DNA of 64,000 nt. It comes from a bacterium. GTDB lineage: Bacteria > UBA8248. Position 1 is the first letter of the stretch, and the number at the start of each line of letters is the position of its first letter. The notes under the pieces are model-generated. The model saw nothing but the letters and a program-made list of their open reading frames with translations, was not told the DNA's origin and made no database searches. Positions 1 to 64,000 of this stretch are shown here, in pieces. Location: contig CBDBZU010000004.1 of NCBI GenBank assembly GCA_965213625.1, positions 2,688,001-2,752,000 on the forward strand, read 5' to 3'. Made by a program: the position numbers and the translations under genes.

Positions 1-108
1 GACGTCGTCAAGAAGGTTCGTGAGGAGAAATTCATCCTCTCCGTCAACCGAATTGCGCCCGAGGTGGCCCCGGTCAAGGGGAAGGTGCCGCAGATTCCCA
101 CGGAGTAG
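1..108 (+). CDS. 3' end of a gene entering the window (unknown product)
   Basis: Frame 1 is open from base 1 (DVVKKVREEKFILSVNRIAPEVAPVKGKVPQIPTE) to TAG at 106-108, with GC3-rich codons typical of the window. Confidence 0.55.
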   Translation, partial: DVVKKVREEKFILSVNRIAPEVAPVKGKVPQIPTE

Positions 109-215
109 GACTCTTTCTCGCAGCTTCGGCCCAATGCGTACACCCCGGATGCTTCATCGATAACTCGATTTGTACTGAAAATATCCCGCCCGTCTCATGA
201 ATCGATTCTAAACCA

Positions 216-905
216 ATGGCCGACTTGCTCCATCATCCCTGGGAGATTGCGCCTGCCGAAGCCGTCCGGCTTCAAAAAGCGCTTCAAGAGCGTCTGGTGC
301 TGCGGCCGCTGTCGGCCCCGCCGAAAACGATAGCGGGCGCGGACATTTCATCCGAATGGCGTGGGCATTCCGGAGTGGGCGGCATGGTCGTATTCTCCTG
401 GCCGGATATGCAGCTCATCGACGAATCATTCCATAGCGGTGAATTAAAATTCCCTTATGTTCCGGGGCTGCTCTCTTTTCGGGAAGGATATTTGCTCGAA
501 AAAGCTTATACGGGCTTGAGGGAAAAACCGGACCTCATCATCTTCGACGGGCAGGGAACGGCCCATCCCAGGGGGTTCGGCATTGCCTCGCATTTGGGAT
601 TGCGCCTGGGTCTGCCTGCCATCGGATGCGCCAAAAGCCGCCTGTTCGGCGATGCCGCCGAGCCGCCCGGGGAGGAGAAGGGCGATTGGCGGTACCTGCA
701 TTCACCGGGTGGGCGGGAGATAGGCGCGGTCCTCAGGACGAGGAGGGGAGTCAAGCCCGTGTACGTTTCTCCCGGCCACCTTATCGACATCGAAGATTCG
801 GTCCACTGGGTGCTCGCTGCCACCTCGAGGTTCCGCCTCCCCGAGGTGATACGCGCGGCCCACAGACGCGTGAACGAGGAGCGGAAGATGCGGAAAAGAG
901 CATAA
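216..905 (+). CDS. nfi: Endonuclease V (deoxyinosine 3'-endonuclease)
   Basis: Motifs AGADIS, FPYVPGLLSFRE, DGQGTAHPRGFGIASHLG, IGCAKS, PVYVSPGH, RLPE. Confidence 0.96.
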   Translation: MADLLHHPWEIAPAEAVRLQKALQERLVLRPLSAPPKTIAGADISSEWRGHSGVGGMVVFSWPDMQLIDESFHSGELKFPYVPGLLSFREGYLLEKAYTGLREKPDLIIFDGQGTAHPRGFGIASHLGLRLGLPAIGCAKSRLFGDAAEPPGEEKGDWRYLHSPGGREIGAVLRTRRGVKPVYVSPGHLIDIEDSVHWVLAATSRFRLPEVIRAAHRRVNEERKMRKRA

Positions 906-933
906 AAAAAGCGCCCCGTTCGAGGCGCTTTTT
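904..933. terminator. Bidirectional intrinsic terminator between convergent nfi and cytochrome genes
   Basis: AAAAAGCGCC-ccgttcga-GGCGCTTTTT inverted repeat with A and T tracts on both sides. Confidence 0.85.
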
Positions 934-950
934 GTGTGTGAAGTTGAAGT

Positions 951-3899
951 CTAGCCAGGCGATGCGTCACTCGTGGTTTGTTTGTCCTGCGCCTCTTTAT
1001 CGGGTTTATCCGTTTGGGGTGCCTCGTTCTTCGCACTCGATTCGGCAGGCTTTGTAAATTTCTTCTCAATCATCAGGTAATCGCGCATCGCACGGATTTG
1101 CCGGTACGCGTCACCCCCGAGGAGTTCTTCGTCGATGGGCTCGCCGTGGCTCTCTACCGTCGCTTTGCCGATGGTTTTTCCGAGGTCGGTGGGCGAGGAA
1201 ATGGTCATTTTTTTCTCATCGATGCCCGTCACCTTGACAAGATGGGTAGCGCCTCCGACCCGCAGGGTGGCGAATTGCTCTTCCGGCAATTCGACTTCCT
1301 TGGTGGCTTCGAGCTCGTAGATGAACAGGTCGTCTTCCTTTTCTCCCTGGACGCCCTTGACGATTTCGGCCACCGAGCCCGCACCCTCGAAGAAGTTCGG
1401 CATCTTGGTTCCGGGCTGGATTCTGCCCGGATATATCAGCCAGTCAACAATCCAGTCGGGCCGTAGGCGATTCTTGGCGAACGAGAGGTTCGGTGCCGTC
1501 GGGGGTTCCTGCCCCGGCGGGGGCGGCCATGCGCCATGACAGGCCAAGCATTCGGCCATCTCGAAGAGTTGCTTTCCGGCCTTGTAGTTTTCCGTGCTCA
1601 CGCTGGTGGCGTCGAAATGGATGTAAGGGTTCAGTTTCGAGTCCAGAGCGGCGAAGTAGTCCACGAGGGCCGCTGCGTCCTCGCCGGGCATCTGGAAGCT
1701 GGGCATCCGCACCTTAAGCCACGGCCTCAGCGTCACGACGTTGCGCAGGAAGCCGAAGAACCAATCGGGCTGTACTTTTCTGCCTTCGCCGTTAAGCAGG
1801 GGAGGGCCGTTCGTCTTATCCTCATAGCGCCTGAGCAGGTCGCCGCCCCAGTTTTCGATGACGTGGCAGCCGTTGCAGTTGTATTTCTCGATCATCCGGC
1901 GGCCGTTTTCGATACGCCGGGCGCGCGTGTCGAGCACCTGGTGGACACTGTGCGGCGCGCCGTGCGGCGTCATGGAGCGCAGCAGGGTGCGTATGGAGGA
2001 GACCTCCGCGTCCGAGAATTCGAAGTTCGGCATGAGCAGCGTCTCGCGCTCTGTCTGGTAGAGCTGCGGGTTTTTCAGCTTGCCGAACGTCCAGGATTCC
2101 CATGTATGGGGCATGTCCACCACGTTGCCGAACGATAGCTCGAACGGCTTTTTGGCGGCGAAGCGAGTCAAGTCCGGCCCGATCTTGGAGAGCTTCTCCG
2201 TGCCGGGTATGACGTGGCAGCCGAAACATCCTCGCGTCGCCACGAGTTTCTTGCCGCGCTCAAAGGAGGCCTCATCGCCGAGTTTCCGGGGCTTGGGCCG
2301 TTTCGAGGCGGGTGTGAGGCTGACGAGGTAAGTGGTTACTGCACTCGCCTCCTCATCCGTGAGGCGCAGGCTCGGCATCTTGGTGTCGTGCCAGTATGAC
2401 TTGGGGTTCTTGAGCCACCGGAACAGCCAGTCAGGCTGGACCTTGGCGCCGATGTTCTGGAGCGCCGGTGCGAAATCGCGGTTCCTGTAGACGATTGGCC
2501 TGCCGTTCACGCCCTCGAGCGGGGGGCCGAGTTCCAGGTCTTTTTCGTTGCGGATGTGGCAACTCAGGCATCCGACTTCTTCGAAGGTGGATTTTCCTTT
2601 TGCAATCATCGCTGCGTCATCAAGGGCGGGGAATTTAGCCGATTCCACCTTGCGCGGGCCCTGCCGCCAGACGTAAGTGGCGATGTCCAGCGCTTCCTGG
2701 TCCGTCAGGCTGAAATAGGGCATGCGGGTACGCGGGTTGTAGTCTTTCGGCCTCTTGACCCAGGAGACGAGCCAGGAGGGTGATACTTTCTCCTGGATTC
2801 TCGAGAGGTCGGGCCCCACCTTGCGCAGGCCTTCCGTGCCCGGGAGGGTGTGGCAGCCGTTGCAGCCCAGTTCCCGGGTGAGTGAGATCCCGCGCGAGAT
2901 TTTAGGCGCCTCGGGGATATTGAAAATCTCGGTGTGGCAGCTTCTACACTTGGTCTGCGTTTCGCTGCCGTGGAGAAGGGGGTCTTCCCAGAATTGCACA
3001 TGGCCGTGGGCCGTGTTGAGGCTGGTGACGGCCGACCCTTGTCCTCCGTGGCAAAGCGTGCAGCCGACCTTGTTGAATTCGTGCGTCGATAGATAAAGGC
3101 GTCTGTTGGGGTGAGTGCGGAACGGCTGGGGCGCATTCTCGAAGCCCGCCCGGTTGATCCCTAAATGACACGTCTGGCACCGTTCCACCTTCATCACCGG
3201 TTCGTTGAAGTTGTTTCGTTCGTATTCGCGTAGGACGAGCTGGTTGATCTCGTAGGGGCGGGCGGCGATGCCTTGCAGCCGCCGCTCCTGGAAGGAAATG
3301 TCGCCCGCTACTTTTCGTCTCGTCGCCTGGAGCGTTTTCAGCTCATTTTCCTTGGCTTCGATTTTCGCCTTAATCGCGTCTCTCGCTGCTTCGGCCTTTG
3401 CCGCGACGGGCGTTATCTCATCGAGCAGGGCCTTGGCCTCGTCGACTTCCTTTTGCTCGGCTTCTTTATCGTGTCCTTGCCGAATGGCTTCCTGGAGATA
3501 GAAGTAGGACTGATCGTAAAGCGCTTTTCTGAAACCCAGTTCCTGCACTTTCTCGAAAGCGTCCAACTCGCTCTTCGTGAGTTCTTCCTTGAGTTGTTTG
3601 AGTTCCTCGTCACCCGCAAGATTTTGTTGTTGCTCGGTGATTTTCTTGTCGAGCTCGGAGACCGCGGAACCCGTTGTTTTTTTGAGTTTGGCGAGTTCTT
3701 TCTCTACCTGTGTTTTTTCATAGGCGTTGAACTGTTTCTGGTATTGTTTCCAGGGTCTGCGCGTGAACGCCTCGTCCCAGACGGTCCAGAACGTCACGGC
3801 GACCATGACGAGTCCCAGGATGAAAAACGTGATAGGACTGGTCTTCTCTTCCGGAGGTTTGAAATCTCGACCTTGCATCTTGAAAAAACGCTCCCCCAC
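951..3899 (-). CDS. Membrane-anchored multiheme (8 x CxxCH) cytochrome c with N-terminal coiled coil
   Basis: N-terminal TM helix, ~150 aa coiled coil, heme motifs CQTCH, CTLCH, CRSCH, CNGCH, CLSCH, CFGCH, CNGCH, CLACH; repeated (G/A)PxL...W...P...MPxF class-I cytochrome c modules. Confidence 0.92.
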   Translation of the reverse strand: MGERFFKMQGRDFKPPEEKTSPITFFILGLVMVAVTFWTVWDEAFTRRPWKQYQKQFNAYEKTQVEKELAKLKKTTGSAVSELDKKITEQQQNLAGDEELKQLKEELTKSELDAFEKVQELGFRKALYDQSYFYLQEAIRQGHDKEAEQKEVDEAKALLDEITPVAAKAEAARDAIKAKIEAKENELKTLQATRRKVAGDISFQERRLQGIAARPYEINQLVLREYERNNFNEPVMKVERCQTCHLGINRAGFENAPQPFRTHPNRRLYLSTHEFNKVGCTLCHGGQGSAVTSLNTAHGHVQFWEDPLLHGSETQTKCRSCHTEIFNIPEAPKISRGISLTRELGCNGCHTLPGTEGLRKVGPDLSRIQEKVSPSWLVSWVKRPKDYNPRTRMPYFSLTDQEALDIATYVWRQGPRKVESAKFPALDDAAMIAKGKSTFEEVGCLSCHIRNEKDLELGPPLEGVNGRPIVYRNRDFAPALQNIGAKVQPDWLFRWLKNPKSYWHDTKMPSLRLTDEEASAVTTYLVSLTPASKRPKPRKLGDEASFERGKKLVATRGCFGCHVIPGTEKLSKIGPDLTRFAAKKPFELSFGNVVDMPHTWESWTFGKLKNPQLYQTERETLLMPNFEFSDAEVSSIRTLLRSMTPHGAPHSVHQVLDTRARRIENGRRMIEKYNCNGCHVIENWGGDLLRRYEDKTNGPPLLNGEGRKVQPDWFFGFLRNVVTLRPWLKVRMPSFQMPGEDAAALVDYFAALDSKLNPYIHFDATSVSTENYKAGKQLFEMAECLACHGAWPPPPGQEPPTAPNLSFAKNRLRPDWIVDWLIYPGRIQPGTKMPNFFEGAGSVAEIVKGVQGEKEDDLFIYELEATKEVELPEEQFATLRVGGATHLVKVTGIDEKKMTISSPTDLGKTIGKATVESHGEPIDEELLGGDAYRQIRAMRDYLMIEKKFTKPAESSAKNEAPQTDKPDKEAQDKQTTSDASPG

Positions 3900-3946
3900 C
3901 GGCGTTCTGAGCGGAAATGCCGGGTTTCTAGGCTAAAATCCGGCTG

Positions 3947-3975
3947 ATTATAGGTATGAGCAGGACGGGCGTCAA
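3947..3975 (-). promoter_or_regulatory. Sigma70-type promoter for the multiheme cytochrome gene
   Basis: Minus strand TTGACG (3975-3970), 17 bp spacer, TATAAT (3952-3947), about 50 nt upstream of the start. Confidence 0.75.
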
Positions 3976-4099
3976 CCGTGTAGCGGGTAGTTTTGACTTA
4001 GCGCAATTACGCCTGAATACGGGGAATATATGCTGAAAACACAAGGTGGTTCAGGGAGATGACTGCGGGCGTGTATATTCCGCGTCGTCTCGCCTCGAG

Positions 4100-7000
4100 C
4101 TATTCATTTTGACTTCTGATGATGCCGGCGAGCTGGCCGATGATGGCGATAGAGATGGTGGGGTGCTCGTGGATCAGTTCGAGAAGAGGTTCTTTCTCGA
4201 TGCCCAGCAGTGAGGTGTCCTTGCTCGCGCGCGCGCCTGCGCTTCTGCCCTCATCGCCGAAGAGCGCGATTTCACCGAACGAGGCCGTGCGGTCGAGGGT
4301 GGCGAGGATCTTCGGCTCCCCGTTCTCCTGGTTGAGAATGATTTCAATTTCCCCGTCCACGATAACGTAGAGGTAATCGCAAGGGTCACCCTGTTCGAAA
4401 AGAACTGTTCCCGACTCTATCTGGATTTCCCTGGAAATGTTGCTCAGTATTTTCAGTTCATCCGCGCTCATCGTTTCGAACATGTTGACGCCTTTTAGAA
4501 ACAGGGCTTTTTCGATTGTCGAGAGCATGAATGTCTCCTGTCCGGATTGAATGTCGCCCTCTGCACCGCGATTGCTACGTTCGCGGCGCACCTGGATGCG
4601 CACCAGTTGATTCTCGTCATTCTCCATGGTTCTCAATAACGACTCAGCATCGTCATCATCTTTCCCGATTATTCTCAATGCGGCAACCGCGGCCTCTCGG
4701 ACGTAGGGGTCGCCCTCTGACGCATGCGCCTTGAATTGCTTGCACCACTCGGGTGTCGTTCCATCCGCTACGCTTTCAAGATGTTTCCCCGCCGCATCGA
4801 CGGCGATGGCCTGAAGCCAGGCGTTCCCCGAAGCCATATATGTCGTCAGCACCTTGTCAATCGATTCTTCAGGCATGTCCCATATTTTCCTGCCTTCGGA
4901 AACTTTATCGGCCGTCGATCTGCCCAGCAGCAGAGGTTCTAAAGCCAGAATCATGAGTCTCGTGTTGCCTGCCGAAGAGAAGTTCGAGAGCGTCTCGATG
5001 GCGATCGCCCTCGATGAGGAGCCGCCCCGGGCGAGAGATTCCGACACGGTGTCCACCGTTTTTTCATCCCCTATTACACCCAACAACTCGAGCAGGACGA
5101 GCTGTCTTTCCTCGACGACGTCTTCGAGCGCTTTTCTCAACATCGTGAAGGCGGATGCGTTTTCCCGGCGTTCGATAACGTGAAGGTGGTTGATGACGTC
5201 ATACACCTCCTTCAGGTGCTCCACGGCGAACCCGGAGAGGGAGTCCACGATTTCCTGAGCGCCCATCTCGCGGGAGCCGTTATTTCCGCTTCTGAACAAT
5301 AGCGGGGCGAGAAACGAAAACATCCCGGAGCCTTCGAGAGACAGGGTTCCTTTTCGCTTCATGTTCTTAAGCGATTCGACGGCCTCTCCTCTCACCAGGG
5401 AATCGACGTCCGAAAGAGCGGCCAGAACGAGGTCGAAGTTTTCACGCGAGCTCTTGTTGCCCAGTTGCCGGACGCCTCTGCGCCTGATGGCCGCACTCTC
5501 ATCCGAGGTGGTCACCCGAAGGACTTCCTCCATGCTCTCCTCGTCGACCCCCTGGTTCGCGGCCAGAACTTCTATCGCCTCCAAAGCGGCTTCACGGACT
5601 TTCTCCTCCTCCTGGTAGAGATAGGGAATCAAGCGTTTAATGAAGCGCGGGTTCTGAAGTTCCCCCATGCACCGCAGGGCGCAGATTCTGGCCGCTGCGT
5701 CTTCTTCGTTCAGCATCCGGTGCAGCGTTTGCAGGCCGTTGGCGAGCCAGAACAGATCGTCGGAGCGGACGAGAAGCTCGACGGCGCGCGCCCTGACTTC
5801 GGGTGAGTCGTCTTCCAGGTTTTCATGCACGAACTCTGCCGTCTCATCGGTCAGCCCGATGCTTTCCGCCGCATCCATGGCGGCGCACTGAAGGACGGAC
5901 TCACCGCAGGTGAGGTGTTGTTTCAGCAAAGGTCGCATTTGCTCGCCCTCTTCGGCTCCTGGAGCCTTGGCGAGAATTTTGAGCAACTCGGCCGCCGCGT
6001 GTCCTTCTCGTCGGGGAATTTCTTCGAGAATGATTTGAAAAGTTTCGCTTCTGCCGCTTTCCGCCATCATCTGCGCGGTGAAGACGCAGAGCTCGTCATC
6101 GCCCTCGCGAATATTTTTCCTGAGTGTCGCCATGCTCTCATCGTCAACCGGGCCGTATCCCTCTTGGGCGTAGCGGAACAGCCCCAGGTTTCTCTCCTCG
6201 AGCATCCGGCGCAGTGCGGCGCTGTATTCATGGCGTACGAAAAACCCTGTGGCCAGATAAGCGAAGGCGATGAACAAGGAGATGAGCGCCACCCAGCCTG
6301 CGCTCAAGGGGAATAGGGCGAGGCCGGTGGGTTTGATGATGAGCAGGGCGACGCCGCTGACGATACTTGCCACTGCCACCACCTGGCCTGCGACGAACGC
6401 GCCCACGCGCGCGCGGATAGAGGGGGAGACGGCATTATAGAGCAGGGCGTTTATGGCGTTTCGAATCGACTCCTGGAGGTTCTTGTTGTTGAAGCGCAGG
6501 AAGACGGCGGAATAAAACCCGGGCGAAATCGCCATGCCCGCGAGACCGATGATGGTCGTAAGCGGATAGAGGAGGTTCGCCGTTCCCAGTCCGAGCCGCT
6601 TGATGATGCGCGGGGTGATGAACGTCTGGACGAGCAGCGAGAAGGCGCTACCGATGGCGGTGAAATACCCGAGGAACGAGGCGAGCTGCGCGCGGTCGGG
6701 AAAAGCCTCGCGGAAGACGAGGCTGTACTGGAAATCCTGGAAACTCCTGAGAATCACCACGATGAAACTGAATAGCGCGAACGCGCAGACGTACCGGTTC
6801 GTCCGCATAAGCGCGAGGTTGCCGCCTTTTGAGGCCGTTTTCTTCGTCGTTTTGCGTTTTTTTGGGCCTGCATCTTCGATCAGGTGGTCCTTGAGCCGCC
6901 ATTCGGCGTATTGGACCACCCCGATACTGACGACGATGGCGCCGATCCACACATAGAGCAGGTTCGAGACGCTCCCCAGTACGGGGATGAGCAGCGGAAT

Positions 7001-7510
7001 GGCCAGACCGCCCAGTATGCCGCCATAGCGGCCCCCTGTCAGGATGATCGGAACCAGCCGCTTGGATTGCAAGACGTCCAAGTACTGGCCGTACAGAGCG
7101 CGGAAATTGTTCGGCAGCATGTTCGTGAACATGACGAACAGCGTGTGGAGAAGCGGGAAAGCGATGGGCATCGCATAGGCGCGGAAATCCGCGAATATGA
7201 GTAGCTTGATACCGAAAACGAGCGCGATGAAAAAAATCAAGACGGTCTTGAACATCGCCGGAATCGAGAGTTTTTCGGTCAGTGATGAGTAGAAAGTGCT
7301 GATGAAGATGATCATCAGGGCGTTGAATATGTACATATAGGGGAGAAAACCCGGGCCGACTTCCGAGAGGAACAACGCTTCGGATACGGTGAGCCCGATG
7401 GAGAACTGGATCCCGATCAGGAAGTAGAAGAAAAAGAACACGGAGAAGACGAGCAACTCCTCTTCCTGGATGTTGAACGCTTTTTTGAGGAGTTTCGCCA
7501 TATCGGTCAC
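4100..7510 (-). CDS. NTT/TLC (Npt1-like) membrane transporter fused to HEAT repeats and a C-terminal cyclic-nucleotide-binding domain
   Basis: ~12 TM N-terminal region (ALFLSEVG..LPYMY, QSKRLVPII, FLGYF, RLGLG), HEAT-like repeats (DDSPEVRARAV, EEKVREAAL, DPYVREAAV), cNMP domain (LFEQGDPCDYLYVIVDGEI, FGEIALF..GRSAGARA). Confidence 0.85.
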   Translation of the reverse strand: MTDMAKLLKKAFNIQEEELLVFSVFFFFYFLIGIQFSIGLTVSEALFLSEVGPGFLPYMYIFNALMIIFISTFYSSLTEKLSIPAMFKTVLIFFIALVFGIKLLIFADFRAYAMPIAFPLLHTLFVMFTNMLPNNFRALYGQYLDVLQSKRLVPIILTGGRYGGILGGLAIPLLIPVLGSVSNLLYVWIGAIVVSIGVVQYAEWRLKDHLIEDAGPKKRKTTKKTASKGGNLALMRTNRYVCAFALFSFIVVILRSFQDFQYSLVFREAFPDRAQLASFLGYFTAIGSAFSLLVQTFITPRIIKRLGLGTANLLYPLTTIIGLAGMAISPGFYSAVFLRFNNKNLQESIRNAINALLYNAVSPSIRARVGAFVAGQVVAVASIVSGVALLIIKPTGLALFPLSAGWVALISLFIAFAYLATGFFVRHEYSAALRRMLEERNLGLFRYAQEGYGPVDDESMATLRKNIREGDDELCVFTAQMMAESGRSETFQIILEEIPRREGHAAAELLKILAKAPGAEEGEQMRPLLKQHLTCGESVLQCAAMDAAESIGLTDETAEFVHENLEDDSPEVRARAVELLVRSDDLFWLANGLQTLHRMLNEEDAAARICALRCMGELQNPRFIKRLIPYLYQEEEKVREAALEAIEVLAANQGVDEESMEEVLRVTTSDESAAIRRRGVRQLGNKSSRENFDLVLAALSDVDSLVRGEAVESLKNMKRKGTLSLEGSGMFSFLAPLLFRSGNNGSREMGAQEIVDSLSGFAVEHLKEVYDVINHLHVIERRENASAFTMLRKALEDVVEERQLVLLELLGVIGDEKTVDTVSESLARGGSSSRAIAIETLSNFSSAGNTRLMILALEPLLLGRSTADKVSEGRKIWDMPEESIDKVLTTYMASGNAWLQAIAVDAAGKHLESVADGTTPEWCKQFKAHASEGDPYVREAAVAALRIIGKDDDDAESLLRTMENDENQLVRIQVRRERSNRGAEGDIQSGQETFMLSTIEKALFLKGVNMFETMSADELKILSNISREIQIESGTVLFEQGDPCDYLYVIVDGEIEIILNQENGEPKILATLDRTASFGEIALFGDEGRSAGARASKDTSLLGIEKEPLLELIHEHPTISIAIIGQLAGIIRSQNE

Positions 7511-7599
7511 TTCTAGAGCGCAGGAGGAGGAGCCTTCGCGCGAGTCTTGCCCCGTGAGATGCCTGTAGTGATGACAAACGCGACCCGGCTGATTCTAGC

Positions 7600-9231
7600 T
7601 TAGAGTTTTTGAGATTTCCATGAGTAGAACGACAAGGCGTCCTCCGCCCACTGCGTGCAGTTCCGGCTGAATCTTTCCCAGCGGCTGTTGGCGCATTGGG
7701 CGCGGACGGGGTCTGCGTTGCCCTCGGCGATCAGGCCATTCATCGGCGAGAGGTCGAACTCGGCGCGAACCGGCACCCTGGCGCGCTCCTCGGGCTCGAG
7801 GAGAGTCAAAAAGCGCTCGAAAGCATCAAAGGCGCCGCAAAGCTTCTCGCACAACCGCTCCGCACCTCCCGCATACGCGACCAGGGACGGCGCCAACGGC
7901 GCATAGCGGTTCAGTTCCATGCCTCCTTCCGTGCGGTTCGTGATGCTGTCCACACCGACGACCCCGATGGATTCGTCCGAAAATTCCACAGGGAAGAGCC
8001 TGGCGTAAATCGTTTCTACAACCATTCCCTCACGGCTGAGCCTGAGATGCACGCGAACGCTGAAGAGACCGAAATCGATCCAGCTGCATATGAGTGGCTT
8101 GTAGCGTGCGTCGAATACCTGCTCATAGTTCTCGATGGCGCTCGCCAGGAGGCGAATCGAATCATCCCTGGAGCGGGAAGATTCACGCAGTTCGGATTCG
8201 AGTCTGGGCGCGCAGTTTCTGAGCATTTCCCCCAAAACATCAGGCGAAGCGCCGCCTCTCACCTTTTGGGTCTTGATGTAGGCTTTCGTGGTTGCCGGGC
8301 TGGCCTGGAAGCGATGTACGAGCCAGTCCATCGCTCGGAGGTGATCGGGGTTTTCCGCGTCAAGAGACAAGGGCAGGGGGGTCGCATTGTCCGTCGCGAC
8401 GCCGAGTCTGCTCAGGTCCGGAAGCCCGAACCCGTTGGGGTAGGCGTCCAGCCGGAAACATCCGCGTCCTCCGCCCCCTTCCTGCGGTTTGACGAAGAAA
8501 GTCCGCGCCCCCCATTTCTGCGACAAGGCGGAGGCGGAATCCAGAATGGCGGCGGCTGTGTCCGCAGGCCTTCCTCCGTTTAGTTCCACCACTTCATAGC
8601 CGGCCGTTAGGCGATGCCCGTCCGCTCCGGAAGATTGGGTGTCCTCTCCGTTTCCATTCAGGAGTTCATAGGTGGTTTTCTTGTTGGAAAGCGGCCCGCC
8701 GGGAGCGGTGATAGAGCCCGGCGCCACGACGATTCCCCGCTCCTCCAGAACCCTGGCGAGGGTAGCGTCGTAGAGGCTTCTCTGGGCGGTCTGGCTGATG
8801 ACGAGCAGTTCTTTCGGCGCCTTTGCGGCGCGCGCCAACAGTTCCTCCCGTCTGTTCAGGACCCTGACGGGGATGGACAAACCGAGTTGCTTCAAGTGTG
8901 CCCGCATCACCCGGGCCGTTTCCATGGTGAGGGGCAGTCGGCTCGGGGAGCCGTCCAGCAAAAGGATTTCTCCCGGACGCCGAAATGGTGGAGCGTCTTC
9001 CAGGATGCGCAAGTTTTCGAATCGGGGTTCACGCGACGCCCATCGGTTGAGGCTATCGATCAGGGTTTCGTTCAGATCGCCGTCAGACGAATCGAACTCC
9101 TGGCTCACGCGGTACAGATCCCAGGCGCCGCCGCTTGCATCGGGCGTGAGATTGTAGAGGGAAGGTTCCCGCGCGAGCAGGGGATGGCTTGGTGTTTTTT
9201 GCGAGGTCAAGGTTTCGCTCTTTATGTCCAA
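7600..9231 (-). CDS. Divergent ATP-grasp-fold protein (putative carboxylate-amine ligase)
   Basis: SNKKTTYELL, FFVKPQEGGGGRG loop, and C-terminal EFD...AEGNADP (ExN) match ATP-grasp hallmarks; start overlaps the upstream gene's end. Confidence 0.65.
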   Translation of the reverse strand: MDIKSETLTSQKTPSHPLLAREPSLYNLTPDASGGAWDLYRVSQEFDSSDGDLNETLIDSLNRWASREPRFENLRILEDAPPFRRPGEILLLDGSPSRLPLTMETARVMRAHLKQLGLSIPVRVLNRREELLARAAKAPKELLVISQTAQRSLYDATLARVLEERGIVVAPGSITAPGGPLSNKKTTYELLNGNGEDTQSSGADGHRLTAGYEVVELNGGRPADTAAAILDSASALSQKWGARTFFVKPQEGGGGRGCFRLDAYPNGFGLPDLSRLGVATDNATPLPLSLDAENPDHLRAMDWLVHRFQASPATTKAYIKTQKVRGGASPDVLGEMLRNCAPRLESELRESSRSRDDSIRLLASAIENYEQVFDARYKPLICSWIDFGLFSVRVHLRLSREGMVVETIYARLFPVEFSDESIGVVGVDSITNRTEGGMELNRYAPLAPSLVAYAGGAERLCEKLCGAFDAFERFLTLLEPEERARVPVRAEFDLSPMNGLIAEGNADPVRAQCANSRWERFSRNCTQWAEDALSFYSWKSQKL

Positions 9232-10397
9232 AATACCGATTTGCGCTGGCGCATGAAATGTTTCATCACCCAGTCCGCAATGGCGCCGCCAACCGCGTTG
9301 TCCGTTGCGAGGGAGGAGGGGTTCGGGGCCATGCAGCTAAGAGCGCGTATCCCCGTCATGCGGTATGCCTCCTCGCGTACATGCGCTTCGTTGGCGAGCC
9401 GACCGGAAATGAGCATGTTTTCCTCATCCACCTCCAGGTGGCTTCGTATCCAATGAACGATGAGCGTTGATTCGAGCGTATCACATGCGCAGATAATCAG
9501 ACCTCTTCGCGCAAGCCAGTCTTTGACCCAGGGGTCACTCGCTACGTGTAGACTAGCGTCGGAAGATGGAGAGTCCGCCAATTCCGCGATGACGATTTCC
9601 GCCTTCGCGCTGGCGTGGCGAAGCAGGTTCTGGGCGCATCGTCTGACGCTGTGCATTGAGACGCCACACGTGGAAGCGAGCCCCGCGTCGACGAAATCCC
9701 ACCCAAGTCTCGCGGAATCGAAAAATCCGAGCGGTCTGCCGTAGTTCACCTGCATGAGATCCCGCATGCGTCCCGTTCCGGTCAATTTCACGTATGACAC
9801 GTGGATGCCCGAGGAGTGGAGGGCGGAGGCGAGCGAGGACGCGCAGGTCGTTTTACCCACGTCCATCTCGGAGCCGGTCACCAGTATGATGGGAGCGCAG
9901 GGAATTCCTTCTTCATCCACGTGGCACCGGGTATCGGGGATGACGGGAAGATCGGAAAGCCGGGCGGGTTCGCCTCGCAGCGCGACGCCCCCTTTCACCT
10001 CTATTTTCACGCACGGCGTTTCTGGGTTAGTGCGGACCCCGCAGACGCCGCCGACGTTCAACAGGTCGAGTACGACTCCGGGCTCTGCGGGCGAGTCCGG
10101 TTCGCGCCCCGAAACGCTGCGATTCGCATAGCGCGCACCGATCGTAACGACCATGTTCATTTTTTCCCGCAACTTTATTTCACTCGTCTTCCAGGCGTCT
10201 TCCGTTCCCTGGAGGATTTCGATAGTTTCCAGGCGATTGATGGGCGCATTCTCGGGCGCGGCGACGATTTCACCCAGCGCGATTCCATTTGCGTGGACGG
10301 GCCTGGGGTCAGGCGAGAAATCCGTCTCAAATGAATACGGGCTTTCCTGCGAGAGGAACAATCCTCGGGCGGTGGATGCGAAAAAATCTGTTTTCAA
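9222..10397 (-). CDS. DUF1611-like P-loop protein
   Basis: LVTGSEMDVGKTT Walker A, VKLTGTGRMRD, DFVDAGLAST, IAELAD, N-terminal GARYA..LLNVGGVCG, as recalled for the DUF1611-related family. Confidence 0.7.
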   Translation of the reverse strand: MKTDFFASTARGLFLSQESPYSFETDFSPDPRPVHANGIALGEIVAAPENAPINRLETIEILQGTEDAWKTSEIKLREKMNMVVTIGARYANRSVSGREPDSPAEPGVVLDLLNVGGVCGVRTNPETPCVKIEVKGGVALRGEPARLSDLPVIPDTRCHVDEEGIPCAPIILVTGSEMDVGKTTCASSLASALHSSGIHVSYVKLTGTGRMRDLMQVNYGRPLGFFDSARLGWDFVDAGLASTCGVSMHSVRRCAQNLLRHASAKAEIVIAELADSPSSDASLHVASDPWVKDWLARRGLIICACDTLESTLIVHWIRSHLEVDEENMLISGRLANEAHVREEAYRMTGIRALSCMAPNPSSLATDNAVGGAIADWVMKHFMRQRKSVFWT

Positions 10398-10410
10398 TTT
10401 TCACCTTGTC

Positions 10411-11874
10411 CTAAGCAGGAGAAAGAGCGAGCCGGCGCGTGAAAGTATCTATCATTTCCCGGGCGGCAGGGGATATCTGCTTTTCTCCCCCTTCATAGAT
10501 GGATGAAACGCCCTCGAGCTTACAGAACGCTCCCCTCGGTTCTACTATGGTTCCTTTCGCCGGAGGAGAGCAAGTGACGAGAACCTCATTGTGGCCTTGA
10601 ACGTCACTTAGTCGATAACCCCGCCGGATGAATTCAGGCATTCCATTTTGGATGATATAGATGCCGGGAGCGAGTGAATGGCCGATTTTCATTCGTGAAG
10701 CGCTCGTGTTTCGAATCAAGAGCTGGAAGCCTGATAAATCCGGTCGGCTGAGTTCGGCGAGCAAATCCCGGTGTGCGTCGAGAGCGTCGCCAGACTCCAG
10801 GAATTCGGCCAGATGCCAGAAGGTGGTAGTGGGAGCGCTGCTCTGGATTTCTTCGAGTTCGGTCATCAGTTGCGTGGTTCCCAGCACGCGCGGGTTGAGT
10901 TCGAGGGTATAGGGTTCGTCCTCATGGACGATAAAATCGACGCCGTAAATTCCCCGGTAGCCCGCCCCGGCTATCCACTCGCCGATTTTCAGGGTGAATG
11001 CCTCTATTTTCCGGCGGCTTTCCTCGGATACCAGCCGATACGCCGAATAGTCGCTGCCGGCGTAATCGAAGCGGTGCATGGAACATCCGGGGATTCCCGT
11101 GAACATCACCGAAGGGTGGGACATCCAGGGTTTTCCGTCATAAATCAACCCAGCCGTGCCGACGGCGGGACCGCTAAGGAACGTGCTCGCGATCACAGGC
11201 GCATCGGGCCCGAGTTTTTGGGTGAGTTCGTCACGTTTACGGGAAAGCGCCTCGGCTGAGTCGATGAAGTGCGTCTGATTGCCCGAGGAGCCGATTTTTT
11301 CCGAAATAATCATAACGGGTCCGAATTGTTCAAGCTGTTTGGACCCGAGTTCGCCCAGAGCCACCACGTCGCCCGGTGGGACGCTGAACCCCGCTTCGAT
11401 TGCCTGGCGACGGAAAGATACCTTGTCGTCGAATCTCGTCTTGATTTCCACCGGATTCGCCAGGATGCGTAGCCTCCCATCCGCTTCTTTGGCGAGTTTC
11501 CCCAGAAATTCCGTGGAGCGGTAGGGGATGACGTACCGTGGAGCTTCCCCTTGTGAGAGAAATTCCCGAATTTGCGAACCCAACGCTCCCTCGTACGCTT
11601 CAACGAGCGATGAGTGCGTCCACACGATGCGCTTGTTTTGCCCGCGCTCCACGGCGAAATAGCGCAGACGCCTGTCCCATTCAGGCCCGTCGAGTCCGTA
11701 GTCGCAGGCGATGAGGAAATCGAGGGGAACGATGTTCTCCATGGTGATCGAATCGACCGCGCGCAGTCCTTGGAAGCCGAACGTCGATCCGTCCGGAACG
11801 GCAGAGGTTAATACTTCATTGAAATAATTTTTATTATAGGAGGGCAAGGAGAGAATTCCTTCACCTAGAATCAT
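10411..11874 (-). CDS. ATP-grasp peptide/amino-acid ligase-like protein
   Basis: FDDKVSFR, KIGSSGNQTHFI, GYRGIYGVDF, LELNPR motifs; N- and C-terminal extensions as in peptide-ligase-type ATP-grasp enzymes. Confidence 0.8.
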   Translation of the reverse strand: MILGEGILSLPSYNKNYFNEVLTSAVPDGSTFGFQGLRAVDSITMENIVPLDFLIACDYGLDGPEWDRRLRYFAVERGQNKRIVWTHSSLVEAYEGALGSQIREFLSQGEAPRYVIPYRSTEFLGKLAKEADGRLRILANPVEIKTRFDDKVSFRRQAIEAGFSVPPGDVVALGELGSKQLEQFGPVMIISEKIGSSGNQTHFIDSAEALSRKRDELTQKLGPDAPVIASTFLSGPAVGTAGLIYDGKPWMSHPSVMFTGIPGCSMHRFDYAGSDYSAYRLVSEESRRKIEAFTLKIGEWIAGAGYRGIYGVDFIVHEDEPYTLELNPRVLGTTQLMTELEEIQSSAPTTTFWHLAEFLESGDALDAHRDLLAELSRPDLSGFQLLIRNTSASRMKIGHSLAPGIYIIQNGMPEFIRRGYRLSDVQGHNEVLVTCSPPAKGTIVEPRGAFCKLEGVSSIYEGGEKQISPAAREMIDTFTRRLALSPA

Positions 11875-12065
11875 TACAAATGTCCAAGCGGCTCGGAAAT
11901 CAAAAACACGCGATTTTAATTCGATAGCCTCACGGATATCAACATAATTCGACGTTTCGGCAAACTATTATTTCCCTCAGTGCACTTCTGCAACTCACCG
12001 TGCGCTATGCTAGGATACGGAGCGTCTCGACCCCTATTACCGCCATCAGGCGCGGGAACTGGTGA

Positions 12066-12998
12066 ATGTCCGAAGATAGAATTATTTCTGAATCGGCTAT
12101 TGATTCGGATGAAAACCCCATGATGTCGGACTCGGAACTCAGGTGGGAGAAATTCCGCCGGAGCATGATGCGCGCCAAACCGGCGATGCTCGGTGGCGTT
12201 TTTCTCATTTTGCTGGTTGTCTTTTCTCTTTCGGCTCCTCTCATCGCGCCGCAAAACCCGAGTAAGGTGGACGTGAACCTGCGTCTGAAGCCTCCCGTTT
12301 GGGTGGAGGGAGGAAGCGCGAGCTATATGCTGGGTACCGACGCGCTGGGCCGGGATATTCTGAGCCGGCTCATTTATGGGGGCCGCGTCTCCATTCTGGT
12401 GGGCTTGAGTTCGGTGGTGATTTCGGGGGTAATCGGCATCGTTCTCGGTCTTGTTTCGGGCTTTTTCGGCGGTAAAATTGACGATCTCATCAGCGGGTTT
12501 TCCGAAATTCAACTGGCGTTTCCCTTTATTTTGCTGGCGATCACGATCATGGCGGTCATCGGGCCGGGTCTGCTCAACATCATTATCGTACTGGGGATCA
12601 GTCGGTGGGTGGCGTATGGCCGCGTGGTCAGGGGCCAGGTCATCTCGATAAGGGAGCGCGAATTTGTGGAGGCCACCCGCGCCCTGGGCTATCCCCTGTA
12701 CCGCATATTGTTCATGCAGATTTTGCCGAACACCCTCTCGCCTTTGATCGTCATCGCCACCTTCGCCGTGGCGGGGAACATAATTTCCGAATCCTCGCTA
12801 AGTTTTCTGGGACTCGGCGTTCCGCCTTCGGTCGTCACCTGGGGCGGTATGTTGTCCGAAGGGCGCGAATATCTGCGCGGCGCATGGTGGATGGCGACTT
12901 TTCCGGGCCTTGCCATCATGGCGACGGTTTTGAGCATCAACCTCATCGGCGACTGGCTGCGGGATTACATGGACCCCCGCCTCGGCGATGATATGTAG
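12066..12998 (+). CDS. dppC: Peptide/nickel ABC transporter permease (DppC/OppC type)
   Basis: LGTDALGRDILSRLIYGGRVS, EFVEATRALG, ESSLSFLGLG, WGGML. Confidence 0.93.
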   Translation: MSEDRIISESAIDSDENPMMSDSELRWEKFRRSMMRAKPAMLGGVFLILLVVFSLSAPLIAPQNPSKVDVNLRLKPPVWVEGGSASYMLGTDALGRDILSRLIYGGRVSILVGLSSVVISGVIGIVLGLVSGFFGGKIDDLISGFSEIQLAFPFILLAITIMAVIGPGLLNIIIVLGISRWVAYGRVVRGQVISIREREFVEATRALGYPLYRILFMQILPNTLSPLIVIATFAVAGNIISESSLSFLGLGVPPSVVTWGGMLSEGREYLRGAWWMATFPGLAIMATVLSINLIGDWLRDYMDPRLGDDM

Positions 12999-13028
12999 GC
13001 GTTTTGCTTTTTTGAAGGAAATTTACGC

Positions 13029-14576
13029 ATGAAAAGGGCCTTGTTGTGTGGATTTTGCCTGCTGCTCGTGGCGCTCTCCGCCTGCGGCCGCGAAGCGAAA
13101 AAAGGGCCTTTCACGGTTATCCTCTCGGTGGAGGCCAATACGCTCGACCCTCATTTCGCCACCGCCACCATCGAGTGGAGCATCTTGATGAACATGTTCG
13201 ACCCGCTCATCGAGCGGCGTGGCGATATGACGCTGGGGCCTGCGCTGGCCGAGCGTTGGGAGGTGGATGATACAAAGAAGGTCTGGACGTTTCATCTGCG
13301 CAAGGGTGTGAAGTTTCATAACGGTGAGCCGTTCGATGCAGAATCCGTGCGTTACACCTTCGAGCGGATGCGGGATAAGAAGCTGAAGCCGCGAACCACG
13401 GTGTACAGGCGGATTTTCCTCGACAGGGTGGAGAAAGTGGATTCCCACACCGTGAAGATTCACACGAAGCGTCCGGTCGCCACCCTGCCGGTTTGGATGG
13501 TGAACGCTTTCATGCTGCCGCCGAAGTATTATTCGTCGACTCCGCCCAAGGAATTGTTGAAAAAACCTGTGGGAACGGGGCCTTATAAGCTGGTGAAATG
13601 GATCAAGGACGACCGCATCGAGATGGTGGCCAACAAGGGTTGGTGGCGGGGTGAGCCTGCGATAAAAAAGGTGTTCTGGAGGCCGGTGGCCGAGGCATCG
13701 GCCCGCATTGCGGAACTAGAGACGGGCGGGGCCGATATCATCATGAACATCTCGCCCGATCAGTCGAAAACCATTCTGGCGAGAGGAGAGGGCCTCCAGC
13801 TCAAGGGGACTCGGGGAGGCCGCAGGATTTATCTGGGGATTCGCACGGATCACGGGGTGCTGGGCGATGTGCGCATCCGCCGGGCGCTGAATCATGCGAT
13901 TGATTTCGAGGCCATCGCAAAAAACGTTTTTCTGGGCCATGGCTCACGCATGAAGAGCGTCGTGAACCCCCCGAACGCCGCCCCGGGCATGAAGGCGTAC
14001 GCCTATGATCCCCATAAAGCGAAAGCGCTCCTCGCCGAGGCCGGCCTGAAGGACACGGATGGGGACGGCGTGCTGGAAATGAATGGAAAACCATTTGAGA
14101 TAAAACTTGAAGTGCCTGCATCCAGGTATTTGAAAGGAAAAGAGATATCTGAATTTTTGGCTGCATATTTCCGCGCCGTGGGCGTCCACGTGGAGGTGAT
14201 TCCGCTGGAGTGGTCCGTTTTCCTCGCAAGAAGAAGAAAAAAGACGCTGGCGCCTTTGTATTTTCACGGGTTCAGTTCCGCCTTCAACGAAGAGCTCGAC
14301 CTGGGCGTGTTGAGACCCAACCTTTTCGCAAACCTCACCGCCTGGCGGAACCGGGAGTTTATCCAAAATTACAAAAGATTGGGCCAGACGTTCGATCCCG
14401 CTGAGCGCAGGCGGATCAGCTACCGGATGCAGCGCATTGTTCGCGCGGAAAGCCCTTGGGTGTTTTTGTGGAACCAGTATGATTTTTTCGGGTTAAGCGC
14501 GAGAACGCAGTGGACGCCGAGGCCGGATGAGAGAATCTACCTGCCCACGATTCGGTTGAAAGAAGCGAAACCATAA
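13029..14576 (+). CDS. dppA: Peptide ABC transporter substrate-binding lipoprotein (family 5)
   Basis: Lipobox LSAC, LAERWEV, WTFHLRKGVKFHNGEPF, PVGTGPYKL, VRIRRALNHAID. Confidence 0.92.
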   Translation: MKRALLCGFCLLLVALSACGREAKKGPFTVILSVEANTLDPHFATATIEWSILMNMFDPLIERRGDMTLGPALAERWEVDDTKKVWTFHLRKGVKFHNGEPFDAESVRYTFERMRDKKLKPRTTVYRRIFLDRVEKVDSHTVKIHTKRPVATLPVWMVNAFMLPPKYYSSTPPKELLKKPVGTGPYKLVKWIKDDRIEMVANKGWWRGEPAIKKVFWRPVAEASARIAELETGGADIIMNISPDQSKTILARGEGLQLKGTRGGRRIYLGIRTDHGVLGDVRIRRALNHAIDFEAIAKNVFLGHGSRMKSVVNPPNAAPGMKAYAYDPHKAKALLAEAGLKDTDGDGVLEMNGKPFEIKLEVPASRYLKGKEISEFLAAYFRAVGVHVEVIPLEWSVFLARRRKKTLAPLYFHGFSSAFNEELDLGVLRPNLFANLTAWRNREFIQNYKRLGQTFDPAERRRISYRMQRIVRAESPWVFLWNQYDFFGLSARTQWTPRPDERIYLPTIRLKEAKP

Positions 14577-14577
14577 A

Positions 14578-15495
14578 ATGGGTGCTTATCTATTCAGACG
14601 TTTTCTCCGGGCCATCGTGGTCGTGGCCGGCGTGAGTTTCATCTCGTTCGCCGTATTGTTCCTGTCTGGCGACCCGACCGACACCATGGTGGGCGAGGAC
14701 TGGACGGTTGAGGAGGTCCAGAAACTCCGCGAGGACATGGGATTGGACAAGCCCTGGTTCGTGCAATACGGACGATACGTGGGCAGGGCAGTGCAGGGAG
14801 ATTTTGGAGAAAGCCTGCGATACCGCCAGCCCGCGTTCGAGCTCATCATGGAGCGTCTGCCCGCGACTCTCGAACTCGCCCTCGTGGCGCTGGTTCTCTC
14901 GATTATCCTGGCGTTTCCGCTAGGTGTCGTAAGCGCGACGCAGCGTGGCTCTCCATATGACCACGGGGGGATGCTTTTCGCGCTCCTGGGGCAATCTATG
15001 CCGGTTTTCTGGCTTGGCTTGATGCTGATCCTCATCTTCGGGGTGAGTTTGAGATGGCTGCCCGTCAGCGGTAGAAGCGGCTTGGAACATCTCGTACTGC
15101 CCGCCATCGCGCTCTCTACTTACTCGATCGCGAGAAACACGCGGGTAGTCCGAAGCTCCATGCTGGAAGTGCTCCGGCATGAATACGTGAAGACCGCCCG
15201 CGCGAAGGGGCTCTCCGAGTGGATCGTTATCAACCTGCACGTGCTCAGAAACTCCATGATCCCGGTCATCACGATAATCGGCCTGGAATTCGGGCATCTG
15301 CTGGGGGGTGCGGTAATCGTCGAGACGATTTTCTCCTGGCCGGGCGTGGGGAGGCTTCTCATTCAGGCCGTCTACGCCAAGGATTTCCCCCTGGTTCAGG
15401 CTTCGGTGACCATAACCGCCCTGATTTTCGTGTCTTTGAATCTCATTGTTGATCTGATGTATTCCGTCCTCGATCCCAGGGTGAGACTCCATTGA
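14578..15495 (+). CDS. dppB: Peptide ABC transporter permease (DppB/OppB type)
   Basis: GLDKP..VQY, GDFGES, RLPATLEL, EYVKTARAKGL, ETIFSWPGVG. Confidence 0.93.
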   Translation: MGAYLFRRFLRAIVVVAGVSFISFAVLFLSGDPTDTMVGEDWTVEEVQKLREDMGLDKPWFVQYGRYVGRAVQGDFGESLRYRQPAFELIMERLPATLELALVALVLSIILAFPLGVVSATQRGSPYDHGGMLFALLGQSMPVFWLGLMLILIFGVSLRWLPVSGRSGLEHLVLPAIALSTYSIARNTRVVRSSMLEVLRHEYVKTARAKGLSEWIVINLHVLRNSMIPVITIIGLEFGHLLGGAVIVETIFSWPGVGRLLIQAVYAKDFPLVQASVTITALIFVSLNLIVDLMYSVLDPRVRLH

Positions 15496-16430
15496 GCCGA
15501 ACCGCGTATTTCTGGACGCCCGAATCGCTCCTGCACGACAATGGCCGTCATGTGGAAAACGTCGAGCGCGCCAGACGCTTGACGTCCGAGAGGGTTCTCC
15601 CGCAAGTCCCATTGCTCATACACATGGAGAGAAAGCACCATGACGCTAGTGAGTGGGTTTTGCGGGTGCATGAGGAAGAACACCACCACTTTGTGCGCGA
15701 GGCGTGTGCGAGCGGCAGGTGCATTCTGGATGGCGGAGATACGCAGGCCGGTCCGGGAAGTTATGAGGCTGCGCTCGCTTCTGTGGATGCGGCCTTGAGC
15801 GCTGCGGACGCCGTCGTCTCCAGGGAGGTCGACAACGCCTTTTGCGCCGCCAGGCCGCCGGGCCACCATGCCTTGCCGTTTCAGTCGATGGGGTTTTGCC
15901 TGTTCGCCACAGCCTCAATACTGGTGCGGTATCTGCAGGAACAACATGGCCTCCAGAAAGTCGCCGTGGTGGATTGGGACGTTCATCATGGTAACGGAAC
16001 CCAGCATATCTTCTGGAGCGACCCGGACGTGTTATTCGTCTCCCTGCACCAGCATCCCCATTATCCCGGCACGGGGCTGGCTGGCGAAATCGGGGAAGGG
16101 GCGGGCGAGGGCAAGACGCTCAACATTCCCGTCGCGGCGGGAACCTCTGAGGAAGCGTATCTGGCGAAATTTGAGGAAAGCGTCATCCCCGCCATAGAGG
16201 CGCACGGCCCGGAAGCGATAGTCGTATCGGCGGGTTTCGACGCGCATCGAGACGACCCGCTCGGGGGGCTGATGATCACGGAAGCCGGTTTCGCCCAACT
16301 GACCCGGTGGGTGAAGGCGCTTGCGGAGGACCTCTGCGCGGGACGCCTCGTCTGCCTTCTCGAGGGCGGGTACAATCTCGACGCCCTCGAACGCTCCGTC
16401 GCCGCACACTTACGAGAACTCTCGGCATAA
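15492..16430 (+). CDS. Histone-deacetylase-family amidohydrolase (AcuC/APAH-like)
   Basis: RPPGHHA, MGFC, DWDVHHGNGTQ, SAGFDAH..DPL, LEGGY; TTG start overlaps the dppB stop. Confidence 0.93.
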   Translation: MSRTAYFWTPESLLHDNGRHVENVERARRLTSERVLPQVPLLIHMERKHHDASEWVLRVHEEEHHHFVREACASGRCILDGGDTQAGPGSYEAALASVDAALSAADAVVSREVDNAFCAARPPGHHALPFQSMGFCLFATASILVRYLQEQHGLQKVAVVDWDVHHGNGTQHIFWSDPDVLFVSLHQHPHYPGTGLAGEIGEGAGEGKTLNIPVAAGTSEEAYLAKFEESVIPAIEAHGPEAIVVSAGFDAHRDDPLGGLMITEAGFAQLTRWVKALAEDLCAGRLVCLLEGGYNLDALERSVAAHLRELSA

Positions 16431-16472
16431 AGGATTTGTATGTTGGCGTGATGAATATTACGAAATAATTAG

Positions 16473-16501
16473 TTGACTGACTAACTTAAATATTTTATAT
16501 T
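16473..16501 (+). promoter_or_regulatory. Sigma70-type promoter upstream of TetR gene, overlapped by a weak inverted repeat (possible operator)
   Basis: TTGACT, 17 bp spacer, TATATT in an AT-rich intergenic region; AGTT-N8-AACT at 16471-16486. Confidence 0.5.
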
Positions 16502-16554
16502 TTTCTTGTTTGTTGTTTCTCACGAAGCGAATTTTCCATTTCCGGAGGCTGGTG

Positions 16555-17184
16555 ATGGTGGAAACAGCAATGGCGACGCCCAAAGGCCCCAAGGCCTCCG
16601 CGACGAAACAAAAAATCATAGAATCGGCCGCGCGGCTCATCTATCACAGAGGGTTTCACGCAACTTCGCTCGATATGGTGGCGCAATCCGCCCGGGTCAA
16701 CCGGGGGAGTCTGTATTATTTTTTTCGCTCCAAGAAGAACCTGGCGCTCGCCGTAATCGATCACTACGAATCGCTTCTTCATCAAAACTACCTCTCCTCC
16801 TCATTTGATATAGAGGCGAGGGGACGTCAGAAAATAAGACGTTTGGCGGAAGCCTACGCCCGCATGCCGATTCAGGATTCGCCGTGCTGCGGATGCCCGA
16901 TCGGAAATCTCTCTATCGAACTCAGCGCACTGGACGAAGAGATGCGCAAACGGCTGAAACAGGTGTGGGATGGGGTTTTTGCGAACATCGCTCGCGTATT
17001 GGCTCAAGCGCAAATAGAAGGGGATCTCCCAGGGGATGCCGACCCCCTCGTATACGCGCGTTCTTTTTTCTCACAAATTCAGGGCGCGCATATTATTGCG
17101 AGATGTTCACAGGATGAGCCGTCTTTACGTGAGGATTGCGAGCGTGCTTTTATGAGCCTGCCTTGGGTCCGGAAAGGGGAGTAG
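16555..17184 (+). CDS. TetR/AcrR family regulator (NemR-like, GCPIGNL motif)
   Basis: HTH (RGFHATSLDMVA..VNRGSLYYFFRSK); CCGCPIGNL; GGAGG RBS before ATG 16555. Confidence 0.9.
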   Translation: MVETAMATPKGPKASATKQKIIESAARLIYHRGFHATSLDMVAQSARVNRGSLYYFFRSKKNLALAVIDHYESLLHQNYLSSSFDIEARGRQKIRRLAEAYARMPIQDSPCCGCPIGNLSIELSALDEEMRKRLKQVWDGVFANIARVLAQAQIEGDLPGDADPLVYARSFFSQIQGAHIIARCSQDEPSLREDCERAFMSLPWVRKGE

Positions 17185-17186
17185 AA

Positions 17187-18335
17187 ATGAACGGGGGAGG
17201 TCACGAATTCAGAGGCGGAAGCCCCGTGCATTCCCGCAGATGGCGATGGGTTATCTGGTGCGTTTTCTTGCTGGGCGCCGGCCTCGCATGGCTGTTTGCA
17301 GAGCGTTATTTTGGTGGTGTGCATGATCCGAACGCCGTACCCCGCGTCGTCACACCGCGCGGCGACCTCGCCGCCGAGGAAAAATCCAACATAGAGCTTT
17401 TCCGTCTCTCCTCTCCGTCTGTCGTCTACATCACGAGGCTGGCGATGAGGCGCGACAGGTTCAGTCTCAACATGTTCGAGATTCCCCAGGGCACGGGCTC
17501 GGGTTTCGTCTGGAACCATCAGGGGCACATCATCACGAATTTTCACGTCGTCCAGGGAACGAGTTCCTTGCGCGTCACCCTGGCGGATCATTCCGAGTGG
17601 GACGCGCGCGTGGTGGGAGTATCGCCCGATCAGGATTTGGCGGTGTTGTTCATCAATGCGCCGAGAACCCGCTTGAAGCCGATCGCCATCGGCCAGTCCG
17701 ATAATCTGCAGGTGGGTCAGAGGGTGTTCGCCATAGGCAATCCCTTCGGGTTGGATCAGACGCTCACTACGGGGATCATCAGCGCGCTGGGGCGCGAGAT
17801 AGACGGCGTATCGGGCCGGAAGATCAGCGGCGTCATCCAGACCGACGCCGCTATAAATCCGGGCAATTCCGGGGGGCCTCTTCTGGACAGCGCCGGGCGG
17901 CTGATAGGTGTCAATACGGCCATTTTCAGTCCTTCCGGTTCCAACGCGGGTATTGGCTTTGCGGTTCCCGTGGATACCGTGAACAGGGTGGCGCCTCAAC
18001 TGATTCGCCACGGACGCGTCATCAGGCCGGGTCTCGGCATCCACGTGGCCGACAGGGGAACGGCGGAGCGCCTGGGAATACGAGGGGTGTTGATCCTTCG
18101 CGTGCAGAAAGGCAGCGCAGCTGAAACCGTAGGGTTGCGCGGCACGGGCAGAGGCCAGCGAGGCCGGCTCGTGCTGGGGGACGTAATCGTTGGCGTGGGA
18201 GGGAAATCCGTTGCCTCGCTCGATGAGTTGTTGGACGTGCTCGATGAACACAAGGTGGGCGACGTCGTGGAAGTCCACCTGATGCGCGACGGGAACAGGA
18301 TGAGCGTGAGCGTAAAACTTCAGGCCCTGAGCTAG
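17187..18335 (+). CDS. HtrA/DegP-family serine protease with PDZ domain
   Basis: GTGSGF, ITNFHV, DLAV, IQTDAAINPGNSGGPL, C-terminal PDZ; N-terminal TM. Confidence 0.93.
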   Translation: MNGGGHEFRGGSPVHSRRWRWVIWCVFLLGAGLAWLFAERYFGGVHDPNAVPRVVTPRGDLAAEEKSNIELFRLSSPSVVYITRLAMRRDRFSLNMFEIPQGTGSGFVWNHQGHIITNFHVVQGTSSLRVTLADHSEWDARVVGVSPDQDLAVLFINAPRTRLKPIAIGQSDNLQVGQRVFAIGNPFGLDQTLTTGIISALGREIDGVSGRKISGVIQTDAAINPGNSGGPLLDSAGRLIGVNTAIFSPSGSNAGIGFAVPVDTVNRVAPQLIRHGRVIRPGLGIHVADRGTAERLGIRGVLILRVQKGSAAETVGLRGTGRGQRGRLVLGDVIVGVGGKSVASLDELLDVLDEHKVGDVVEVHLMRDGNRMSVSVKLQALS

Positions 18336-18344
18336 GGGTGTGCT

Positions 18345-20756
18345 ATGTCCATAAATTCAATCCCTGAAATGCTGGAAATTCCGGTCGAAGGCATGTCGTG
18401 CGCGGCGTGTTCCGCGAGGCTGGAAAAACGACTCGGTGCGCTCGACGGCGTTTTGCGCGCGAATGTGAACCTGGCGCTTGCGCGCGCGCAGGTGGAGTTC
18501 GTCCCCGCCTTGGTGACGCCTGCCGACATCACCAAAAGGGTGGAAAAAACCGGGTTCCGCGTTCCGCATTCTCACGTCGAGTTCACGATAGAAGGAATAG
18601 AGGCGGCGGCGGACGCCGCAGGCTTAAAGGAGCAATTGAGTGGCTTGGAGGGTGTCGTATCCGCCGGGGTGGACCTCTCGACGGGCCATGGTCGTGTCGA
18701 GTTCCAGCCCGCCCTCGTTCGCGCGGATGAGATTGTTGATTATGTGGCCAAGGCGGGGTATTCGACCCTTCCCGTGGTGGTAAAAGAGCAGGATGCGGAC
18801 AAAATAAAGAGGGAGCGCGAGTTCAGAAAAAGTGTGCGTCTGCTTGTGCTCTCAGTAGTTTTGTCCGCACCGCTACTCATACAGATGGCGGGTATGTTTC
18901 CGGGCGCTGGGAGCTGGGAATTGCCCAGGTGGTGGCAGTTTGCGCTCGCCACACCCGTGCAGTTCATCGTGGGCTGGCGGTTTTACCGGGGCGCGTATCA
19001 TTCGCTCATGGGCGGTGGAGCGAACATGGACGTTCTCGTTGCCCTGGGAACGAGTGCGGCCTGGCTGCACAGCAGCGTGGTGACCCTTTGGGGTTTGAGC
19101 GGGCATCACGTGTATTTCGAAGCGTCCGCGATCCTGATTACGCTCATCGTGCTCGGAAAAGTGCTCGAGGAGCGCGCCATGGGCAGAACCTCAGAAGCCA
19201 TAAAGAAACTCATGGGTCTTCAGGCGAAAACGGCGTGCGTGCTCCGTGACGGGGAGGAGCGCGAGGTTCCCGTGGATGAGGTTCGCGTGGACGACGTCGT
19301 GTTTGTGCGGCCCGGCGAAAAATACCCCGTAGACGGGATTATTTTGGAGGGCGCCACTTCCGTCGATGAATCCATGCTGACTGGCGAGAGCGTTCCCGTC
19401 GCAAAAGGGGAGGGGGACGCCGTCACAGGGGCCACGCTTAACATCGACGGGGCGGTGAAGTTCCGTGTCACCAAGGTGGGCAAGGAAACGGTGCTGGCCC
19501 AGATAATCCGCATGGTGGAGCAGGCGCAGGGCTCCAAGGCGCCGATTCAACGCACCGCGGACAGGGTTTCGGGCATTTTCGTACCCATCGTGCTGGGGAT
19601 CGCCCTCGTCACATACATTCTCTGGGACGCTGTGGGGCCCTTTACGCCCGCGCTGATAAACGCCGTCGCCGTTTTGGTCATCGCCTGCCCATGCGCCTTA
19701 GGATTAGCCACGCCAACGGCCATCATGGTGGGTACGGGAAAAGGGGCCGAGGCGGGCATTCTCATCAAGGGTGGCGAGTCCCTGGAAACGGCGCACAAGC
19801 TCGACGCTGTCATATTGGACAAAACGGGCACGCTGACCAGGGGAACGCCCGTTGTGACCGATATTTTGCCGCTAGATGGAATTACCGAAGAGGAATTGCT
19901 CAGGCTCGCGGCGAGTGCGGAACGCGGCTCGGAGCATCCTTTGGGTAAATCGATAGTGGATGAAGCAGGCGCGCGCGGCATGGAACTGCTTGAGATGCGT
20001 GATTTTCGCGCCTTCCCGGGGCATGGGCTGGAAGCGATAGTTGGCGGACGTAATATCTGCCTTGGTAACGAGAAGTTCATGGCCGAGCGTGGCGCGGATG
20101 CGCTTGGGTCTGCAGATGAGATACGAATTCTCGAATCGCAGGGGAAAACCGCAATCCTCGTCGCTGATGAGGGGGGTCTGCTTGGCGTTATAGGCGTCGC
20201 CGATACCCTGAGGGAACACTCGGCCGAAGCGGTTGCCGCTCTCCAGGGCATGGGGGTCGAGGTCTACATGATGACGGGTGACAACGAGCGCACCGCGCAA
20301 GCCATGGCGGAGCAGGCGGGTATTTCTCACGTGATGGCGGAGGTAATGCCGGATGAGAAGGCGGCCATGGTGCAAAGGCTCAAGCGAGAGGATAAAAAGG
20401 TAGGCATGGTGGGCGACGGCATCAACGACGCTCCGGCTTTGGCCGCAGCGGACGTGGGATTCGCCATCGGCACGGGCACGGACATCGCGATGGAGGCATC
20501 GGACATCACGCTGATGCAGGGCGATCTGTTGGGCGTCGTGGCGGGGGTTCATCTCTCGAAGACCGTGATGCGGAAAATCCGCCAGAACCTTTTCTGGGCG
20601 TTTTTCTACAACATTCTCGGCATCCCCCTGGCGGCGCTTGGATTTTTAAGCCCCATCGTCGCGGGGGCGGCCATGGCATTCAGTTCCGTATCCGTCGTGT
20701 CGAACACTTTATTGCTGCGAAACTGGAAGCCCGCTCGTTCGAAGAGTGTGGGCTAG
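18345..20756 (+). CDS. copA: Cu(I)-translocating P1B-type ATPase
   Basis: GMSCAAC HMA domain, [38 protein letters not shown] and MAFSS motifs. Confidence 0.95.
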
Positions 20757-20813
20757 GTTCCCGAATGTGGGTTTGCGTGTCTGACGGCTCGGGTTTACTT
20801 GGAGAGATTTGAT

Positions 20814-21020
20814 ATGGAAAATGTGGAAATCAACGTGGGTGGAATGAGTTGTGGGATGTGCCAATCTGCAGTTCAGGAGGCGCTGAGCGGAGTGGAGGGC
20901 GTGGCCGAGGCCTCTGTCGATCTGGAAGGAGGCAAAGCGGCGGTGGTTTTCGATGAGGGGACGACGAACATCGACGCCCTGCGCGCCGCCGTTGAAGATG
21001 CAGGATTTGATGTAGGATAA
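20814..21020 (+). CDS. copZ: Copper chaperone (HMA domain)
   Basis: GMSCGMC motif, 68 aa, directly downstream of copA. Confidence 0.9.
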   Translation: MENVEINVGGMSCGMCQSAVQEALSGVEGVAEASVDLEGGKAAVVFDEGTTNIDALRAAVEDAGFDVG

Positions 21021-21129
21021 ATTGCTATATAACAGATAGTTATATCTTACATATTAAGTAAGTTCTCACTTCCTCTTGGCTCGCTCATGCTCCGTCTCAT
21101 CCACTCCCTGGATGAAACTTCTAAGCTTT

Positions 21130-21756
21130 TTATCTCGGTTGTCCGTCCTCGAAACTTCTTTCCAGAAATTCGCCGAGCGTGCACTGCCAAAAGCCGTTCA
21201 AGCGGCCGATGGGCTCGAGTTTCTTCATGTCGATGTATTTGCCCGTCATGACCTCCGGATTGACGTGGAAATAGACGACTTCTCCAATCAGGAGCGGGTG
21301 TTTGTTCGGTCCCAGTTCGAATACATTGTGTGTTTTGCACTCGAAGTGAATGGGCGCGTCCTTGATGCGGGGGGCCTTCACCTTCTTTGCGGGCACCGGT
21401 TCGAGACCGGTGGCGTCGAATTCGCTCTCTTCCGCTGGGATGCCGTTCGCCGTGTCCACCATTTGCTCCCAGTGGCGGTGGGTGACGACGTTGAAGCAGA
21501 ATTCCCCGGTTTCCTCCGCGTTGATGAGGGTGTGTTTTTTGGTCCCGTCGGGGTTTCTCGCCACAGTGAGCGAGATCATCGGCGGCGCCACGCAGACACA
21601 GGTGAAGAAGCTGAAGGGCGCGATGTTGTATATCCCGTCCTTACTGATGGACGACGCCCAGCCGATGGGGCGGGGGACGATGGAGCCCGTGAGCAGGCGG
21701 TAAATCTCACGCCTCTCGATCTCGTTGGGGTCGAATTCCAGGTAATCACTCATCAA
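21130..21756 (-). CDS. Flavin reductase-like (DIM6/NTAB) family protein
   Basis: VPRPIGWASS, NIAPFSFF, TLINAEETGEF, ECK, IGRLNG. Confidence 0.9.
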   Translation of the reverse strand: MMSDYLEFDPNEIERREIYRLLTGSIVPRPIGWASSISKDGIYNIAPFSFFTCVCVAPPMISLTVARNPDGTKKHTLINAEETGEFCFNVVTHRHWEQMVDTANGIPAEESEFDATGLEPVPAKKVKAPRIKDAPIHFECKTHNVFELGPNKHPLLIGEVVYFHVNPEVMTGKYIDMKKLEPIGRLNGFWQCTLGEFLERSFEDGQPR

Positions 21757-21800
21757 AAACCCTCAAGATGGCTGCAAATTTGTAATAATTATCTATCCAT

Positions 21801-22568
21801 CTACGACATGTAGCGTCCCGCGTTTACGGAGATGGTCTGGCCCGTGAGGTAGGCGGATTCAGGAGAGGCCAGCATGAGTACCCAGCCCACCATGTCGTCG
21901 ACTACGGCGATGCGGCCCAAGAGGGTCCCCTTGCCGATCATCTCACGCTGCTCTTTTGAGCGCACCGCGATGACGCGCTCGGTCTCCGTGGTTCCTGGCG
22001 CAATGGCGTTTACGCGCACGTTGTATTGCCCCAATTCGTAGGCGAGCACGCGGGTCAAAGCATGAACACCCGCCTTGGCCGCCGCATAAGGCGGAGAGGA
22101 GGGCTGGAGCGTGGTGATTCCCGACATGGAGCCCAAGTTGATCACGCAGCCGCTGTTTTGTTTTTCGAAAACGGGGGTCAGATGTTTCGAGGTCAGGAAG
22201 ACGCTTTTGAGGTTTCTGTCCACCACGGCGTCCCACTCGTCTTCCGACGTATCGCCCGTGGATAGCTGCTGATGAAACCCACCGGCGGAGTTGACGAAAA
22301 TGTCGATGCTGCCGGCTTCGCTCACGATGCGCTCAATCATCTGTTTGACGGCCACTGAATCCGTGAGGTCGCAGTCGATGAAGGTGGCGTCCCCCCCATT
22401 CTCGCGGATGCCGGCGGCGGCCGCCTCCCCGAGATCGACGTCGATGTCGATTAGATACGCCTTGGCACCCGCTTCGGCGAATTTCTCCGCCGACCCTTTG
22501 CCGATGCCGCGCGATGCACCTGTAACGACGGCGACCTGTCCGGAAAAATCAAAATTCGTCTTGCCCAT
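21801..22568 (-). CDS. Short-chain dehydrogenase/reductase
   Basis: TGASRGIG, NSAG, YAAAK, VNAIAPG. Confidence 0.92.
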   Translation of the reverse strand: MGKTNFDFSGQVAVVTGASRGIGKGSAEKFAEAGAKAYLIDIDVDLGEAAAAGIRENGGDATFIDCDLTDSVAVKQMIERIVSEAGSIDIFVNSAGGFHQQLSTGDTSEDEWDAVVDRNLKSVFLTSKHLTPVFEKQNSGCVINLGSMSGITTLQPSSPPYAAAKAGVHALTRVLAYELGQYNVRVNAIAPGTTETERVIAVRSKEQREMIGKGTLLGRIAVVDDMVGWVLMLASPESAYLTGQTISVNAGRYMS

Positions 22569-22597
22569 GGAACATTCTCCTTAGGGATAATGGGTTT

Positions 22598-23407
22598 TCA
22601 GGTCTGTAGAAATTTCAACACGCGTTCGTTGAATACGTTTGGTTGTTCCCATTGGGCCATGTGTCCGGCGTCGGGAATGACCCCTAGTTCTGCATGGGGG
22701 GCGGCATTTTGGCAAGCGCTCCGGCGTACTTCGGGCGTGGGGTAGGCGATGACGTCGGCGTCTCCCCACAGCATCAGCAACGGCATGGAACACGCCGGAA
22801 GCAAATCGGGTAAATAGGGTTCGCGGTTCATGGCGTAGATGTTCATCCTCGAATTTTTGAGGTTTGTCCAGGCTTGGGAGAGATATGACTCATCCGCGCA
22901 TTCAGGTTTTTTGAACATCAGCGCTTTTTGGTTGTGAACGAACACCGCGTACTTCTCCTCAGGACTCATCTCCCTGGTGGCGCGGCGCTCATCGCCAAGT
23001 TTGACGTCGCCCGTTATCCCCAAGCCCCCTGGTCCCAGCAGAACGAGTTTTTTGAATCTCGAGGCGTTTTCCTGACAATACGTTACACTCATCGTCGCCC
23101 CGAAGGAAAAAGTCACGAACAGGCACTTCTCGATCCCTAGCCCATCGAGCAGACGCCCGATGCCCTCCGTGACGGAGGTTGCCGTGTGTGGTTTGGGCGG
23201 CCGGTAGCTTTCACCGAAAGCGGGGAGATCGATCGCCAATGTCCGGTAGTGCTCGGCGAAGAAAGCCTGGTTCTTGAGCCAGTGGTTCGCCGCCCCGAAG
23301 CCGCCATGTACGAGGAGGAGAGGTTCTTTGTCGGCAGGCCCTGCTTCAGTGTAGGCGAGCGGGCCGTCCGTAGTTTGCAGTGTTTTGGATATGAGCCGGG
23401 CCAACAA
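22598..23407 (-). CDS. Alpha/beta hydrolase (MhpC/BphD-like fold)
   Basis: LVHGG, DLPAFGES, nucleophile elbow TFSFG, WGDAD, GHMAQWEQP. Confidence 0.85.
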   Translation of the reverse strand: MLARLISKTLQTTDGPLAYTEAGPADKEPLLLVHGGFGAANHWLKNQAFFAEHYRTLAIDLPAFGESYRPPKPHTATSVTEGIGRLLDGLGIEKCLFVTFSFGATMSVTYCQENASRFKKLVLLGPGGLGITGDVKLGDERRATREMSPEEKYAVFVHNQKALMFKKPECADESYLSQAWTNLKNSRMNIYAMNREPYLPDLLPACSMPLLMLWGDADVIAYPTPEVRRSACQNAAPHAELGVIPDAGHMAQWEQPNVFNERVLKFLQT

Positions 23408-23575
23408 AAAGCATCCTCTGTAAGTTACGATTTGTTGGAGGCTATCACCTTTTGGGCGAAGCTGTGTAGCTGGTTCTGAGTTTACGTCCGCATGATTTAG
23501 TTTGCTCCGTATCCATGATATGGAAATTTAGTCGTTTACTATTGATACGTCGAATTTTTGGGGAGATGTGGACCG

Positions 23576-24214
23576 ATGAGCGATACCGATAGAGCGCCCG
23601 CCTGGGTGTATACGGTTCCCGTGGAGGAGGCGACGGGAATCGTCAAGCAAACCTATGACGCCAATCTCAAGGCGCTCGGATATATCGCCAATATCTCGCG
23701 CCCCTTTGGAAACCGGCCTGAGATTATGCGCGCGCACCGTCAGCTATACATGACCCTGATGCAGACGGAGGAGAATCTTACGAAAGCCGAGCGCGAGCTC
23801 ATCGCCACGTCGGTATCGAAGGAAAACGATTGTTTCTACTGAACGACCAGTCACGGGGAGTTTCTCCAACTGGCGTTGAACGATGATGATCGTGCAATGG
23901 CGCTTAAGAACGACCCCGAAAGTGCAGACCTCACGGTTCGTGAGCGGACGATGCTCGCCTTTGCTCGCAAGCTCACGAAATCACCTGCCGAAATGCGAAA
24001 ATCTGACGTGGAAAAACTGAGAGAGGCGGGGCTCGATGACGCCGCCATCGTCGAGTTGGCCTCTGTTACGGCATATTTCAATTTCATCAATCGCGTGGCG
24101 CTGGGTCTCGGCGTTCGACTGGATGAGGCGCTCGAGGAGGCGGCGGAGCCTCACGATTTCGCGAAAGAGGAATCGCGGCTCTCAGGCGCTTTGTGTTCTA
24201 GCGAGCGCCTTTGA
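23576..24214 (+). CDS. AhpD/CMD-family peroxidase-related protein, probable selenoprotein (CxxU)
   Basis: ORFs 23558-23842 and 23876-24214 are in the same frame, separated only by TGA 23840-23842 in ERELIATSVSKENDCFY-U-TTSH, where the family has N.CxYCxxxH; the C-terminal half has ERTMLAFARKLT and AYFNFINR. Confidence 0.85.
23843..23876 (+). promoter_or_regulatory. Putative bacterial SECIS element
   Basis: Directly 3' of the UGA: ACG/CGT and CCAGT/ACTGG lower stem, GGGGA/TCTCC upper stem, GTT apical loop with the G 18 nt after the UGA. Confidence 0.65.
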
Positions 24215-24359
24215 TGAGTTCGATGAACGTGTCGATAATGCCGTTGTCATAGAGTGTCCACGCCGTAACAACGACGACGAGCACGAGAACGCTCAGGAGC
24301 AGATATTCGAGCAGGCCGTGTTTGGCTGTGGCGGGTTTTCGGGTGGGTCTTTTCGCCAT
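24198..24359 (-). CDS. Small single-TM protein, Flp-pilin-like
   Basis: Basic leader MAKRPTRKPATAKH followed by GLLEY and a ~20 aa hydrophobic helix. Confidence 0.5.
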   Translation of the reverse strand: MAKRPTRKPATAKHGLLEYLLLSVLVLVVVVTAWTLYDNGIIDTFIELIKGAR

Positions 24360-24546
24360 GAGTTGATTTCTCGGCGTCTGCATGGAATACGGGACGAGTT
24401 TGTAGCTGAATTATAGACGCTATTCCCTGCCGGCGAAAGCCGAAATGAACGCGAGGAAAGTCTGATAGACATGGGGTGGGACATCCGTTTATGGTATACC
24501 CATCACGAGCCGTCTCATATTCGCATCGCGGGGTTTTATATCTCAT

Positions 24547-25125
24547 ATGGAATCTGCCAAACATAATTTCGGCGAAGTCGGAAAAATCGTGACGGAAGCG
24601 ATTGGGGTTGCAGGAAAGAGGATTTTTCGCATTCTGATCGATTGTCCGACAAAGGCGGCCGCCACGCTCTGGCTGGAGAAAGAACAGGTCTATGGCCTTT
24701 CTATGGCGATGAAAAAGATGGTGGAGGCGAAAGGGCAGGGTGAACGCTCGGACGAGGAGCCGGATTTTCCCGATATCGCCGAGGCCGGTTCCACCCCGGT
24801 GAGTTCTGAGGGGTTGCTCGAGTTCAAGGTGAGCCGCCTGGGGCTGGCGTATGGACCGGGGAAAAGCCGTGTCACGGTGTTTTTCTACGATGAGCGAGAT
24901 GAAACTGCCTCGGAGGGTGAGCCTTCAGAAGAAGAGGATTACGAAGAAGAGGCCGTCGGCCCCGCCGCTCTGCAGGTGAGCCTCGAACACGAACTGTTGG
25001 ATGATTTCATCAACCAAAGCCTGGAAGAATGCTCCTCTGGACGTGGGACGGATGCGCTTTCCCGTCACGCCATGGTGGCCACTGGCAAGGTCGACCCCAA
25101 TACGAACGGGCATTTTCGTCATTAA
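24547..25125 (+). CDS. DUF3090-family protein
   Basis: EAIG..GKRIFRI, LWLEKEQ, EFKV..LGLAY, GR...NGH C-terminus; adjacent to an SCO1664-like gene. Confidence 0.75.
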   Translation: MESAKHNFGEVGKIVTEAIGVAGKRIFRILIDCPTKAAATLWLEKEQVYGLSMAMKKMVEAKGQGERSDEEPDFPDIAEAGSTPVSSEGLLEFKVSRLGLAYGPGKSRVTVFFYDERDETASEGEPSEEEDYEEEAVGPAALQVSLEHELLDDFINQSLEECSSGRGTDALSRHAMVATGKVDPNTNGHFRH

Positions 25126-25160
25126 AAAACCGCCCCAAACTTACGCGACAGGGAAATCCC

Positions 25161-25946
25161 GTGGCCCGGAAATCCTCTCCTCCTGAAGCCCAGGAAACGG
25201 TGGATGCGCCCGAAGCGCAAGCGTACCGTTTCGAACCGGCGGAAATCGAAAATCTTTTACTTAACTCGGAAATCCTGGGCGGCGAGCTGGTGCCGCAAGG
25301 CTCGAACTATACGTTCGCCGTGAAGATGGGTGCGGAGGACTTTCAGTTCTGGGGAATTTACAAGCCCGCGAGCGGGGAGCGGCCCCTTTGGGATTTTCCT
25401 TATGGGACGCTTCATTTCCGGGAAAGGTGCTCTTTCTTGGTGAGCCATCATCTGGGATGGCATCTGGTTCCGCCGACTGTAATCCGCGAAGGCCCGCACG
25501 GCGAGGGTTCCATGCAGTTATGCGTGCCCTATGACGGGAAGTCGAACTATTTCACGCTTCGGGCGGAGGAGCGCCCGGAACTGGTTCTGCTTGCTGCGTT
25601 CGATATTATGGTGAACAACACGGATCGCAAGGGAGGCCATTGCTTCAAATCCGAAGACGGCCGCGTCTGGGGAATCGATCACGGCCTCACGTTTCATGCC
25701 GAGCCCAAACTGCGCACCGTTATTTGGGACTATGCGGGAGTTTCCCTGCCCGAGGCGCAGGTGAACGACGTCAAAAGGCTGGAAGCCAGCCTGCGTGATG
25801 ACGACAGTCCTTTAAGGCTTGAGATGGACGAGCTTTTAGAGCCCGAAGAGGTAGAAATTTTTCTGGATAGGGTGATTCGATTCAGAAAGAACCCTTGCCT
25901 GCCGACGCCGGAAGAATACAGAAGTCGGCACTGGCATGTCGATTAA
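25161..25946 (+). CDS. SCO1664-family PI3/PI4-kinase-like protein
   Basis: GSNYTF, IYKP..GERPLWDFP.GTL..RE, VPPTV.REGP.GEG, FD...NNTDRKGGH, IDHGLTFH..PKLRTVIW. Confidence 0.88.
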   Translation: MARKSSPPEAQETVDAPEAQAYRFEPAEIENLLLNSEILGGELVPQGSNYTFAVKMGAEDFQFWGIYKPASGERPLWDFPYGTLHFRERCSFLVSHHLGWHLVPPTVIREGPHGEGSMQLCVPYDGKSNYFTLRAEERPELVLLAAFDIMVNNTDRKGGHCFKSEDGRVWGIDHGLTFHAEPKLRTVIWDYAGVSLPEAQVNDVKRLEASLRDDDSPLRLEMDELLEPEEVEIFLDRVIRFRKNPCLPTPEEYRSRHWHVD

Positions 25947-25988
25947 TTCAGAAAACGCCCAGTAAAATCGTGAAACACTGAGGGACAG

Positions 25989-27308
25989 GTGATGAGCGGT
26001 AAATTAAGCCTGACGGGGAATTGGCCGTCAATTTATCTTTTCACTCTCATCCTCTGCGCGGGCCTAGTCGGGTGTCAAGAGATTATACGCGTGCGCAGAA
26101 TACCGCCGCGCGATGTAATGAACGAAAAGCGATGGTACGTTCACGACAACCCCGATCATCCTCAATCGAAGGTATATCTGGCGGAACTCGATGAGTTCGA
26201 TTTTGAAAGGGCGACCCGAAAGCATACGGCCCACGCGTATAAGGAGTATCTGGAATATCATTATACTGGTAAATACTTCCGCCGGGCGCGCTATTGGTGG
26301 GAGCGGCTTCATTATCGGGAAGTTCTCGAATCGAAAGAGCCCGGCGCCCTCGAAAAGTACCTGAAGGGTTTTCCCGAAGGCTGGTTCGAAAAGTCAACAG
26401 ACGTAGACATCCAAAAGAGTGAATACGCAGCCCTGAAGGAAAAAGACGATATTGCGTCCTACAGGGCGTTCATTAATAAATATAAAAAGGCGCGGAGCGA
26501 GTGGACCGAAGCGGCGACCCAGCGCCTCGAACGACTCCTGCTTGATGCGGCGAAAGCCTCGGACGATGTTCTCGATCTGGAAAGATACGTCTTCGACAAT
26601 CCTCTGAGCTTATATCTTCCTGAGGCGAAGGACGCTTTGCGCGCGGCGAGATTCGAGGGAGCAATGCGATCCAAGAAAGAGGCGGACTGGAAGGCCTTCA
26701 TCCGTAGATTCAAAGGTTCGGAAGAGGCTGCTCTTATGCAGCAGCACATGGAGGCGCGGGCGCTGGAAGGGGCCGAGCGTTCGGGCCGCGTCGCAGCGCT
26801 CGAACAATTTCTTGAGCGCTATCCCAATTCGGTTCACAAGGAGCAAATCCTCTCCTCCATCAACACGATGGCGCAGGAGAGAAATCGCCAAGTCCACCGG
26901 TGGGTGCGCGTGGAGAACGCCGAAGTCGAGGTGTACAAGAAACCAAAGTGTAAATCCTGCAGGCCCTATCTGCGCGCTCACGGCACGCTGCTCAACACGG
27001 ATCCTGATTTTTCCTTCGACGTGGGGCTACAGGTCGAACTCATCCGGAACGGAGAAAAATGCTGCCGGACAAGGCACTGGCTCAGAGATTTGAGACCCGG
27101 GGAGAGTCGTCCGTTTTCATTCCCCATACGCGGAGAATCACCCAAAAGGGGTAGTCCCGCTCCATTGTATGAACTCGAAGTGATATCCGGCTCCGCGTAT
27201 CGGAACCCGAAGGAGGAGCGAATCATGGAAATCGAAGGTTTGGGTGGGAGAGGCAAGGGACCCCAAAGCGATCGATTCGCGCCTGTCAGAGTTCCTGATT
27301 TGAAATAG
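25989..27308 (+). CDS. Putative lipoprotein with six helical (Y/F)LxxYP-type repeats and a Cys-containing C-terminal beta domain
   Basis: LVGC lipobox-like motif; repeats such as ALEKYLKGFPEG and ALEQFLERYPNS; C-terminal CKSC, CC, LRPGESRPF. Confidence 0.7.
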   Translation: MMSGKLSLTGNWPSIYLFTLILCAGLVGCQEIIRVRRIPPRDVMNEKRWYVHDNPDHPQSKVYLAELDEFDFERATRKHTAHAYKEYLEYHYTGKYFRRARYWWERLHYREVLESKEPGALEKYLKGFPEGWFEKSTDVDIQKSEYAALKEKDDIASYRAFINKYKKARSEWTEAATQRLERLLLDAAKASDDVLDLERYVFDNPLSLYLPEAKDALRAARFEGAMRSKKEADWKAFIRRFKGSEEAALMQQHMEARALEGAERSGRVAALEQFLERYPNSVHKEQILSSINTMAQERNRQVHRWVRVENAEVEVYKKPKCKSCRPYLRAHGTLLNTDPDFSFDVGLQVELIRNGEKCCRTRHWLRDLRPGESRPFSFPIRGESPKRGSPAPLYELEVISGSAYRNPKEERIMEIEGLGGRGKGPQSDRFAPVRVPDLK

Positions 27309-27384
27309 AAATCTTTATATATCTAATTGTTACAAGATTAAATTGAAGTAAAATAGAGGATAATGCCTCTATTCTCAGAGGTTG

Positions 27385-28287
27385 CTAACGGTTCATGCGA
27401 CCGGGCCTGCGCCGGTTCACTTTCTTGATGTGTTTTGCGATGTATTGAACGAGGGCGGGGTTTCCGATAAGCAAGGATTGCCGCCACTTGCGGGCGGCGT
27501 CCAGGTCTTTCGGTGTGTTCTCCCCGGAGAAGAAGCAATCCAGCTCCCGCCATTGGTTCGTGCGGTCACGCCGGGCGAGTGTCATGCCCCCAGCCTCTTT
27601 CACAAGAATCGCGCCCGCCGCCACGTCCCAGATGCTGGGAACGCCGAAGAGCGTATAGTGCAGGCCTCCGCGCGCCACGAGGGCCTGCTCGTAGCACATC
27701 GATCCGGTGGCGCGTACCTCGCCCAGGTTCTTTTTGAGCGGCCCCGTCGGGCGGAATTGCGTCCAGTAGGAGCCGGGCAGGGCGGCGATGCGCTTTCCGG
27801 TGGGTTTGTCCTCTTCCGCCACTTCGATCCGGTGCTCGTTGCGGAACGCTCCGCCGCCCTCAAATGCATGGTAGATGGTGCCTTTGTCCTCGGGCGTGAA
27901 AATGGCGCCCGCAATTGAGCGCCCGCGCTTCAAGACCCCCACGGAACAACCCCAGACGTGCAATCCGTTCAGGAAATTTTTCGTACCGTCGAGCGGATCC
28001 AGAACCCACAAATATTCGGGCACTTCTCGCGCACCCTGTTTTTTTGCCTCTTCCTCGTCTTTGGGTTTTTCCTCGCCCAGTACGCCATGCGCCGGAAATT
28101 TTTTGTTTATCGCTTTCGTGAGAAACTCCTGGCTTGCGCGGTCGGCTTCGCTCACCGGGTCGGTTTCGGCCTTGTTCTTATAGTCCACCGCCACCTGCTT
28201 GCCGAAAAGCCCCATCAGGATTTCTCCCGCCTCGCGGGCGATTTGAGAGGCAGACTCGGCCAGGGCCTGAGAAGTAGGGTCGCTCAT
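27385..28287 (-). CDS. Inositol monophosphatase family protein (SuhB-like)
   Basis: DPVSEAD, GEE, WVLDPLDGTKNF, WDVAAG. Confidence 0.92.
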   Translation of the reverse strand: MSDPTSQALAESASQIAREAGEILMGLFGKQVAVDYKNKAETDPVSEADRASQEFLTKAINKKFPAHGVLGEEKPKDEEEAKKQGAREVPEYLWVLDPLDGTKNFLNGLHVWGCSVGVLKRGRSIAGAIFTPEDKGTIYHAFEGGGAFRNEHRIEVAEEDKPTGKRIAALPGSYWTQFRPTGPLKKNLGEVRATGSMCYEQALVARGGLHYTLFGVPSIWDVAAGAILVKEAGGMTLARRDRTNQWRELDCFFSGENTPKDLDAARKWRQSLLIGNPALVQYIAKHIKKVNRRRPGRMNR

Positions 28288-29333
28288 TATTCACGCTCCA
28301 GCGGGGGGAGGTCGAGCCTTCGGGCGATTTCATCGAGTTCGTCGAGCCGCTCGGCCGATAGCTCGAACCCGTCGCGTCGGCGCTTCGTCTCGCTTTGATG
28401 TTCGATTTCGCCCGGAATGAAAATCGTCTCCACGCCCGCCGCCTTGGGCGTTGCCTTGATGATGGAAATAAAGGCGTTGGCGGCGGCCTGGAATTGCGAC
28501 AATGGCAGCAGCGCTTCGACGTTGACGGCGGCGAAAATGCTCGTGACGCGGCTTTTCCCATGAAACTCGTTGATGCCCACGATCTCGTGGCTGTGGCCGC
28601 CTCCCGCGAGGGAGCCCAAGATGGCGTCGATGGCGATGGAAAGTCCACTCCCCTTATAGCCCGCAATCGGAGAGAGAAGTGAGCTTTCGAGGACTTGGTG
28701 GGGGTCGGTAGTGGGTCTTCCCTCTTTGTCCAGCCCCCAGCCCTCGGGGATGAGTTCACCCGCGCGCGCCGCCTCGATAATGTAGCCTCGCGCCACGACG
28801 GAAAGCGCCATGTCCAGCACCATGGGCGGGTCGCTTGGCAGAGCGACCGAGATGGGATTATTGCCGATCTTTGGTTCTTTTCCTCCCGCAGGGGGCAAAA
28901 CGCGCAGCGTGTTCGTCGTCACGAGGCCCACCATGCCCGCTTCGGGAGCCATGGCAGCGTACGTGGCTGCGGCGCCGAAATGGTTGCTCTCCTTGAGCAG
29001 TACGACGCCCACGTTGTGGGTTTGGGCGCGGGCGATGGCTTCTTCCATCGCGCGTTTGGAAACCACCTGACCCATGCCGTTGTCACCGTCTGCTAGCGCC
29101 AGGGCGCCTGCGTCTTTGACGACTTTGAAATTCGGAGTCGGATTCGCCAGGTTGACCTCCAGGCGTCTGGCGTAGTGCGGCATGCGGATTACGCCGTGGC
29201 TGGTGACGTCGCGCAACTCGGCCGTCACAAGCGTCTCCGCAGTCCATGCCGCATCATCCACCGGCATACCGAGCTTGGTGAAGACCCGGTTCAGGAAGAC
29301 TTGAAGCTTTTCGCCAGTCGTGTGTCCGCTCAT
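28287..29333 (-). CDS. Ldh_2-family (AllD/ComC/YiaK-like) oxidoreductase
   Basis: SHGV, DGDNGMG, SNHFG, GNNPI, DMA.S, YKGSGL, IPGE. Confidence 0.92.
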   Translation of the reverse strand: MSGHTTGEKLQVFLNRVFTKLGMPVDDAAWTAETLVTAELRDVTSHGVIRMPHYARRLEVNLANPTPNFKVVKDAGALALADGDNGMGQVVSKRAMEEAIARAQTHNVGVVLLKESNHFGAAATYAAMAPEAGMVGLVTTNTLRVLPPAGGKEPKIGNNPISVALPSDPPMVLDMALSVVARGYIIEAARAGELIPEGWGLDKEGRPTTDPHQVLESSLLSPIAGYKGSGLSIAIDAILGSLAGGGHSHEIVGINEFHGKSRVTSIFAAVNVEALLPLSQFQAAANAFISIIKATPKAAGVETIFIPGEIEHQSETKRRRDGFELSAERLDELDEIARRLDLPPLERE

Positions 29334-29906
29334 TCAACCCTCACGCGTGAACAGATAGGCCATTCCGTGCCGGACGTGTTCGCCCGCGTCTACCTCGCTC
29401 AGAAAATCTGCCCGCGAAACCGACCAGCGGTTCACCTCGCTCAATTCCCGTACGTCCCAGCCGGGCGTACCCCAAAGCGCATCGCTCCCTGCGTAGCCCG
29501 GTCCCTGCTGCACCACCGCCAGATACCAGTGGATGCTCCTCGTGTCCAATATTTGTTTCTCGGCGCCCGAATCAAACGGCAGCCAGCAGGAGAACACGAA
29601 ATCAGGCGTATGGGCGAGGAGCGCATCCCGCGCGTCCAGGGTTTCGACTCTATCGCTTCCGGCCGGGTCGGTCAGTTTCAGGTTCACGCCACGCGCCTGC
29701 AGCGCTTTTCCTATCGTGGCGTCGCCGGCCCCCACTTCCAGAGGCGATTCGGGAGCGAGGGCTAAAATTTCCTTTGTCAGCGCATCCAGCCATTCGACCA
29801 CGGGTAGCTGAAAGAGGTTTTCCCTCTCACAAAATGCGAGCCAGCCGTCCTTTCGTTCCACTTCTGCAAGCTTTGCGATCGCCTCGGCGTAGGGGAGTGG
29901 ATTCAT
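29334..29906 (-). CDS. Hypothetical protein, possible SAM-dependent methyltransferase-like fold
   Basis: LEVGAGD motif-I-like segment; co-oriented and abutting the Ldh_2 gene. Confidence 0.55.
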   Translation of the reverse strand: MNPLPYAEAIAKLAEVERKDGWLAFCERENLFQLPVVEWLDALTKEILALAPESPLEVGAGDATIGKALQARGVNLKLTDPAGSDRVETLDARDALLAHTPDFVFSCWLPFDSGAEKQILDTRSIHWYLAVVQQGPGYAGSDALWGTPGWDVRELSEVNRWSVSRADFLSEVDAGEHVRHGMAYLFTREG

Positions 29907-30028
29907 CTCTTAAACCCCGGGCGAGGAGAATTTTCGCCACTCTCTGGAAGGAGGTAAATCGCCTCTGTGAGAGAATTCACCCGCAACGTCTCTCCGAAAG
30001 TATCCTCTTGGGGCCTGCTATGAATCTC

Positions 30029-31237
30029 CTAGACGCTGGGCCCAATCCTGTTGATGGCGAAGGCGTTGTCCTCATGCAGGATTTCGGCCTTCGTCATTTT
30101 TCCGCTCGCGACGTCTATTACTTCGTCATAGACGCGCCGTCCGGCCACCTCAATGGGCGCGCCCTCGAAGATGTCCGTCACGTCCACATCCGTGGTGTCG
30201 GCCTGAAGCCTCGCTGAAAGTGGATTGCCGGTGATGCGGATGGTACTCATCAGAGGGTGGTTGATTGTATGGCCGCCGCCCGTGGAGAAGATGAGCACCT
30301 GCGAGCCGCCCGCTGCGATGCCGGTAATAGATTCTCCCCCGTGGCCCGGGGTGTCCATCACGTGGAGTCCGCTTCTGCGGTTCGCGCGTTTCGCCCACGG
30401 GATCACGTCCACGATGGGGGCCGAACCCGCCTTCTGGATGGCGCCCAGGGATTTTTCTTCAATCGTAGTCAGGCCGCCCTCCATGTTATCGCCCGTGGGC
30501 TGGCTGCCCCTCAGGTCGACGCCGCAGGCGAGGATGCGCTCTTCCATTTCCTCCACCATCCTCCAGATGCGCTTGCCCAGGGCAGGCCTTACGCATTTGT
30601 CGGCCAGAACGCCCTCGCCGCCCATCATCTCCGTGGTTTCGGCCAAAAGCGCGCGGCCGCCCTGCTTGACGACCTGGTCCGTCACCCAGCCGGTGGCCTT
30701 ATTATGCGAGAGCCCCGACGTGGTGTCCGACGTTCCGCAGTTGAGACCCAGCAGGAGTTTGCTCAAGGAAACTTCCTGGCGGCGTTCGTTCGTGAGTTCC
30801 CTGAGCATCTCCATGCCGATGCGCGTGGCCTTGGCGGTGGCGTCTATTGCGCCGCCGTCTTCGCGGATGTTGATCGCCTCCACCCGTTTTCCCGTTTTGG
30901 CGATTTCATGGGCGATTTCGTCCGCCGTGCAGCCTTCCTCGCGGTGATGATCGATGACGATGACGGCGCCCGCATTGGCGTTTTGTCCATGTCCGACCAA
31001 GGTCTCGAACGTGCGCTGGATGTCAGGGCCGATCTGGCAGCGTCCCAGCGGATGGGTGAGGGCGACGCTATGCCTTAAGGTCCTCGCCACGCGCTCGCAA
31101 GTAGGGTTCGCGTAAAGTGTGCCGCTCAGTAAAAGGAGATAGTTTCTCGCCCCAACGTCTCCGTTTTCCCTGGGATATCCCCACCAGGTATTTCTCAGGC
31201 GTTTCGATTTTGCGCCGCTTCCGTTTCTTCTGGCCAT
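30029..31237 (-). CDS. UxaA/SuyB-family hydro-lyase/sulfo-lyase, large subunit
   Basis: GY.RENG.VGARN, HPLGRCQ, CGTSDTTSG, ETTE, GN..GGLTTIEEKSLG, MDTPG, FSTG.G. Confidence 0.9.
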   Translation of the reverse strand: MARRNGSGAKSKRLRNTWWGYPRENGDVGARNYLLLLSGTLYANPTCERVARTLRHSVALTHPLGRCQIGPDIQRTFETLVGHGQNANAGAVIVIDHHREEGCTADEIAHEIAKTGKRVEAINIREDGGAIDATAKATRIGMEMLRELTNERRQEVSLSKLLLGLNCGTSDTTSGLSHNKATGWVTDQVVKQGGRALLAETTEMMGGEGVLADKCVRPALGKRIWRMVEEMEERILACGVDLRGSQPTGDNMEGGLTTIEEKSLGAIQKAGSAPIVDVIPWAKRANRRSGLHVMDTPGHGGESITGIAAGGSQVLIFSTGGGHTINHPLMSTIRITGNPLSARLQADTTDVDVTDIFEGAPIEVAGRRVYDEVIDVASGKMTKAEILHEDNAFAINRIGPSV

Positions 31238-31252
31238 CGTGAACCTCCTTAT

Positions 31253-31546
31253 CTACGCGAGGTCGCCGCGGCCGCGGGCGCTCTCTATGTTATGTACGTG
31301 AATGTAGTCGCCTACTTTGATATCCTTGCTCGCCACGCCGATGGACAGGCCGTATTTCATACAGTGCTCGCCCTTTTTCAGCGGCTTGATGCAGATTTTA
31401 TGGATGTAGGGAATCGCTTGGTTGGCCTTGAGCGTCTTGCCCATCTTTCCATTAAGCATGAGGCGGACGGAGCTTCCCTTCGCCACTTTTTCAAGACAGG
31501 TGGCGACGTTGTCTCCCTCTTCGATGATCATTGCAGTTACCGGCAT
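31253..31546 (-). CDS. UxaA/SuyA-family small subunit (SAF domain)
   Basis: DNVAT, IPYIHK, KYG..IG.A..DI..G..IHVHN. Confidence 0.9.
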   Translation of the reverse strand: MPVTAMIIEEGDNVATCLEKVAKGSSVRLMLNGKMGKTLKANQAIPYIHKICIKPLKKGEHCMKYGLSIGVASKDIKVGDYIHVHNIESARGRGDLA

Positions 31547-31687
31547 GTCTTCTCCTCAAAAATTCAGGGCGCGAATAATCCTCGCACCCAGTCATGTGAT
31601 GGATTTGTAAGGAACGTCCAATCAACGAGCCATAAACCTAGCGCATGGGGGCCAACACTTCAACAATGGCGGGGGTTTTCATCACGC

Positions 31688-32737
31688 TCAGCCCCCGGAC
31701 AAGTGGGCCACGCCGACATCTTCCGCTATCCGGTCCATATCCTGCGCGAGCGCTTCTTTGATTATGATGCCCTCAGACAATGCGGCACGGTATCTACGGT
31801 GAGCTCCTTCGCCGGGGATGCGGATTTCATCGAAGCCGGGCGCCAGCCCCGACGCCTTGATGCGCGTCACGGCCTCATCCACCGACGCCTTGTAATCGCC
31901 GCCCAGGCATCTCTCCGGGTCAATCGCCATAGCGAACATGGGAAGGCCGAAGGGCTTGTCCGTTTCCAGCCAGTCGGGCTGATCGGCGTCAAAACCGTTG
32001 CCGCTCAAAGCCCCTGTCAGGAAGGTGAACATGAGCGCCAGGCCGTATCCCTTGTAATCGCCCAGGGGAAGCATGGTTCCCTTGGCTGCGAGTGCGGCAT
32101 CCGTGGTCGGGTTGCCCGAAGGATCCAGCGCCCAGCCTTGGGGAATCGGTTCTCCCGTTCTGGCGGCGAGCAGCACGTAGCCTCTCGCCACCTTGGATGT
32201 AGCGATGTCGAAGAGGATGGGATATTCCTGGCTTGAGGGGACTGCGAAGGCCACCGGGTTGTTCCCGATCATTCTCTCGAAACCACCCCACGGAGCAAGA
32301 TTTCCCACCGCGCCGCTGATGACCATGCCGATCATACCGTGTTCGAGCGCCATGGCGGCGAAATAACCGATGTGGCCGGTGTGGGAGGATTTTCTGATCG
32401 CGGCAGCGCCGATGCCGCCGGTTTGCGCCTTCTCGATGGCGACTTCCATGGCGCGCCGTGCGACGACGGCGCTCATGCCGTAGTCACCATCGAGCAGAGA
32501 GTAAGCGGGCAGATCGGTGATGGTACGCACATGAGGTTTCGGGTTCGCCGTCCCTTTTTTGAGACGCTCCACGAAAACCCCGAATCGAACGCACCCGTGG
32601 GAACTCACGCCCCTCAGTTCGGCATCCACAATCTGGGCTGCACACGCATTGGCGTCAGATTCAGGCAGATCGAGGGCGCAGTAGACGCGCGCTAGGTAGG
32701 CGTGGAGGTCTTTCGCTTGAACCTTGATGTCCGGCAT
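31688..32737 (-). CDS. Ldh_2-family oxidoreductase (ComC-like candidate)
   Basis: RGVSSHG, SSHTG, GNNPVAF, DIATS, YKGYGL, RIPGE; start MPDIKV after a GGAG RBS. Confidence 0.9.
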   Translation of the reverse strand: MPDIKVQAKDLHAYLARVYCALDLPESDANACAAQIVDAELRGVSSHGCVRFGVFVERLKKGTANPKPHVRTITDLPAYSLLDGDYGMSAVVARRAMEVAIEKAQTGGIGAAAIRKSSHTGHIGYFAAMALEHGMIGMVISGAVGNLAPWGGFERMIGNNPVAFAVPSSQEYPILFDIATSKVARGYVLLAARTGEPIPQGWALDPSGNPTTDAALAAKGTMLPLGDYKGYGLALMFTFLTGALSGNGFDADQPDWLETDKPFGLPMFAMAIDPERCLGGDYKASVDEAVTRIKASGLAPGFDEIRIPGEGAHRRYRAALSEGIIIKEALAQDMDRIAEDVGVAHLSGG

Positions 32738-32863
32738 GTTTTCTCCTTGCGCGTGCTCGATGGACGCGCGCAAACAAACCCCCGCCTTGTCTTGGCGGAT
32801 GGGGAAAAGAGTGTTAAGAGCTATTGCGGTGAGTTTGCCTTTACAAGTGGAGGGATCGCAAGC

Positions 32864-33952
32864 ATGAAAGCGTGGCGATTTTACGCCTTTGGCGATATGA
32901 GGTTGGATGAAGTGCCGGACCCGGAGGTGAAGCCGGGTTGGGCGCTGTGCAAGGTGCGGCGGGTGCAGCCGAGCATCACCGACGTGCAGAGGTCTTTGGG
33001 GGTCGGGACCATCAATTCGGCGCTTTTGCGAGAAATGCTCGAAAAATACGCGCCCGTGCAATTGCTGGGGCACGAGATGAGCGCGGAAGTCGTTGAGGTG
33101 GGCGATGGCGTCGAGCATTTAGCACCGGGTGACAGGGTGTGCACCTCGGGCCACGTACCGTGTCTCGCGTGCAGTTTCTGTCGCGAGGGTCGGGAGATGT
33201 ACTGCATCGACAAGCTGCATGTGGGCATCAACACGCCGGGTGCGTTCGCCGAATACATCGCGCTTCCGGCGCACGGCCTCGTGAAGCCCCCCCAGACGCT
33301 GGACGATTCTTCCATTGCCTGCCTGCAGCCGTTTTCCTCCACGGTTGCCGCCATGCGCGACTCGAAGGTTCAGCCTGGCGAGACGGTGGCCATCACCGGT
33401 CAGGGGGTCATGGGTCTCTACACCTTACAGGCCGCACGCACCTGCGGAGCGGGCGCCGTCTACGTGAGCGACGTGAAGGACGAAGCGCTCGCATTGAGCC
33501 GCAAGTTCGGTGCGGACGAAATCATCGACGCGAGAGTCGACGATCCGGTAGAGAGGGTGATGGAGATAACGGAGGGCAGGGGCGTCGACCTCGTATTCGA
33601 GTGCGCTGGGGGCAACGCGGAGCAGGGACTATCGGGCCACACCACGCTTCACCAGGCGACGCGCATGGTGCGCATCGGCGGGCGCGTGCTCCAGATCGCG
33701 GGTCTCATCGGAGATGTGAAATTCGACCCGGTTTTCATGCGCGCACAGGGAATTCAGTGGATTTTTCCGGAAGGTCACGGCGCGGACACAGTAGCTCTGG
33801 GCGGAAAATGGGTGGCCAGCGGAAGGATCGACGTGAACTCTCTCATTACGCATGAGGAGCACGGAATCGAAAACCTGCCCCGAGTGATGGAGATCACAAA
33901 TAAGAAGGCCGAATACCGGGCGACGAACCCTTGCCAGCTCGTGCTGGCTTAA
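32864..33952 (+). CDS. Zinc-type (MDR) alcohol dehydrogenase family protein
   Basis: GHE, CLACSFC...C structural Zn site, GAFAEY, GQGVMG, GRGVD.VFECAG. Confidence 0.9.
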   Translation: MKAWRFYAFGDMRLDEVPDPEVKPGWALCKVRRVQPSITDVQRSLGVGTINSALLREMLEKYAPVQLLGHEMSAEVVEVGDGVEHLAPGDRVCTSGHVPCLACSFCREGREMYCIDKLHVGINTPGAFAEYIALPAHGLVKPPQTLDDSSIACLQPFSSTVAAMRDSKVQPGETVAITGQGVMGLYTLQAARTCGAGAVYVSDVKDEALALSRKFGADEIIDARVDDPVERVMEITEGRGVDLVFECAGGNAEQGLSGHTTLHQATRMVRIGGRVLQIAGLIGDVKFDPVFMRAQGIQWIFPEGHGADTVALGGKWVASGRIDVNSLITHEEHGIENLPRVMEITNKKAEYRATNPCQLVLA

Positions 33953-33998
33953 TGAGCAGTATTTCATCGTTTATTCATGATTTACTAAGGAGAATAAG

Positions 33999-34787
33999 AT
34001 GGACCTTGGTTTGACGGGAAAGATCGCCATCGTAACGGGAGCGAGCCGGGGCATCGGCCGCGAATGCGCTATCGCGCTGGCGAAAGAGGGTGCTCGCGTG
34101 TGCGTCACGGCGCGCGATGAGGCGCTTTTGTCTACGGCGGTGGAAGATGTGAACGCCGCAGGGGGTGAGGGCATGTTTGTTTCCTCCGATCTGAATTCAC
34201 TCGATGGCTGCAAGAAGGTGGTCGATGCGTGCGTCTCGAATTTCGGCGGTGTGGACATTCTCATCAACAGCGCGGGCGCGGCACGGGGTGGAGACATTCT
34301 TGAACTCGACGCGGAGTTTATCACTGAAGCGCTCACGCTCAAGACGTACGGGTATCTGCGTATGTCCCAGTTGGTGATTCTCCACATGAAGAAAAACGGC
34401 TGGGGCCGCATCGTGAACATCGCGGGCGGTGCGGGCGCGAGTCCCGCGCGGGGGAACATCCCCACGAGCGCGGCGAACATCACGGTGCTCAACAACACGA
34501 GAGCGCTCTCGGACGCCGTAGCGGGAGACGGAATTCAGGTGAACACCGTGTGTCCGGGCATGACGAATACGCAGCGCGCTCGCGACCTCATGCAGGGGCC
34601 TGCGGATAAAGCCGGCAAGGATGTCGAGGAATTCTTGAAAGATGTCGGCGCGAGGACGCCTGCCGGAAGAATCGCCGAGCCCGAGGAGGTGGCGAACGTC
34701 GCCACGTTCCTGGCCTCCGCCGCGTGCTCTTACGTGAACGGCAGTTCCATATACATGGATGGCGGCAGCCGCAGGGCGACGCCGTAA
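33999..34787 (+). CDS. Short-chain dehydrogenase/reductase (atypical catalytic motif)
   Basis: TGASRGIG, DILINSAG, GRIVNI, VNTVCPG; TSAAN in place of YxxxK. Confidence 0.88.
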   Translation: MDLGLTGKIAIVTGASRGIGRECAIALAKEGARVCVTARDEALLSTAVEDVNAAGGEGMFVSSDLNSLDGCKKVVDACVSNFGGVDILINSAGAARGGDILELDAEFITEALTLKTYGYLRMSQLVILHMKKNGWGRIVNIAGGAGASPARGNIPTSAANITVLNNTRALSDAVAGDGIQVNTVCPGMTNTQRARDLMQGPADKAGKDVEEFLKDVGARTPAGRIAEPEEVANVATFLASAACSYVNGSSIYMDGGSRRATP

Positions 34788-34808
34788 ACGACGCTGCGCG
34801 CCTTTTTC

Positions 34809-34848
34809 TCCTCCGGGCGGGAATTTCAAGCCGCCCGGAGGATTTTTG
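34809..34848 (+). terminator. Intrinsic terminator after SDR
   Basis: TCCTCCGGGCGG-N10-CCGCCCGGAGGA followed by TTTTT. Confidence 0.7.
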
Positions 34849-34873
34849 TTAGTTATAAGGGATGAGACAGAAG

Positions 34874-35946
34874 ATGGCGAAACTTTTCGATGCGTTTTCT
34901 TTGCGGGGTGTCACGCTCAGAAACCGGATTTGCGTGTCCCCCATGTGTCAGTATAGCGCGGATGACGGCAAGCTTACCGAGTGGCACCTCGTGCACCTGG
35001 GCGCCCGCGCGGTCGGGGGTGCTGGTCTGGTGCTGGTCGAGATGACGAACGTGGAGGCGCGCGGACGCATTACACACGGTTGCTCGGGCATCTGGTCGGA
35101 TGATCACGTCGAGCCGCTGGCGCGGGTCGCGCGGTTCGTTTCCGGCCAAGGAGCCGTCGCCGGGATTCAGATAGGACACGCGGTCGCAAGGGTAGTTGCG
35201 CGCCCACCTGGGAGGGCGGGGGCTATCTCTCGGATGAGGAGGGCGGCTGGGGGATCGTGGCGCCGAGCGCGGTTCCGTTTCACGAGAAGGCGCGCGTGCC
35301 CAAGGCGCTGAGCCCCGATGAGATCGCTGGGATTCAGGAAGCGTTCCGTCAGGGCGCGAGACGCGCTGATGAGGCGGGTTTCGGGTGGCTCGAGATTCAC
35401 GGCGCGCACGGGTATCTCTTCCACAGTTTCCATTCTCCGGTTTCAAACCAAAGAGAAGACGACTACGGCGGCAGTTTCGAGAACCGTATACGTTTCACGT
35501 TGGAGACGGTTCGAATCGTGAGGGAACAATGGCCGGAAGAGAAGCCGCTGGCCATCCGCCTCTCGTGCACCGACTATTTCGAAGGCGGCTGGACGCTCGA
35601 TGAAACCATTGAGTTCGCAAAAATTCTCAAGATCGAAGGAATCGACCTCATCGATTGCAGCGGGGGCGGGGGAACGCCGCTGGCGAAGATTCCCGTGGGT
35701 CCGGGTTATCAGGTGCCGCTATCGCAAGCCGTGCGTTCGGGGGCCGATATACCCACAGCCACGGTGGGCATGATCACCCAGGCGTGGCAGGCGGATCAGA
35801 TTGTCCGAAACGGGGAGGCCGACATCGTATTCATGGCGCGTGAGATGCTGCGCGAGCCCTACTGGCCGCAAAAGGCGGCCGCCGCACTCGGCGTGATGGA
35901 TGAGGCCTATGTCGCTGACCAGTACCACCGCGCCCACGGGAGGTGA
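34874..35946 (+). pseudogene. NADH:flavin oxidoreductase (Old Yellow Enzyme, YqjM/NamA type) interrupted by a 1-nt deletion (or sequencing error)
   Basis: N-half RNRICVSPMCQYS...GIQIGHA; C-half EIHGAHGYL..F, YGGSFENR.RF, PGYQV. Adding one G at ~35182 restores HAGRKGS. Confidence 0.85.
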
Positions 35947-36020
35947 CGTCTAAGCCGCGAACCATCAGATTTTTCCTTATCCTGGCGCCCATTGGCTTTA
36001 CGGCTTCTCCCGCCAATACA

Positions 36021-36050
36021 TTGACAAGGCTCAAGGGGCCGTGTTGTAAT
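36021..36050 (+). promoter_or_regulatory. Sigma70-type promoter of the Liv-type operon
   Basis: TTGACA, 18 bp spacer, TGTAAT with an extended -10 TG. Confidence 0.55.
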
Positions 36051-36107
36051 TTTCGGACTGCCAAACAACCGAATAACAGGGTTCACATCCACACGGGAGA
36101 AAAGTCG

Positions 36108-37292
36108 ATGAACCACATTTTTTCGCGCTTTTTGAAACGCGCCACTTTCTGGGTTGCGCTCGTCGTAGCGATTGGTTTGCTGGGCGGCCCGATCGCCAGT
36201 GACGCGTCAGCGGCCAAGAAGAAACCGCTTCGCTTCGGGGTCGCCGATCCGTTGACCGGGCCCGCCGCAATTTTCGGCAAGGACCAGATGCAGGCGGTCC
36301 GCTGGGCGGTCGAGGACATCAACGCCAAGGGCGGCGTCAACGGTCATCCGCTCGAAGCCATCATTCTGGATCACCAGGCGAAGCCGGAGGTCGGCATCGC
36401 GGTGGTCAACCGCTTCGTCCACGTGGAGAAGGTGCCCGTGTACATCACCGCGTTCAGCAATGTGGTCAAGGCGGTCGCGCCCATCGCCAACCGCGAGAAA
36501 GTGCTGATGCTGAGCGTGGGTGCAAACGCGCCGGCCATCGCTCGGCTGGGCGATTACGTCTATACGACCTTCCCGCTGGCGGACGTGGACATGAACGCGC
36601 TCGGCAAATACGCCTTTCAGAAGATGGGCAAGCGCCGCGCAGCCGTCTTGCACGTGAACCACGAGACGGGCAGGGACGGGGCCAAAGTCTTCAGCAACAG
36701 CTTCAAGAAAGCCGGCGGTAAAGTTGTCGTATATGAATCCTACGAGCAGGAGCGTTCGGACTTCACCGGTCTGGTGCTCAAGGTGAAGGCGGCGAATCCC
36801 GACATCATCCACATCCACAGCGTGATCCGTGATTTCACGGCCGTCGTCGCGCAGATGCGCCAACTCGGCGTGAAGACCCAGATCACCAGCTACCAGACGG
36901 CTTTCAACCCCAAGATGATCGAGCAGTTGGGCAAGGGTGCGGAGGGCATCATCGTGACTGCGCTGGCCCCCAGCGTGGAGGACAACAAGAACCTGCCCGC
37001 CTATATTGAGCGCTGGAAAAAGGCGTACAAACGGATGCCCATCGGGCTGCCCTATACGCAGTATTTCTACGATGCGCCATACATCGTGGCGGCGCTCTAC
37101 AAGTGGGTGCTGGACAAGAAACTGCCGATCACCGGCGAGAATATGCGCAAGGCGCTGGTGGCGATAAAGACATTCGAGCAGCCATTGACCAATTCGGTGA
37201 CCATCAACGACAATCACACGGTCAAGAAGCCGGTCTACTTCTGGCAGGTGAAGGGCGGTAAGTTCACGCTTATCGGCTCCCAAAAGGATTAG
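36108..37292 (+). CDS. Branched-chain amino acid-type ABC substrate-binding protein (LivK/LivJ family)
   Basis: Signal peptide, PLTGPAA..G, INAKGGVNG, DFT.LV.KVKAANPD. Confidence 0.92.
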   Translation: MNHIFSRFLKRATFWVALVVAIGLLGGPIASDASAAKKKPLRFGVADPLTGPAAIFGKDQMQAVRWAVEDINAKGGVNGHPLEAIILDHQAKPEVGIAVVNRFVHVEKVPVYITAFSNVVKAVAPIANREKVLMLSVGANAPAIARLGDYVYTTFPLADVDMNALGKYAFQKMGKRRAAVLHVNHETGRDGAKVFSNSFKKAGGKVVVYESYEQERSDFTGLVLKVKAANPDIIHIHSVIRDFTAVVAQMRQLGVKTQITSYQTAFNPKMIEQLGKGAEGIIVTALAPSVEDNKNLPAYIERWKKAYKRMPIGLPYTQYFYDAPYIVAALYKWVLDKKLPITGENMRKALVAIKTFEQPLTNSVTINDNHTVKKPVYFWQVKGGKFTLIGSQKD

Positions 37293-37310
37293 CCCAGTAT
37301 GTATTCTTTG

Positions 37311-37338
37311 GGTGGGCGCGCCGACGGGCGCGCCCACC
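37311..37338. repeat. Perfect 12-bp GC hairpin between substrate-binding and permease genes
   Basis: GGTGGGCGCGCC-GACG-GGCGCGCCCACC. Confidence 0.75.
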
Positions 37339-37366
37339 GGGATTTAATCGGGTGTGACGTCAAGCC

Positions 37367-38314
37367 ATGCTGACGTGGGGGATAGTCGGCCAACTCCTGT
37401 GGACGGGTTTCGCCACTGCGACCTTTTACTGCCTGTTTGCAGTGTCGTTCTCGCTCGTTCTCAAGGTCAACAAGATATGGAACTTCGCCCAGGCCGGGGT
37501 GATGGTTTTTTCCTATTACGCCCTTCTCGTGGCGTTTCGGCACTGGGGGTTGCCGCTTGTTCCCGCGCTCGCCTTCGGGCTCCTGATAACGCTTTGCGTC
37601 TCGCTCGCGATCGAGCGCTACGCCTTCATGGTATTTCGTGACCGCAATTCCTCGATCCTCACCCTTTTCATCTTCACGATCGTGTTTTCCGAGTTCTCGG
37701 GCTACCTCATTGAACTCTTCTTCGGGACCGAACCGCAGACGCTATACCCGAGCCTTTTGTGGCCCGTCGATCTTTACGGCGGCATCGCGATCAGCCACTG
37801 GGATTTGATGGCGATTTCTGTGACGGCTGTGCTTATGCTGTTCCTCTATCTCTTTATTCACCGAACGCGCTACGGTCAATATCTCATCGCCGTCGCTGAC
37901 AACGAGAACCTGGCGGAGATATACGGAATCAGCCGAAAGCGCGCCTACGGCGTCTCGATCTCCATCGCCGCGGTGCTCATCACCGCCGGCATGTATATTT
38001 TCGGGACGAAGGCGGCGCTGTTTCCCACCACGCCACTGCAGCATCTGTTGATATTCGCCGTAATCGCGACGATTCTGGCCGGCATCGGCAACGTGTTTCG
38101 CGCCGGAATTGCAGCCATTGCGCTGGGTCTCATACAAGCGTTCAGCATCCTCGTCATCGCGTCCAAATGGCAGGCGCTGCTGGCCTATATTCTGATATTT
38201 GTCGTCATCATCTTCTTCCCGCGCGGATTCGCCTTGCCGCGCAAGCTGAGCGGGCTGGTGAGACCTTCGGGACGCTCCGCCGCCGTGGCGGTGGCCGATG
38301 CCACGCGCGATTGA
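37367..38314 (+). CDS. livH: Branched-chain ABC permease (LivH type)
   Basis: NFAQ, TRYG..L.AVADN..LA...GIS, GIGN, PRG. Confidence 0.88.
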   Translation: MLTWGIVGQLLWTGFATATFYCLFAVSFSLVLKVNKIWNFAQAGVMVFSYYALLVAFRHWGLPLVPALAFGLLITLCVSLAIERYAFMVFRDRNSSILTLFIFTIVFSEFSGYLIELFFGTEPQTLYPSLLWPVDLYGGIAISHWDLMAISVTAVLMLFLYLFIHRTRYGQYLIAVADNENLAEIYGISRKRAYGVSISIAAVLITAGMYIFGTKAALFPTTPLQHLLIFAVIATILAGIGNVFRAGIAAIALGLIQAFSILVIASKWQALLAYILIFVVIIFFPRGFALPRKLSGLVRPSGRSAAVAVADATRD

Positions 38315-38321
38315 GTAGGAC

Positions 38322-39236
38322 ATGGAATATATTCTCACAGTAATGGTGCTCATCGGGATCAACGTGATCCTCGCTACGAGCTTCAATCTCATTCTGGGAT
38401 ACGGCGGGCTGATGAGCGTCGCCCATCCCATCTTCTACGCCATCGGGGCTTATTGCTCCGGTCTTCTGGCAATCCACTTGCAGATTCCGGTTCAGCTTTC
38501 GATCCTGCTAGGGGCGTTCATCGCTATGGTGCTTTCGTTCGGTGTGTCGCTGCCCTCGCTTCGTGTCTCGGGCGATTACCTCGTCATCGCCAGCATCGGG
38601 TTTCAACTCGGCATCCTGCACGTAATCAACAACCTCGATTTCACAGGAGCAGCTGGCGGACTAACCAACATTCCGGTGCTGAACGAAGGCCCGTCCCGAA
38701 GCCTTGTCTTTGTCCTGCTCGTTGCTGTCGTCGCAGCCTGCGCGGTTCTGCTGGTAGGCTGGATCGTCGAAGGCGATTACGGCCGGGCCATCACCGCCAT
38801 GCGCAATGACGAGGAGGCCTTCAGCGCCTTGGGCCGCAATGCGATGAACATCAAAATCGTCCTGTTCGCCATCGGTTCGGGCATGGCCGGACTGGCGGGC
38901 GCTCTCTATGCGCATTACTTCGCCTACGTCACCCCCGAGCAATTTGGAATATTCACATCTGCGGCCCTGTTGACGATGGTGGTCGTGGGTGGCGCCGCTA
39001 CGACATGGGGACCCCTGGTGGGCGCAGTGCTTCTGACGACCCTTCCTCAAGCCATTACGTTTCTCGGCCTGCCCGTCTCGATCATGGCGCCGCTGCAGGG
39101 CGTCATCTACACGACGCTCGTCATATTCTTCCTCTTTGCACGGCCCCAGGGTCTGATGGGAGGCAGCCGCGGTGGTGGCGGACTCGAGGCCTGGAGCGCG
39201 AGCGCGGCCTTCAGAGCGAGGAGGGATGCGGAGTGA
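38322..39236 (+). CDS. livM: Branched-chain ABC permease (LivM type)
   Basis: SFNLILGYGG, GAY, LRVSGDYL, GRA..AMRNDE, MVVVGG, RPQGL. Confidence 0.9.
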   Translation: MEYILTVMVLIGINVILATSFNLILGYGGLMSVAHPIFYAIGAYCSGLLAIHLQIPVQLSILLGAFIAMVLSFGVSLPSLRVSGDYLVIASIGFQLGILHVINNLDFTGAAGGLTNIPVLNEGPSRSLVFVLLVAVVAACAVLLVGWIVEGDYGRAITAMRNDEEAFSALGRNAMNIKIVLFAIGSGMAGLAGALYAHYFAYVTPEQFGIFTSAALLTMVVVGGAATTWGPLVGAVLLTTLPQAITFLGLPVSIMAPLQGVIYTTLVIFFLFARPQGLMGGSRGGGGLEAWSASAAFRARRDAE

Positions 39237-40003
39237 GCGAGATTGTCAAGATCGAGGATTTGCACAAGAGCTTTGGCGGTATCGTCGTAGCGGACGACGT
39301 GAATATGAGCTTCGAGGCGGGTGAGATCGTCGGCCTCATCGGTCCCAACGGAGCGGGAAAGACGTCTTTGTTCAATCTAATCTCAGGCGTGATTTCTCCC
39401 GATGCGGGATCGATATACGTGGAAGGCCATCGCGTTGATCAACTACCCATGCACCACCGCGCGCGCATCGGCCTTGCGCGCACCTGGCAGAACACCCGCA
39501 TGTTTCACTCGATGTCGGTAATCGACAACCTGTTGATAGCGACGCGCCGCTACCCAGGTGAATCCCTGGTGCGCATTCTGTTTCGCCGCCGCACAGTCGA
39601 CGTCTTCCGCCAAGAGGCGACGGAGAAGGCCATGGCGCTTCTCGAGCGAGTAGGGCTGGCGGACAAGATGCATGATATGGCGATCGAACTCTCCTATGGC
39701 CAGCAGAAGCGGATCGGACTCGCCCGGGCGCTGATGAGCGACGCAGCGTGCCTGTTGCTGGATGAGCCCATGGCGGGTGTCGAAGGCCAAGCGTATGAAA
39801 CCATCATCCGTGTCATCCGCGAAGAGGCCCAGGCCGGACGCGCTGTCTGTGTGGTGGAGCACAACATTTCGTTTATCCGCGACATCAGCGATCGCACGGT
39901 TTTCATGTTCAATGGATGTGTTCTGGCCAGCGGCTCCGTCGATGAGTTGACACGCGATTCGCAGTTAACGGACTTGTATTTCGGCGGTGAACACCCGCAA
40001 TAA
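39233..40003 (+). CDS. livG: Branched-chain ABC ATPase (LivG type)
   Basis: GPNGAGKT, LSYGQQK, LLDEP, VEH. Confidence 0.92.
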   Translation: MSEIVKIEDLHKSFGGIVVADDVNMSFEAGEIVGLIGPNGAGKTSLFNLISGVISPDAGSIYVEGHRVDQLPMHHRARIGLARTWQNTRMFHSMSVIDNLLIATRRYPGESLVRILFRRRTVDVFRQEATEKAMALLERVGLADKMHDMAIELSYGQQKRIGLARALMSDAACLLLDEPMAGVEGQAYETIIRVIREEAQAGRAVCVVEHNISFIRDISDRTVFMFNGCVLASGSVDELTRDSQLTDLYFGGEHPQ

Positions 40004-40018
40004 TGACGAGAGAGTAAT

Positions 40019-40702
40019 ATGTTCGAAGTCCAAAATCTCACCGCCCGCTACGGGCCACTCATCGCCGTGAACGATGTGTCGCTCTCCTTTGAGACCGGTG
40101 TGCGGATGGGTATTTTCGGCCATAACGGTTCGGGCAAGTCGACACTTCTCAAATGTCTGGTGGGTGGCGTCAGGGATGTTACCGGCGCCGTGGCTTTTGG
40201 CAGTTCGCCTATCGTTGCTGATCAGGTTCACCGAAACGTCATGCTGGGAATCGGCTTCGTGCCGCAGGTCCAGAACGTTTTCCCGAACCTCACGGTCGAA
40301 CAAAACCTCCACATCGCGGGGTCGAAATCCAACTCCTCGTTTCTCGATGAAGCCTATGCCCTTTTCCCGCTGCTGCGGGAACGCCAGGATCAGTTCGCAG
40401 GCGACATGAGCGGTGGAGAGCAACAGATGCTCGCCGTCTCACTGGCCTTGATGACGAGGCCGCAAATTCTCCTGCTCGATGAACCGACGGCCGGACTCGC
40501 TCCGGCAATCGTGAAAAACGTGCTTGGCTCGCTCTCGCGCATCAACACGGAACTCGGTACCGGGCTGATCCTCGTCGAACAGAACGTGCTCGCCGCCCTG
40601 GACGTCGTCGAGCGCGCAATCGTGCTCAAAGGCGGGCGCATCGTTTTCGACGGAGACAGCGAGGAACTTCGCGCAAAGGAAGATTTGTGGGCCTGGTTCT
40701 GA
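40019..40702 (+). CDS. livF: Branched-chain ABC ATPase (LivF type)
   Basis: GHNGSGKST, MSGGEQQM, LLDEPTAGLAP, VEQN. Confidence 0.92.
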   Translation: MFEVQNLTARYGPLIAVNDVSLSFETGVRMGIFGHNGSGKSTLLKCLVGGVRDVTGAVAFGSSPIVADQVHRNVMLGIGFVPQVQNVFPNLTVEQNLHIAGSKSNSSFLDEAYALFPLLRERQDQFAGDMSGGEQQMLAVSLALMTRPQILLLDEPTAGLAPAIVKNVLGSLSRINTELGTGLILVEQNVLAALDVVERAIVLKGGRIVFDGDSEELRAKEDLWAWF

Positions 40703-40733
40703 CCCCCGCAAGGCACCGATTGAGTCGTTCTCG

Positions 40734-42104
40734 TTATTTCATTCCAATAGCGTCGATTTGGACCAGCGATTCCGCAACCGGGCCGGGACCATGCACGATC
40801 ACGCACTCGTACGCGGGCAGGTCCTCGTCTATGAAGGTCTCGCGAACCGCCTCGTAGACCGCGAGGTCCGCCGGGTCGGAGAGATACACTCTGGTCATGG
40901 TGATGTCTGCCAATTCCAACCCCGCTCCTGCCGCACTGTTGCGCAATTGCTCCCACGCCATCCAGCATTGCGCTGCGAGACCCGGTAGACGCTCTTTTTC
41001 CTCCAAAGTCAACACGACGCGCTGTCCCGCATCGGTAAGGGCGTCCGCGCCCCGCACGAGCGTTCCCGCCTTGTCGACGCCCACCATGCCCGAGAAGTAG
41101 CAAACCGGTCCCGCCTGAGTGACGGCTGGAGCCGCAAAGGGCGCCGTCCCCGGCCAGGGGAACGACTGGCGCGTGAGCCCACTACGCCTGTCCATGGCGG
41201 TAATTTCGATCTCGATGCGCGTGCCGCGGTGGCCCACCTCGTCGAATCCCACAACGCAAAGCGATGGTTGCACCTCGGGGAAGAAATGGGTGTGTACCCG
41301 GTGGTAGGTGGAGTAATCGCGCACGTCGCTCAGGAAAATCGACACGTTCACGACATCTTCCATATCCATTCCGTGTCCAGCGAGCGTGCGGCGCAACTCG
41401 TTGAAGACGTACCAGGTTTGCGATGCGATGGGGCCGTGGCGGCTATCGGGATGGCTGCGCCCTGTTGCAAGGAAACGACCCTCCTCAGGCACGTCGTCAT
41501 AGGAGTTGACCAGCGGTTTGCCGGGCTCTGCGGTCTTGATCGGGATGTGTCCGGCGAAGAAGGAGAACGGGCCCGAGCGTATCGCCTGGCAGTAGTGCGA
41601 GGCCGCGGGAAGATCCGGGTTGTAGACGTCGGTCATCACTTCGCGTTCGCCGAACAGGCCGCCGGCGTGCGTGCAGGCGGCTATGGCGTCGACCCCGATC
41701 CAGTGTCTGCCGCGTCCGATGACGTCCGTCACTCCCAGTCCGCTGCTGGGAGCGGGCGTCGGCTGCCAGTGCACCCTTACTTGTTCGTAGCTTGGGAAAT
41801 AACGCTTGTCGCGCTGCCAGATATGCTGGCGCAGCACCTGGTCGCGATGCGTGCCCGCCGCGACGAGAACTTTTTCGAGGCTGTCGTGAACAGCCCAAGA
41901 GTCGGCGACGACTCGCTCTTCCGTGAGGTCAGCGAGCGGGTAGCCCTGCATCTGCTCGCGTCCGGCCTCGGGCAGGTCCGCGAAGCCTGCCGGACCTTCG
42001 GGCCTGAGACCTGAAACGAACAAAAGCTCGCCGGCCTTTACCGCCACCGGGTAGGACGGGAAGGCGGGAGTCACACCGTCACAAACGATAGGGAATTTCT
42101 TCAT
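40734..42104 (-). CDS. Rid (YjgF/YER057c/UK114) family protein with three tandem domains
   Basis: Three repeats beginning YPVAVKAGELLFVSG / YCQAIRSGPFSFFAG / PAVTQAGPVCYFSG and ending IGVDAIA / IEIEITA / VQIDAIG. Confidence 0.82.
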   Translation of the reverse strand: MKKFPIVCDGVTPAFPSYPVAVKAGELLFVSGLRPEGPAGFADLPEAGREQMQGYPLADLTEERVVADSWAVHDSLEKVLVAAGTHRDQVLRQHIWQRDKRYFPSYEQVRVHWQPTPAPSSGLGVTDVIGRGRHWIGVDAIAACTHAGGLFGEREVMTDVYNPDLPAASHYCQAIRSGPFSFFAGHIPIKTAEPGKPLVNSYDDVPEEGRFLATGRSHPDSRHGPIASQTWYVFNELRRTLAGHGMDMEDVVNVSIFLSDVRDYSTYHRVHTHFFPEVQPSLCVVGFDEVGHRGTRIEIEITAMDRRSGLTRQSFPWPGTAPFAAPAVTQAGPVCYFSGMVGVDKAGTLVRGADALTDAGQRVVLTLEEKERLPGLAAQCWMAWEQLRNSAAGAGLELADITMTRVYLSDPADLAVYEAVRETFIDEDLPAYECVIVHGPGPVAESLVQIDAIGMK

Positions 42105-42192
42105 CACAAAATCATCCTCCGCGGGTTGGCAGGTTGAGGCATCCTTGAGCAGGGTAGGGGAGTTTGCCCCATGGCTCAGCGATAGTTGTCGG

Positions 42193-42954
42193 TTACATCG
42201 CCAGGGTGCCGCCATCACACGATATGAAGGCGCCGTTCATAAAATCATTCTCGTCCGAGACCATGAAGAGCGATACTTCCGCCATCTCCTCGGGAGTCGC
42301 AAAGCGGTTCACGGGTATACGGGGCAGTTTCGCCTGGGCGCGCACGGGGTCGTTGATATGAATTTCTTTTACACGCTCACTCTCCGTGGTGCCCGGCATG
42401 AGACAGTTGACGCGCAGTCCCATGGGGCCGAGTTCCACTGCCAGGGCGCGCGTCAAGTTGTGCATGGAGGTCTTCGTGGCGCAATAGAGGGCGTTGCCGG
42501 GGACCCCGCGCTCGCCGTCGATGGAGCCGATCATCAGGATTTTTCCCTTTCCCTGGGGTGCCATGAGCTTGGCCGCCTCGCGCGTGGCGATGAACACGGA
42601 TTTCGCGTTCACTTCGTATAACTCGTCGATCTGCTCGTCGGTGAATTCGAGAAAACTCTTGTGCCCTCGCATGGCTGCGCAATTCACCATGATGTCGAGA
42701 CCGCCCAGGAAATTTGCGCCGTTGCTCATGATGTCATTTGCTTTTCTCGCGTCTCTCAAGTCGTAGCATCGACCGTCGATTTTTCCGTCTTCTGCGCCAC
42801 ATTCGGCGATGATTCCACTCAAGCGTTCCTGGTTGAAACCGCCCGCCGCCCAGATGGATGCGCCCTCCGCGCTGAATCTGCGAGTGATGGCTGCACCAAT
42901 ACCCGATGAGGCGCCCGTGACGATGGCTCTCTTTCCTTCCAGCTTACCCGGCAT
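42193..42954 (-). CDS. Short-chain dehydrogenase/reductase
   Basis: TGASSGIG, YCATK, RVNCLMPG, DGG. Confidence 0.92.
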   Translation of the reverse strand: MPGKLEGKRAIVTGASSGIGAAITRRFSAEGASIWAAGGFNQERLSGIIAECGAEDGKIDGRCYDLRDARKANDIMSNGANFLGGLDIMVNCAAMRGHKSFLEFTDEQIDELYEVNAKSVFIATREAAKLMAPQGKGKILMIGSIDGERGVPGNALYCATKTSMHNLTRALAVELGPMGLRVNCLMPGTTESERVKEIHINDPVRAQAKLPRIPVNRFATPEEMAEVSLFMVSDENDFMNGAFISCDGGTLAM

Positions 42955-42977
42955 GTCTTCTCCTTGACATCAAATAA

Positions 42978-43862
42978 CTATTCCTCGTCCGGCAGTATCG
43001 CGGATTCTCCCATCGAAAGCGGGTCGCGCGTCGGCCAGCGTCCAGCGTCCACCTCGGTAATGAACTCGAGAACGACCCGGTTGAACATGGCGGGTTCTTC
43101 GAGGTTGATGAGATGGCCGGCATTGGGGAAGGTGACGAAAGCAGCCGTCTGGATGTTGCGCTTCATGAACAGCCCGGGTTCCAGGCAGGGGAAATCCTCA
43201 TCTCCCGTGAGAACGAGTGTGGGTACGGAGCAGTTCTTCATCTGCTCCCCGAGTTCATAGACCGAAGGCCTCGCGCTCTGTACACCGCGCATCGTGTTCG
43301 AGCAGCCAAGAGGGGAATGACTCATGAAGTGGTCGATGAATTTCTGGTAGCCGATCGCGTCTTTTCTTTTCAGTTGCATGCGCGTGGGACCGGCGGTGTA
43401 GACGGGGCCAAACTTCTCCATGCTCTCGTTCAGGAACCGGTCGGCCACTTCGTTCGCGTCTTTTTGGAATCGTTCACGCTGATCCATTTCGGAGCCGTAA
43501 CCGCAACCAGCCACGACGATGGAGCGGGTAAGTTCCGGGTGGCGGAGACCCAGATGCAGGGTCGCATAGCCGCCCATCGATAGTCCCACGACGTGGGCGG
43601 GCGCGAGTCCCAAGTCTCTGATGAGGCCGGCCAGGTCGTTCACCGCAATGTCCTGGCTGTATTGTGATGCGTCTTCGGGCACCTCGGAGGGTGGAAATCC
43701 TCTTGCGTTGTAGGTGATGACCCTGTATCTGCGGTTGAAATAGCGGACCTGATCCTCCCAACTGCGGCAGTCGCCTGCGAATTCATGAACGAAGACGATG
43801 GGCGCACCCTCGCCGCTGGCTTCGTAATACAGACTGACGCCGTTTGTTCTCACTTCAGGCAT
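42978..43862 (-). CDS. Alpha/beta hydrolase
   Basis: FVHEFAG, NARGF, GLSMGG, GDED, GHLINLEEP; start MPEV after a GAGGAG RBS. Confidence 0.9.
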   Translation of the reverse strand: MPEVRTNGVSLYYEASGEGAPIVFVHEFAGDCRSWEDQVRYFNRRYRVITYNARGFPPSEVPEDASQYSQDIAVNDLAGLIRDLGLAPAHVVGLSMGGYATLHLGLRHPELTRSIVVAGCGYGSEMDQRERFQKDANEVADRFLNESMEKFGPVYTAGPTRMQLKRKDAIGYQKFIDHFMSHSPLGCSNTMRGVQSARPSVYELGEQMKNCSVPTLVLTGDEDFPCLEPGLFMKRNIQTAAFVTFPNAGHLINLEEPAMFNRVVLEFITEVDAGRWPTRDPLSMGESAILPDEE

Positions 43863-44203
43863 GGTGTTCTCCTCGCAGGATGACGTGTGATTATGAAATT
43901 CGTTTCTTACGGGAGAATCGGCAAAATGACAATGCGGAAGAGCGAATTCGCCAGTGTTTTCGGGTCGCCGCGCCCTCATGGTCGATTTTGATAAAGAGTT
44001 GTGAAAGATTCGTCTTTCGGGAGATATTTCTTTTTGGGGGACTTGATTTCTGAACCTGTCTGGCTCATGATATCTGGGATTGCTCACAGTATTGAGTTTG
44101 ACTAAAGATTGGCATGGCAACTTCGCTTGAACGCCCGAACATACCTGAAACGACACTCTGGGATGCTCTTGCAGATTGATTCTTCAAGAATGGGAGAAAA
44201 CCC

Positions 44204-45610
44204 TTGTCCACGGCGCCTAAGAAACACAGCCTAGCAATTCACAGAAAAGCCGAAAGAAAGCTCCAGTGGGAGACGGTCTTCGTCATTGGTGTGATTCATC
44301 TGCTCGCCCTGATGGCTTTTGATTTGAGTTATTTCAGCGTTTCCGGTCTCATAGTAGGAATCGTGATGTATTTCGTCGCCGGGATGGTGGGTGTCACGGT
44401 TTCCTATCACCGACTTCTGACGCACAGGAGTTTTCAGACGTATAAGCCGGTGGAGTATTTCCTGACTTTTTGCGCTTGTCAGGCGCTTCAGAGCGGGCCC
44501 ATCGAGTGGGTGGCGATGCACCGCATACACCACAAGGAATCGGACGAGGAGCCCGACCCCCATTCCCCGCTGGTGAACTTCTTGTGGGCGCATGCCGGAT
44601 GGCTTTTCGTCAGTATGCCGGACGCGCACACCTATGACGAGTATTCGCGTTTCGCGAAGGATTTACACCGCGACAAATGGCAGCGGTTTTTCGATAAATT
44701 CTTTTTCCCCATCTATGTTCTGACGGCGGTGGCGATCTACTTCGCCGGGGAGTGGTACGGCGGCTTGGGCATGTCATGGCTGGTCTGGGGCGTATTCGTG
44801 CGAACGGTCGTTTTGTGGCACTGCACATGGGCGGTGAATTCGGTGACGCACACCTTCGGTTACCGCAATTACAATACGGACGAGGAGAGCACCAACAACT
44901 GGCTCGTCGCAATCTTCTCCTTCGGCGAGGGCTGGCACAACAATCACCATGCGGATCAGCGCTCGGCCGCCCACGGCCAGCGATGGTTCGAAGTAGACAT
45001 CACCTATCGGCTAATCAAGATCATGGAACTCTTGGGTCTGGCTTGGGGGGTGAGAGAGCCTAGCCAGCGCGTTGTGGCGAAAAGGCTCGACATCATGGTG
45101 GACCAGGAGGGGTTGCGCGCCTCCGAGGCGAGGAGGTTGGCTTCGGAGGAGGTGCGGGCCGAAGTGCTCCACACGATGACGGACCCGACGATGCCGCTGG
45201 AAGTCCCCCGGATGCCCTCGCTGAACGAAGCAAGCGAGGCGGCGATGAAATCGGCCCGAAAGGCGATGGAATCGGTCAACACGGCGCTCGCGCACGCCTC
45301 TCACGCGCTACGACATAAAGAAGATGATGCCGACCAGTCGGTTCGCCAGATGCTGGAGAAGGGCAAGGACATGGCGATGGCGGCCGTCGAACAGGCCAAA
45401 TACGCTGCGGCTGAAGCCGCCGAGTTTTCCGCACAGGCGAGCGCGTATCTGGCGGATGCAAAAGACAGGGCTACGGAATCCGCCCAGCAAGCGGCTGAAA
45501 GTGCGAAATCGCTCGCACAGGAGGCGAGCGAAGCGGCTTCAAAAGCCGCCGATGAGATTGCGGCCGCATTCAAGGGAATCGACAGGCCGGTCATCACCTC
45601 CGCAGTATAA
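44204..45610 (+). CDS. Delta-9-type acyl-lipid/acyl-CoA desaturase with long Ala-rich helical C-terminal extension
   Basis: His boxes HRLLTH, HRIHH, HNNHH; DPHSP, NSVTH, GEGW; ~175 aa extra tail. Confidence 0.92.
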   Translation: MSTAPKKHSLAIHRKAERKLQWETVFVIGVIHLLALMAFDLSYFSVSGLIVGIVMYFVAGMVGVTVSYHRLLTHRSFQTYKPVEYFLTFCACQALQSGPIEWVAMHRIHHKESDEEPDPHSPLVNFLWAHAGWLFVSMPDAHTYDEYSRFAKDLHRDKWQRFFDKFFFPIYVLTAVAIYFAGEWYGGLGMSWLVWGVFVRTVVLWHCTWAVNSVTHTFGYRNYNTDEESTNNWLVAIFSFGEGWHNNHHADQRSAAHGQRWFEVDITYRLIKIMELLGLAWGVREPSQRVVAKRLDIMVDQEGLRASEARRLASEEVRAEVLHTMTDPTMPLEVPRMPSLNEASEAAMKSARKAMESVNTALAHASHALRHKEDDADQSVRQMLEKGKDMAMAAVEQAKYAAAEAAEFSAQASAYLADAKDRATESAQQAAESAKSLAQEASEAASKAADEIAAAFKGIDRPVITSAV

Positions 45611-45622
45611 AAAAGAATTCTG

Positions 45623-45654
45623 AAAAAGCCGGAGCGCGTTGCTTCGGCTTTTTT
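45623..45654 (+). terminator. Intrinsic terminator after desaturase
   Basis: AAAAAGCCGGAGC-gcgtt-GCTTCGGCTTTTTT. Confidence 0.85.
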
Positions 45655-45786
45655 GCGTCTCTTCCGTCTCGCGTGAGAAGCAAAGCGCTACCGGCTTTGG
45701 AGGCAGTATTTACAATGGGCTCTCAAGGAAGAGGGCCCGGGAAAATGAATCAGGCGCTGAAATCGCGCCCTGACACCCGGAGCGCC

Positions 45787-45815
45787 TTGACGCTCCCGCT
45801 TCCGGCTCCTAGATT
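45787..45815 (+). promoter_or_regulatory. Sigma70-type promoter upstream of ilvC
   Basis: TTGACG, 17 bp spacer, TAGATT. Confidence 0.55.
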
Positions 45816-45935
45816 ATGGTTTCTTTTTTCAGCGGTTTCCCCTAAGAAGCCGACTTCTTTTCGAAAGACGGGTGTTTTCGACCCAAGTGGATCGTTTTTG
45901 ATGGCGCGGCGAGGGCTGCGAATCCTGGAGGGCCA

Positions 45936-46979
45936 ATGGCCATGAGTGAAGTGAATGAACAACAATTATTAAAAGACCTGAAAATTTACTATGACGCCGA
46001 TTCGGACCTGAATCTGCTACAAAACAGAAAAATCGCCGTCATCGGCTACGGAAGCCAGGGGCGCGCCCATGCGCTGAATGCACAGGACAGCGGAGCGGAC
46101 GTCGTCGTGGGTTTAAGGAAATCCTCCCCGCGCTGGAAGCAGGCCGAGGATGATGGCCTCGAGGTGATGGAAACGGCCGAGGCGGCCAAGGCGGGCGACA
46201 TGGTCGTTATCCTCACGCAGGATCATCTCCAGCCTGCCATCTGGAATGCGGACATTGCGCCCAACATGAAAGACGGTGACGCTCTGGTGGTTGCTCATGG
46301 CTTCAACCTGAATTACGGACAAATCATTCCTCCCGAGAACATTGACGTCGTGATGATTGCGCCCAAAAGCCCGGGCCACACCATGCGGTTCCAATATGAG
46401 GACGGGCGCGGCGTGCCTGGCCTTGTGGCCGTCTTTCAGGATGCTACGGGTAAGGCGAAAGAATACGCCCTGGCCTACGGCAAGGCGGTGGGCTGCGCCC
46501 GCGCCGGCATCATCGAGACGACCATCGAAGAAGAAACCGAAACGGACCTTTTCGGCGAACAGGCGGTGCTGTGCGGCGGCATCACCGAGTTGATTCGCGT
46601 CGCGTTCGAAACGCTCGTGGAGGCGGGTTACCAGCCTGCGCTGGCATATTTCGAGTGTTTGCATGAGGTGAAGCTGATCACCGACCTGATCTACCAGGGC
46701 GGCATCACCATGATGCGCTATTCGGTTTCGGACACCGCCGAGTACGGAGACATCACACGGGGCAAGGTGGTCATCGACGATGCGACGCGCGAACGGATGC
46801 GCGGAATCCTGCGCGACATCCAGACCGGCAAGTTCGCCAGCGAGTGGATAAATGAGAACATGGTGAACCGGCCTACGTTCAATACCGTGGTGCGCAAGGA
46901 GAAGGAGCACGACATCGAAGTGGTCGGCCGCCGCCTGCGCGCGATGATGCCCTGGATCGAGGAGCGGGAAGTGGTATAA
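45936..46979 (+). CDS. ilvC: Ketol-acid reductoisomerase
   Basis: [55 protein letters not shown]. Confidence 0.97.
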
Positions 46980-47002
46980 GAGGGCATTCTCGAGAAATTC
47001 TG

Positions 47003-47038
47003 GCCGGCGGGGTTTAGGACCCCGCCGGTTTTTCTTTT
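47003..47038 (+). terminator. Intrinsic terminator after ilvC
   Basis: CCGGCGGGGT-ttagg-ACCCCGCCGG followed by TTTTTCTTTT. Confidence 0.88.
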
Positions 47039-47143
47039 AAAAATGTTGAGTTATGCGGAGGTTGCGCTCTCAATCTGCTTGAAAGAAACATTCGAGCGTC
47101 GTATTCTTGACAAATGTTGCATTGGGCCGCCGAGAGGGAATAG

Positions 47144-47620
47144 ATGAGCGTTCAGAAAATCAAATTTCTCATTGCGGGCATGATAATCGTGAGCGCGTTC
47201 GCCTACCTGGCCATATCGGGATTTCAGAGCGAGAATCTGGTCTATTTCCTGACCGTGGATGAGGTATCTCAGAAGGCGCCGACACTGGGGGGGCGCGGCA
47301 TCCGGGTGCAGGGCAAAATCGTGCCCAGGACGATTCAGAAAAATCCTGACGCCATGCTGCTCGCCTTCCATATCCAGGGCGAGAAGGTCACATTGCCCGT
47401 GAGCTACAAAGGGGTTCCCCCCGATTTGCTCGAGAACGGGTTCCCGGTCATTGCCGAGGGAAAGCTCAACGGAAAAGGGGTTTTGGTGGCGAAGAACCTG
47501 ATGGTTGCGTGCCCCTCGAAATTCGAGGAAATGAAGGAGACGGGGGAGAGCATACCGACGGATCACGAGGCAATGATGAAACAAGCCACGAAGCGCAAAC
47601 AGATGTCCGAAGCCCGTTAG
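47144..47620 (+). CDS. ccmE: Cytochrome c maturation heme chaperone CcmE (Cys variant, CPSKF)
   Basis: N-terminal TM, VYFLT, IRVQG, V.YKG..PD, VIAEG, ACPSKF in place of KHDENY. Confidence 0.9.
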   Translation: MSVQKIKFLIAGMIIVSAFAYLAISGFQSENLVYFLTVDEVSQKAPTLGGRGIRVQGKIVPRTIQKNPDAMLLAFHIQGEKVTLPVSYKGVPPDLLENGFPVIAEGKLNGKGVLVAKNLMVACPSKFEEMKETGESIPTDHEAMMKQATKRKQMSEAR

Positions 47621-47693
47621 CCACAAGTCCGCGAGGTAAGAGCCTTGTCTCTCGTGCTGTCTTGAAAATCCGCTCCATCCCGGGAGTTTTCAG

Positions 47694-49658
47694 TTGATTG
47701 CCATTCAGTTCGGTCACTACAGCTTGCTGGCGTCGCTCGTCCTGGCGGTGTTCGGGATCGGAGCTTCGATCTTCGGCGCTCTAAAGCGCAGGGCCGACCT
47801 CATCGCCGCGGGCCGAAACGCCGCCGTCGGTGTTTTCTGGTTGGTGAGCGGCGCGAGCGCGTGTCTCATCTATCTGCTTATGGTGCGCGACTACCGCGTG
47901 GAATACGTGGCGGGACACGTCAACAACACGCTCAATGGTTTTTACCGATTCAGCGCGTTCTGGGGAGGGCAGGAGGGGAGCCTGCTGATGTGGCTCCTGC
48001 TCTTGTGCGTGTATGCGTTCGTCGTCATTCACCAAAACCGCGACAGAAACCTGGAGTTGATGCCATACGTCACGGCCACGCTCATGGCGACGGCGCTTTT
48101 CTTCCTGGTGATTCTCAATTTCGTTACCCCGCCCTTCGACACGCTCACCACGCCGCCCCCGGACGGACGCGGCCTGAACCCGCTCCTGCAGGACTGGGGG
48201 ATGGTGATCCACCCGCCCAACCTGTATCTGGGTTACGTGGGTTTCGCCGTACCTTTTGCCTTCTGCATCGGCGCTCTGGCGAGCGGCAAGCTCGATACCG
48301 ACTGGATTACCTCGACGCGCCGCTGGACGCTGTTCGCCTGGTTCTTCAACGGGGTCGGTATCCTGCTCGGCGGCGCTTGGGCCTACAAGGAACTGGGCTG
48401 GGGCGGATACTGGGCGTGGGACCCGGTGGAGAACGCGAGCCTCATGCCCTGGCTCGTGGGGACCGCCTTTCTTCATTCGGTGATGATTCAGGAAAAACGC
48501 GGGATGCTCAAGGTCTGGAACGTCTCGCTCATCATCATCACATATGCCCTCACGATTTTTGGCACTTTCCTGACGAGAAGCGGCATCATCTCGAGCGTGC
48601 ACGCTTTTGCGAACTCATCGTTCGGCTGGGCGTTTCTGGTCTATTTACTCATAGCGCTCGTCATATCCTTTGGCCTGATGATATGGCGTCTGCCCGAACT
48701 TCAGAGCGAACACGAGATGGAGAGCTTCTTCTCGCGCGAAGCGAGTTTTCTGCTCAACAACGTCGTACTCATGGGCATCACGTTCGCTGTCTTTTGGGGG
48801 ACGATTTTCCCGGTTGTTTCAGAAGCCGTGAAGGGCGTCAAGGTCACCGTGGGGCCGCCGTTCTTCAATCAGGTAAACGTGCCCATCGGGCTGTTGCTGA
48901 TTTTGCTTTGCGGCGCGGGGCCCCTTTTCGCATGGCGCCGGACCTCGCGAAAACAGATGAACAGGAGTTTCGTCTATCCATCGGTGGTGGCGGTGGGCGC
49001 CCTGGTCGTTTTGATGCTATTCGGCGTGCACCACGTCTACGCGGCGCTCGCGTTCGGTTTGAGCGCGTTCGTGGTGGGAACCATCGTTTCGGAGTATTGG
49101 CGGGGTATTTCCTCGCGCGTTCGTCACCAGGGGGAGCGCATTGTCCAGGCCGCGTGGGAACTCACCATGCGCAACAAGCGGCGTTTCGGTGGCTACATCG
49201 TCCATTTGGGAATGGCGATATTGTTCGTGGGCGTAGCGGCGTCCTCGGCCTATCAGGAAGTGGGTGAGGTGCGCCTGCGTCTGGGTGAGAGTTTTGCGCT
49301 CAACGGCGTGCGGATGCGCTATGAGGGGATTCGCAAGAACACGACGCCGCAATTCCGATCCGCCTTCGCGCGGCTGGGGGTCTATCGGGCGGGGTATCGC
49401 ATCGGGGAGGTGGAGCCGGAGAAGAGGCTCTATTTCACGCCCCCGCAGCCGACGACGGAGCCCGGCATCCGCCGGGGGGCGCGTTCGGACATTTACGCCG
49501 TCTTCGCCGAGGCCGACCCCGACGGCACGGCCACGTTCAAGTTCATGGTGAACCCGTTAGTGAACTGGGTTTGGGCGGGAGGCGTCGTCTTCACGCTCGG
49601 CTCCATCGTCTGCTTCCTGCCGGAGCGTTGGGGCAGGCGAAGAAAAAAACGGGCTTAA
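47694..49658 (+). CDS. ccmF: Cytochrome c heme lyase CcmF
   Basis: WGGQEGSL, GLNPLLQ, HPP, WGGYWAWDPVENASL, FLTRSG..SVHAF, HLG, NPLVNWVW. Confidence 0.96.
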   Translation: MIAIQFGHYSLLASLVLAVFGIGASIFGALKRRADLIAAGRNAAVGVFWLVSGASACLIYLLMVRDYRVEYVAGHVNNTLNGFYRFSAFWGGQEGSLLMWLLLLCVYAFVVIHQNRDRNLELMPYVTATLMATALFFLVILNFVTPPFDTLTTPPPDGRGLNPLLQDWGMVIHPPNLYLGYVGFAVPFAFCIGALASGKLDTDWITSTRRWTLFAWFFNGVGILLGGAWAYKELGWGGYWAWDPVENASLMPWLVGTAFLHSVMIQEKRGMLKVWNVSLIIITYALTIFGTFLTRSGIISSVHAFANSSFGWAFLVYLLIALVISFGLMIWRLPELQSEHEMESFFSREASFLLNNVVLMGITFAVFWGTIFPVVSEAVKGVKVTVGPPFFNQVNVPIGLLLILLCGAGPLFAWRRTSRKQMNRSFVYPSVVAVGALVVLMLFGVHHVYAALAFGLSAFVVGTIVSEYWRGISSRVRHQGERIVQAAWELTMRNKRRFGGYIVHLGMAILFVGVAASSAYQEVGEVRLRLGESFALNGVRMRYEGIRKNTTPQFRSAFARLGVYRAGYRIGEVEPEKRLYFTPPQPTTEPGIRRGARSDIYAVFAEADPDGTATFKFMVNPLVNWVWAGGVVFTLGSIVCFLPERWGRRRKKRA

Positions 49659-49661
49659 ACG

Positions 49662-50270
49662 GTGGAGATTCTGGGGACCGTCATCGCTTTGGGAGCCGTC
49701 GGCGCGGCGTTCATCTATACCATCTGGCCCATTATGCGTCCGCAGACGGCCGAAGGCGTCTTGCCGAACGAGGAAAACGCGCGGTCGCTTTCGAATCATG
49801 AAGTGACGCGGCTGCTGATGGAGCGTGAGCAGGCCTACAAGAACATCATGGATATCGAGTTCGACAAGGAGATGGGCAAGCTCTCCGATGAAGACTACAC
49901 CCAGATGATGACGCCGGCACGCGCCCGTGCTGTGGATGTGCTAAGACGCCTAGACGCCCGGGGGGTGAAAGAAGGCATGGCGCCCGTTCAGGTGAGCGAG
50001 CGAGAAGCGACTGAGGCGGCTGCCCGGCTCGAAACAAAACATCCGCCTCCCGAGAAAGTCAGGGCCGAGCAATCACCATCGCTCGATGAGCGCCTGGAAG
50101 CGGAAATCTTGCGTTACAGAAAAAATGTGGGCGAATCGCAAGATGAATTACAAGATTCGTCATCCAATGAGCAAGCGAAAAGTACGAAACCCCGGTTTTG
50201 CGCCTCGTGCGGAAACGCCGTGGATGAAGCGGACAATTTTTGCACCGCCTGTGGGCGCCAGCTAAGTTGA
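49662..50270 (+). CDS. CcmI-like membrane protein with C-terminal double zinc ribbon
   Basis: N-terminal TM, DIEFD..MGKLS..DY, C-terminal CASCG...FCTACG. Confidence 0.7.
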   Translation: MEILGTVIALGAVGAAFIYTIWPIMRPQTAEGVLPNEENARSLSNHEVTRLLMEREQAYKNIMDIEFDKEMGKLSDEDYTQMMTPARARAVDVLRRLDARGVKEGMAPVQVSEREATEAAARLETKHPPPEKVRAEQSPSLDERLEAEILRYRKNVGESQDELQDSSSNEQAKSTKPRFCASCGNAVDEADNFCTACGRQLS

Positions 50271-51169
50271 AACGCTTCGGACCCGCTCGGTCATTTATCT
50301 TCCTGAGCTTATTCCTGGTTTGCTCCTCACCTGTTTTCTCCTACGCAGGTCCGGCGAAACTCCAGGCCGCGCCGCCTAAAGCGAAGGTTCAACCCTCCGG
50401 CCCCACGACGACGGACCTCTCCCGGCTGAAGCTCAAGCGCAACATCTTTACCATCCGGTTGGAGAAGGGTTTTTTCGAGTTTGTGGAGATGATGGATTTC
50501 GAGAACGAGGGGAGCGCCACAATCGTCTCGAAAGGCGGCGCTCCCACGCTGCGCTTCGTTTTGCCGAAGAGCAGCAACATCAGAAACCCCCGCGCGCGCT
50601 GGGGCGCAGCGCCCGCAGGGCTGGACCCCAAATTCCTGACCTCAATGGAGAATGAACTTCGAACGAGCGAACCCATTCCGCCGGGGCGGAAATTCATCGT
50701 CCTGCTCTATCGGCTCGAGGATGAATACGGCGGCATCAGAGTGGAGAAACCAATTCTCTACGACACGCCGAGTATCGCCGTCCTTCCCGAGAAAGACCGC
50801 GTACAGGGCCAGGCTATCGGACTTGCCGCTCAGCCCGCCGTCAAGTTTCAGGACAGGGAATACAATCGCTTCGTGGGTGCCGCCAGTGCGGGTACGGTGG
50901 TGCGCATCGACGTGCAGGCGCCCGATTCGATGGGCGGCTCGGGTGTTTTCTACACCGTAGGGGGCGTCGTGGTTCTCATGAGCCTGGGGCTGGGGTTTTA
51001 TATCCGCAAAAGAAGGAATACGGCCTATTCCGCCCAGGTGGAACGCGAGGAAGTATTGCGCGTCATCGCTTTACTGGACGATAAGCTCGCGGCGGGAGAA
51101 ATCTCTGCTGATGAGCACGCCCGCGAGCGCGCCTCGCGCTACGAGCGTCTGAAAAAACTCTCGGACTAG
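50267..51169 (+). CDS. Ccm-associated exported protein with C-terminal TM and CcmI-like tail
   Basis: Signal peptide, beta-rich domain, TM helix, IALLDD...GEIS..E tail; TTG start overlaps the previous stop. Confidence 0.65.
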   Translation: MKRFGPARSFIFLSLFLVCSSPVFSYAGPAKLQAAPPKAKVQPSGPTTTDLSRLKLKRNIFTIRLEKGFFEFVEMMDFENEGSATIVSKGGAPTLRFVLPKSSNIRNPRARWGAAPAGLDPKFLTSMENELRTSEPIPPGRKFIVLLYRLEDEYGGIRVEKPILYDTPSIAVLPEKDRVQGQAIGLAAQPAVKFQDREYNRFVGAASAGTVVRIDVQAPDSMGGSGVFYTVGGVVVLMSLGLGFYIRKRRNTAYSAQVEREEVLRVIALLDDKLAAGEISADEHARERASRYERLKKLSD

Positions 51170-51181
51170 AGGGCGGATGCC

Positions 51182-51886
51182 ATGCTGGAAACTCTTGGGG
51201 TATCCAGGCGGTATGGGTGGAGATGGGCGCTCAAGGATTTGTCTATCTCTGTATCTCCCGGTGAGACGCTCGCTCTACTTGGCAAGAATGGTTCGGGAAA
51301 GACCACGCTTCTCAAAACATTTGCCGGTCTATTGAGGCCCACCAAAGGATCTGTGAAGTTCGATGGCCAGCCGATCTCCCGTGAGACGAGGGGCAAAATC
51401 GGCCTGCTTTCGCACGAGCCCATGCTCTATACGGGACTGACGATACGCGAAAACCTCGTCTATTTCGCTAAGCTCTTTGGAATAGAAAGCGAAAATATAT
51501 CGGCTCGTGTGGATTTTCTGGCGGAGACACTCGACATCGGGGAGCGTCTAGATGAGCCCGTACGTGTCTTGAGTCAGGGTTTAAGGCAACGCGCAGCCCT
51601 TGCGCGCGCGCTTTTACACGATCCTGAAGTTGTGCTGCTCGATGAACCTTTCTCCGGCCTCGACCCCGATGCCGCCGGACGCCTGGAGAGCGTCGTGCGC
51701 GCGCTTTGCGAGCACAATAATCGGATTGTGGTTTTCACGACGCACGACCTGTCAAAAGCCTTCGGTTTGGCGGGCAGAATCGCCGTTTTGGCCGGCGGCG
51801 GCCTTGCCTATGAGGGAAGTGTTGAAAATTCGAGAGAAGATGAGGTGTTGACCACGTTCGATAAGTCCTCGGAAAGTTCGGCATGA
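51182..51886 (+). CDS. ccmA: Heme export ABC ATPase CcmA
   Basis: GKNGSGKTT, LSQGLRQR, LLDEPFSGLD, TTHD. Confidence 0.92.
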   Translation: MLETLGVSRRYGWRWALKDLSISVSPGETLALLGKNGSGKTTLLKTFAGLLRPTKGSVKFDGQPISRETRGKIGLLSHEPMLYTGLTIRENLVYFAKLFGIESENISARVDFLAETLDIGERLDEPVRVLSQGLRQRAALARALLHDPEVVLLDEPFSGLDPDAAGRLESVVRALCEHNNRIVVFTTHDLSKAFGLAGRIAVLAGGGLAYEGSVENSREDEVLTTFDKSSESSA

Positions 51887-52572
51887 GGCATTTTTTCTCG
51901 GTCCTGATTGCTGTCGTCGAAAAGGATTTGCGCCTCGAATGGCGGACGAAGGAAAGCCTGCTCGTCATGGTGGTTTTCGCGCTTCTGGTGCTCACGCTGT
52001 TCAGCTTCGCCTTTGGCCCGGGGGGCGGCAGCGGGGAGAACGCCCGCGCCGTGCAGGCGGGAATCCTGTGGATATCGTTTCTGTTCGCCTGCGTCATCGG
52101 GCTGTCTCGAACCATGGGCGTAGAGCGTGAAAGCGCGGGTTTTTCGGCCATGTACGCGAGTCCGGCGGACCCCTCAGCGCTGTATCTGGGCAAAGTAGTC
52201 TCCGTGGCCGTTTTGATGGGGATCATGGAGTTGGTGGGCTTCGCCGTTTTGGCCGTTCTCTATCAAGTGGATGTGTGGAAGTCGGCCAGTGCGCTAGCTC
52301 TGATAGCCGCTTCCGCCACTGTTGGAATCGCGGCTGCCGGCACCTTGTTCTCAGCCATGAGCGCTCGCACACGAACGCGCGAGGTATTGCTGCCCGTCTT
52401 GATGTTTCCCGTTCTCGTGCCCGTTCTAATTGCCGCCGTAAAGGCAAGTGAGGCCCATCTCGGCGGTGGCGGATGGCCGGATTCCAGGGATTGGATTCGC
52501 TTGATGTTGGTGTATGATGTAGTATTCTTGGTGGCCGCCTCTATGATTTTTGAATATATTCTAGAAGAATAA
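51883..52572 (+). CDS. ccmB: Heme export permease CcmB
   Basis: KDLRLEWR, GILW, ERE.G, GK, REVLLPVL.FP. Confidence 0.92.
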   Translation: MRHFFSVLIAVVEKDLRLEWRTKESLLVMVVFALLVLTLFSFAFGPGGGSGENARAVQAGILWISFLFACVIGLSRTMGVERESAGFSAMYASPADPSALYLGKVVSVAVLMGIMELVGFAVLAVLYQVDVWKSASALALIAASATVGIAAAGTLFSAMSARTRTREVLLPVLMFPVLVPVLIAAVKASEAHLGGGGWPDSRDWIRLMLVYDVVFLVAASMIFEYILEE

Positions 52573-52585
52573 TATCAATGAGTTA
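52573..52585 (+). promoter_or_regulatory. Match to IHF consensus in AT-rich ccmB-ccmC spacer
   Basis: TATCAA-TGAG-TTA fits WATCAANNNNTTR; a short motif that could be chance. Confidence 0.3.
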
Positions 52586-52648
52586 TGCTTCTTTATTTAT
52601 TAAAGAACTTTATGCTCCGCCGCTCCTCCGCATCGCCGGGAGGAGGGA

Positions 52649-53347
52649 TTGATGGGTCGAAACGAGCGGGGCGCATTTAAATGGTTGCCGGTTCTCACCC
52701 TGGTCATTCTTGCTTTCGCTATTTTTGCGAATTTATTCATCGCCGGCACCGACAGACTCCAGGGAGTGCCGCAGCGGATTTTCTACATCCACGTGCCATC
52801 GGCCTGGGTGGCGTATTTCGCCTTTTTTCTGGTGTTCATTTTTTCGATTAAATATCTAGCGAAAAGAAATCCGGACGATGACATCAGAGCGTACGCCTGC
52901 GCGGAGGCGGGAGTCGTCTTCTGTACGCTGGTTCTCATCACTGGGCCCATCTGGGCGCGTCCGGTATGGGGCGTTTGGTGGACGTGGGACGCGCGTCTCA
53001 CCACAACGCTTATCCTGTGGATGATATATGTGGGCTATCTGATGCTGCGCGCTTACATGACGGAACCCGAGCAAAGGGCGCGCTTCGCCGCCGTAATGGG
53101 GATTGTTGGCTTCCTGAACGTACCCATCGTGCATATGTCTGTGGAATGGTGGCGCACGCTGCATCCCAAACCGGTGGTGATGCGCTCGGGCGGATTAAAG
53201 GAATTGCCCGACTCCATGCACGTCGCTCTGTGGAGCTCCCTGTTGGCCTTTACACTCCTGTTCGTTTGTTTTGTCAGGAAGCGCGCGCAAATCGAGCGTT
53301 TGAACGCGCGGGTAGAAGAGGCGCGCGCAGCGCGAGAGGGGACATGA
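52649..53347 (+). CDS. ccmC: Heme transfer protein CcmC
   Basis: RIFYIHVP.AW, TGPIWARPVWGVWWTWDARLT, SVEWWRTLHP. Confidence 0.96.
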   Translation: MMGRNERGAFKWLPVLTLVILAFAIFANLFIAGTDRLQGVPQRIFYIHVPSAWVAYFAFFLVFIFSIKYLAKRNPDDDIRAYACAEAGVVFCTLVLITGPIWARPVWGVWWTWDARLTTTLILWMIYVGYLMLRAYMTEPEQRARFAAVMGIVGFLNVPIVHMSVEWWRTLHPKPVVMRSGGLKELPDSMHVALWSSLLAFTLLFVCFVRKRAQIERLNARVEEARAAREGT

Positions 53348-53478
53348 TGGGCTACGTGACGGCGGCGTACATTGTCGTTTTGGGGGGATTTTCGCTTTAT
53401 TGGTGGACTCTCAAGGCGCGGATGGATATTTTGATCGAGGAGGAGAAAAAACTTAACCAAAGGGAAGATTCTCCATGA
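53344..53478 (+). CDS. ccmD: Small CcmD-like membrane protein
   Basis: MMGYVTAAYIVVLGGFSLYWW plus charged tail; overlaps the ccmC stop and ccmH start. Confidence 0.75.
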   Translation: MMGYVTAAYIVVLGGFSLYWWTLKARMDILIEEEKKLNQREDSP

Positions 53479-53963
53479 TGCGTTTTTTGCTCGTCTTAGG
53501 CCTCGTGATCGCGTTGTACCCATATCCAGCTGCGGAGGCCGCCTCGCCGGGAGCCAAGACTACATTCTCCGAGGTGGCGGGCGCTCTCATGAGTCCCGTC
53601 TGCCCCGGGAAACTTTTGCATGACTGCCCGAGCAGCGAGGGCTCACAACTCCGAGAACTCGTACGCCGAAAGATTTTCGCCGGTGAGTCGAAAGAGCAGA
53701 TCGTCCGGTATTTTGTCGAAGTATACGGCCGAGACGTTTTACCCAAACCCCCGGCAGAGGGTTTTTATCTCACCGCCTGGCTTCTTCCATTCGGGGGGTT
53801 GCTGGCAGGCTTCGGCGTTGTCTTCGTCCTGGTGAGGTCATGGACGAGACGCCCCGAAGACGACGAACAAGGCGAGGAGAAAGCAGAAATTTCGCCGAAA
53901 GCCGCCTCGGATGACCCTCTTGAAAATCGCCTGCAGCGCGAACTTGGTGATTTCGAGGGCTAA
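53475..53963 (+). CDS. ccmH: CcmH-family thiol-redox protein (SPVC...DCPS variant)
   Basis: LMSPVCPG..L.DCPS, GESKEQI..YFV..YG..VL..PP, WLLP. Confidence 0.85.
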   Translation: MMRFLLVLGLVIALYPYPAAEAASPGAKTTFSEVAGALMSPVCPGKLLHDCPSSEGSQLRELVRRKIFAGESKEQIVRYFVEVYGRDVLPKPPAEGFYLTAWLLPFGGLLAGFGVVFVLVRSWTRRPEDDEQGEEKAEISPKAASDDPLENRLQRELGDFEG

Positions 53964-53994
53964 GCCGCCACACTCCGCATGCCGGGAGTTTTCG

Positions 53995-54678
53995 ATGAAG
54001 TATGATCCCAAAGGTGAACTCGCCAGAAACCTCGATGGGTTCTCCCCACACAGACGGAGCATCAAGTGGCGCCTGATCGGGATGGTGATTAGCCTCGTCC
54101 TTGTAGTCTGGATGATTGTGTATTTCGGAAGTCAAGGTGAGCGTCCTGCGCAGGAGGTGGAGACAAAGCAGGCGCAGATAACACCAAAGGGAGGCGAAGG
54201 GGATGACGCCGCCCTGTTCCGCGACATGATTTTCCTTAAACAGGTCAAACGCACCGATGTCCCGGATGTGATGCTTAAAACCCTGGACGGGCAGAACCAT
54301 TCCATCACGCAATACGCGGGCAAGCTCGTTCTGGTGAACTTCTGGGCGACGTGGTGCCAGCCGTGCATTCGGGAAATGCCCTCGATGGAGCGGCTTTATG
54401 CCAAATACAAGCCGCAAGGCCTCGAGATCGTAGCGATATCTCTGGATCAGGGCAACGAGCAGGAAGTGCGCGATTTTGTCGCGAAGCTGCAGCTGACTTT
54501 CCCCATCGTCCTCGACCCCGAGCATAAAGCGAAGGCGACCTACAAGGTGCGGGGCTTACCGACGACTTATCTCGTGGACAGAGAAGGTCAGGTTGCGGGT
54601 TATGGCGTAGGGCCTCGTGAATGGGACAGCGAAGCTGCTTTCGCTTTGGTGGGACACCTGCTTGATGAGAAAAGCTGA
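53995..54678 (+). CDS. TlpA/ResA-family thiol-disulfide reductase
   Basis: TM anchor, NFWATWCQPC..EMP, GLPTTY.VD. Confidence 0.92.
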   Translation: MKYDPKGELARNLDGFSPHRRSIKWRLIGMVISLVLVVWMIVYFGSQGERPAQEVETKQAQITPKGGEGDDAALFRDMIFLKQVKRTDVPDVMLKTLDGQNHSITQYAGKLVLVNFWATWCQPCIREMPSMERLYAKYKPQGLEIVAISLDQGNEQEVRDFVAKLQLTFPIVLDPEHKAKATYKVRGLPTTYLVDREGQVAGYGVGPREWDSEAAFALVGHLLDEKS

Positions 54679-54682
54679 AGGC

Positions 54683-55270
54683 ATGGAGGCGTCTAAAAGC
54701 CCAAACCCCGATCAGCGAAAAGCGAAGCGGCTGGCGCTTTCGTTCATCCTGGCCCCGGTTCTGCTGACGCTGCTCTGGGCGGTGGGCGAACGCCTGACGA
54801 CGGAGCGTGTCGAAGAGGCGCCGGTGGCCAACCTGGAATTGGGTAATCAGGCCCCGCTTTTCGAATATCCGGTTCTGGGCGGGGGTAGCGCATCTTTGGC
54901 GAGTCAGAAGAACAAGGTTGTGCTCATCAATGTGTGGGCAACGTGGTGCGTCCCGTGTCTGGATGAGATGCCGGACCTACAGCGCCTTTACACTCGGATG
55001 AAAAAAGACGGCGCGCCCTTCGAGATACTGGCGGTGAGTATCGACGCTCTGGGCGCGGATGCGGTTCAAAAATTTGTCGATCGCTTCGGCCTCACGTTCC
55101 CGATTCTTCTGGACCCTCGCGGGGACATCAAGAAACTCTACCGCACGACCGGCGTGCCGGAGACGTTCATCGTGGACCGCCAGGGCCGTCTTCAGCAGAA
55201 GATCATCGGTATCCGCAAATGGGATGCGCCCGCGGTCGTCAATTACCTCAAACAAATGGCCCGGTCCTGA
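54683..55270 (+). CDS. Second TlpA/ResA-family thiol-disulfide reductase
   Basis: TM anchor, NVWATWCVPC..EMP, GVPETF.VD. Confidence 0.92.
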   Translation: MEASKSPNPDQRKAKRLALSFILAPVLLTLLWAVGERLTTERVEEAPVANLELGNQAPLFEYPVLGGGSASLASQKNKVVLINVWATWCVPCLDEMPDLQRLYTRMKKDGAPFEILAVSIDALGADAVQKFVDRFGLTFPILLDPRGDIKKLYRTTGVPETFIVDRQGRLQQKIIGIRKWDAPAVVNYLKQMARS

Positions 55271-55286
55271 GCAACCTCAAAAATAA

Positions 55287-56390
55287 CTAAATTTCAAAAC
55301 CGAGTTCCAGTTCCTCGTTCAGCTTTTGCATCTGCTCCAGTACGGCCGGGGTGATGGGCACGCCGATGCGCCTGTTCTCCTCCTCGGCGATCGCCTCGGG
55401 CTCGCCGTGTATGTAGATGCGATCGTGACCCGGCGCCTTTTTCGACCCCCGGATGGTTTCGAAGAGTTTCGTCATATCCCCGAATATGGCGGATAAGTCC
55501 CTGAAGCCGGATGTCTGGATTGCGCCCATGAAGTGGCCCGTGGCGGATTTCGCCGTGCCTGCCGCGCCCGCCAGGCGGCTTTCCAGACCCGCGCCCGAGA
55601 GCACGCCGCATAGAATATCCACCATCAACTGGAGACCATAGCCCTTGTGGCCCCCGTTCTCGTCTCCTTCGCCGCCCAGAGGCGCAAGCGGCACCTCGTA
55701 GTTCAGGATGCTCTTCTCGTTCAAGGTCGGTGTTCCCAGCGAGGAGAGCACCCAGCCTTTAGGGACTTCGCGCCCTTCGCGCAGGGCCGTCTCGATTTTG
55801 CCGACGGCCGTCACGGCGGTTGCCATGTCGAGATGAAAATCGGTTCCTCCCGGCCCGCCGGGTATCGCCACGCTCATCGGGTTGGTGCCGAAGATCGCCT
55901 CCGCCCCGAAGGTGGGCGCGGTGCGGCGTCCGCCGTTCGTCATGCTGATGCCGATGTAGCCCGCTTCCATCGCCTTTTTCGCCCAATAACCCGCGTAGCC
56001 GAAGTGGCTGCTGTTGCGGACGGTCACGAAGCCGGAACCATGCTTTTCCGCCATGGCGAGGGCTTCATCCATCGCGCGGTTCGAGGCGACGATGCCGATG
56101 GCGTCGTCCGCGTCGAGAAGGCCGGTGGTGTCGCTCCCCTTGTGGTATTTCATGTCGGGCCTGCTGTTGAGCACGCCGTTTTCGAGGCGAACCATGAAGA
56201 AGGTCAGCCGCGCCGCCCCGTGGCTGCGGATGCCTCTCAAATCGGCGCTGACCAATACTTTCGCCACGAGGCGGGCGTCATCTTCGGGCACGTCTTTGTT
56301 GCGGAATATGGTGTAGACGAACTCTTCGATGACTTCGGCGGGAAACCGCACCGTGCCTTCGGGCAGTGGACCGGACTCGACCATGAACAT
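55287..56390 (-). CDS. Ldh_2-family oxidoreductase
   Basis: ADLRGIRSHG, SSHFG, GTNP, DMAT, GHKGYGL, YIHGE. Confidence 0.92.
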   Translation of the reverse strand: MFMVESGPLPEGTVRFPAEVIEEFVYTIFRNKDVPEDDARLVAKVLVSADLRGIRSHGAARLTFFMVRLENGVLNSRPDMKYHKGSDTTGLLDADDAIGIVASNRAMDEALAMAEKHGSGFVTVRNSSHFGYAGYWAKKAMEAGYIGISMTNGGRRTAPTFGAEAIFGTNPMSVAIPGGPGGTDFHLDMATAVTAVGKIETALREGREVPKGWVLSSLGTPTLNEKSILNYEVPLAPLGGEGDENGGHKGYGLQLMVDILCGVLSGAGLESRLAGAAGTAKSATGHFMGAIQTSGFRDLSAIFGDMTKLFETIRGSKKAPGHDRIYIHGEPEAIAEEENRRIGVPITPAVLEQMQKLNEELELGFEI

Positions 56391-56560
56391 CTCCTTGGAA
56401 AAATGTTGATTCTTGGTGCTGAATTGAAAGTTGCGCCATATTAGCCTGTCTTGGCGTTTTTCGGGAAGTCTCACAGGAGTGCGCTGCGCCTTGCGGGTGG
56501 CGCTCGCCTTTTGTCAAAATACGCTTCTTTCCGGGATTTACGCTTTGGAACAGGGGAGAG

Positions 56561-57616
56561 ATGAAAGTGGCTCGCATTGCGGTGGTGCGTGGAGACGGAA
56601 TTGCGAACGAAGTGATGCCCGAAGCTGAGGAGACGCTCAAGGCGGCGGCGGAGGCGGCCTCGTTTCCGGTGGTGTTCGAATACTTCGACTGGGGAAGCGA
56701 TCGGTATCTGGAACAGGGCAGGGGAATGCCCGAGGATGGATGCGATACGCTTCGGGCGGATTTCGACGCCGTGTTTCAAGGCGCCATCGGCGATCCGAGG
56801 GTTCCCGGTTCGATCGTGCAGGAAGAAGTGATTCTAGGGGTCCGTTTCGGGCTGGATTTATACGCCAACATACGCCCCTGCAGGCTCTACCATGAGGATT
56901 TGACGCCGCTCAAGAATAAAGGGGCGGGGGATATCGACCACGTCGTCGTGCGTGAGAACACCGAGGGCCTGTTCGTGAACGTGGGTGGTTTTTTCAAGCA
57001 GGGCACGAAAGACGAGGTCGCCCTGCAGGAAGAAGTGCACACATACAAGGGGGTGGAACGCGTCATCCGGGCGTCGTTCGACTTCGCGAGGCGTCATAAG
57101 CGCAGAAAAGTCACTATGGCGGACAAGGCGAGCGGGCTTCGCTACGCAGGCGGAATTTGGCGGCGCGTGTTCGAGGAGGTGCGGGCGGATTTCGAAGATA
57201 TCGAGTCCGAGGCCAAACACATCGACGCGGTAGCGATGGAGGTGATCCAGCATCCTGGAGAATTCGACGTCATCGTCACCAACAACATGTTCGGCGATAT
57301 TCTGAGCGACGTTACTTCGGGCCTCGTGGGCGGGCTGGGCCTTGCGCCTTCTGCGAACGTGAATCTCGAGGGGGTTTCGATGTTCGAACCGGTGCACGGT
57401 ACGGCTCCCGATATATACGGGCGCGGCATCGCCAACCCGATGGCGGCCATTTTGACGGGCGCTTTGCTGCTGGATCACCTCGGTTGTGGGGAGGGTGGGG
57501 CCGCCATTCGGCGCGCCGTGGAAGAGGCCATTGCGAACGGGGAACGTACTGGGGATATCGGGGGGACGTTGACCACAAAAGAATGCGGCGATGCCGTAAG
57601 AAACCGATTAAAATAG
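56561..57616 (+). CDS. Isopropylmalate/tartrate dehydrogenase family (LeuB-like) decarboxylating dehydrogenase
   Basis: GDGIANEV, GAIGDP, VRENTEG, NMFGDILSD, GGLG..PSAN, FEPVHGTAPDI.G..ANP. Confidence 0.92.
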   Translation: MKVARIAVVRGDGIANEVMPEAEETLKAAAEAASFPVVFEYFDWGSDRYLEQGRGMPEDGCDTLRADFDAVFQGAIGDPRVPGSIVQEEVILGVRFGLDLYANIRPCRLYHEDLTPLKNKGAGDIDHVVVRENTEGLFVNVGGFFKQGTKDEVALQEEVHTYKGVERVIRASFDFARRHKRRKVTMADKASGLRYAGGIWRRVFEEVRADFEDIESEAKHIDAVAMEVIQHPGEFDVIVTNNMFGDILSDVTSGLVGGLGLAPSANVNLEGVSMFEPVHGTAPDIYGRGIANPMAAILTGALLLDHLGCGEGGAAIRRAVEEAIANGERTGDIGGTLTTKECGDAVRNRLK

Positions 57617-57654
57617 AACAAGTTACTGGGAGTTATTAAAGTAAATTACAGGAG

Positions 57655-58020
57655 ATGAAAATGCCGGAAAAATCAGTGGTGGACATTGCAAAAACGGCTT
57701 TTAAGCCCGTGGAGTGGGGGCAGACGAAAATTCTGGTCAGTCCGACAGCGAACGGCTCAGAGCATGTGCGCGTAGGACTCACCGAGTACGATCCCGCTAC
57801 CCCGCATGAGCCGCACGCGCATCCAGGGCAGGAAGAAGTCATCTGGGTGCTGAGCGGGCGGGGCTATACGGAAACGCACGGCGAGAAAATAGACCTCTAC
57901 CCGGGGGCAGTGGCTTTCATTCCGGCAGGGATGGAGCACAAGACGGCGGCTGTGGGTGAGAAGATGCAGGCCATCATCATCAAAGGACCGGTCCGAGATG
58001 CGGACGGGGTGCTGAGTTAA
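57655..58020 (+). CDS. Cupin domain protein
   Basis: H.H..QEE..VLSG.G and G...FIP.G..H motifs. Confidence 0.88.
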   Translation: MKMPEKSVVDIAKTAFKPVEWGQTKILVSPTANGSEHVRVGLTEYDPATPHEPHAHPGQEEVIWVLSGRGYTETHGEKIDLYPGAVAFIPAGMEHKTAAVGEKMQAIIIKGPVRDADGVLS

Positions 58021-58083
58021 AAGGATCCCGGAACGGAAAATGCGTCGGGTGAGGGCAATTGAAGCCCACGAGGGTGTGAGTTT

Positions 58084-59130
58084 TCAGGGGGCGGATATCA
58101 ATACACGATCATCCTGAACTTCCAGCTTGGTTCCGAAAGGCTCGTTGAGCGCCTCCATGACGCCTGTGATTCTGCGGCCTTCTCCCCGGCTGGGAGAATG
58201 GAGCCTGGGTTTTGAGAATACGCCTGCCGTCACGGGCATCAGATAGAGTTCTCTCACTCCCTTTTTGGTCAGGGTGCAGCCGAACAGGAAGGTGTCGTGC
58301 GTTTCGTCGGTGAAGAAGGGGATATTGAAGTCGAAAATCAAATTTCCCATGCTGTAAACGATGGGCGCGCCCTTGTAGAACTCAATCGCCTGGAGAACAT
58401 GCGGGTGGCCGCCTAATACCAGGTCCGCGTCGGCGTCGATGCTGGCGTGTGCGATTTCTCGTTCGAAATCCATCACCTCGTGCGTCATGCTCGTGCCCCA
58501 GTGATGGTTTACCACGACCAAGTCCGCTTTTTTCTTCAAATTCCTGATGTCGCGTTTCATGCGCGCGAGATGGGCGGGTTCCGCCCATGTGTCGATTCGC
58601 GGCGGGGTCCCGGGGTATTCAGACAGGTCGCGCCAGGGGCGATAGGCCGTGTGGGCGCGTATGGGGTTCACTCCCGGTCCGGCCGCCATGGCCTCGAACC
58701 CCCTCGGGATGACGGAGCAATACGCAAGAAAGCCGACCCTGAGGCCCCCGCGCTCGATGAAGACGGGCTTTCTCGCTTGCGTGAGGTTCATGCCGCCGCC
58801 CACGAGCGCAACGCCCAGAGAGTCCATGAGCGCCATGGTTTCCGCAAAGGCGTCCTCCCCATAGTCGAGCACGTGGTTGTTCGCAAAGGCCATGACGTCG
58901 AAGCCCGCTTCTGTGAGGGCGTGAGCCATATCCGGCGAGCCGCGCAGCAGAATTTTCTCGGGCGCGGGTTTGCCGCCGCGGGAGAGGGGGAGTTCCAGAT
59001 TGGCGAATGAAATGTCCGCTTCCCGGAGGAGGGGAATCAGCTTACCGAAAGCGCCTTTCGCCTCCGCGCGGTTGATGGCGATATCCCCTCCCGCCAGAAG
59101 TTTGGGTCTATCTTTAGCGCGGGGAGGCAT
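58084..59130 (-). CDS. CapA (PgsA)-family metallophosphatase-like protein, no signal peptide
   Basis: GGDI, ANLE.P, ANNH..DYG, HWG, G.HPHVLQ, YSMGNL.F. Confidence 0.9.
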   Translation of the reverse strand: MPPRAKDRPKLLAGGDIAINRAEAKGAFGKLIPLLREADISFANLELPLSRGGKPAPEKILLRGSPDMAHALTEAGFDVMAFANNHVLDYGEDAFAETMALMDSLGVALVGGGMNLTQARKPVFIERGGLRVGFLAYCSVIPRGFEAMAAGPGVNPIRAHTAYRPWRDLSEYPGTPPRIDTWAEPAHLARMKRDIRNLKKKADLVVVNHHWGTSMTHEVMDFEREIAHASIDADADLVLGGHPHVLQAIEFYKGAPIVYSMGNLIFDFNIPFFTDETHDTFLFGCTLTKKGVRELYLMPVTAGVFSKPRLHSPSRGEGRRITGVMEALNEPFGTKLEVQDDRVLISAP

Positions 59131-59134
59131 GGGT

Positions 59135-60232
59135 TTATTCGGTGAGGCAAAGACCGTGGTCGGGTGTGAAGGAGAGATACACCTTCTGGCCGAGGTCGAG
59201 TTCCTCAAAGTGGTCGATTTGCACGCCGACCTCATGCGGGCCGACCTGGACCTGGCAGTCGAGGAAGTTGCCCAGGTACACGGTATCGATCACCTCGCCT
59301 TCGATGAGGTTCGATGCGTCGGCCGGTTTTTCGAGGTGCAGCAGGATATCCTCGGGACGGATACTCAGGATGATTTTTGCGCCTACGGGTGCGCCTTCCG
59401 CGCCGGTGGCCCTGAGGCGGACGGGTGCGCTTCCGTCACCAAGGGGAATTTCGATATCCGTCAGTTCTCCGTCGTGGCCGAGCAGCTTGCCCTCCATGAG
59501 ATTGGCCACGCCGATGAAATTCGCCACGAACGCGTTCGTGGGTTCGGCATAGATGGTTTCCGGGTCGCCGATTTGCTGGATCACGCCCTTGTCCATCACC
59601 ACGACCCTGTCGCTCATGACGAGCGCCTCTGTCTGGTCGTGCGTAACGTAAATTGAGGTGATGCCTACGTCGTGTTGCAAGCGTGTGAGTTCGATGCGCA
59701 TCTGCTCGCGCAGTTTGGCGTCGAGGTTGCTCAGGGGTTCATCGAAGAGAACGACCTTGGGGTTGTAAACGATGGCGCGAGCGAGGGCGACGCGCTGACG
59801 CTGGCCGCCGGAGAGCTTGGTGGCGTAGCGTTCGGCGAGATGGCCGAGACCCACGAGGTTGAGCGCCTTCGTTGTTTTCTCCTTGATGGCGGTCCTGGTT
59901 TCGCGGCGGATCCTCAGGCCATAGGCCACGTTGTCGAAGACCGTCATGTGCGGCCAGACGGCGTAGCTCTGGAACACCATGCCCAGGTTTCTTTCTTCGG
60001 GCGTCAGGAAAACGTCGTTAGTAGCGGAAGTGACGTAGTCTCCCTCGATTTGGATATCCCCGCTGTCGGGATGCTCGAGGCCGGCTATGCACCTCAGCGT
60101 CGTGGTTTTCCCGCAGCCCGAAGGCCCCAGCAGGGTGACGAACTCTCCCTGCTCGACGGATAAATCGATTCCTGCCACGGCCACTTCGGGCCCGAATGAC
60201 TTCACCAGTTTCGTGATTTCGACGAATGACAC
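59135..60232 (-). CDS. ABC transporter ATPase (FbpC/PotA type, TOBE domain)
   Basis: GPSGCGKTT, VFQSYA.WPH, LSGGQRQR, DEPLSNLD. Confidence 0.93.
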   Translation of the reverse strand: MSFVEITKLVKSFGPEVAVAGIDLSVEQGEFVTLLGPSGCGKTTTLRCIAGLEHPDSGDIQIEGDYVTSATNDVFLTPEERNLGMVFQSYAVWPHMTVFDNVAYGLRIRRETRTAIKEKTTKALNLVGLGHLAERYATKLSGGQRQRVALARAIVYNPKVVLFDEPLSNLDAKLREQMRIELTRLQHDVGITSIYVTHDQTEALVMSDRVVVMDKGVIQQIGDPETIYAEPTNAFVANFIGVANLMEGKLLGHDGELTDIEIPLGDGSAPVRLRATGAEGAPVGAKIILSIRPEDILLHLEKPADASNLIEGEVIDTVYLGNFLDCQVQVGPHEVGVQIDHFEELDLGQKVYLSFTPDHGLCLTE

Positions 60233-60244
60233 TCTCTTAATCCT

Positions 60245-61342
60245 CTAGGGCTTAACGGCCAGCGTATGATCGGGGTCGAGGCTTACATATACCTTTTCGC
60301 CTACGCGCAGGCGTTCTCTCGAATGCGCCAGCACCTTCCACTCGAATTCTCCCCACTTCACCCGGCAATCGAGGCAGTTGCCCAGGAATACGGACTGAAT
60401 CACCTCACCCTCGATTCTGGGACCGTCCATGGGGTTACGCGAGGCGTTCACGTTCTCGGGGCGAACGGAGAGATAGGCGTCGTCGCCTTCCGTGAGGCCG
60501 TCGGCGAGCAGGCAGGGCAGTTGCACGTTTTCGTTGCCCTGGGCTATCTCGATGGTTCCTGCTCCCGCACCGCCGTTTCCGACGATTCTGCCCTCGGTCA
60601 GATTCGCCACACCGATGAAATCGCTCACGAACTTGTTGACGGGTCGTGCGTAGATGGCGTGGGGGCCGCCCGATTGTTCGATGTTTCCCTTGCTCATCAC
60701 GATAATTTCGTCGCTCATCACGAGGGCTTCCGCCTGGTCGTGCGTCACGTAGATCGAGGTGATACCGATTTCGTGCTGAATTCGCTTGAGTTCGACGCGC
60801 ATCTGCTCCCTGAGCTTGAGATCGAGGTTGCTCAGCGGCTCATCGAAGAGCAAAAGGCGCGGCTCGAAGACCATGGCGCGCGCGAGGGCCGCCCTTTGCT
60901 GCTGGCCGCCCGAGAGCTGCGTGGCGTTTTTGTCCGCCATGTCGGTGAGGCCGACGATTTTGAGCGCATGGGCGACGCGGTCGTCGATTTCGGATTGGGC
61001 GACGTCGCGTATCTCGAGCGGATAGGCCACGTTCTGCGTCACGTCCATGTGCGGCCAGATGGCGTAGCTCTGGAACACCATGCCGATGTTGCGTTTCTCG
61101 GGAGCGATGTTGATGCGCTTCTCCATCGAGGTGACCGGGTCCGCGCCGATGCGGATCTCGCCCGCGTCCGGCTTATGGAGGCCGGCGATGCACATGAGCG
61201 TCGTGGTCTTCCCGCAGCCCGAGGGGCCGAGCAGGGTGAGGAATTTCCCCTCCGGAATGCCGAAGGAAATGCCGTCCACGGCGCGGTCGTCGCCGAAGTA
61301 TTTTACGAGGTAGTCTACCTGGAGATAGTTGTTATCAGTCAT
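60245..61342 (-). CDS. Second ABC transporter ATPase (FbpC/PotA type)
   Basis: GPSGCGKTT, VFQSYA.WPH, LSGGQQQR, DEPLSNLD. Confidence 0.93.
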   Translation of the reverse strand: MTDNNYLQVDYLVKYFGDDRAVDGISFGIPEGKFLTLLGPSGCGKTTTLMCIAGLHKPDAGEIRIGADPVTSMEKRINIAPEKRNIGMVFQSYAIWPHMDVTQNVAYPLEIRDVAQSEIDDRVAHALKIVGLTDMADKNATQLSGGQQQRAALARAMVFEPRLLLFDEPLSNLDLKLREQMRVELKRIQHEIGITSIYVTHDQAEALVMSDEIIVMSKGNIEQSGGPHAIYARPVNKFVSDFIGVANLTEGRIVGNGGAGAGTIEIAQGNENVQLPCLLADGLTEGDDAYLSVRPENVNASRNPMDGPRIEGEVIQSVFLGNCLDCRVKWGEFEWKVLAHSRERLRVGEKVYVSLDPDHTLAVKP

Positions 61343-61346
61343 AGTC

Positions 61347-63095
61347 TTATGCGGTAAGCGCCTCTTTGCCGGCTACTTTTCGGAAAATGACGACGCAAAT
61401 CAAAAGCGCGACCGTCTGCGCGATGGAAAGGGCCGCCGTCATGGGTTCATTTTCAAAGTTCGAGAGATAATACACGCCGACGGAGAGCGTCTCCGTGCCG
61501 ACGGAATACAGTATGATGGAAATAGAGAGTTCTCTCAAAAATATGACGAACAGGAGAATCCATCCGGCGAAAATGCCCGGTTTGAGAAGCGGAATCGTGA
61601 TTCTCCTGAGCGTAGTGAGCCACGAAGCCCCCGCCATGCGTGAACTCTGGTCGAGTTCTTCCGATACGGCCATCATGATGGAGGAGATGTTACGCTGCCC
61701 GTACGGGAAGAAGCGGGTGATGTAGCCGAGCAGAAGAATCCAGAGTGTGGCGTAGATGGGCGTCTTGATATAAGTGACGAGAACGCCCATGGCCAGCACG
61801 ATGCCGGGGAACCCGATGGGAATCACGCTCAGGAAATCGAGCATTTTCGAACCGAAGCCCTTGGTGCGGTGGATCATATAGCTCACGATGATGGCCAGCA
61901 CCATGGCGAGCGAAGCGCCGCCGAACGCGAGTATGAAGCTGTTGATGATGCCGTTGGTGGCCGCGTCGATGCTCTCGGGCCACCAGAAAAAGAGCACTTT
62001 CTGGTAGTTCCAAAAAGTGAGTTCCGACCAGATGACGCTCCCCGACCAGATTTTGTGAAGACTCACGAATAAAAGACAGATGATGGGAAGAATAACGGCG
62101 ACGCACACGTAGAACACGTTGTAACCGAAGGCGAGCCACTTCCAATTGCCCAGGTCGATGAGATTCGGCCGGAAGCCCTTGCCGGTCACCGTCGTATAGG
62201 CCCGAGGCGCGATGATTCTGTGCTGAATCCAGATGAAAAACGCCGTCACCACGCCCACCACCATGCTCATGGCGGCGCCCAAGTAGTGGTTCGCGTCATC
62301 ACCCACCGCTTTTGTGAAAATCTGCGTGGTCAGCGTCTCCCAGCCGAACGGAGCGGAAAGCTTGAAGGGTACGCCGAACTCCCCGGCCGTCGTCACGAAC
62401 ACGATGATGGCGCCCGAGAGAATCGCGGGCGTCACCAGGGGCAGGGTGATTGTCATGGTGGTTCTCAATAGGCCCGCTCCCGTCGTCCGCGCGCTGTCCT
62501 CGAGCGAGGGATCCATGCGCCTGAGCGAACCCACCACGAACAGGTAGACGAGGGGGGCGAAGAAAATCCCCGTCACCCAGATGACGCCCCACAGATTATT
62601 CACGTTGAAAAGCGGGAAAGAAATGCCAAAGAAACTTTTCGCCATGTTGTTTAGAAGGCCGACTTTCGGGGAGGCCAGGTTGTGCCAGGCGATGGCGCCG
62701 ACGAAAGGACTCAGGAAGAAGGGGATGAGGTTGAAAGGTTCGAGTTGTTCTCTAAACGGGCAATTGGTTCTCGCGTTGATCCATGCGAGCGATACGCCCA
62801 GCAGCGTGGCGAGAATAGTGCAGCCTGTGCTGATGAGTGCGGTATTGACGAGGGCTTTTCTGATGACGCGGCCCTGGAATACCTCCCTGTAGTTCTGGAG
62901 TCCCCACTCGGTGTCGAAGCCCAAGTCGTCGAGCACCAGAAAGCTGTTGATGACGAGCGCGATTAGCGGCAGGAAGACCGCCACCGCCACGATGAGGCCG
63001 ACTATGGTCGTGATGAGGTTCTCCTGCGTGAACCATGTGCGCCAGCCCCTCGGTGGGGCAACGTCGATATGAGGTGATGCGGTGTCTGTGGTCAT
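61347..63095 (-). CDS. ABC transporter double-domain permease (FbpB/ThiP type)
   Basis: Two EAA-like loops (DPSLEDSARTTGA; ELDQSSRMAGA), ~12 TM helices. Confidence 0.92.
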   Translation of the reverse strand: MTTDTASPHIDVAPPRGWRTWFTQENLITTIVGLIVAVAVFLPLIALVINSFLVLDDLGFDTEWGLQNYREVFQGRVIRKALVNTALISTGCTILATLLGVSLAWINARTNCPFREQLEPFNLIPFFLSPFVGAIAWHNLASPKVGLLNNMAKSFFGISFPLFNVNNLWGVIWVTGIFFAPLVYLFVVGSLRRMDPSLEDSARTTGAGLLRTTMTITLPLVTPAILSGAIIVFVTTAGEFGVPFKLSAPFGWETLTTQIFTKAVGDDANHYLGAAMSMVVGVVTAFFIWIQHRIIAPRAYTTVTGKGFRPNLIDLGNWKWLAFGYNVFYVCVAVILPIICLLFVSLHKIWSGSVIWSELTFWNYQKVLFFWWPESIDAATNGIINSFILAFGGASLAMVLAIIVSYMIHRTKGFGSKMLDFLSVIPIGFPGIVLAMGVLVTYIKTPIYATLWILLLGYITRFFPYGQRNISSIMMAVSEELDQSSRMAGASWLTTLRRITIPLLKPGIFAGWILLFVIFLRELSISIILYSVGTETLSVGVYYLSNFENEPMTAALSIAQTVALLICVVIFRKVAGKEALTA

Positions 63096-63322
63096 AGCTG
63101 TATCAGATAAAATCTTTCCGGCGAATCATGCGCCGCCTTCAAAAGTTTCTCCCCACAAGCAAGTGCGCTGATTCGCGGGGGGAGTCAGTTAATAGAATAT
63201 CATCACGGCTCACTATCTCGCGAAGGCTCCGCCGGGCTTGCGGCTGATGCGCTCTCGGCCATCCCCGGCTGAATCCTCGCGGCATGGCGGGCCGCTCATT
63301 TCCCGTTTCATGATAAAAACCG

Positions 63323-63360
63323 AAAGGGTGGGAGCCCCTATTAAGGGGCTCCCACCCTTT
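63323..63360 (-). terminator. Perfect 17-bp hairpin downstream of substrate-binding gene (terminator/mRNA stabiliser)
   Basis: AAAGGGTGGGAGCCCCT-ATTA-AGGGGCTCCCACCCTTT, followed on the minus strand by CGGTTTTT. Confidence 0.8.
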
Positions 63361-63383
63361 TCGGGCAACAACCGATATTCGTC

Positions 63384-64000
63384 CTACTTGAAGCGCTTGA
63401 TGAATTCGGCGCGCGTCGCCTTGAACTTCTTCTGCGCTGACACCCAGTCCTTGAGACCCAGCAGCTTATGCTTGCTGAGGTCGAGGAGGTAGGGAGCCAC
63501 AACCTTAGGTGGCTTGTAACCTGCGCGGAAGCTGTAGACGGCCTCGCCTTCCACGTATACGTCGGTGCCCTCTTTGGTGAGGAGGAATTCAACCAGTAGT
63601 TTGCCGGCGTTGGGGTTCGGCGCGCCGTTCAGGACAGCCGCCTGGTTGCCCAGCATGACCTGGCCTTCTTCGTAGTAGCCTATCTTGAGGACTTTAGCGA
63701 GGTCGGGCTTCTTGATGACGTTCTGATACACACGGCCGGTAATGTTCCAGGGGTCGAGGCCGCGCTCGCAGTTGATGAGCACCTGCATCTTGGGCTCCGT
63801 GCGGAACATGACGACGGGCTTCGTGGCTTTCAGGGCGTCCCAGTACTTGTTCATGTCCATGCCGTTCTCGATGAGCGAGATGACGGTGTTGGTGTAGGTG
63901 AAGCTCTTTGTGATATCGCCGGCGATGGTCTGGCCCATCACGTTCTTCGCGATGGTGTCGGCATACTTCGTCACGTTGATGTTCTTCATGCCCTTGCAGG
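63384..64000 (-). CDS. ABC substrate-binding protein (FbpA/ThiB-like class), 5'-truncated by the window edge
   Basis: C-terminal GAPNPNAGKLLVEFLLTKEG motif typical of class II binding proteins; frame open to the window end. Confidence 0.8.
   Translation of the reverse strand, partial: CKGMKNINVTKYADTIAKNVMGQTIAGDITKSFTYTNTVISLIENGMDMNKYWDALKATKPVVMFRTEPKMQVLINCERGLDPWNITGRVYQNVIKKPDLAKVLKIGYYEEGQVMLGNQAAVLNGAPNPNAGKLLVEFLLTKEGTDVYVEGEAVYSFRAGYKPPKVVAPYLLDLSKHKLLGLKDWVSAQKKFKATRAEFIKRFK

Follow-up and report, generated by a model that had tools for sequence, protein, structure and literature searches.

A chromosomal gene cassette encoding two unrelated ATP-grasp ligases and a P-loop enzyme is conserved in uncultured Nitrospinota and Tectomicrobia. 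The cassette is real and, as far as our searches reach, undescribed. Based on its modelled folds, catalytic motifs, gene order and the conservation of that order, the cluster probably makes a small amide-linked compound. More specifically, we anticipate that the three-gene ligase operon carries out sequential ATP-dependent ligation leading to an amide-linked compound, with a carrier gene located downstream, a reading that we hold tentatively (probability roughly 0.45). The initial annotation of this DNA likewise did not recognize the combination as a described pathway, in agreement with our finding that the relatives of ligase B are unnamed or 'hypothetical'.

Table 1. Features of the ligase cassette and its divergent neighbours, numbered along the 64-kb window (the whole stretch of DNA that was analysed)
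Feature	Position	Strand	Remarks
Carrier, 1136 aa	4100..7510	-	NTT/MFS-like membrane part, HEAT repeats and cyclic-nucleotide-binding domain
Promoter-like site before the carrier gene, at the end of ligase B	7592..7620	-	TGGAAA-17-TAGAAT; 9/12 matches
Ligase B, divergent ATP-grasp, 543 aa	7600..9231	-	Predicted D-Ala-D-Ala-ligase-like fold with large insertions
P-loop enzyme, 391 aa	9222..10397	-	10-nt overlap with the start of ligase B
Ligase A, ATP-grasp enzyme, 487 aa	10411..11874	-	Pfam ATP-grasp_3; first gene of the ligase operon
Promoter-like site, ligase operon	11913..11942	-	TTGATA-18-TAAAAT; 10/12 consensus matches
Extended -10-like element TGCTAGGAT, importer unit	12008..12016	+	Read from the sequence
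ABC permease, OppC/DppC type	12066..12998	+	BPD_transp_1 103.5 bits, OppC_N 41.7 bits; neighbour, possible member of the system
Family-5 solute-binding lipoprotein	13029..14576	+	SBP_bac_5 288.9 bits; neighbour, possible member of the system
ABC permease, NikB/Opp2B/DppB type	14578..15495	+	BPD_transp_1 159.9 bits; neighbour, possible member of the system
HDAC-family zinc amidohydrolase, 312 aa	15492..16430	+	Hist_deacetyl 302.8 bits; neighbour, possible member of the system

The ORF list of the window reproduces exactly the coordinates, gaps and divergent layout initially assigned to the two units, which are separated by a 191-nt spacer (11875-12065). On the minus strand, ligase A and the P-loop gene are 13 nt apart, the P-loop gene overlaps ligase B by 10 nt, and 89 nt separate ligase B from the carrier gene. 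The first two values indicate co-translation of ligase A, the P-loop enzyme and ligase B, none of which has hydrophobic segments. In an alignment of 26 intergenic sequences the -10 region of the ligase operon falls inside a conserved block (consensus AtTAgAATCg). The carrier gene apparently has its own promoter-like site, whose TAnAAT occupies the same position in 21 of 26 related loci and is replaced by one-base variants in the remaining five. Thus, of the tight four-gene operon proposed earlier a three-gene operon stands, and the locus is better read as this operon plus a carrier. The element in front of the importer unit is the reverse complement of a second conserved block (ATccTAgCA); the -10-like elements of the ligase and importer units are separate, each is conserved, and no common operator is visible in the 26 aligned sequences.

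Ligase A passes the Pfam model ATP-grasp_3 (30.2 bits, cut-off 23.2), and it scores 61.5 bits against the NCBIfam model PRK06524 ('biotin carboxylase'), far under the cut-off of 684. Its family profile matches carbamoyl-phosphate synthetase (CPS), pyruvate carboxylase, PurT and biotin carboxylase structures at 1e-9 to 1e-5. Judged from these matches, ligase A is a predicted relative of CPS and biotin carboxylase, and its ATP-grasp set of a Lys, an SSG loop and Asp/Glu/Asn is intact (K151, S196-S197-G198, D313 and N327 invariant, E325 nearly so). Because its nearest solved relatives (CPS, pyruvate carboxylase and biotin carboxylase) activate bicarbonate, ligase A may not make a peptide bond; ATP-grasp enzymes also catalyse carboxylation or phosphorylation.

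Ligase B has no sequence match in Pfam, NCBIfam or the PDB, even when its family profile is used. The structure prediction called for in the initial annotation gave a D-Ala-D-Ala-ligase-like fold (AlphaFold pLDDT 83.9, pTM 0.87), for which Foldseek returned D-Ala-D-Ala ligases (Ddl), DcsG, LysX/ArgX and PurT (best E 1.5e-7, probability 1.0, target TM about 0.6), with the small-molecule ligases Ddl and DcsG at the head. These matches, together with an hhalign probability of 1.7% between the families of ligases A and B, bear out the label 'second, unrelated ATP-grasp'. Like ligase A, it retains the Lys, the Gly-rich loop and the Asp/Glu/Asn residues: K248, G252-G255, G257, R260, D493, E503, N505 and D507 are invariant in 12 sequences whose identity falls as low as 33%. 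All 54 clusters of relatives are unnamed or 'hypothetical', and by these sequence comparisons ligase B belongs to a family that previously had no name.

The P-loop enzyme consists of a beta-rich N-terminal domain (about 1-140) and a BioD/CTP-synthase-type SIMIBI P-loop domain (about 165-391). Its model (pLDDT 91.2, pTM 0.91) retrieved the CTP synthase amidoligase domain (E 6e-7) and dethiobiotin synthetase (6.4e-7) as top Foldseek matches, with HypB, SRP GTPases and ParA lower down; metal-insertion NTPases such as HypB belong to the same fold class. The family profile finds BioD at 1.3e-6; in the alignment with BioD, G181-K182 (followed by a nearly invariant T183) fall on its GKT motif and K204 on its second Lys. 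In fold and sequence the protein is closest to dethiobiotin synthetase and to the amidoligase domain of CTP synthase, both of which have this second Lys, and it is thus predicted to be a BioD/CTP-synthase-type enzyme. Its 431 representative relatives at E <= 1e-3 include no curated family. Assignment of 9222-10397 to DUF1611 fails (17 bits, cut-off 25; DUF1611 structure 2g0t at only E 0.26), and AAA_26 is also sub-threshold (19.8 bits, cut-off 27). The name 'DUF1611-like' was therefore too specific.

Among 28 related loci, in which all absences fall at contig ends, the P-loop enzyme and ligase B are always present and ligase A and the carrier each occur in 26. The order ligase A-P-loop-ligase B is intact in every locus long enough, and the divergent ligase/importer arrangement is found in 25. 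The gene arrangement is more than chance: wherever the contig of a related locus extends far enough, it is there again. Unrelated flanking genes are equally syntenic (cytochrome c 21/28, endonuclease V 20/28, CopA 21/28). The whole backbone is therefore syntenic in the clade, and co-localisation there carries no functional weight.

Beyond the clade, four distant loci, from Elusimicrobiota and two further uncultured lineages, all carry ligases A and B side by side in the order seen here, at 24-35% identity. Even at E <= 5, the surroundings of the pair in these loci contained no homologue of the Dpp/HDAC, P-loop or carrier genes. The ATP-grasp pair is the evolutionary core of the cassette, and the P-loop enzyme and carrier may have joined it later or may simply lie next to it. 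A co-occurrence check, also proposed initially, thus recovered the four genes with the Dpp/HDAC unit in the related loci, apart from absences at contig ends, and the pair without these other genes in the distant ones. On a Rhizobium plasmid, a remote ligase A relative is located beside a family-5 ABC importer, amidase/amidohydrolases, an amino-acid decarboxylase-like gene and a C45 peptidase, a slight point for a link between ligase and importer. A remote P-loop protein relative, in turn, has an ABC exporter as its neighbour. The relatives in these plasmid contexts are only 24-32% identical, and the alignments cover just a part of the protein.

The carrier has about 11 hydrophobic segments (1-430), HEAT repeats (about 475-975; HEAT_2 92.2 bits) and a C-terminal cNMP domain (about 1005-1132; cNMP_binding 73.6 bits) with a phosphate-binding-cassette-like motif at residue 1078 (FGEIAL...RSA). 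The sole Pfam match of the membrane part is MFS_1 (E 2e-4, below cut-off), with none to TLC; TLC plus MFS_1 is found in 26 of its 30 nearest Atlas clusters (score 0.96). Of the proposed NTT-HEAT-cNMP membrane protein, the HEAT and cNMP domains are thus confirmed, and the NTT part is a lead from the Atlas. The available part of PMC5381601 describes an NTT-HEAT-cNBD family of the same architecture, in which nucleotides are thought to be the cargo and no member has a known substrate. On that account and by its Atlas neighbours the carrier resembles nucleotide transporters rather than known peptide exporters, contrary to the export role it had been given.

The plus-strand genes all match Pfam models of the classes originally assigned to them (permease, family-5 binding protein, permease, HDAC-family hydrolase). 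The best NCBIfam matches of the first permease (Opp4C 297 bits, DppC 265 bits) and of the binding protein (NikA 180 bits, Opp4A 179 bits) are under cut-off, and the second permease scores 345.1 bits against Opp2B ('nickel ABC transporter permease'; cut-off 350). The binding protein has an N-terminal hydrophobic segment ending in LSAC and matches GsiB/YliB, HbpA, NikA and DppA structures, all at 1e-44 to 1e-37. The unit lacks an ABC ATPase gene, and no ATPase of the oligopeptide type is encoded anywhere in the window. The HDAC-type gene overlaps the permease stop by 4 nt; its product matches HDAC6 (1e-100), the 315-aa bacterial chain 5ji5 (6e-64) and HDAH (5e-62), and carries RPPGHHA, DWDVHHGNG, SAGFDAH and EGGY, which we take to be its catalytic motifs. 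Importer and translationally coupled amidohydrolase form a self-contained unit, possibly tied to the ligases, that would import and then deacylate an N-acylated amine or peptide.

Directly upstream of the ATP-grasp pair in three of the four distant loci is a MATCAP/QEGLA-type carboxypeptidase gene (PF08014, 161-166 bits), which overlaps the pair by 4 nt in two of them. MATCAP cleaves the C-terminal tyrosine off tubulin and an ATP-grasp-type ligase re-adds it; the Pfam family name backs the cleavage step. This neighbour is consistent with a product bearing a hydrolysable C-terminal amide bond. It would also fit reversible C-terminal tailing, in which the pair adds one or more amino acids to a specific protein or carrier peptide, in the manner of RimK, LysX and tubulin-tyrosine ligase, and a hydrolase (MATCAP-like in Elusimicrobiota, another in Nitrospinota) removes them; the fold match of ligase B to LysX/ArgX points the same way. 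However, the window lacks a MATCAP homologue, its spacers hold no small carrier-like ORF, small-molecule ligases top the fold matches, and no target protein can be named, so we consider tailing unlikely. The initial annotation instead joined both units in a cycle: the four minus-strand genes would build and export a possibly N-acylated peptide (signal, metallophore, storage compound or pro-drug) for Dpp-like re-import and HDAC-like deacylation. The recurrent divergent layout, the coupled HDAC gene with its motifs kept and the Rhizobium relative speak for such a cycle. Its functional link between ligases and Dpp/HDAC genes is weakened by the uninformative clade synteny, the distant loci and the separate promoters; the importer ATPases are missing from the window and the carrier is NTT-like. 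No acyltransferase is present, and the N-acylation suggested by analogy with DgcN falls with the DUF1611 assignment. Of the proposed peptide-building module, a set of ATP-dependent ligase-type enzymes in the cytoplasm survives, and the make-export-reimport-deacylate cycle is a conjecture that we regard as improbable.

A role in metal handling has a slimmer chance still. The pair could make a chelating pseudopeptide that the NikA-like importer takes up in metal-bound form, or the P-loop protein could be a metal-insertion NTPase that matures a metalloenzyme, as its HypB match might suggest. In the distant locus L029 a NikR gene (NCBIfam 148.7 bits, cut-off 105) precedes the MATCAP-ligase genes by 22 nt, L032 has a like layout, the nickel-insertion gene larC is divergent from the pair in L030, and CopA and the nickel-type scores of the importer add to this. 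Yet the two NikR proteins are 67% identical and may amount to a single observation if the lineages are related, L031 has no NikR in the stretch examined, the nickel-type scores in the window are all sub-cut-off and about equalled by peptide-type models, and the three enzymes yielded no metal-binding motif. Very unlikely, in our view, is a nucleotide-centred pathway, in which the NTT-like carrier imports a nucleotide that the three enzymes modify or build into a nucleotide-amino-acid conjugate. Its appeal is that relatives of the enzymes act on nucleotides (PurT and PurD for both ligases, CTP synthase as top fold match of the P-loop enzyme) and that TLC is frequent among the carrier's Atlas neighbours; against it, the carrier has its own promoter-like site, is missing from the distant loci and lacks a Pfam TLC match, and its family has no member of known substrate in the available part of PMC5381601.

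For the preferred reading, sequential ligation by the three-gene operon, we infer the order of action, the amide product and the role of the carrier. Each of the three soluble enzymes would spend ATP on activating a carboxylate or carbonyl, which it would then join to a nitrogen. Both ATP-grasp ligases would act in turn on one small acceptor, and the BioD/CTP-synthase-like enzyme could contribute a third step driven by ATP, for instance an amidation or a ring closure via a phosphorylated intermediate. The HEAT and cyclic-nucleotide-binding domains of the NTT-like carrier may act as a gate for the transport of either the product or a nucleotide substrate. As the product itself we envisage a short compound with amide linkages (peptide-like or pseudopeptide) or a short tail attached to a carrier.

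All eight open reading frames listed in the initial annotation lie where it had placed them (see table). On the minus strand, genes for an ATP-grasp protein (ligase A), a BioD-like P-loop enzyme, a second, divergent ATP-grasp protein (ligase B) and an NTT-like carrier follow one another: 13 nt lie between the first two, the second and third overlap by 10 nt, and 89 nt precede the carrier gene. A divergent spacer of 191 nt (11875-12065) lies between ligase A and the plus-strand unit, which encodes two importer permeases, a family-5 binding lipoprotein and an HDAC-family protein. Genes for a multihaem cytochrome c and endonuclease V are located upstream of the carrier gene, and TetR, HtrA and CopA genes downstream of the HDAC gene.

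Coordinates of the genes discussed in the window and of gene runs in related loci
Feature	Sequence	Position	Strand	Length	Remark
Ligase A	window	10411-11874	-	487 aa	
P-loop enzyme	window	9222-10397	-	391 aa	
Ligase B	window	7600-9231	-	543 aa	
Carrier	window	4100-7510	-	1136 aa	
First importer permease	window	12066-12998	+		
Family-5 binding lipoprotein	window	13029-14576	+		
Second importer permease	window	14578-15495	+		
HDAC-family protein	window	15492-16430	+		start overlaps permease stop by 4 nt
Multihaem cytochrome c	window	951-3899	-	982 aa	
Alpha/beta hydrolase, P-loop protein, ABC exporter trio	L033 (Paracoccus plasmid)	5721-9126			
Alpha/beta hydrolase, P-loop protein, ABC exporter trio	L034 (Paracoccus plasmid)	5682-9189			
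(NikR), MATCAP-like, ligase A, ligase B, CobA/CobO-type, DUF2092 run	L029 (distant locus)	7018-14098			
(NikR), MATCAP-like, ligase A, ligase B, CobA/CobO-type, DUF2092 run	L031 (distant locus)	550-7154			
(NikR), MATCAP-like, ligase A, ligase B, CobA/CobO-type, DUF2092 run	L032 (distant locus)	1-7084			

Ligase A is preceded by a promoter-like site (10 of 12 matches), and a second such site occurs directly past the ligase B stop codon, before the carrier gene. The TAnAAT hexamer of the second site keeps its position in 21 of 26 loci, and the remaining five have variants that differ by one base. Because this site is kept across the 26 loci, the carrier gene probably has its own promoter. Thus, of the tight four-gene operon originally proposed, a three-gene ligase operon stands, and the carrier is better described as a separate gene that follows it with its own promoter-like site. 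In one related locus only (L015, ~11657-11775), the promoter-like block between ligase B and the carrier gene, AAGTTAGAATCA, is tandemly doubled. An alignment of 26 divergent spacers contains just two conserved blocks, each -10-like and one per direction; no shared operator was visible in that spacer.

Rfam gave no matches across the 64-kb window, so neither a riboswitch nor another known RNA was identified. We also looked for a RiPP or carrier-peptide precursor by enumerating ORFs in 11875-12065 and 3900-4099 and by inspecting the 89-nt spacer by reading alone. Only short ORFs of no evident meaning were recovered, with no convincing candidate in these spacers for the small precursor-peptide gene that stands beside the ligase in graspetide/RiPP ATP-grasp systems.

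Several other features of the window deserve mention. The cytochrome c contains three Cytochrom_C stretches and a SoxX-type match (84.6 vs 61 bits); its gene has its own strong promoter-like site (3975-3947, 11 of 12 matches) and adjoins the carrier gene in 21 of 28 loci. A Ccm cluster (47694-54678, +) encodes CcmF, a zinc-ribbon protein, an ABC ATPase, CcmB, a CcmC-like protein, CcmH and a thioredoxin-like protein. Because the longest HtrA ORF (17136-18335, +) shares 49 nt with the TetR gene (16510-17184, +), HtrA probably starts further along than this ORF; in the five deeper related loci where TetR and CopA persist, HtrA is missing. An old-yellow-enzyme-type flavin oxidoreductase gene is interrupted by a frameshift (a pseudogene or an assembly error): its two parts, overlapping ORFs that are read in different frames (34862-35311 and 35257-35946, both +), match Oxidored_FMN at profile positions 1-104 and 136-337 of 342. 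Three Ldh_2 (malate/L-lactate dehydrogenase 2) paralogues, each above 345 bits, occur among short-chain dehydrogenase genes (28287-29333, 31688-33118 and 55287-56474, -), with an altronate/galactarate dehydratase gene near the first two.

Based on both a sequence model and its residues, ligase A is a member of the ATP-grasp superfamily. It scores above the Pfam ATP-grasp_3 cut-off (30.2 vs 23.2 bits), and among 13 sequences, down to 23% identity, K151, S196-S197-G198, D313 and N327 are invariant and E325 nearly so. Going by the ATP-grasp fold, we take K151 to be the ATP-binding lysine, SSG the Gly/Ser-rich loop and D313, E325 and N327 the metal ligands. The best curated model, PRK06524 'biotin carboxylase', reaches 61.5 bits against a cut-off of 684, and the family profile is closest to carbamoyl-phosphate synthetase, pyruvate carboxylase, PurT and biotin carboxylase.

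Ligase B has no Pfam, NCBIfam or PDB sequence match, even at E <= 10 or with a family profile. Its AlphaFold model is confident (pLDDT 83.9, pTM 0.87), and a Foldseek search with this model returned D-Ala-D-Ala ligases, DcsG, LysX/ArgX and PurT with a probability of 1.0. The invariant motifs K248, G252-255, D493, E503 and N505 are those expected in an active ATP-grasp enzyme. On fold and catalytic residues, ligase B is thus a predicted ATP-grasp protein although no sequence model recognizes it, and structure prediction, a check suggested in the initial annotation, bore out that assignment. The description of the two ligases as unrelated also holds: paralogy was rejected at an hhalign probability of 1.7%. 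The ligase B family comprises 54 clusters, the same set whether searched with a single sequence or a profile. Every name assigned to its relatives is 'hypothetical protein', and none was found on a plasmid.

The P-loop enzyme had been called DUF1611-like, and we considered membership in that family, which includes the N-acetyltransferase DgcN. The label fails on four counts. The DUF1611 (PF07755) match reaches 17 bits where 25 are needed and spans no more than 44 residues (168-211), with no match to the DUF1611 N-terminal domain; 12 of 58 family members scanned match DUF1611 weakly (E <= 1e-3); the family profile (A3) gives E 0.26 against the DUF1611 structure 2g0t, vs 1.3e-6 against BioD; and no DUF1611 structure is among the fold matches listed, which are led by the CTP synthase amidoligase domain and dethiobiotin synthetase (BioD). 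What the two share is this weak P-loop match and the annotation of some relatives as 'DUF1611 domain-containing'. The available part of PMC12363236 presents DgcN as the key gene in a pathway that converts D-Glu.

The model of the P-loop enzyme (pLDDT 91.2) consists of an N-terminal beta-rich domain of ~140 residues and a P-loop domain in which the Walker lysine K182 and a second invariant lysine 22 residues on, K204, align with both BioD lysines. With its P-loop fold, GKT motif and second lysine, it is predicted to be a SIMIBI enzyme of the BioD/CTP-synthase type. Unlike BioD and CTP synthase, it carries the added N-terminal domain, and sequence similarity extends over ~60 residues only; the match to the bioD model, at 23.3 bits, stays under the cut-off of 83.3. 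Both BioD and CTP synthase drive the formation of a C-N bond by phosphorylating an oxygen. The family has 431 representatives at E <= 1e-3 and 47 at <= 1e-10, and no curated model for it was found. Other weak matches among the 58 members were to CbiA (12), MobB (11) and AAA_26 (8), NCBIfam gave weak mobB and bioD matches only, and 21 of the 30 nearest Atlas clusters are named 'hypothetical protein' and lack a common Pfam family.

Outside the 32 loci described below, the gene context of the P-loop and ligase A families and of the Dpp/HDAC unit was sampled on plasmids, and relatives of both families occur there. P-loop-domain relatives (30-32% identical) on two Paracoccus plasmids are encoded between alpha/beta hydrolase and ABC exporter genes, a conserved trio with S8 peptidase and sigma factor genes near it, joined in L033 by a peptidase-domain ABC exporter and HlyD. 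The Paracoccus P-loop protein is BioD-like, 350 aa long and annotated once as 'dethiobiotin synthase' and once as 'DUF1611 domain-containing'. A relative of ligase A (27% identical) on a Rhizobium leguminosarum plasmid lies between Orn/Lys/Arg-decarboxylase-like and C45 peptidase genes, followed by genes for a family-5 binding protein, two permeases, a fused oligopeptide-type ATPase and an amidase. These contexts are faint, mutually independent hints that both families handle small amide compounds that cross membranes.

The carrier combines ~11 hydrophobic segments with HEAT repeats and ends in a cyclic-nucleotide-binding domain whose phosphate-binding cassette looks intact; HEAT_2 and cNMP_binding both score above their cut-offs. 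Its membrane part (residues 1-470) has no Pfam TLC (PF03219) match even at E <= 10, and MFS_1 matches at E 2e-4 (20.7 bits vs a cut-off of 33.4). Among the 30 nearest Atlas clusters, 26 have TLC and MFS_1 (score 0.96, a lead and not an alignment). In the available part of their paper, Major, Embley & Williams 2017 (PMC5381601) describe the same domain order for NTT-HEAT-cNBD fusions, a broadly distributed, uncharacterised family of carriers with 11-12 transmembrane segments; they report NTT-HEAT fusions from Chlamydiae and, from cyanobacteria and oomycetes, both forms of fusion. A link to ATP-grasp genes is unmentioned in that part of the paper, and, going by titles and abstracts, no functional study of NTT-HEAT proteins was found in the literature. 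Unlike those fusions, the carrier has a membrane domain that does not reach the Pfam TLC model; it would belong to the family as a divergent member at most.

Like Nik/Opp/Dpp/Cnt importers, the plus-strand unit encodes a binding lipoprotein and two permeases. Unlike them, it lacks ATPase genes, and no oligopeptide-type ATPase occurs in the 64-kb window, so that of the binding protein, two permeases and two ATPases of a Dpp/Opp/Nik system the last two are missing. Peptide, glutathione, haem and nickel binders match the lipoprotein about equally, and the second permease falls no more than 5 bits short of the Opp2B nickel-permease cut-off. Because no NCBIfam equivalog cut-off was reached, a peptide, a nickel complex, an opine or an acetylated amine are all candidate substrates. 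The last protein of the unit is, by sequence, an HDAC-family zinc amidohydrolase (Hist_deacetyl, 302.8 bits), resembling HDAH/acetylpolyamine amidohydrolase in being a zinc deacylase with catalytic motifs. It keeps His-His, Asp/His/Asp and Tyr motifs, which we take to be the catalytic histidines, zinc ligands and tyrosine. In most of the 23 related loci that have an HDAC gene, it is contiguous with the permease gene or shares one base with it, judged from tblastn coordinates, and in a few, mostly more distant ones, the distance reaches ~450 nt.

A scan with the ligase B alignment as the query, in which each species was represented by one genome, yielded 32 loci, of which 28 are close (ligase B best-segment identity 53-87%). 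Ten of these are labelled Nitrospinota/Nitrospinaceae, two Tectomicrobia and 16 just 'bacterium'. All 28 contain the P-loop and ligase B genes, 26 have ligase A and 26 the carrier, and the importer trio occurs in 25 and HDAC in 23; where ligase A, carrier, importer or HDAC genes are missing, this is always at contig ends. Unrelated genes are likewise kept in the same order (cytochrome c in 21, endonuclease V in 20, CopA in 21), pointing to clade backbone synteny, and the arrangement therefore cannot show that the ligase operon and importer cooperate.

The remaining four loci are distant (ligase B identity 33-35%), and are labelled uncultured bacterium, 'uncultured archaeon', Elusimicrobia and Elusimicrobiota. 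Of the cassette, these loci retain the two ATP-grasp genes alone, adjacent and in unchanged order, with no homologue of the P-loop, carrier, importer or HDAC genes even at E <= 5. The initial expectation that the four minus-strand genes and the Dpp/HDAC unit travel together thus holds within the clade, whereas beyond it only the ATP-grasp pair is co-localised (Dpp/HDAC in none of the four). In three distant loci a MATCAP (PF08014, QEGLA-like) carboxypeptidase gene precedes the pair, behind which lie a CobA/CobO-type P-loop gene and then a gene for a ~710-aa DUF2092/thioredoxin-like/beta-propeller protein, with several genes overlapping stop to start. The MATCAP-like proteins score ~170 bits against the QEGLA (TIGR02421) cut-off of 338.65. 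Going by titles and abstracts, no description of a bacterial MATCAP-ATP-grasp ligase pair, or of the gene combination of the cassette, was found in the literature.

Three soluble ATP-dependent enzymes would be co-translated from the ligase operon, two of them being the pair that survives across phyla. We propose that the ATP-grasp pair acts in sequence to give a short amide-linked compound or tail, that the BioD-like enzyme would amidate or cyclise it through a phosphorylated intermediate, and that the cyclic-nucleotide-gated carrier would move the product or a nucleotide substrate. We place this reading at slightly below even odds (about 0.45). The solved nearest relatives of ligase A activate bicarbonate, not amino acids, which counts against it, as does the absence of the P-loop and carrier genes from the distant loci. 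C-terminal tailing of a protein, in the manner of RimK, LysX or tubulin-tyrosine ligase, would fit the MATCAP-type gene adjoining the pair in three of the four distant loci and the LysX/ArgX fold matches; unlike such systems, the window has no MATCAP gene and no RimK or TTL model match, and we regard tailing as unlikely.

The full cycle of export, re-import and deacylation put forward in the initial annotation would draw the importer and the intact-looking HDAC-family enzyme into one pathway with the ligases. With no Dpp/HDAC homologue beside the pair in the distant loci, it seems improbable. A nickel-linked role is slightly more doubtful again. In its favour, a NikR gene begins two of the three MATCAP-type loci (22 nt upstream in Elusimicrobiota) and the fourth distant locus has a divergent LarC nickel-insertion gene; against it, the lipoprotein of the window favours no one ligand. 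Chemistry centred on nucleotides, to which the NTT-like carrier could be suited even though its membrane part escapes the TLC model, is very improbable. We give equally little credence to a broader scenario in which the pair would be the synthetase half of a new reversible amino-acid-tailing or pseudopeptide system, partnered in Elusimicrobiota by the MATCAP-like carboxypeptidase; Nitrospinota would have recruited the BioD-like amidoligase and carrier, and a metal-binding (nickel) pseudopeptide would be exported under cyclic-nucleotide control. The NikA-like importer would take it back up, and the HDAC-like amidohydrolase would then trim it. If true, this would give the widespread NTT-HEAT-cNBD carriers a first substrate and physiological role.

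The proposed sequential-ligase pathway can be compared with L-amino-acid-ligase cassettes such as bacilysin BacD/BacE, which make dipeptide or tripeptide metabolites and include an MFS exporter; uptake of such products is typically by Dpp/Opp systems. Like these, the cassette in the window combines soluble ATP-grasp ligases, predicted to form amide bonds independently of the ribosome, with an adjoining carrier of the MFS superfamily. It differs in its extra BioD-like enzyme, in its NTT-HEAT-cNBD-like carrier, in belonging to a clade-wide conserved chromosomal backbone and not to an accessory cluster, and in that neither ligase matches a curated L-amino-acid-ligase model, the best scores lying far below their cut-offs (BesA, 22.7 bits vs 750; LdmS, matched by a distant homologue, 26 vs 475). 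The cassette resembles ribosome-independent ATP-grasp pathways, yet no curated ligase family matched it. As it stands, this is a well-supported observation of a gene cluster.

All related records found are uncultured genomes. If the cassette makes a defined compound, it would add a ribosome-independent amide-forming pathway to the Nitrospinota, the marine nitrite oxidisers and related bacteria that make up a poorly known phylum, and would define a new ATP-grasp family invisible to sequence models. It may also provide a first functional context for two large uncharacterised families, the ~350-residue BioD-like P-loop proteins and the NTT-HEAT-cNBD carriers.
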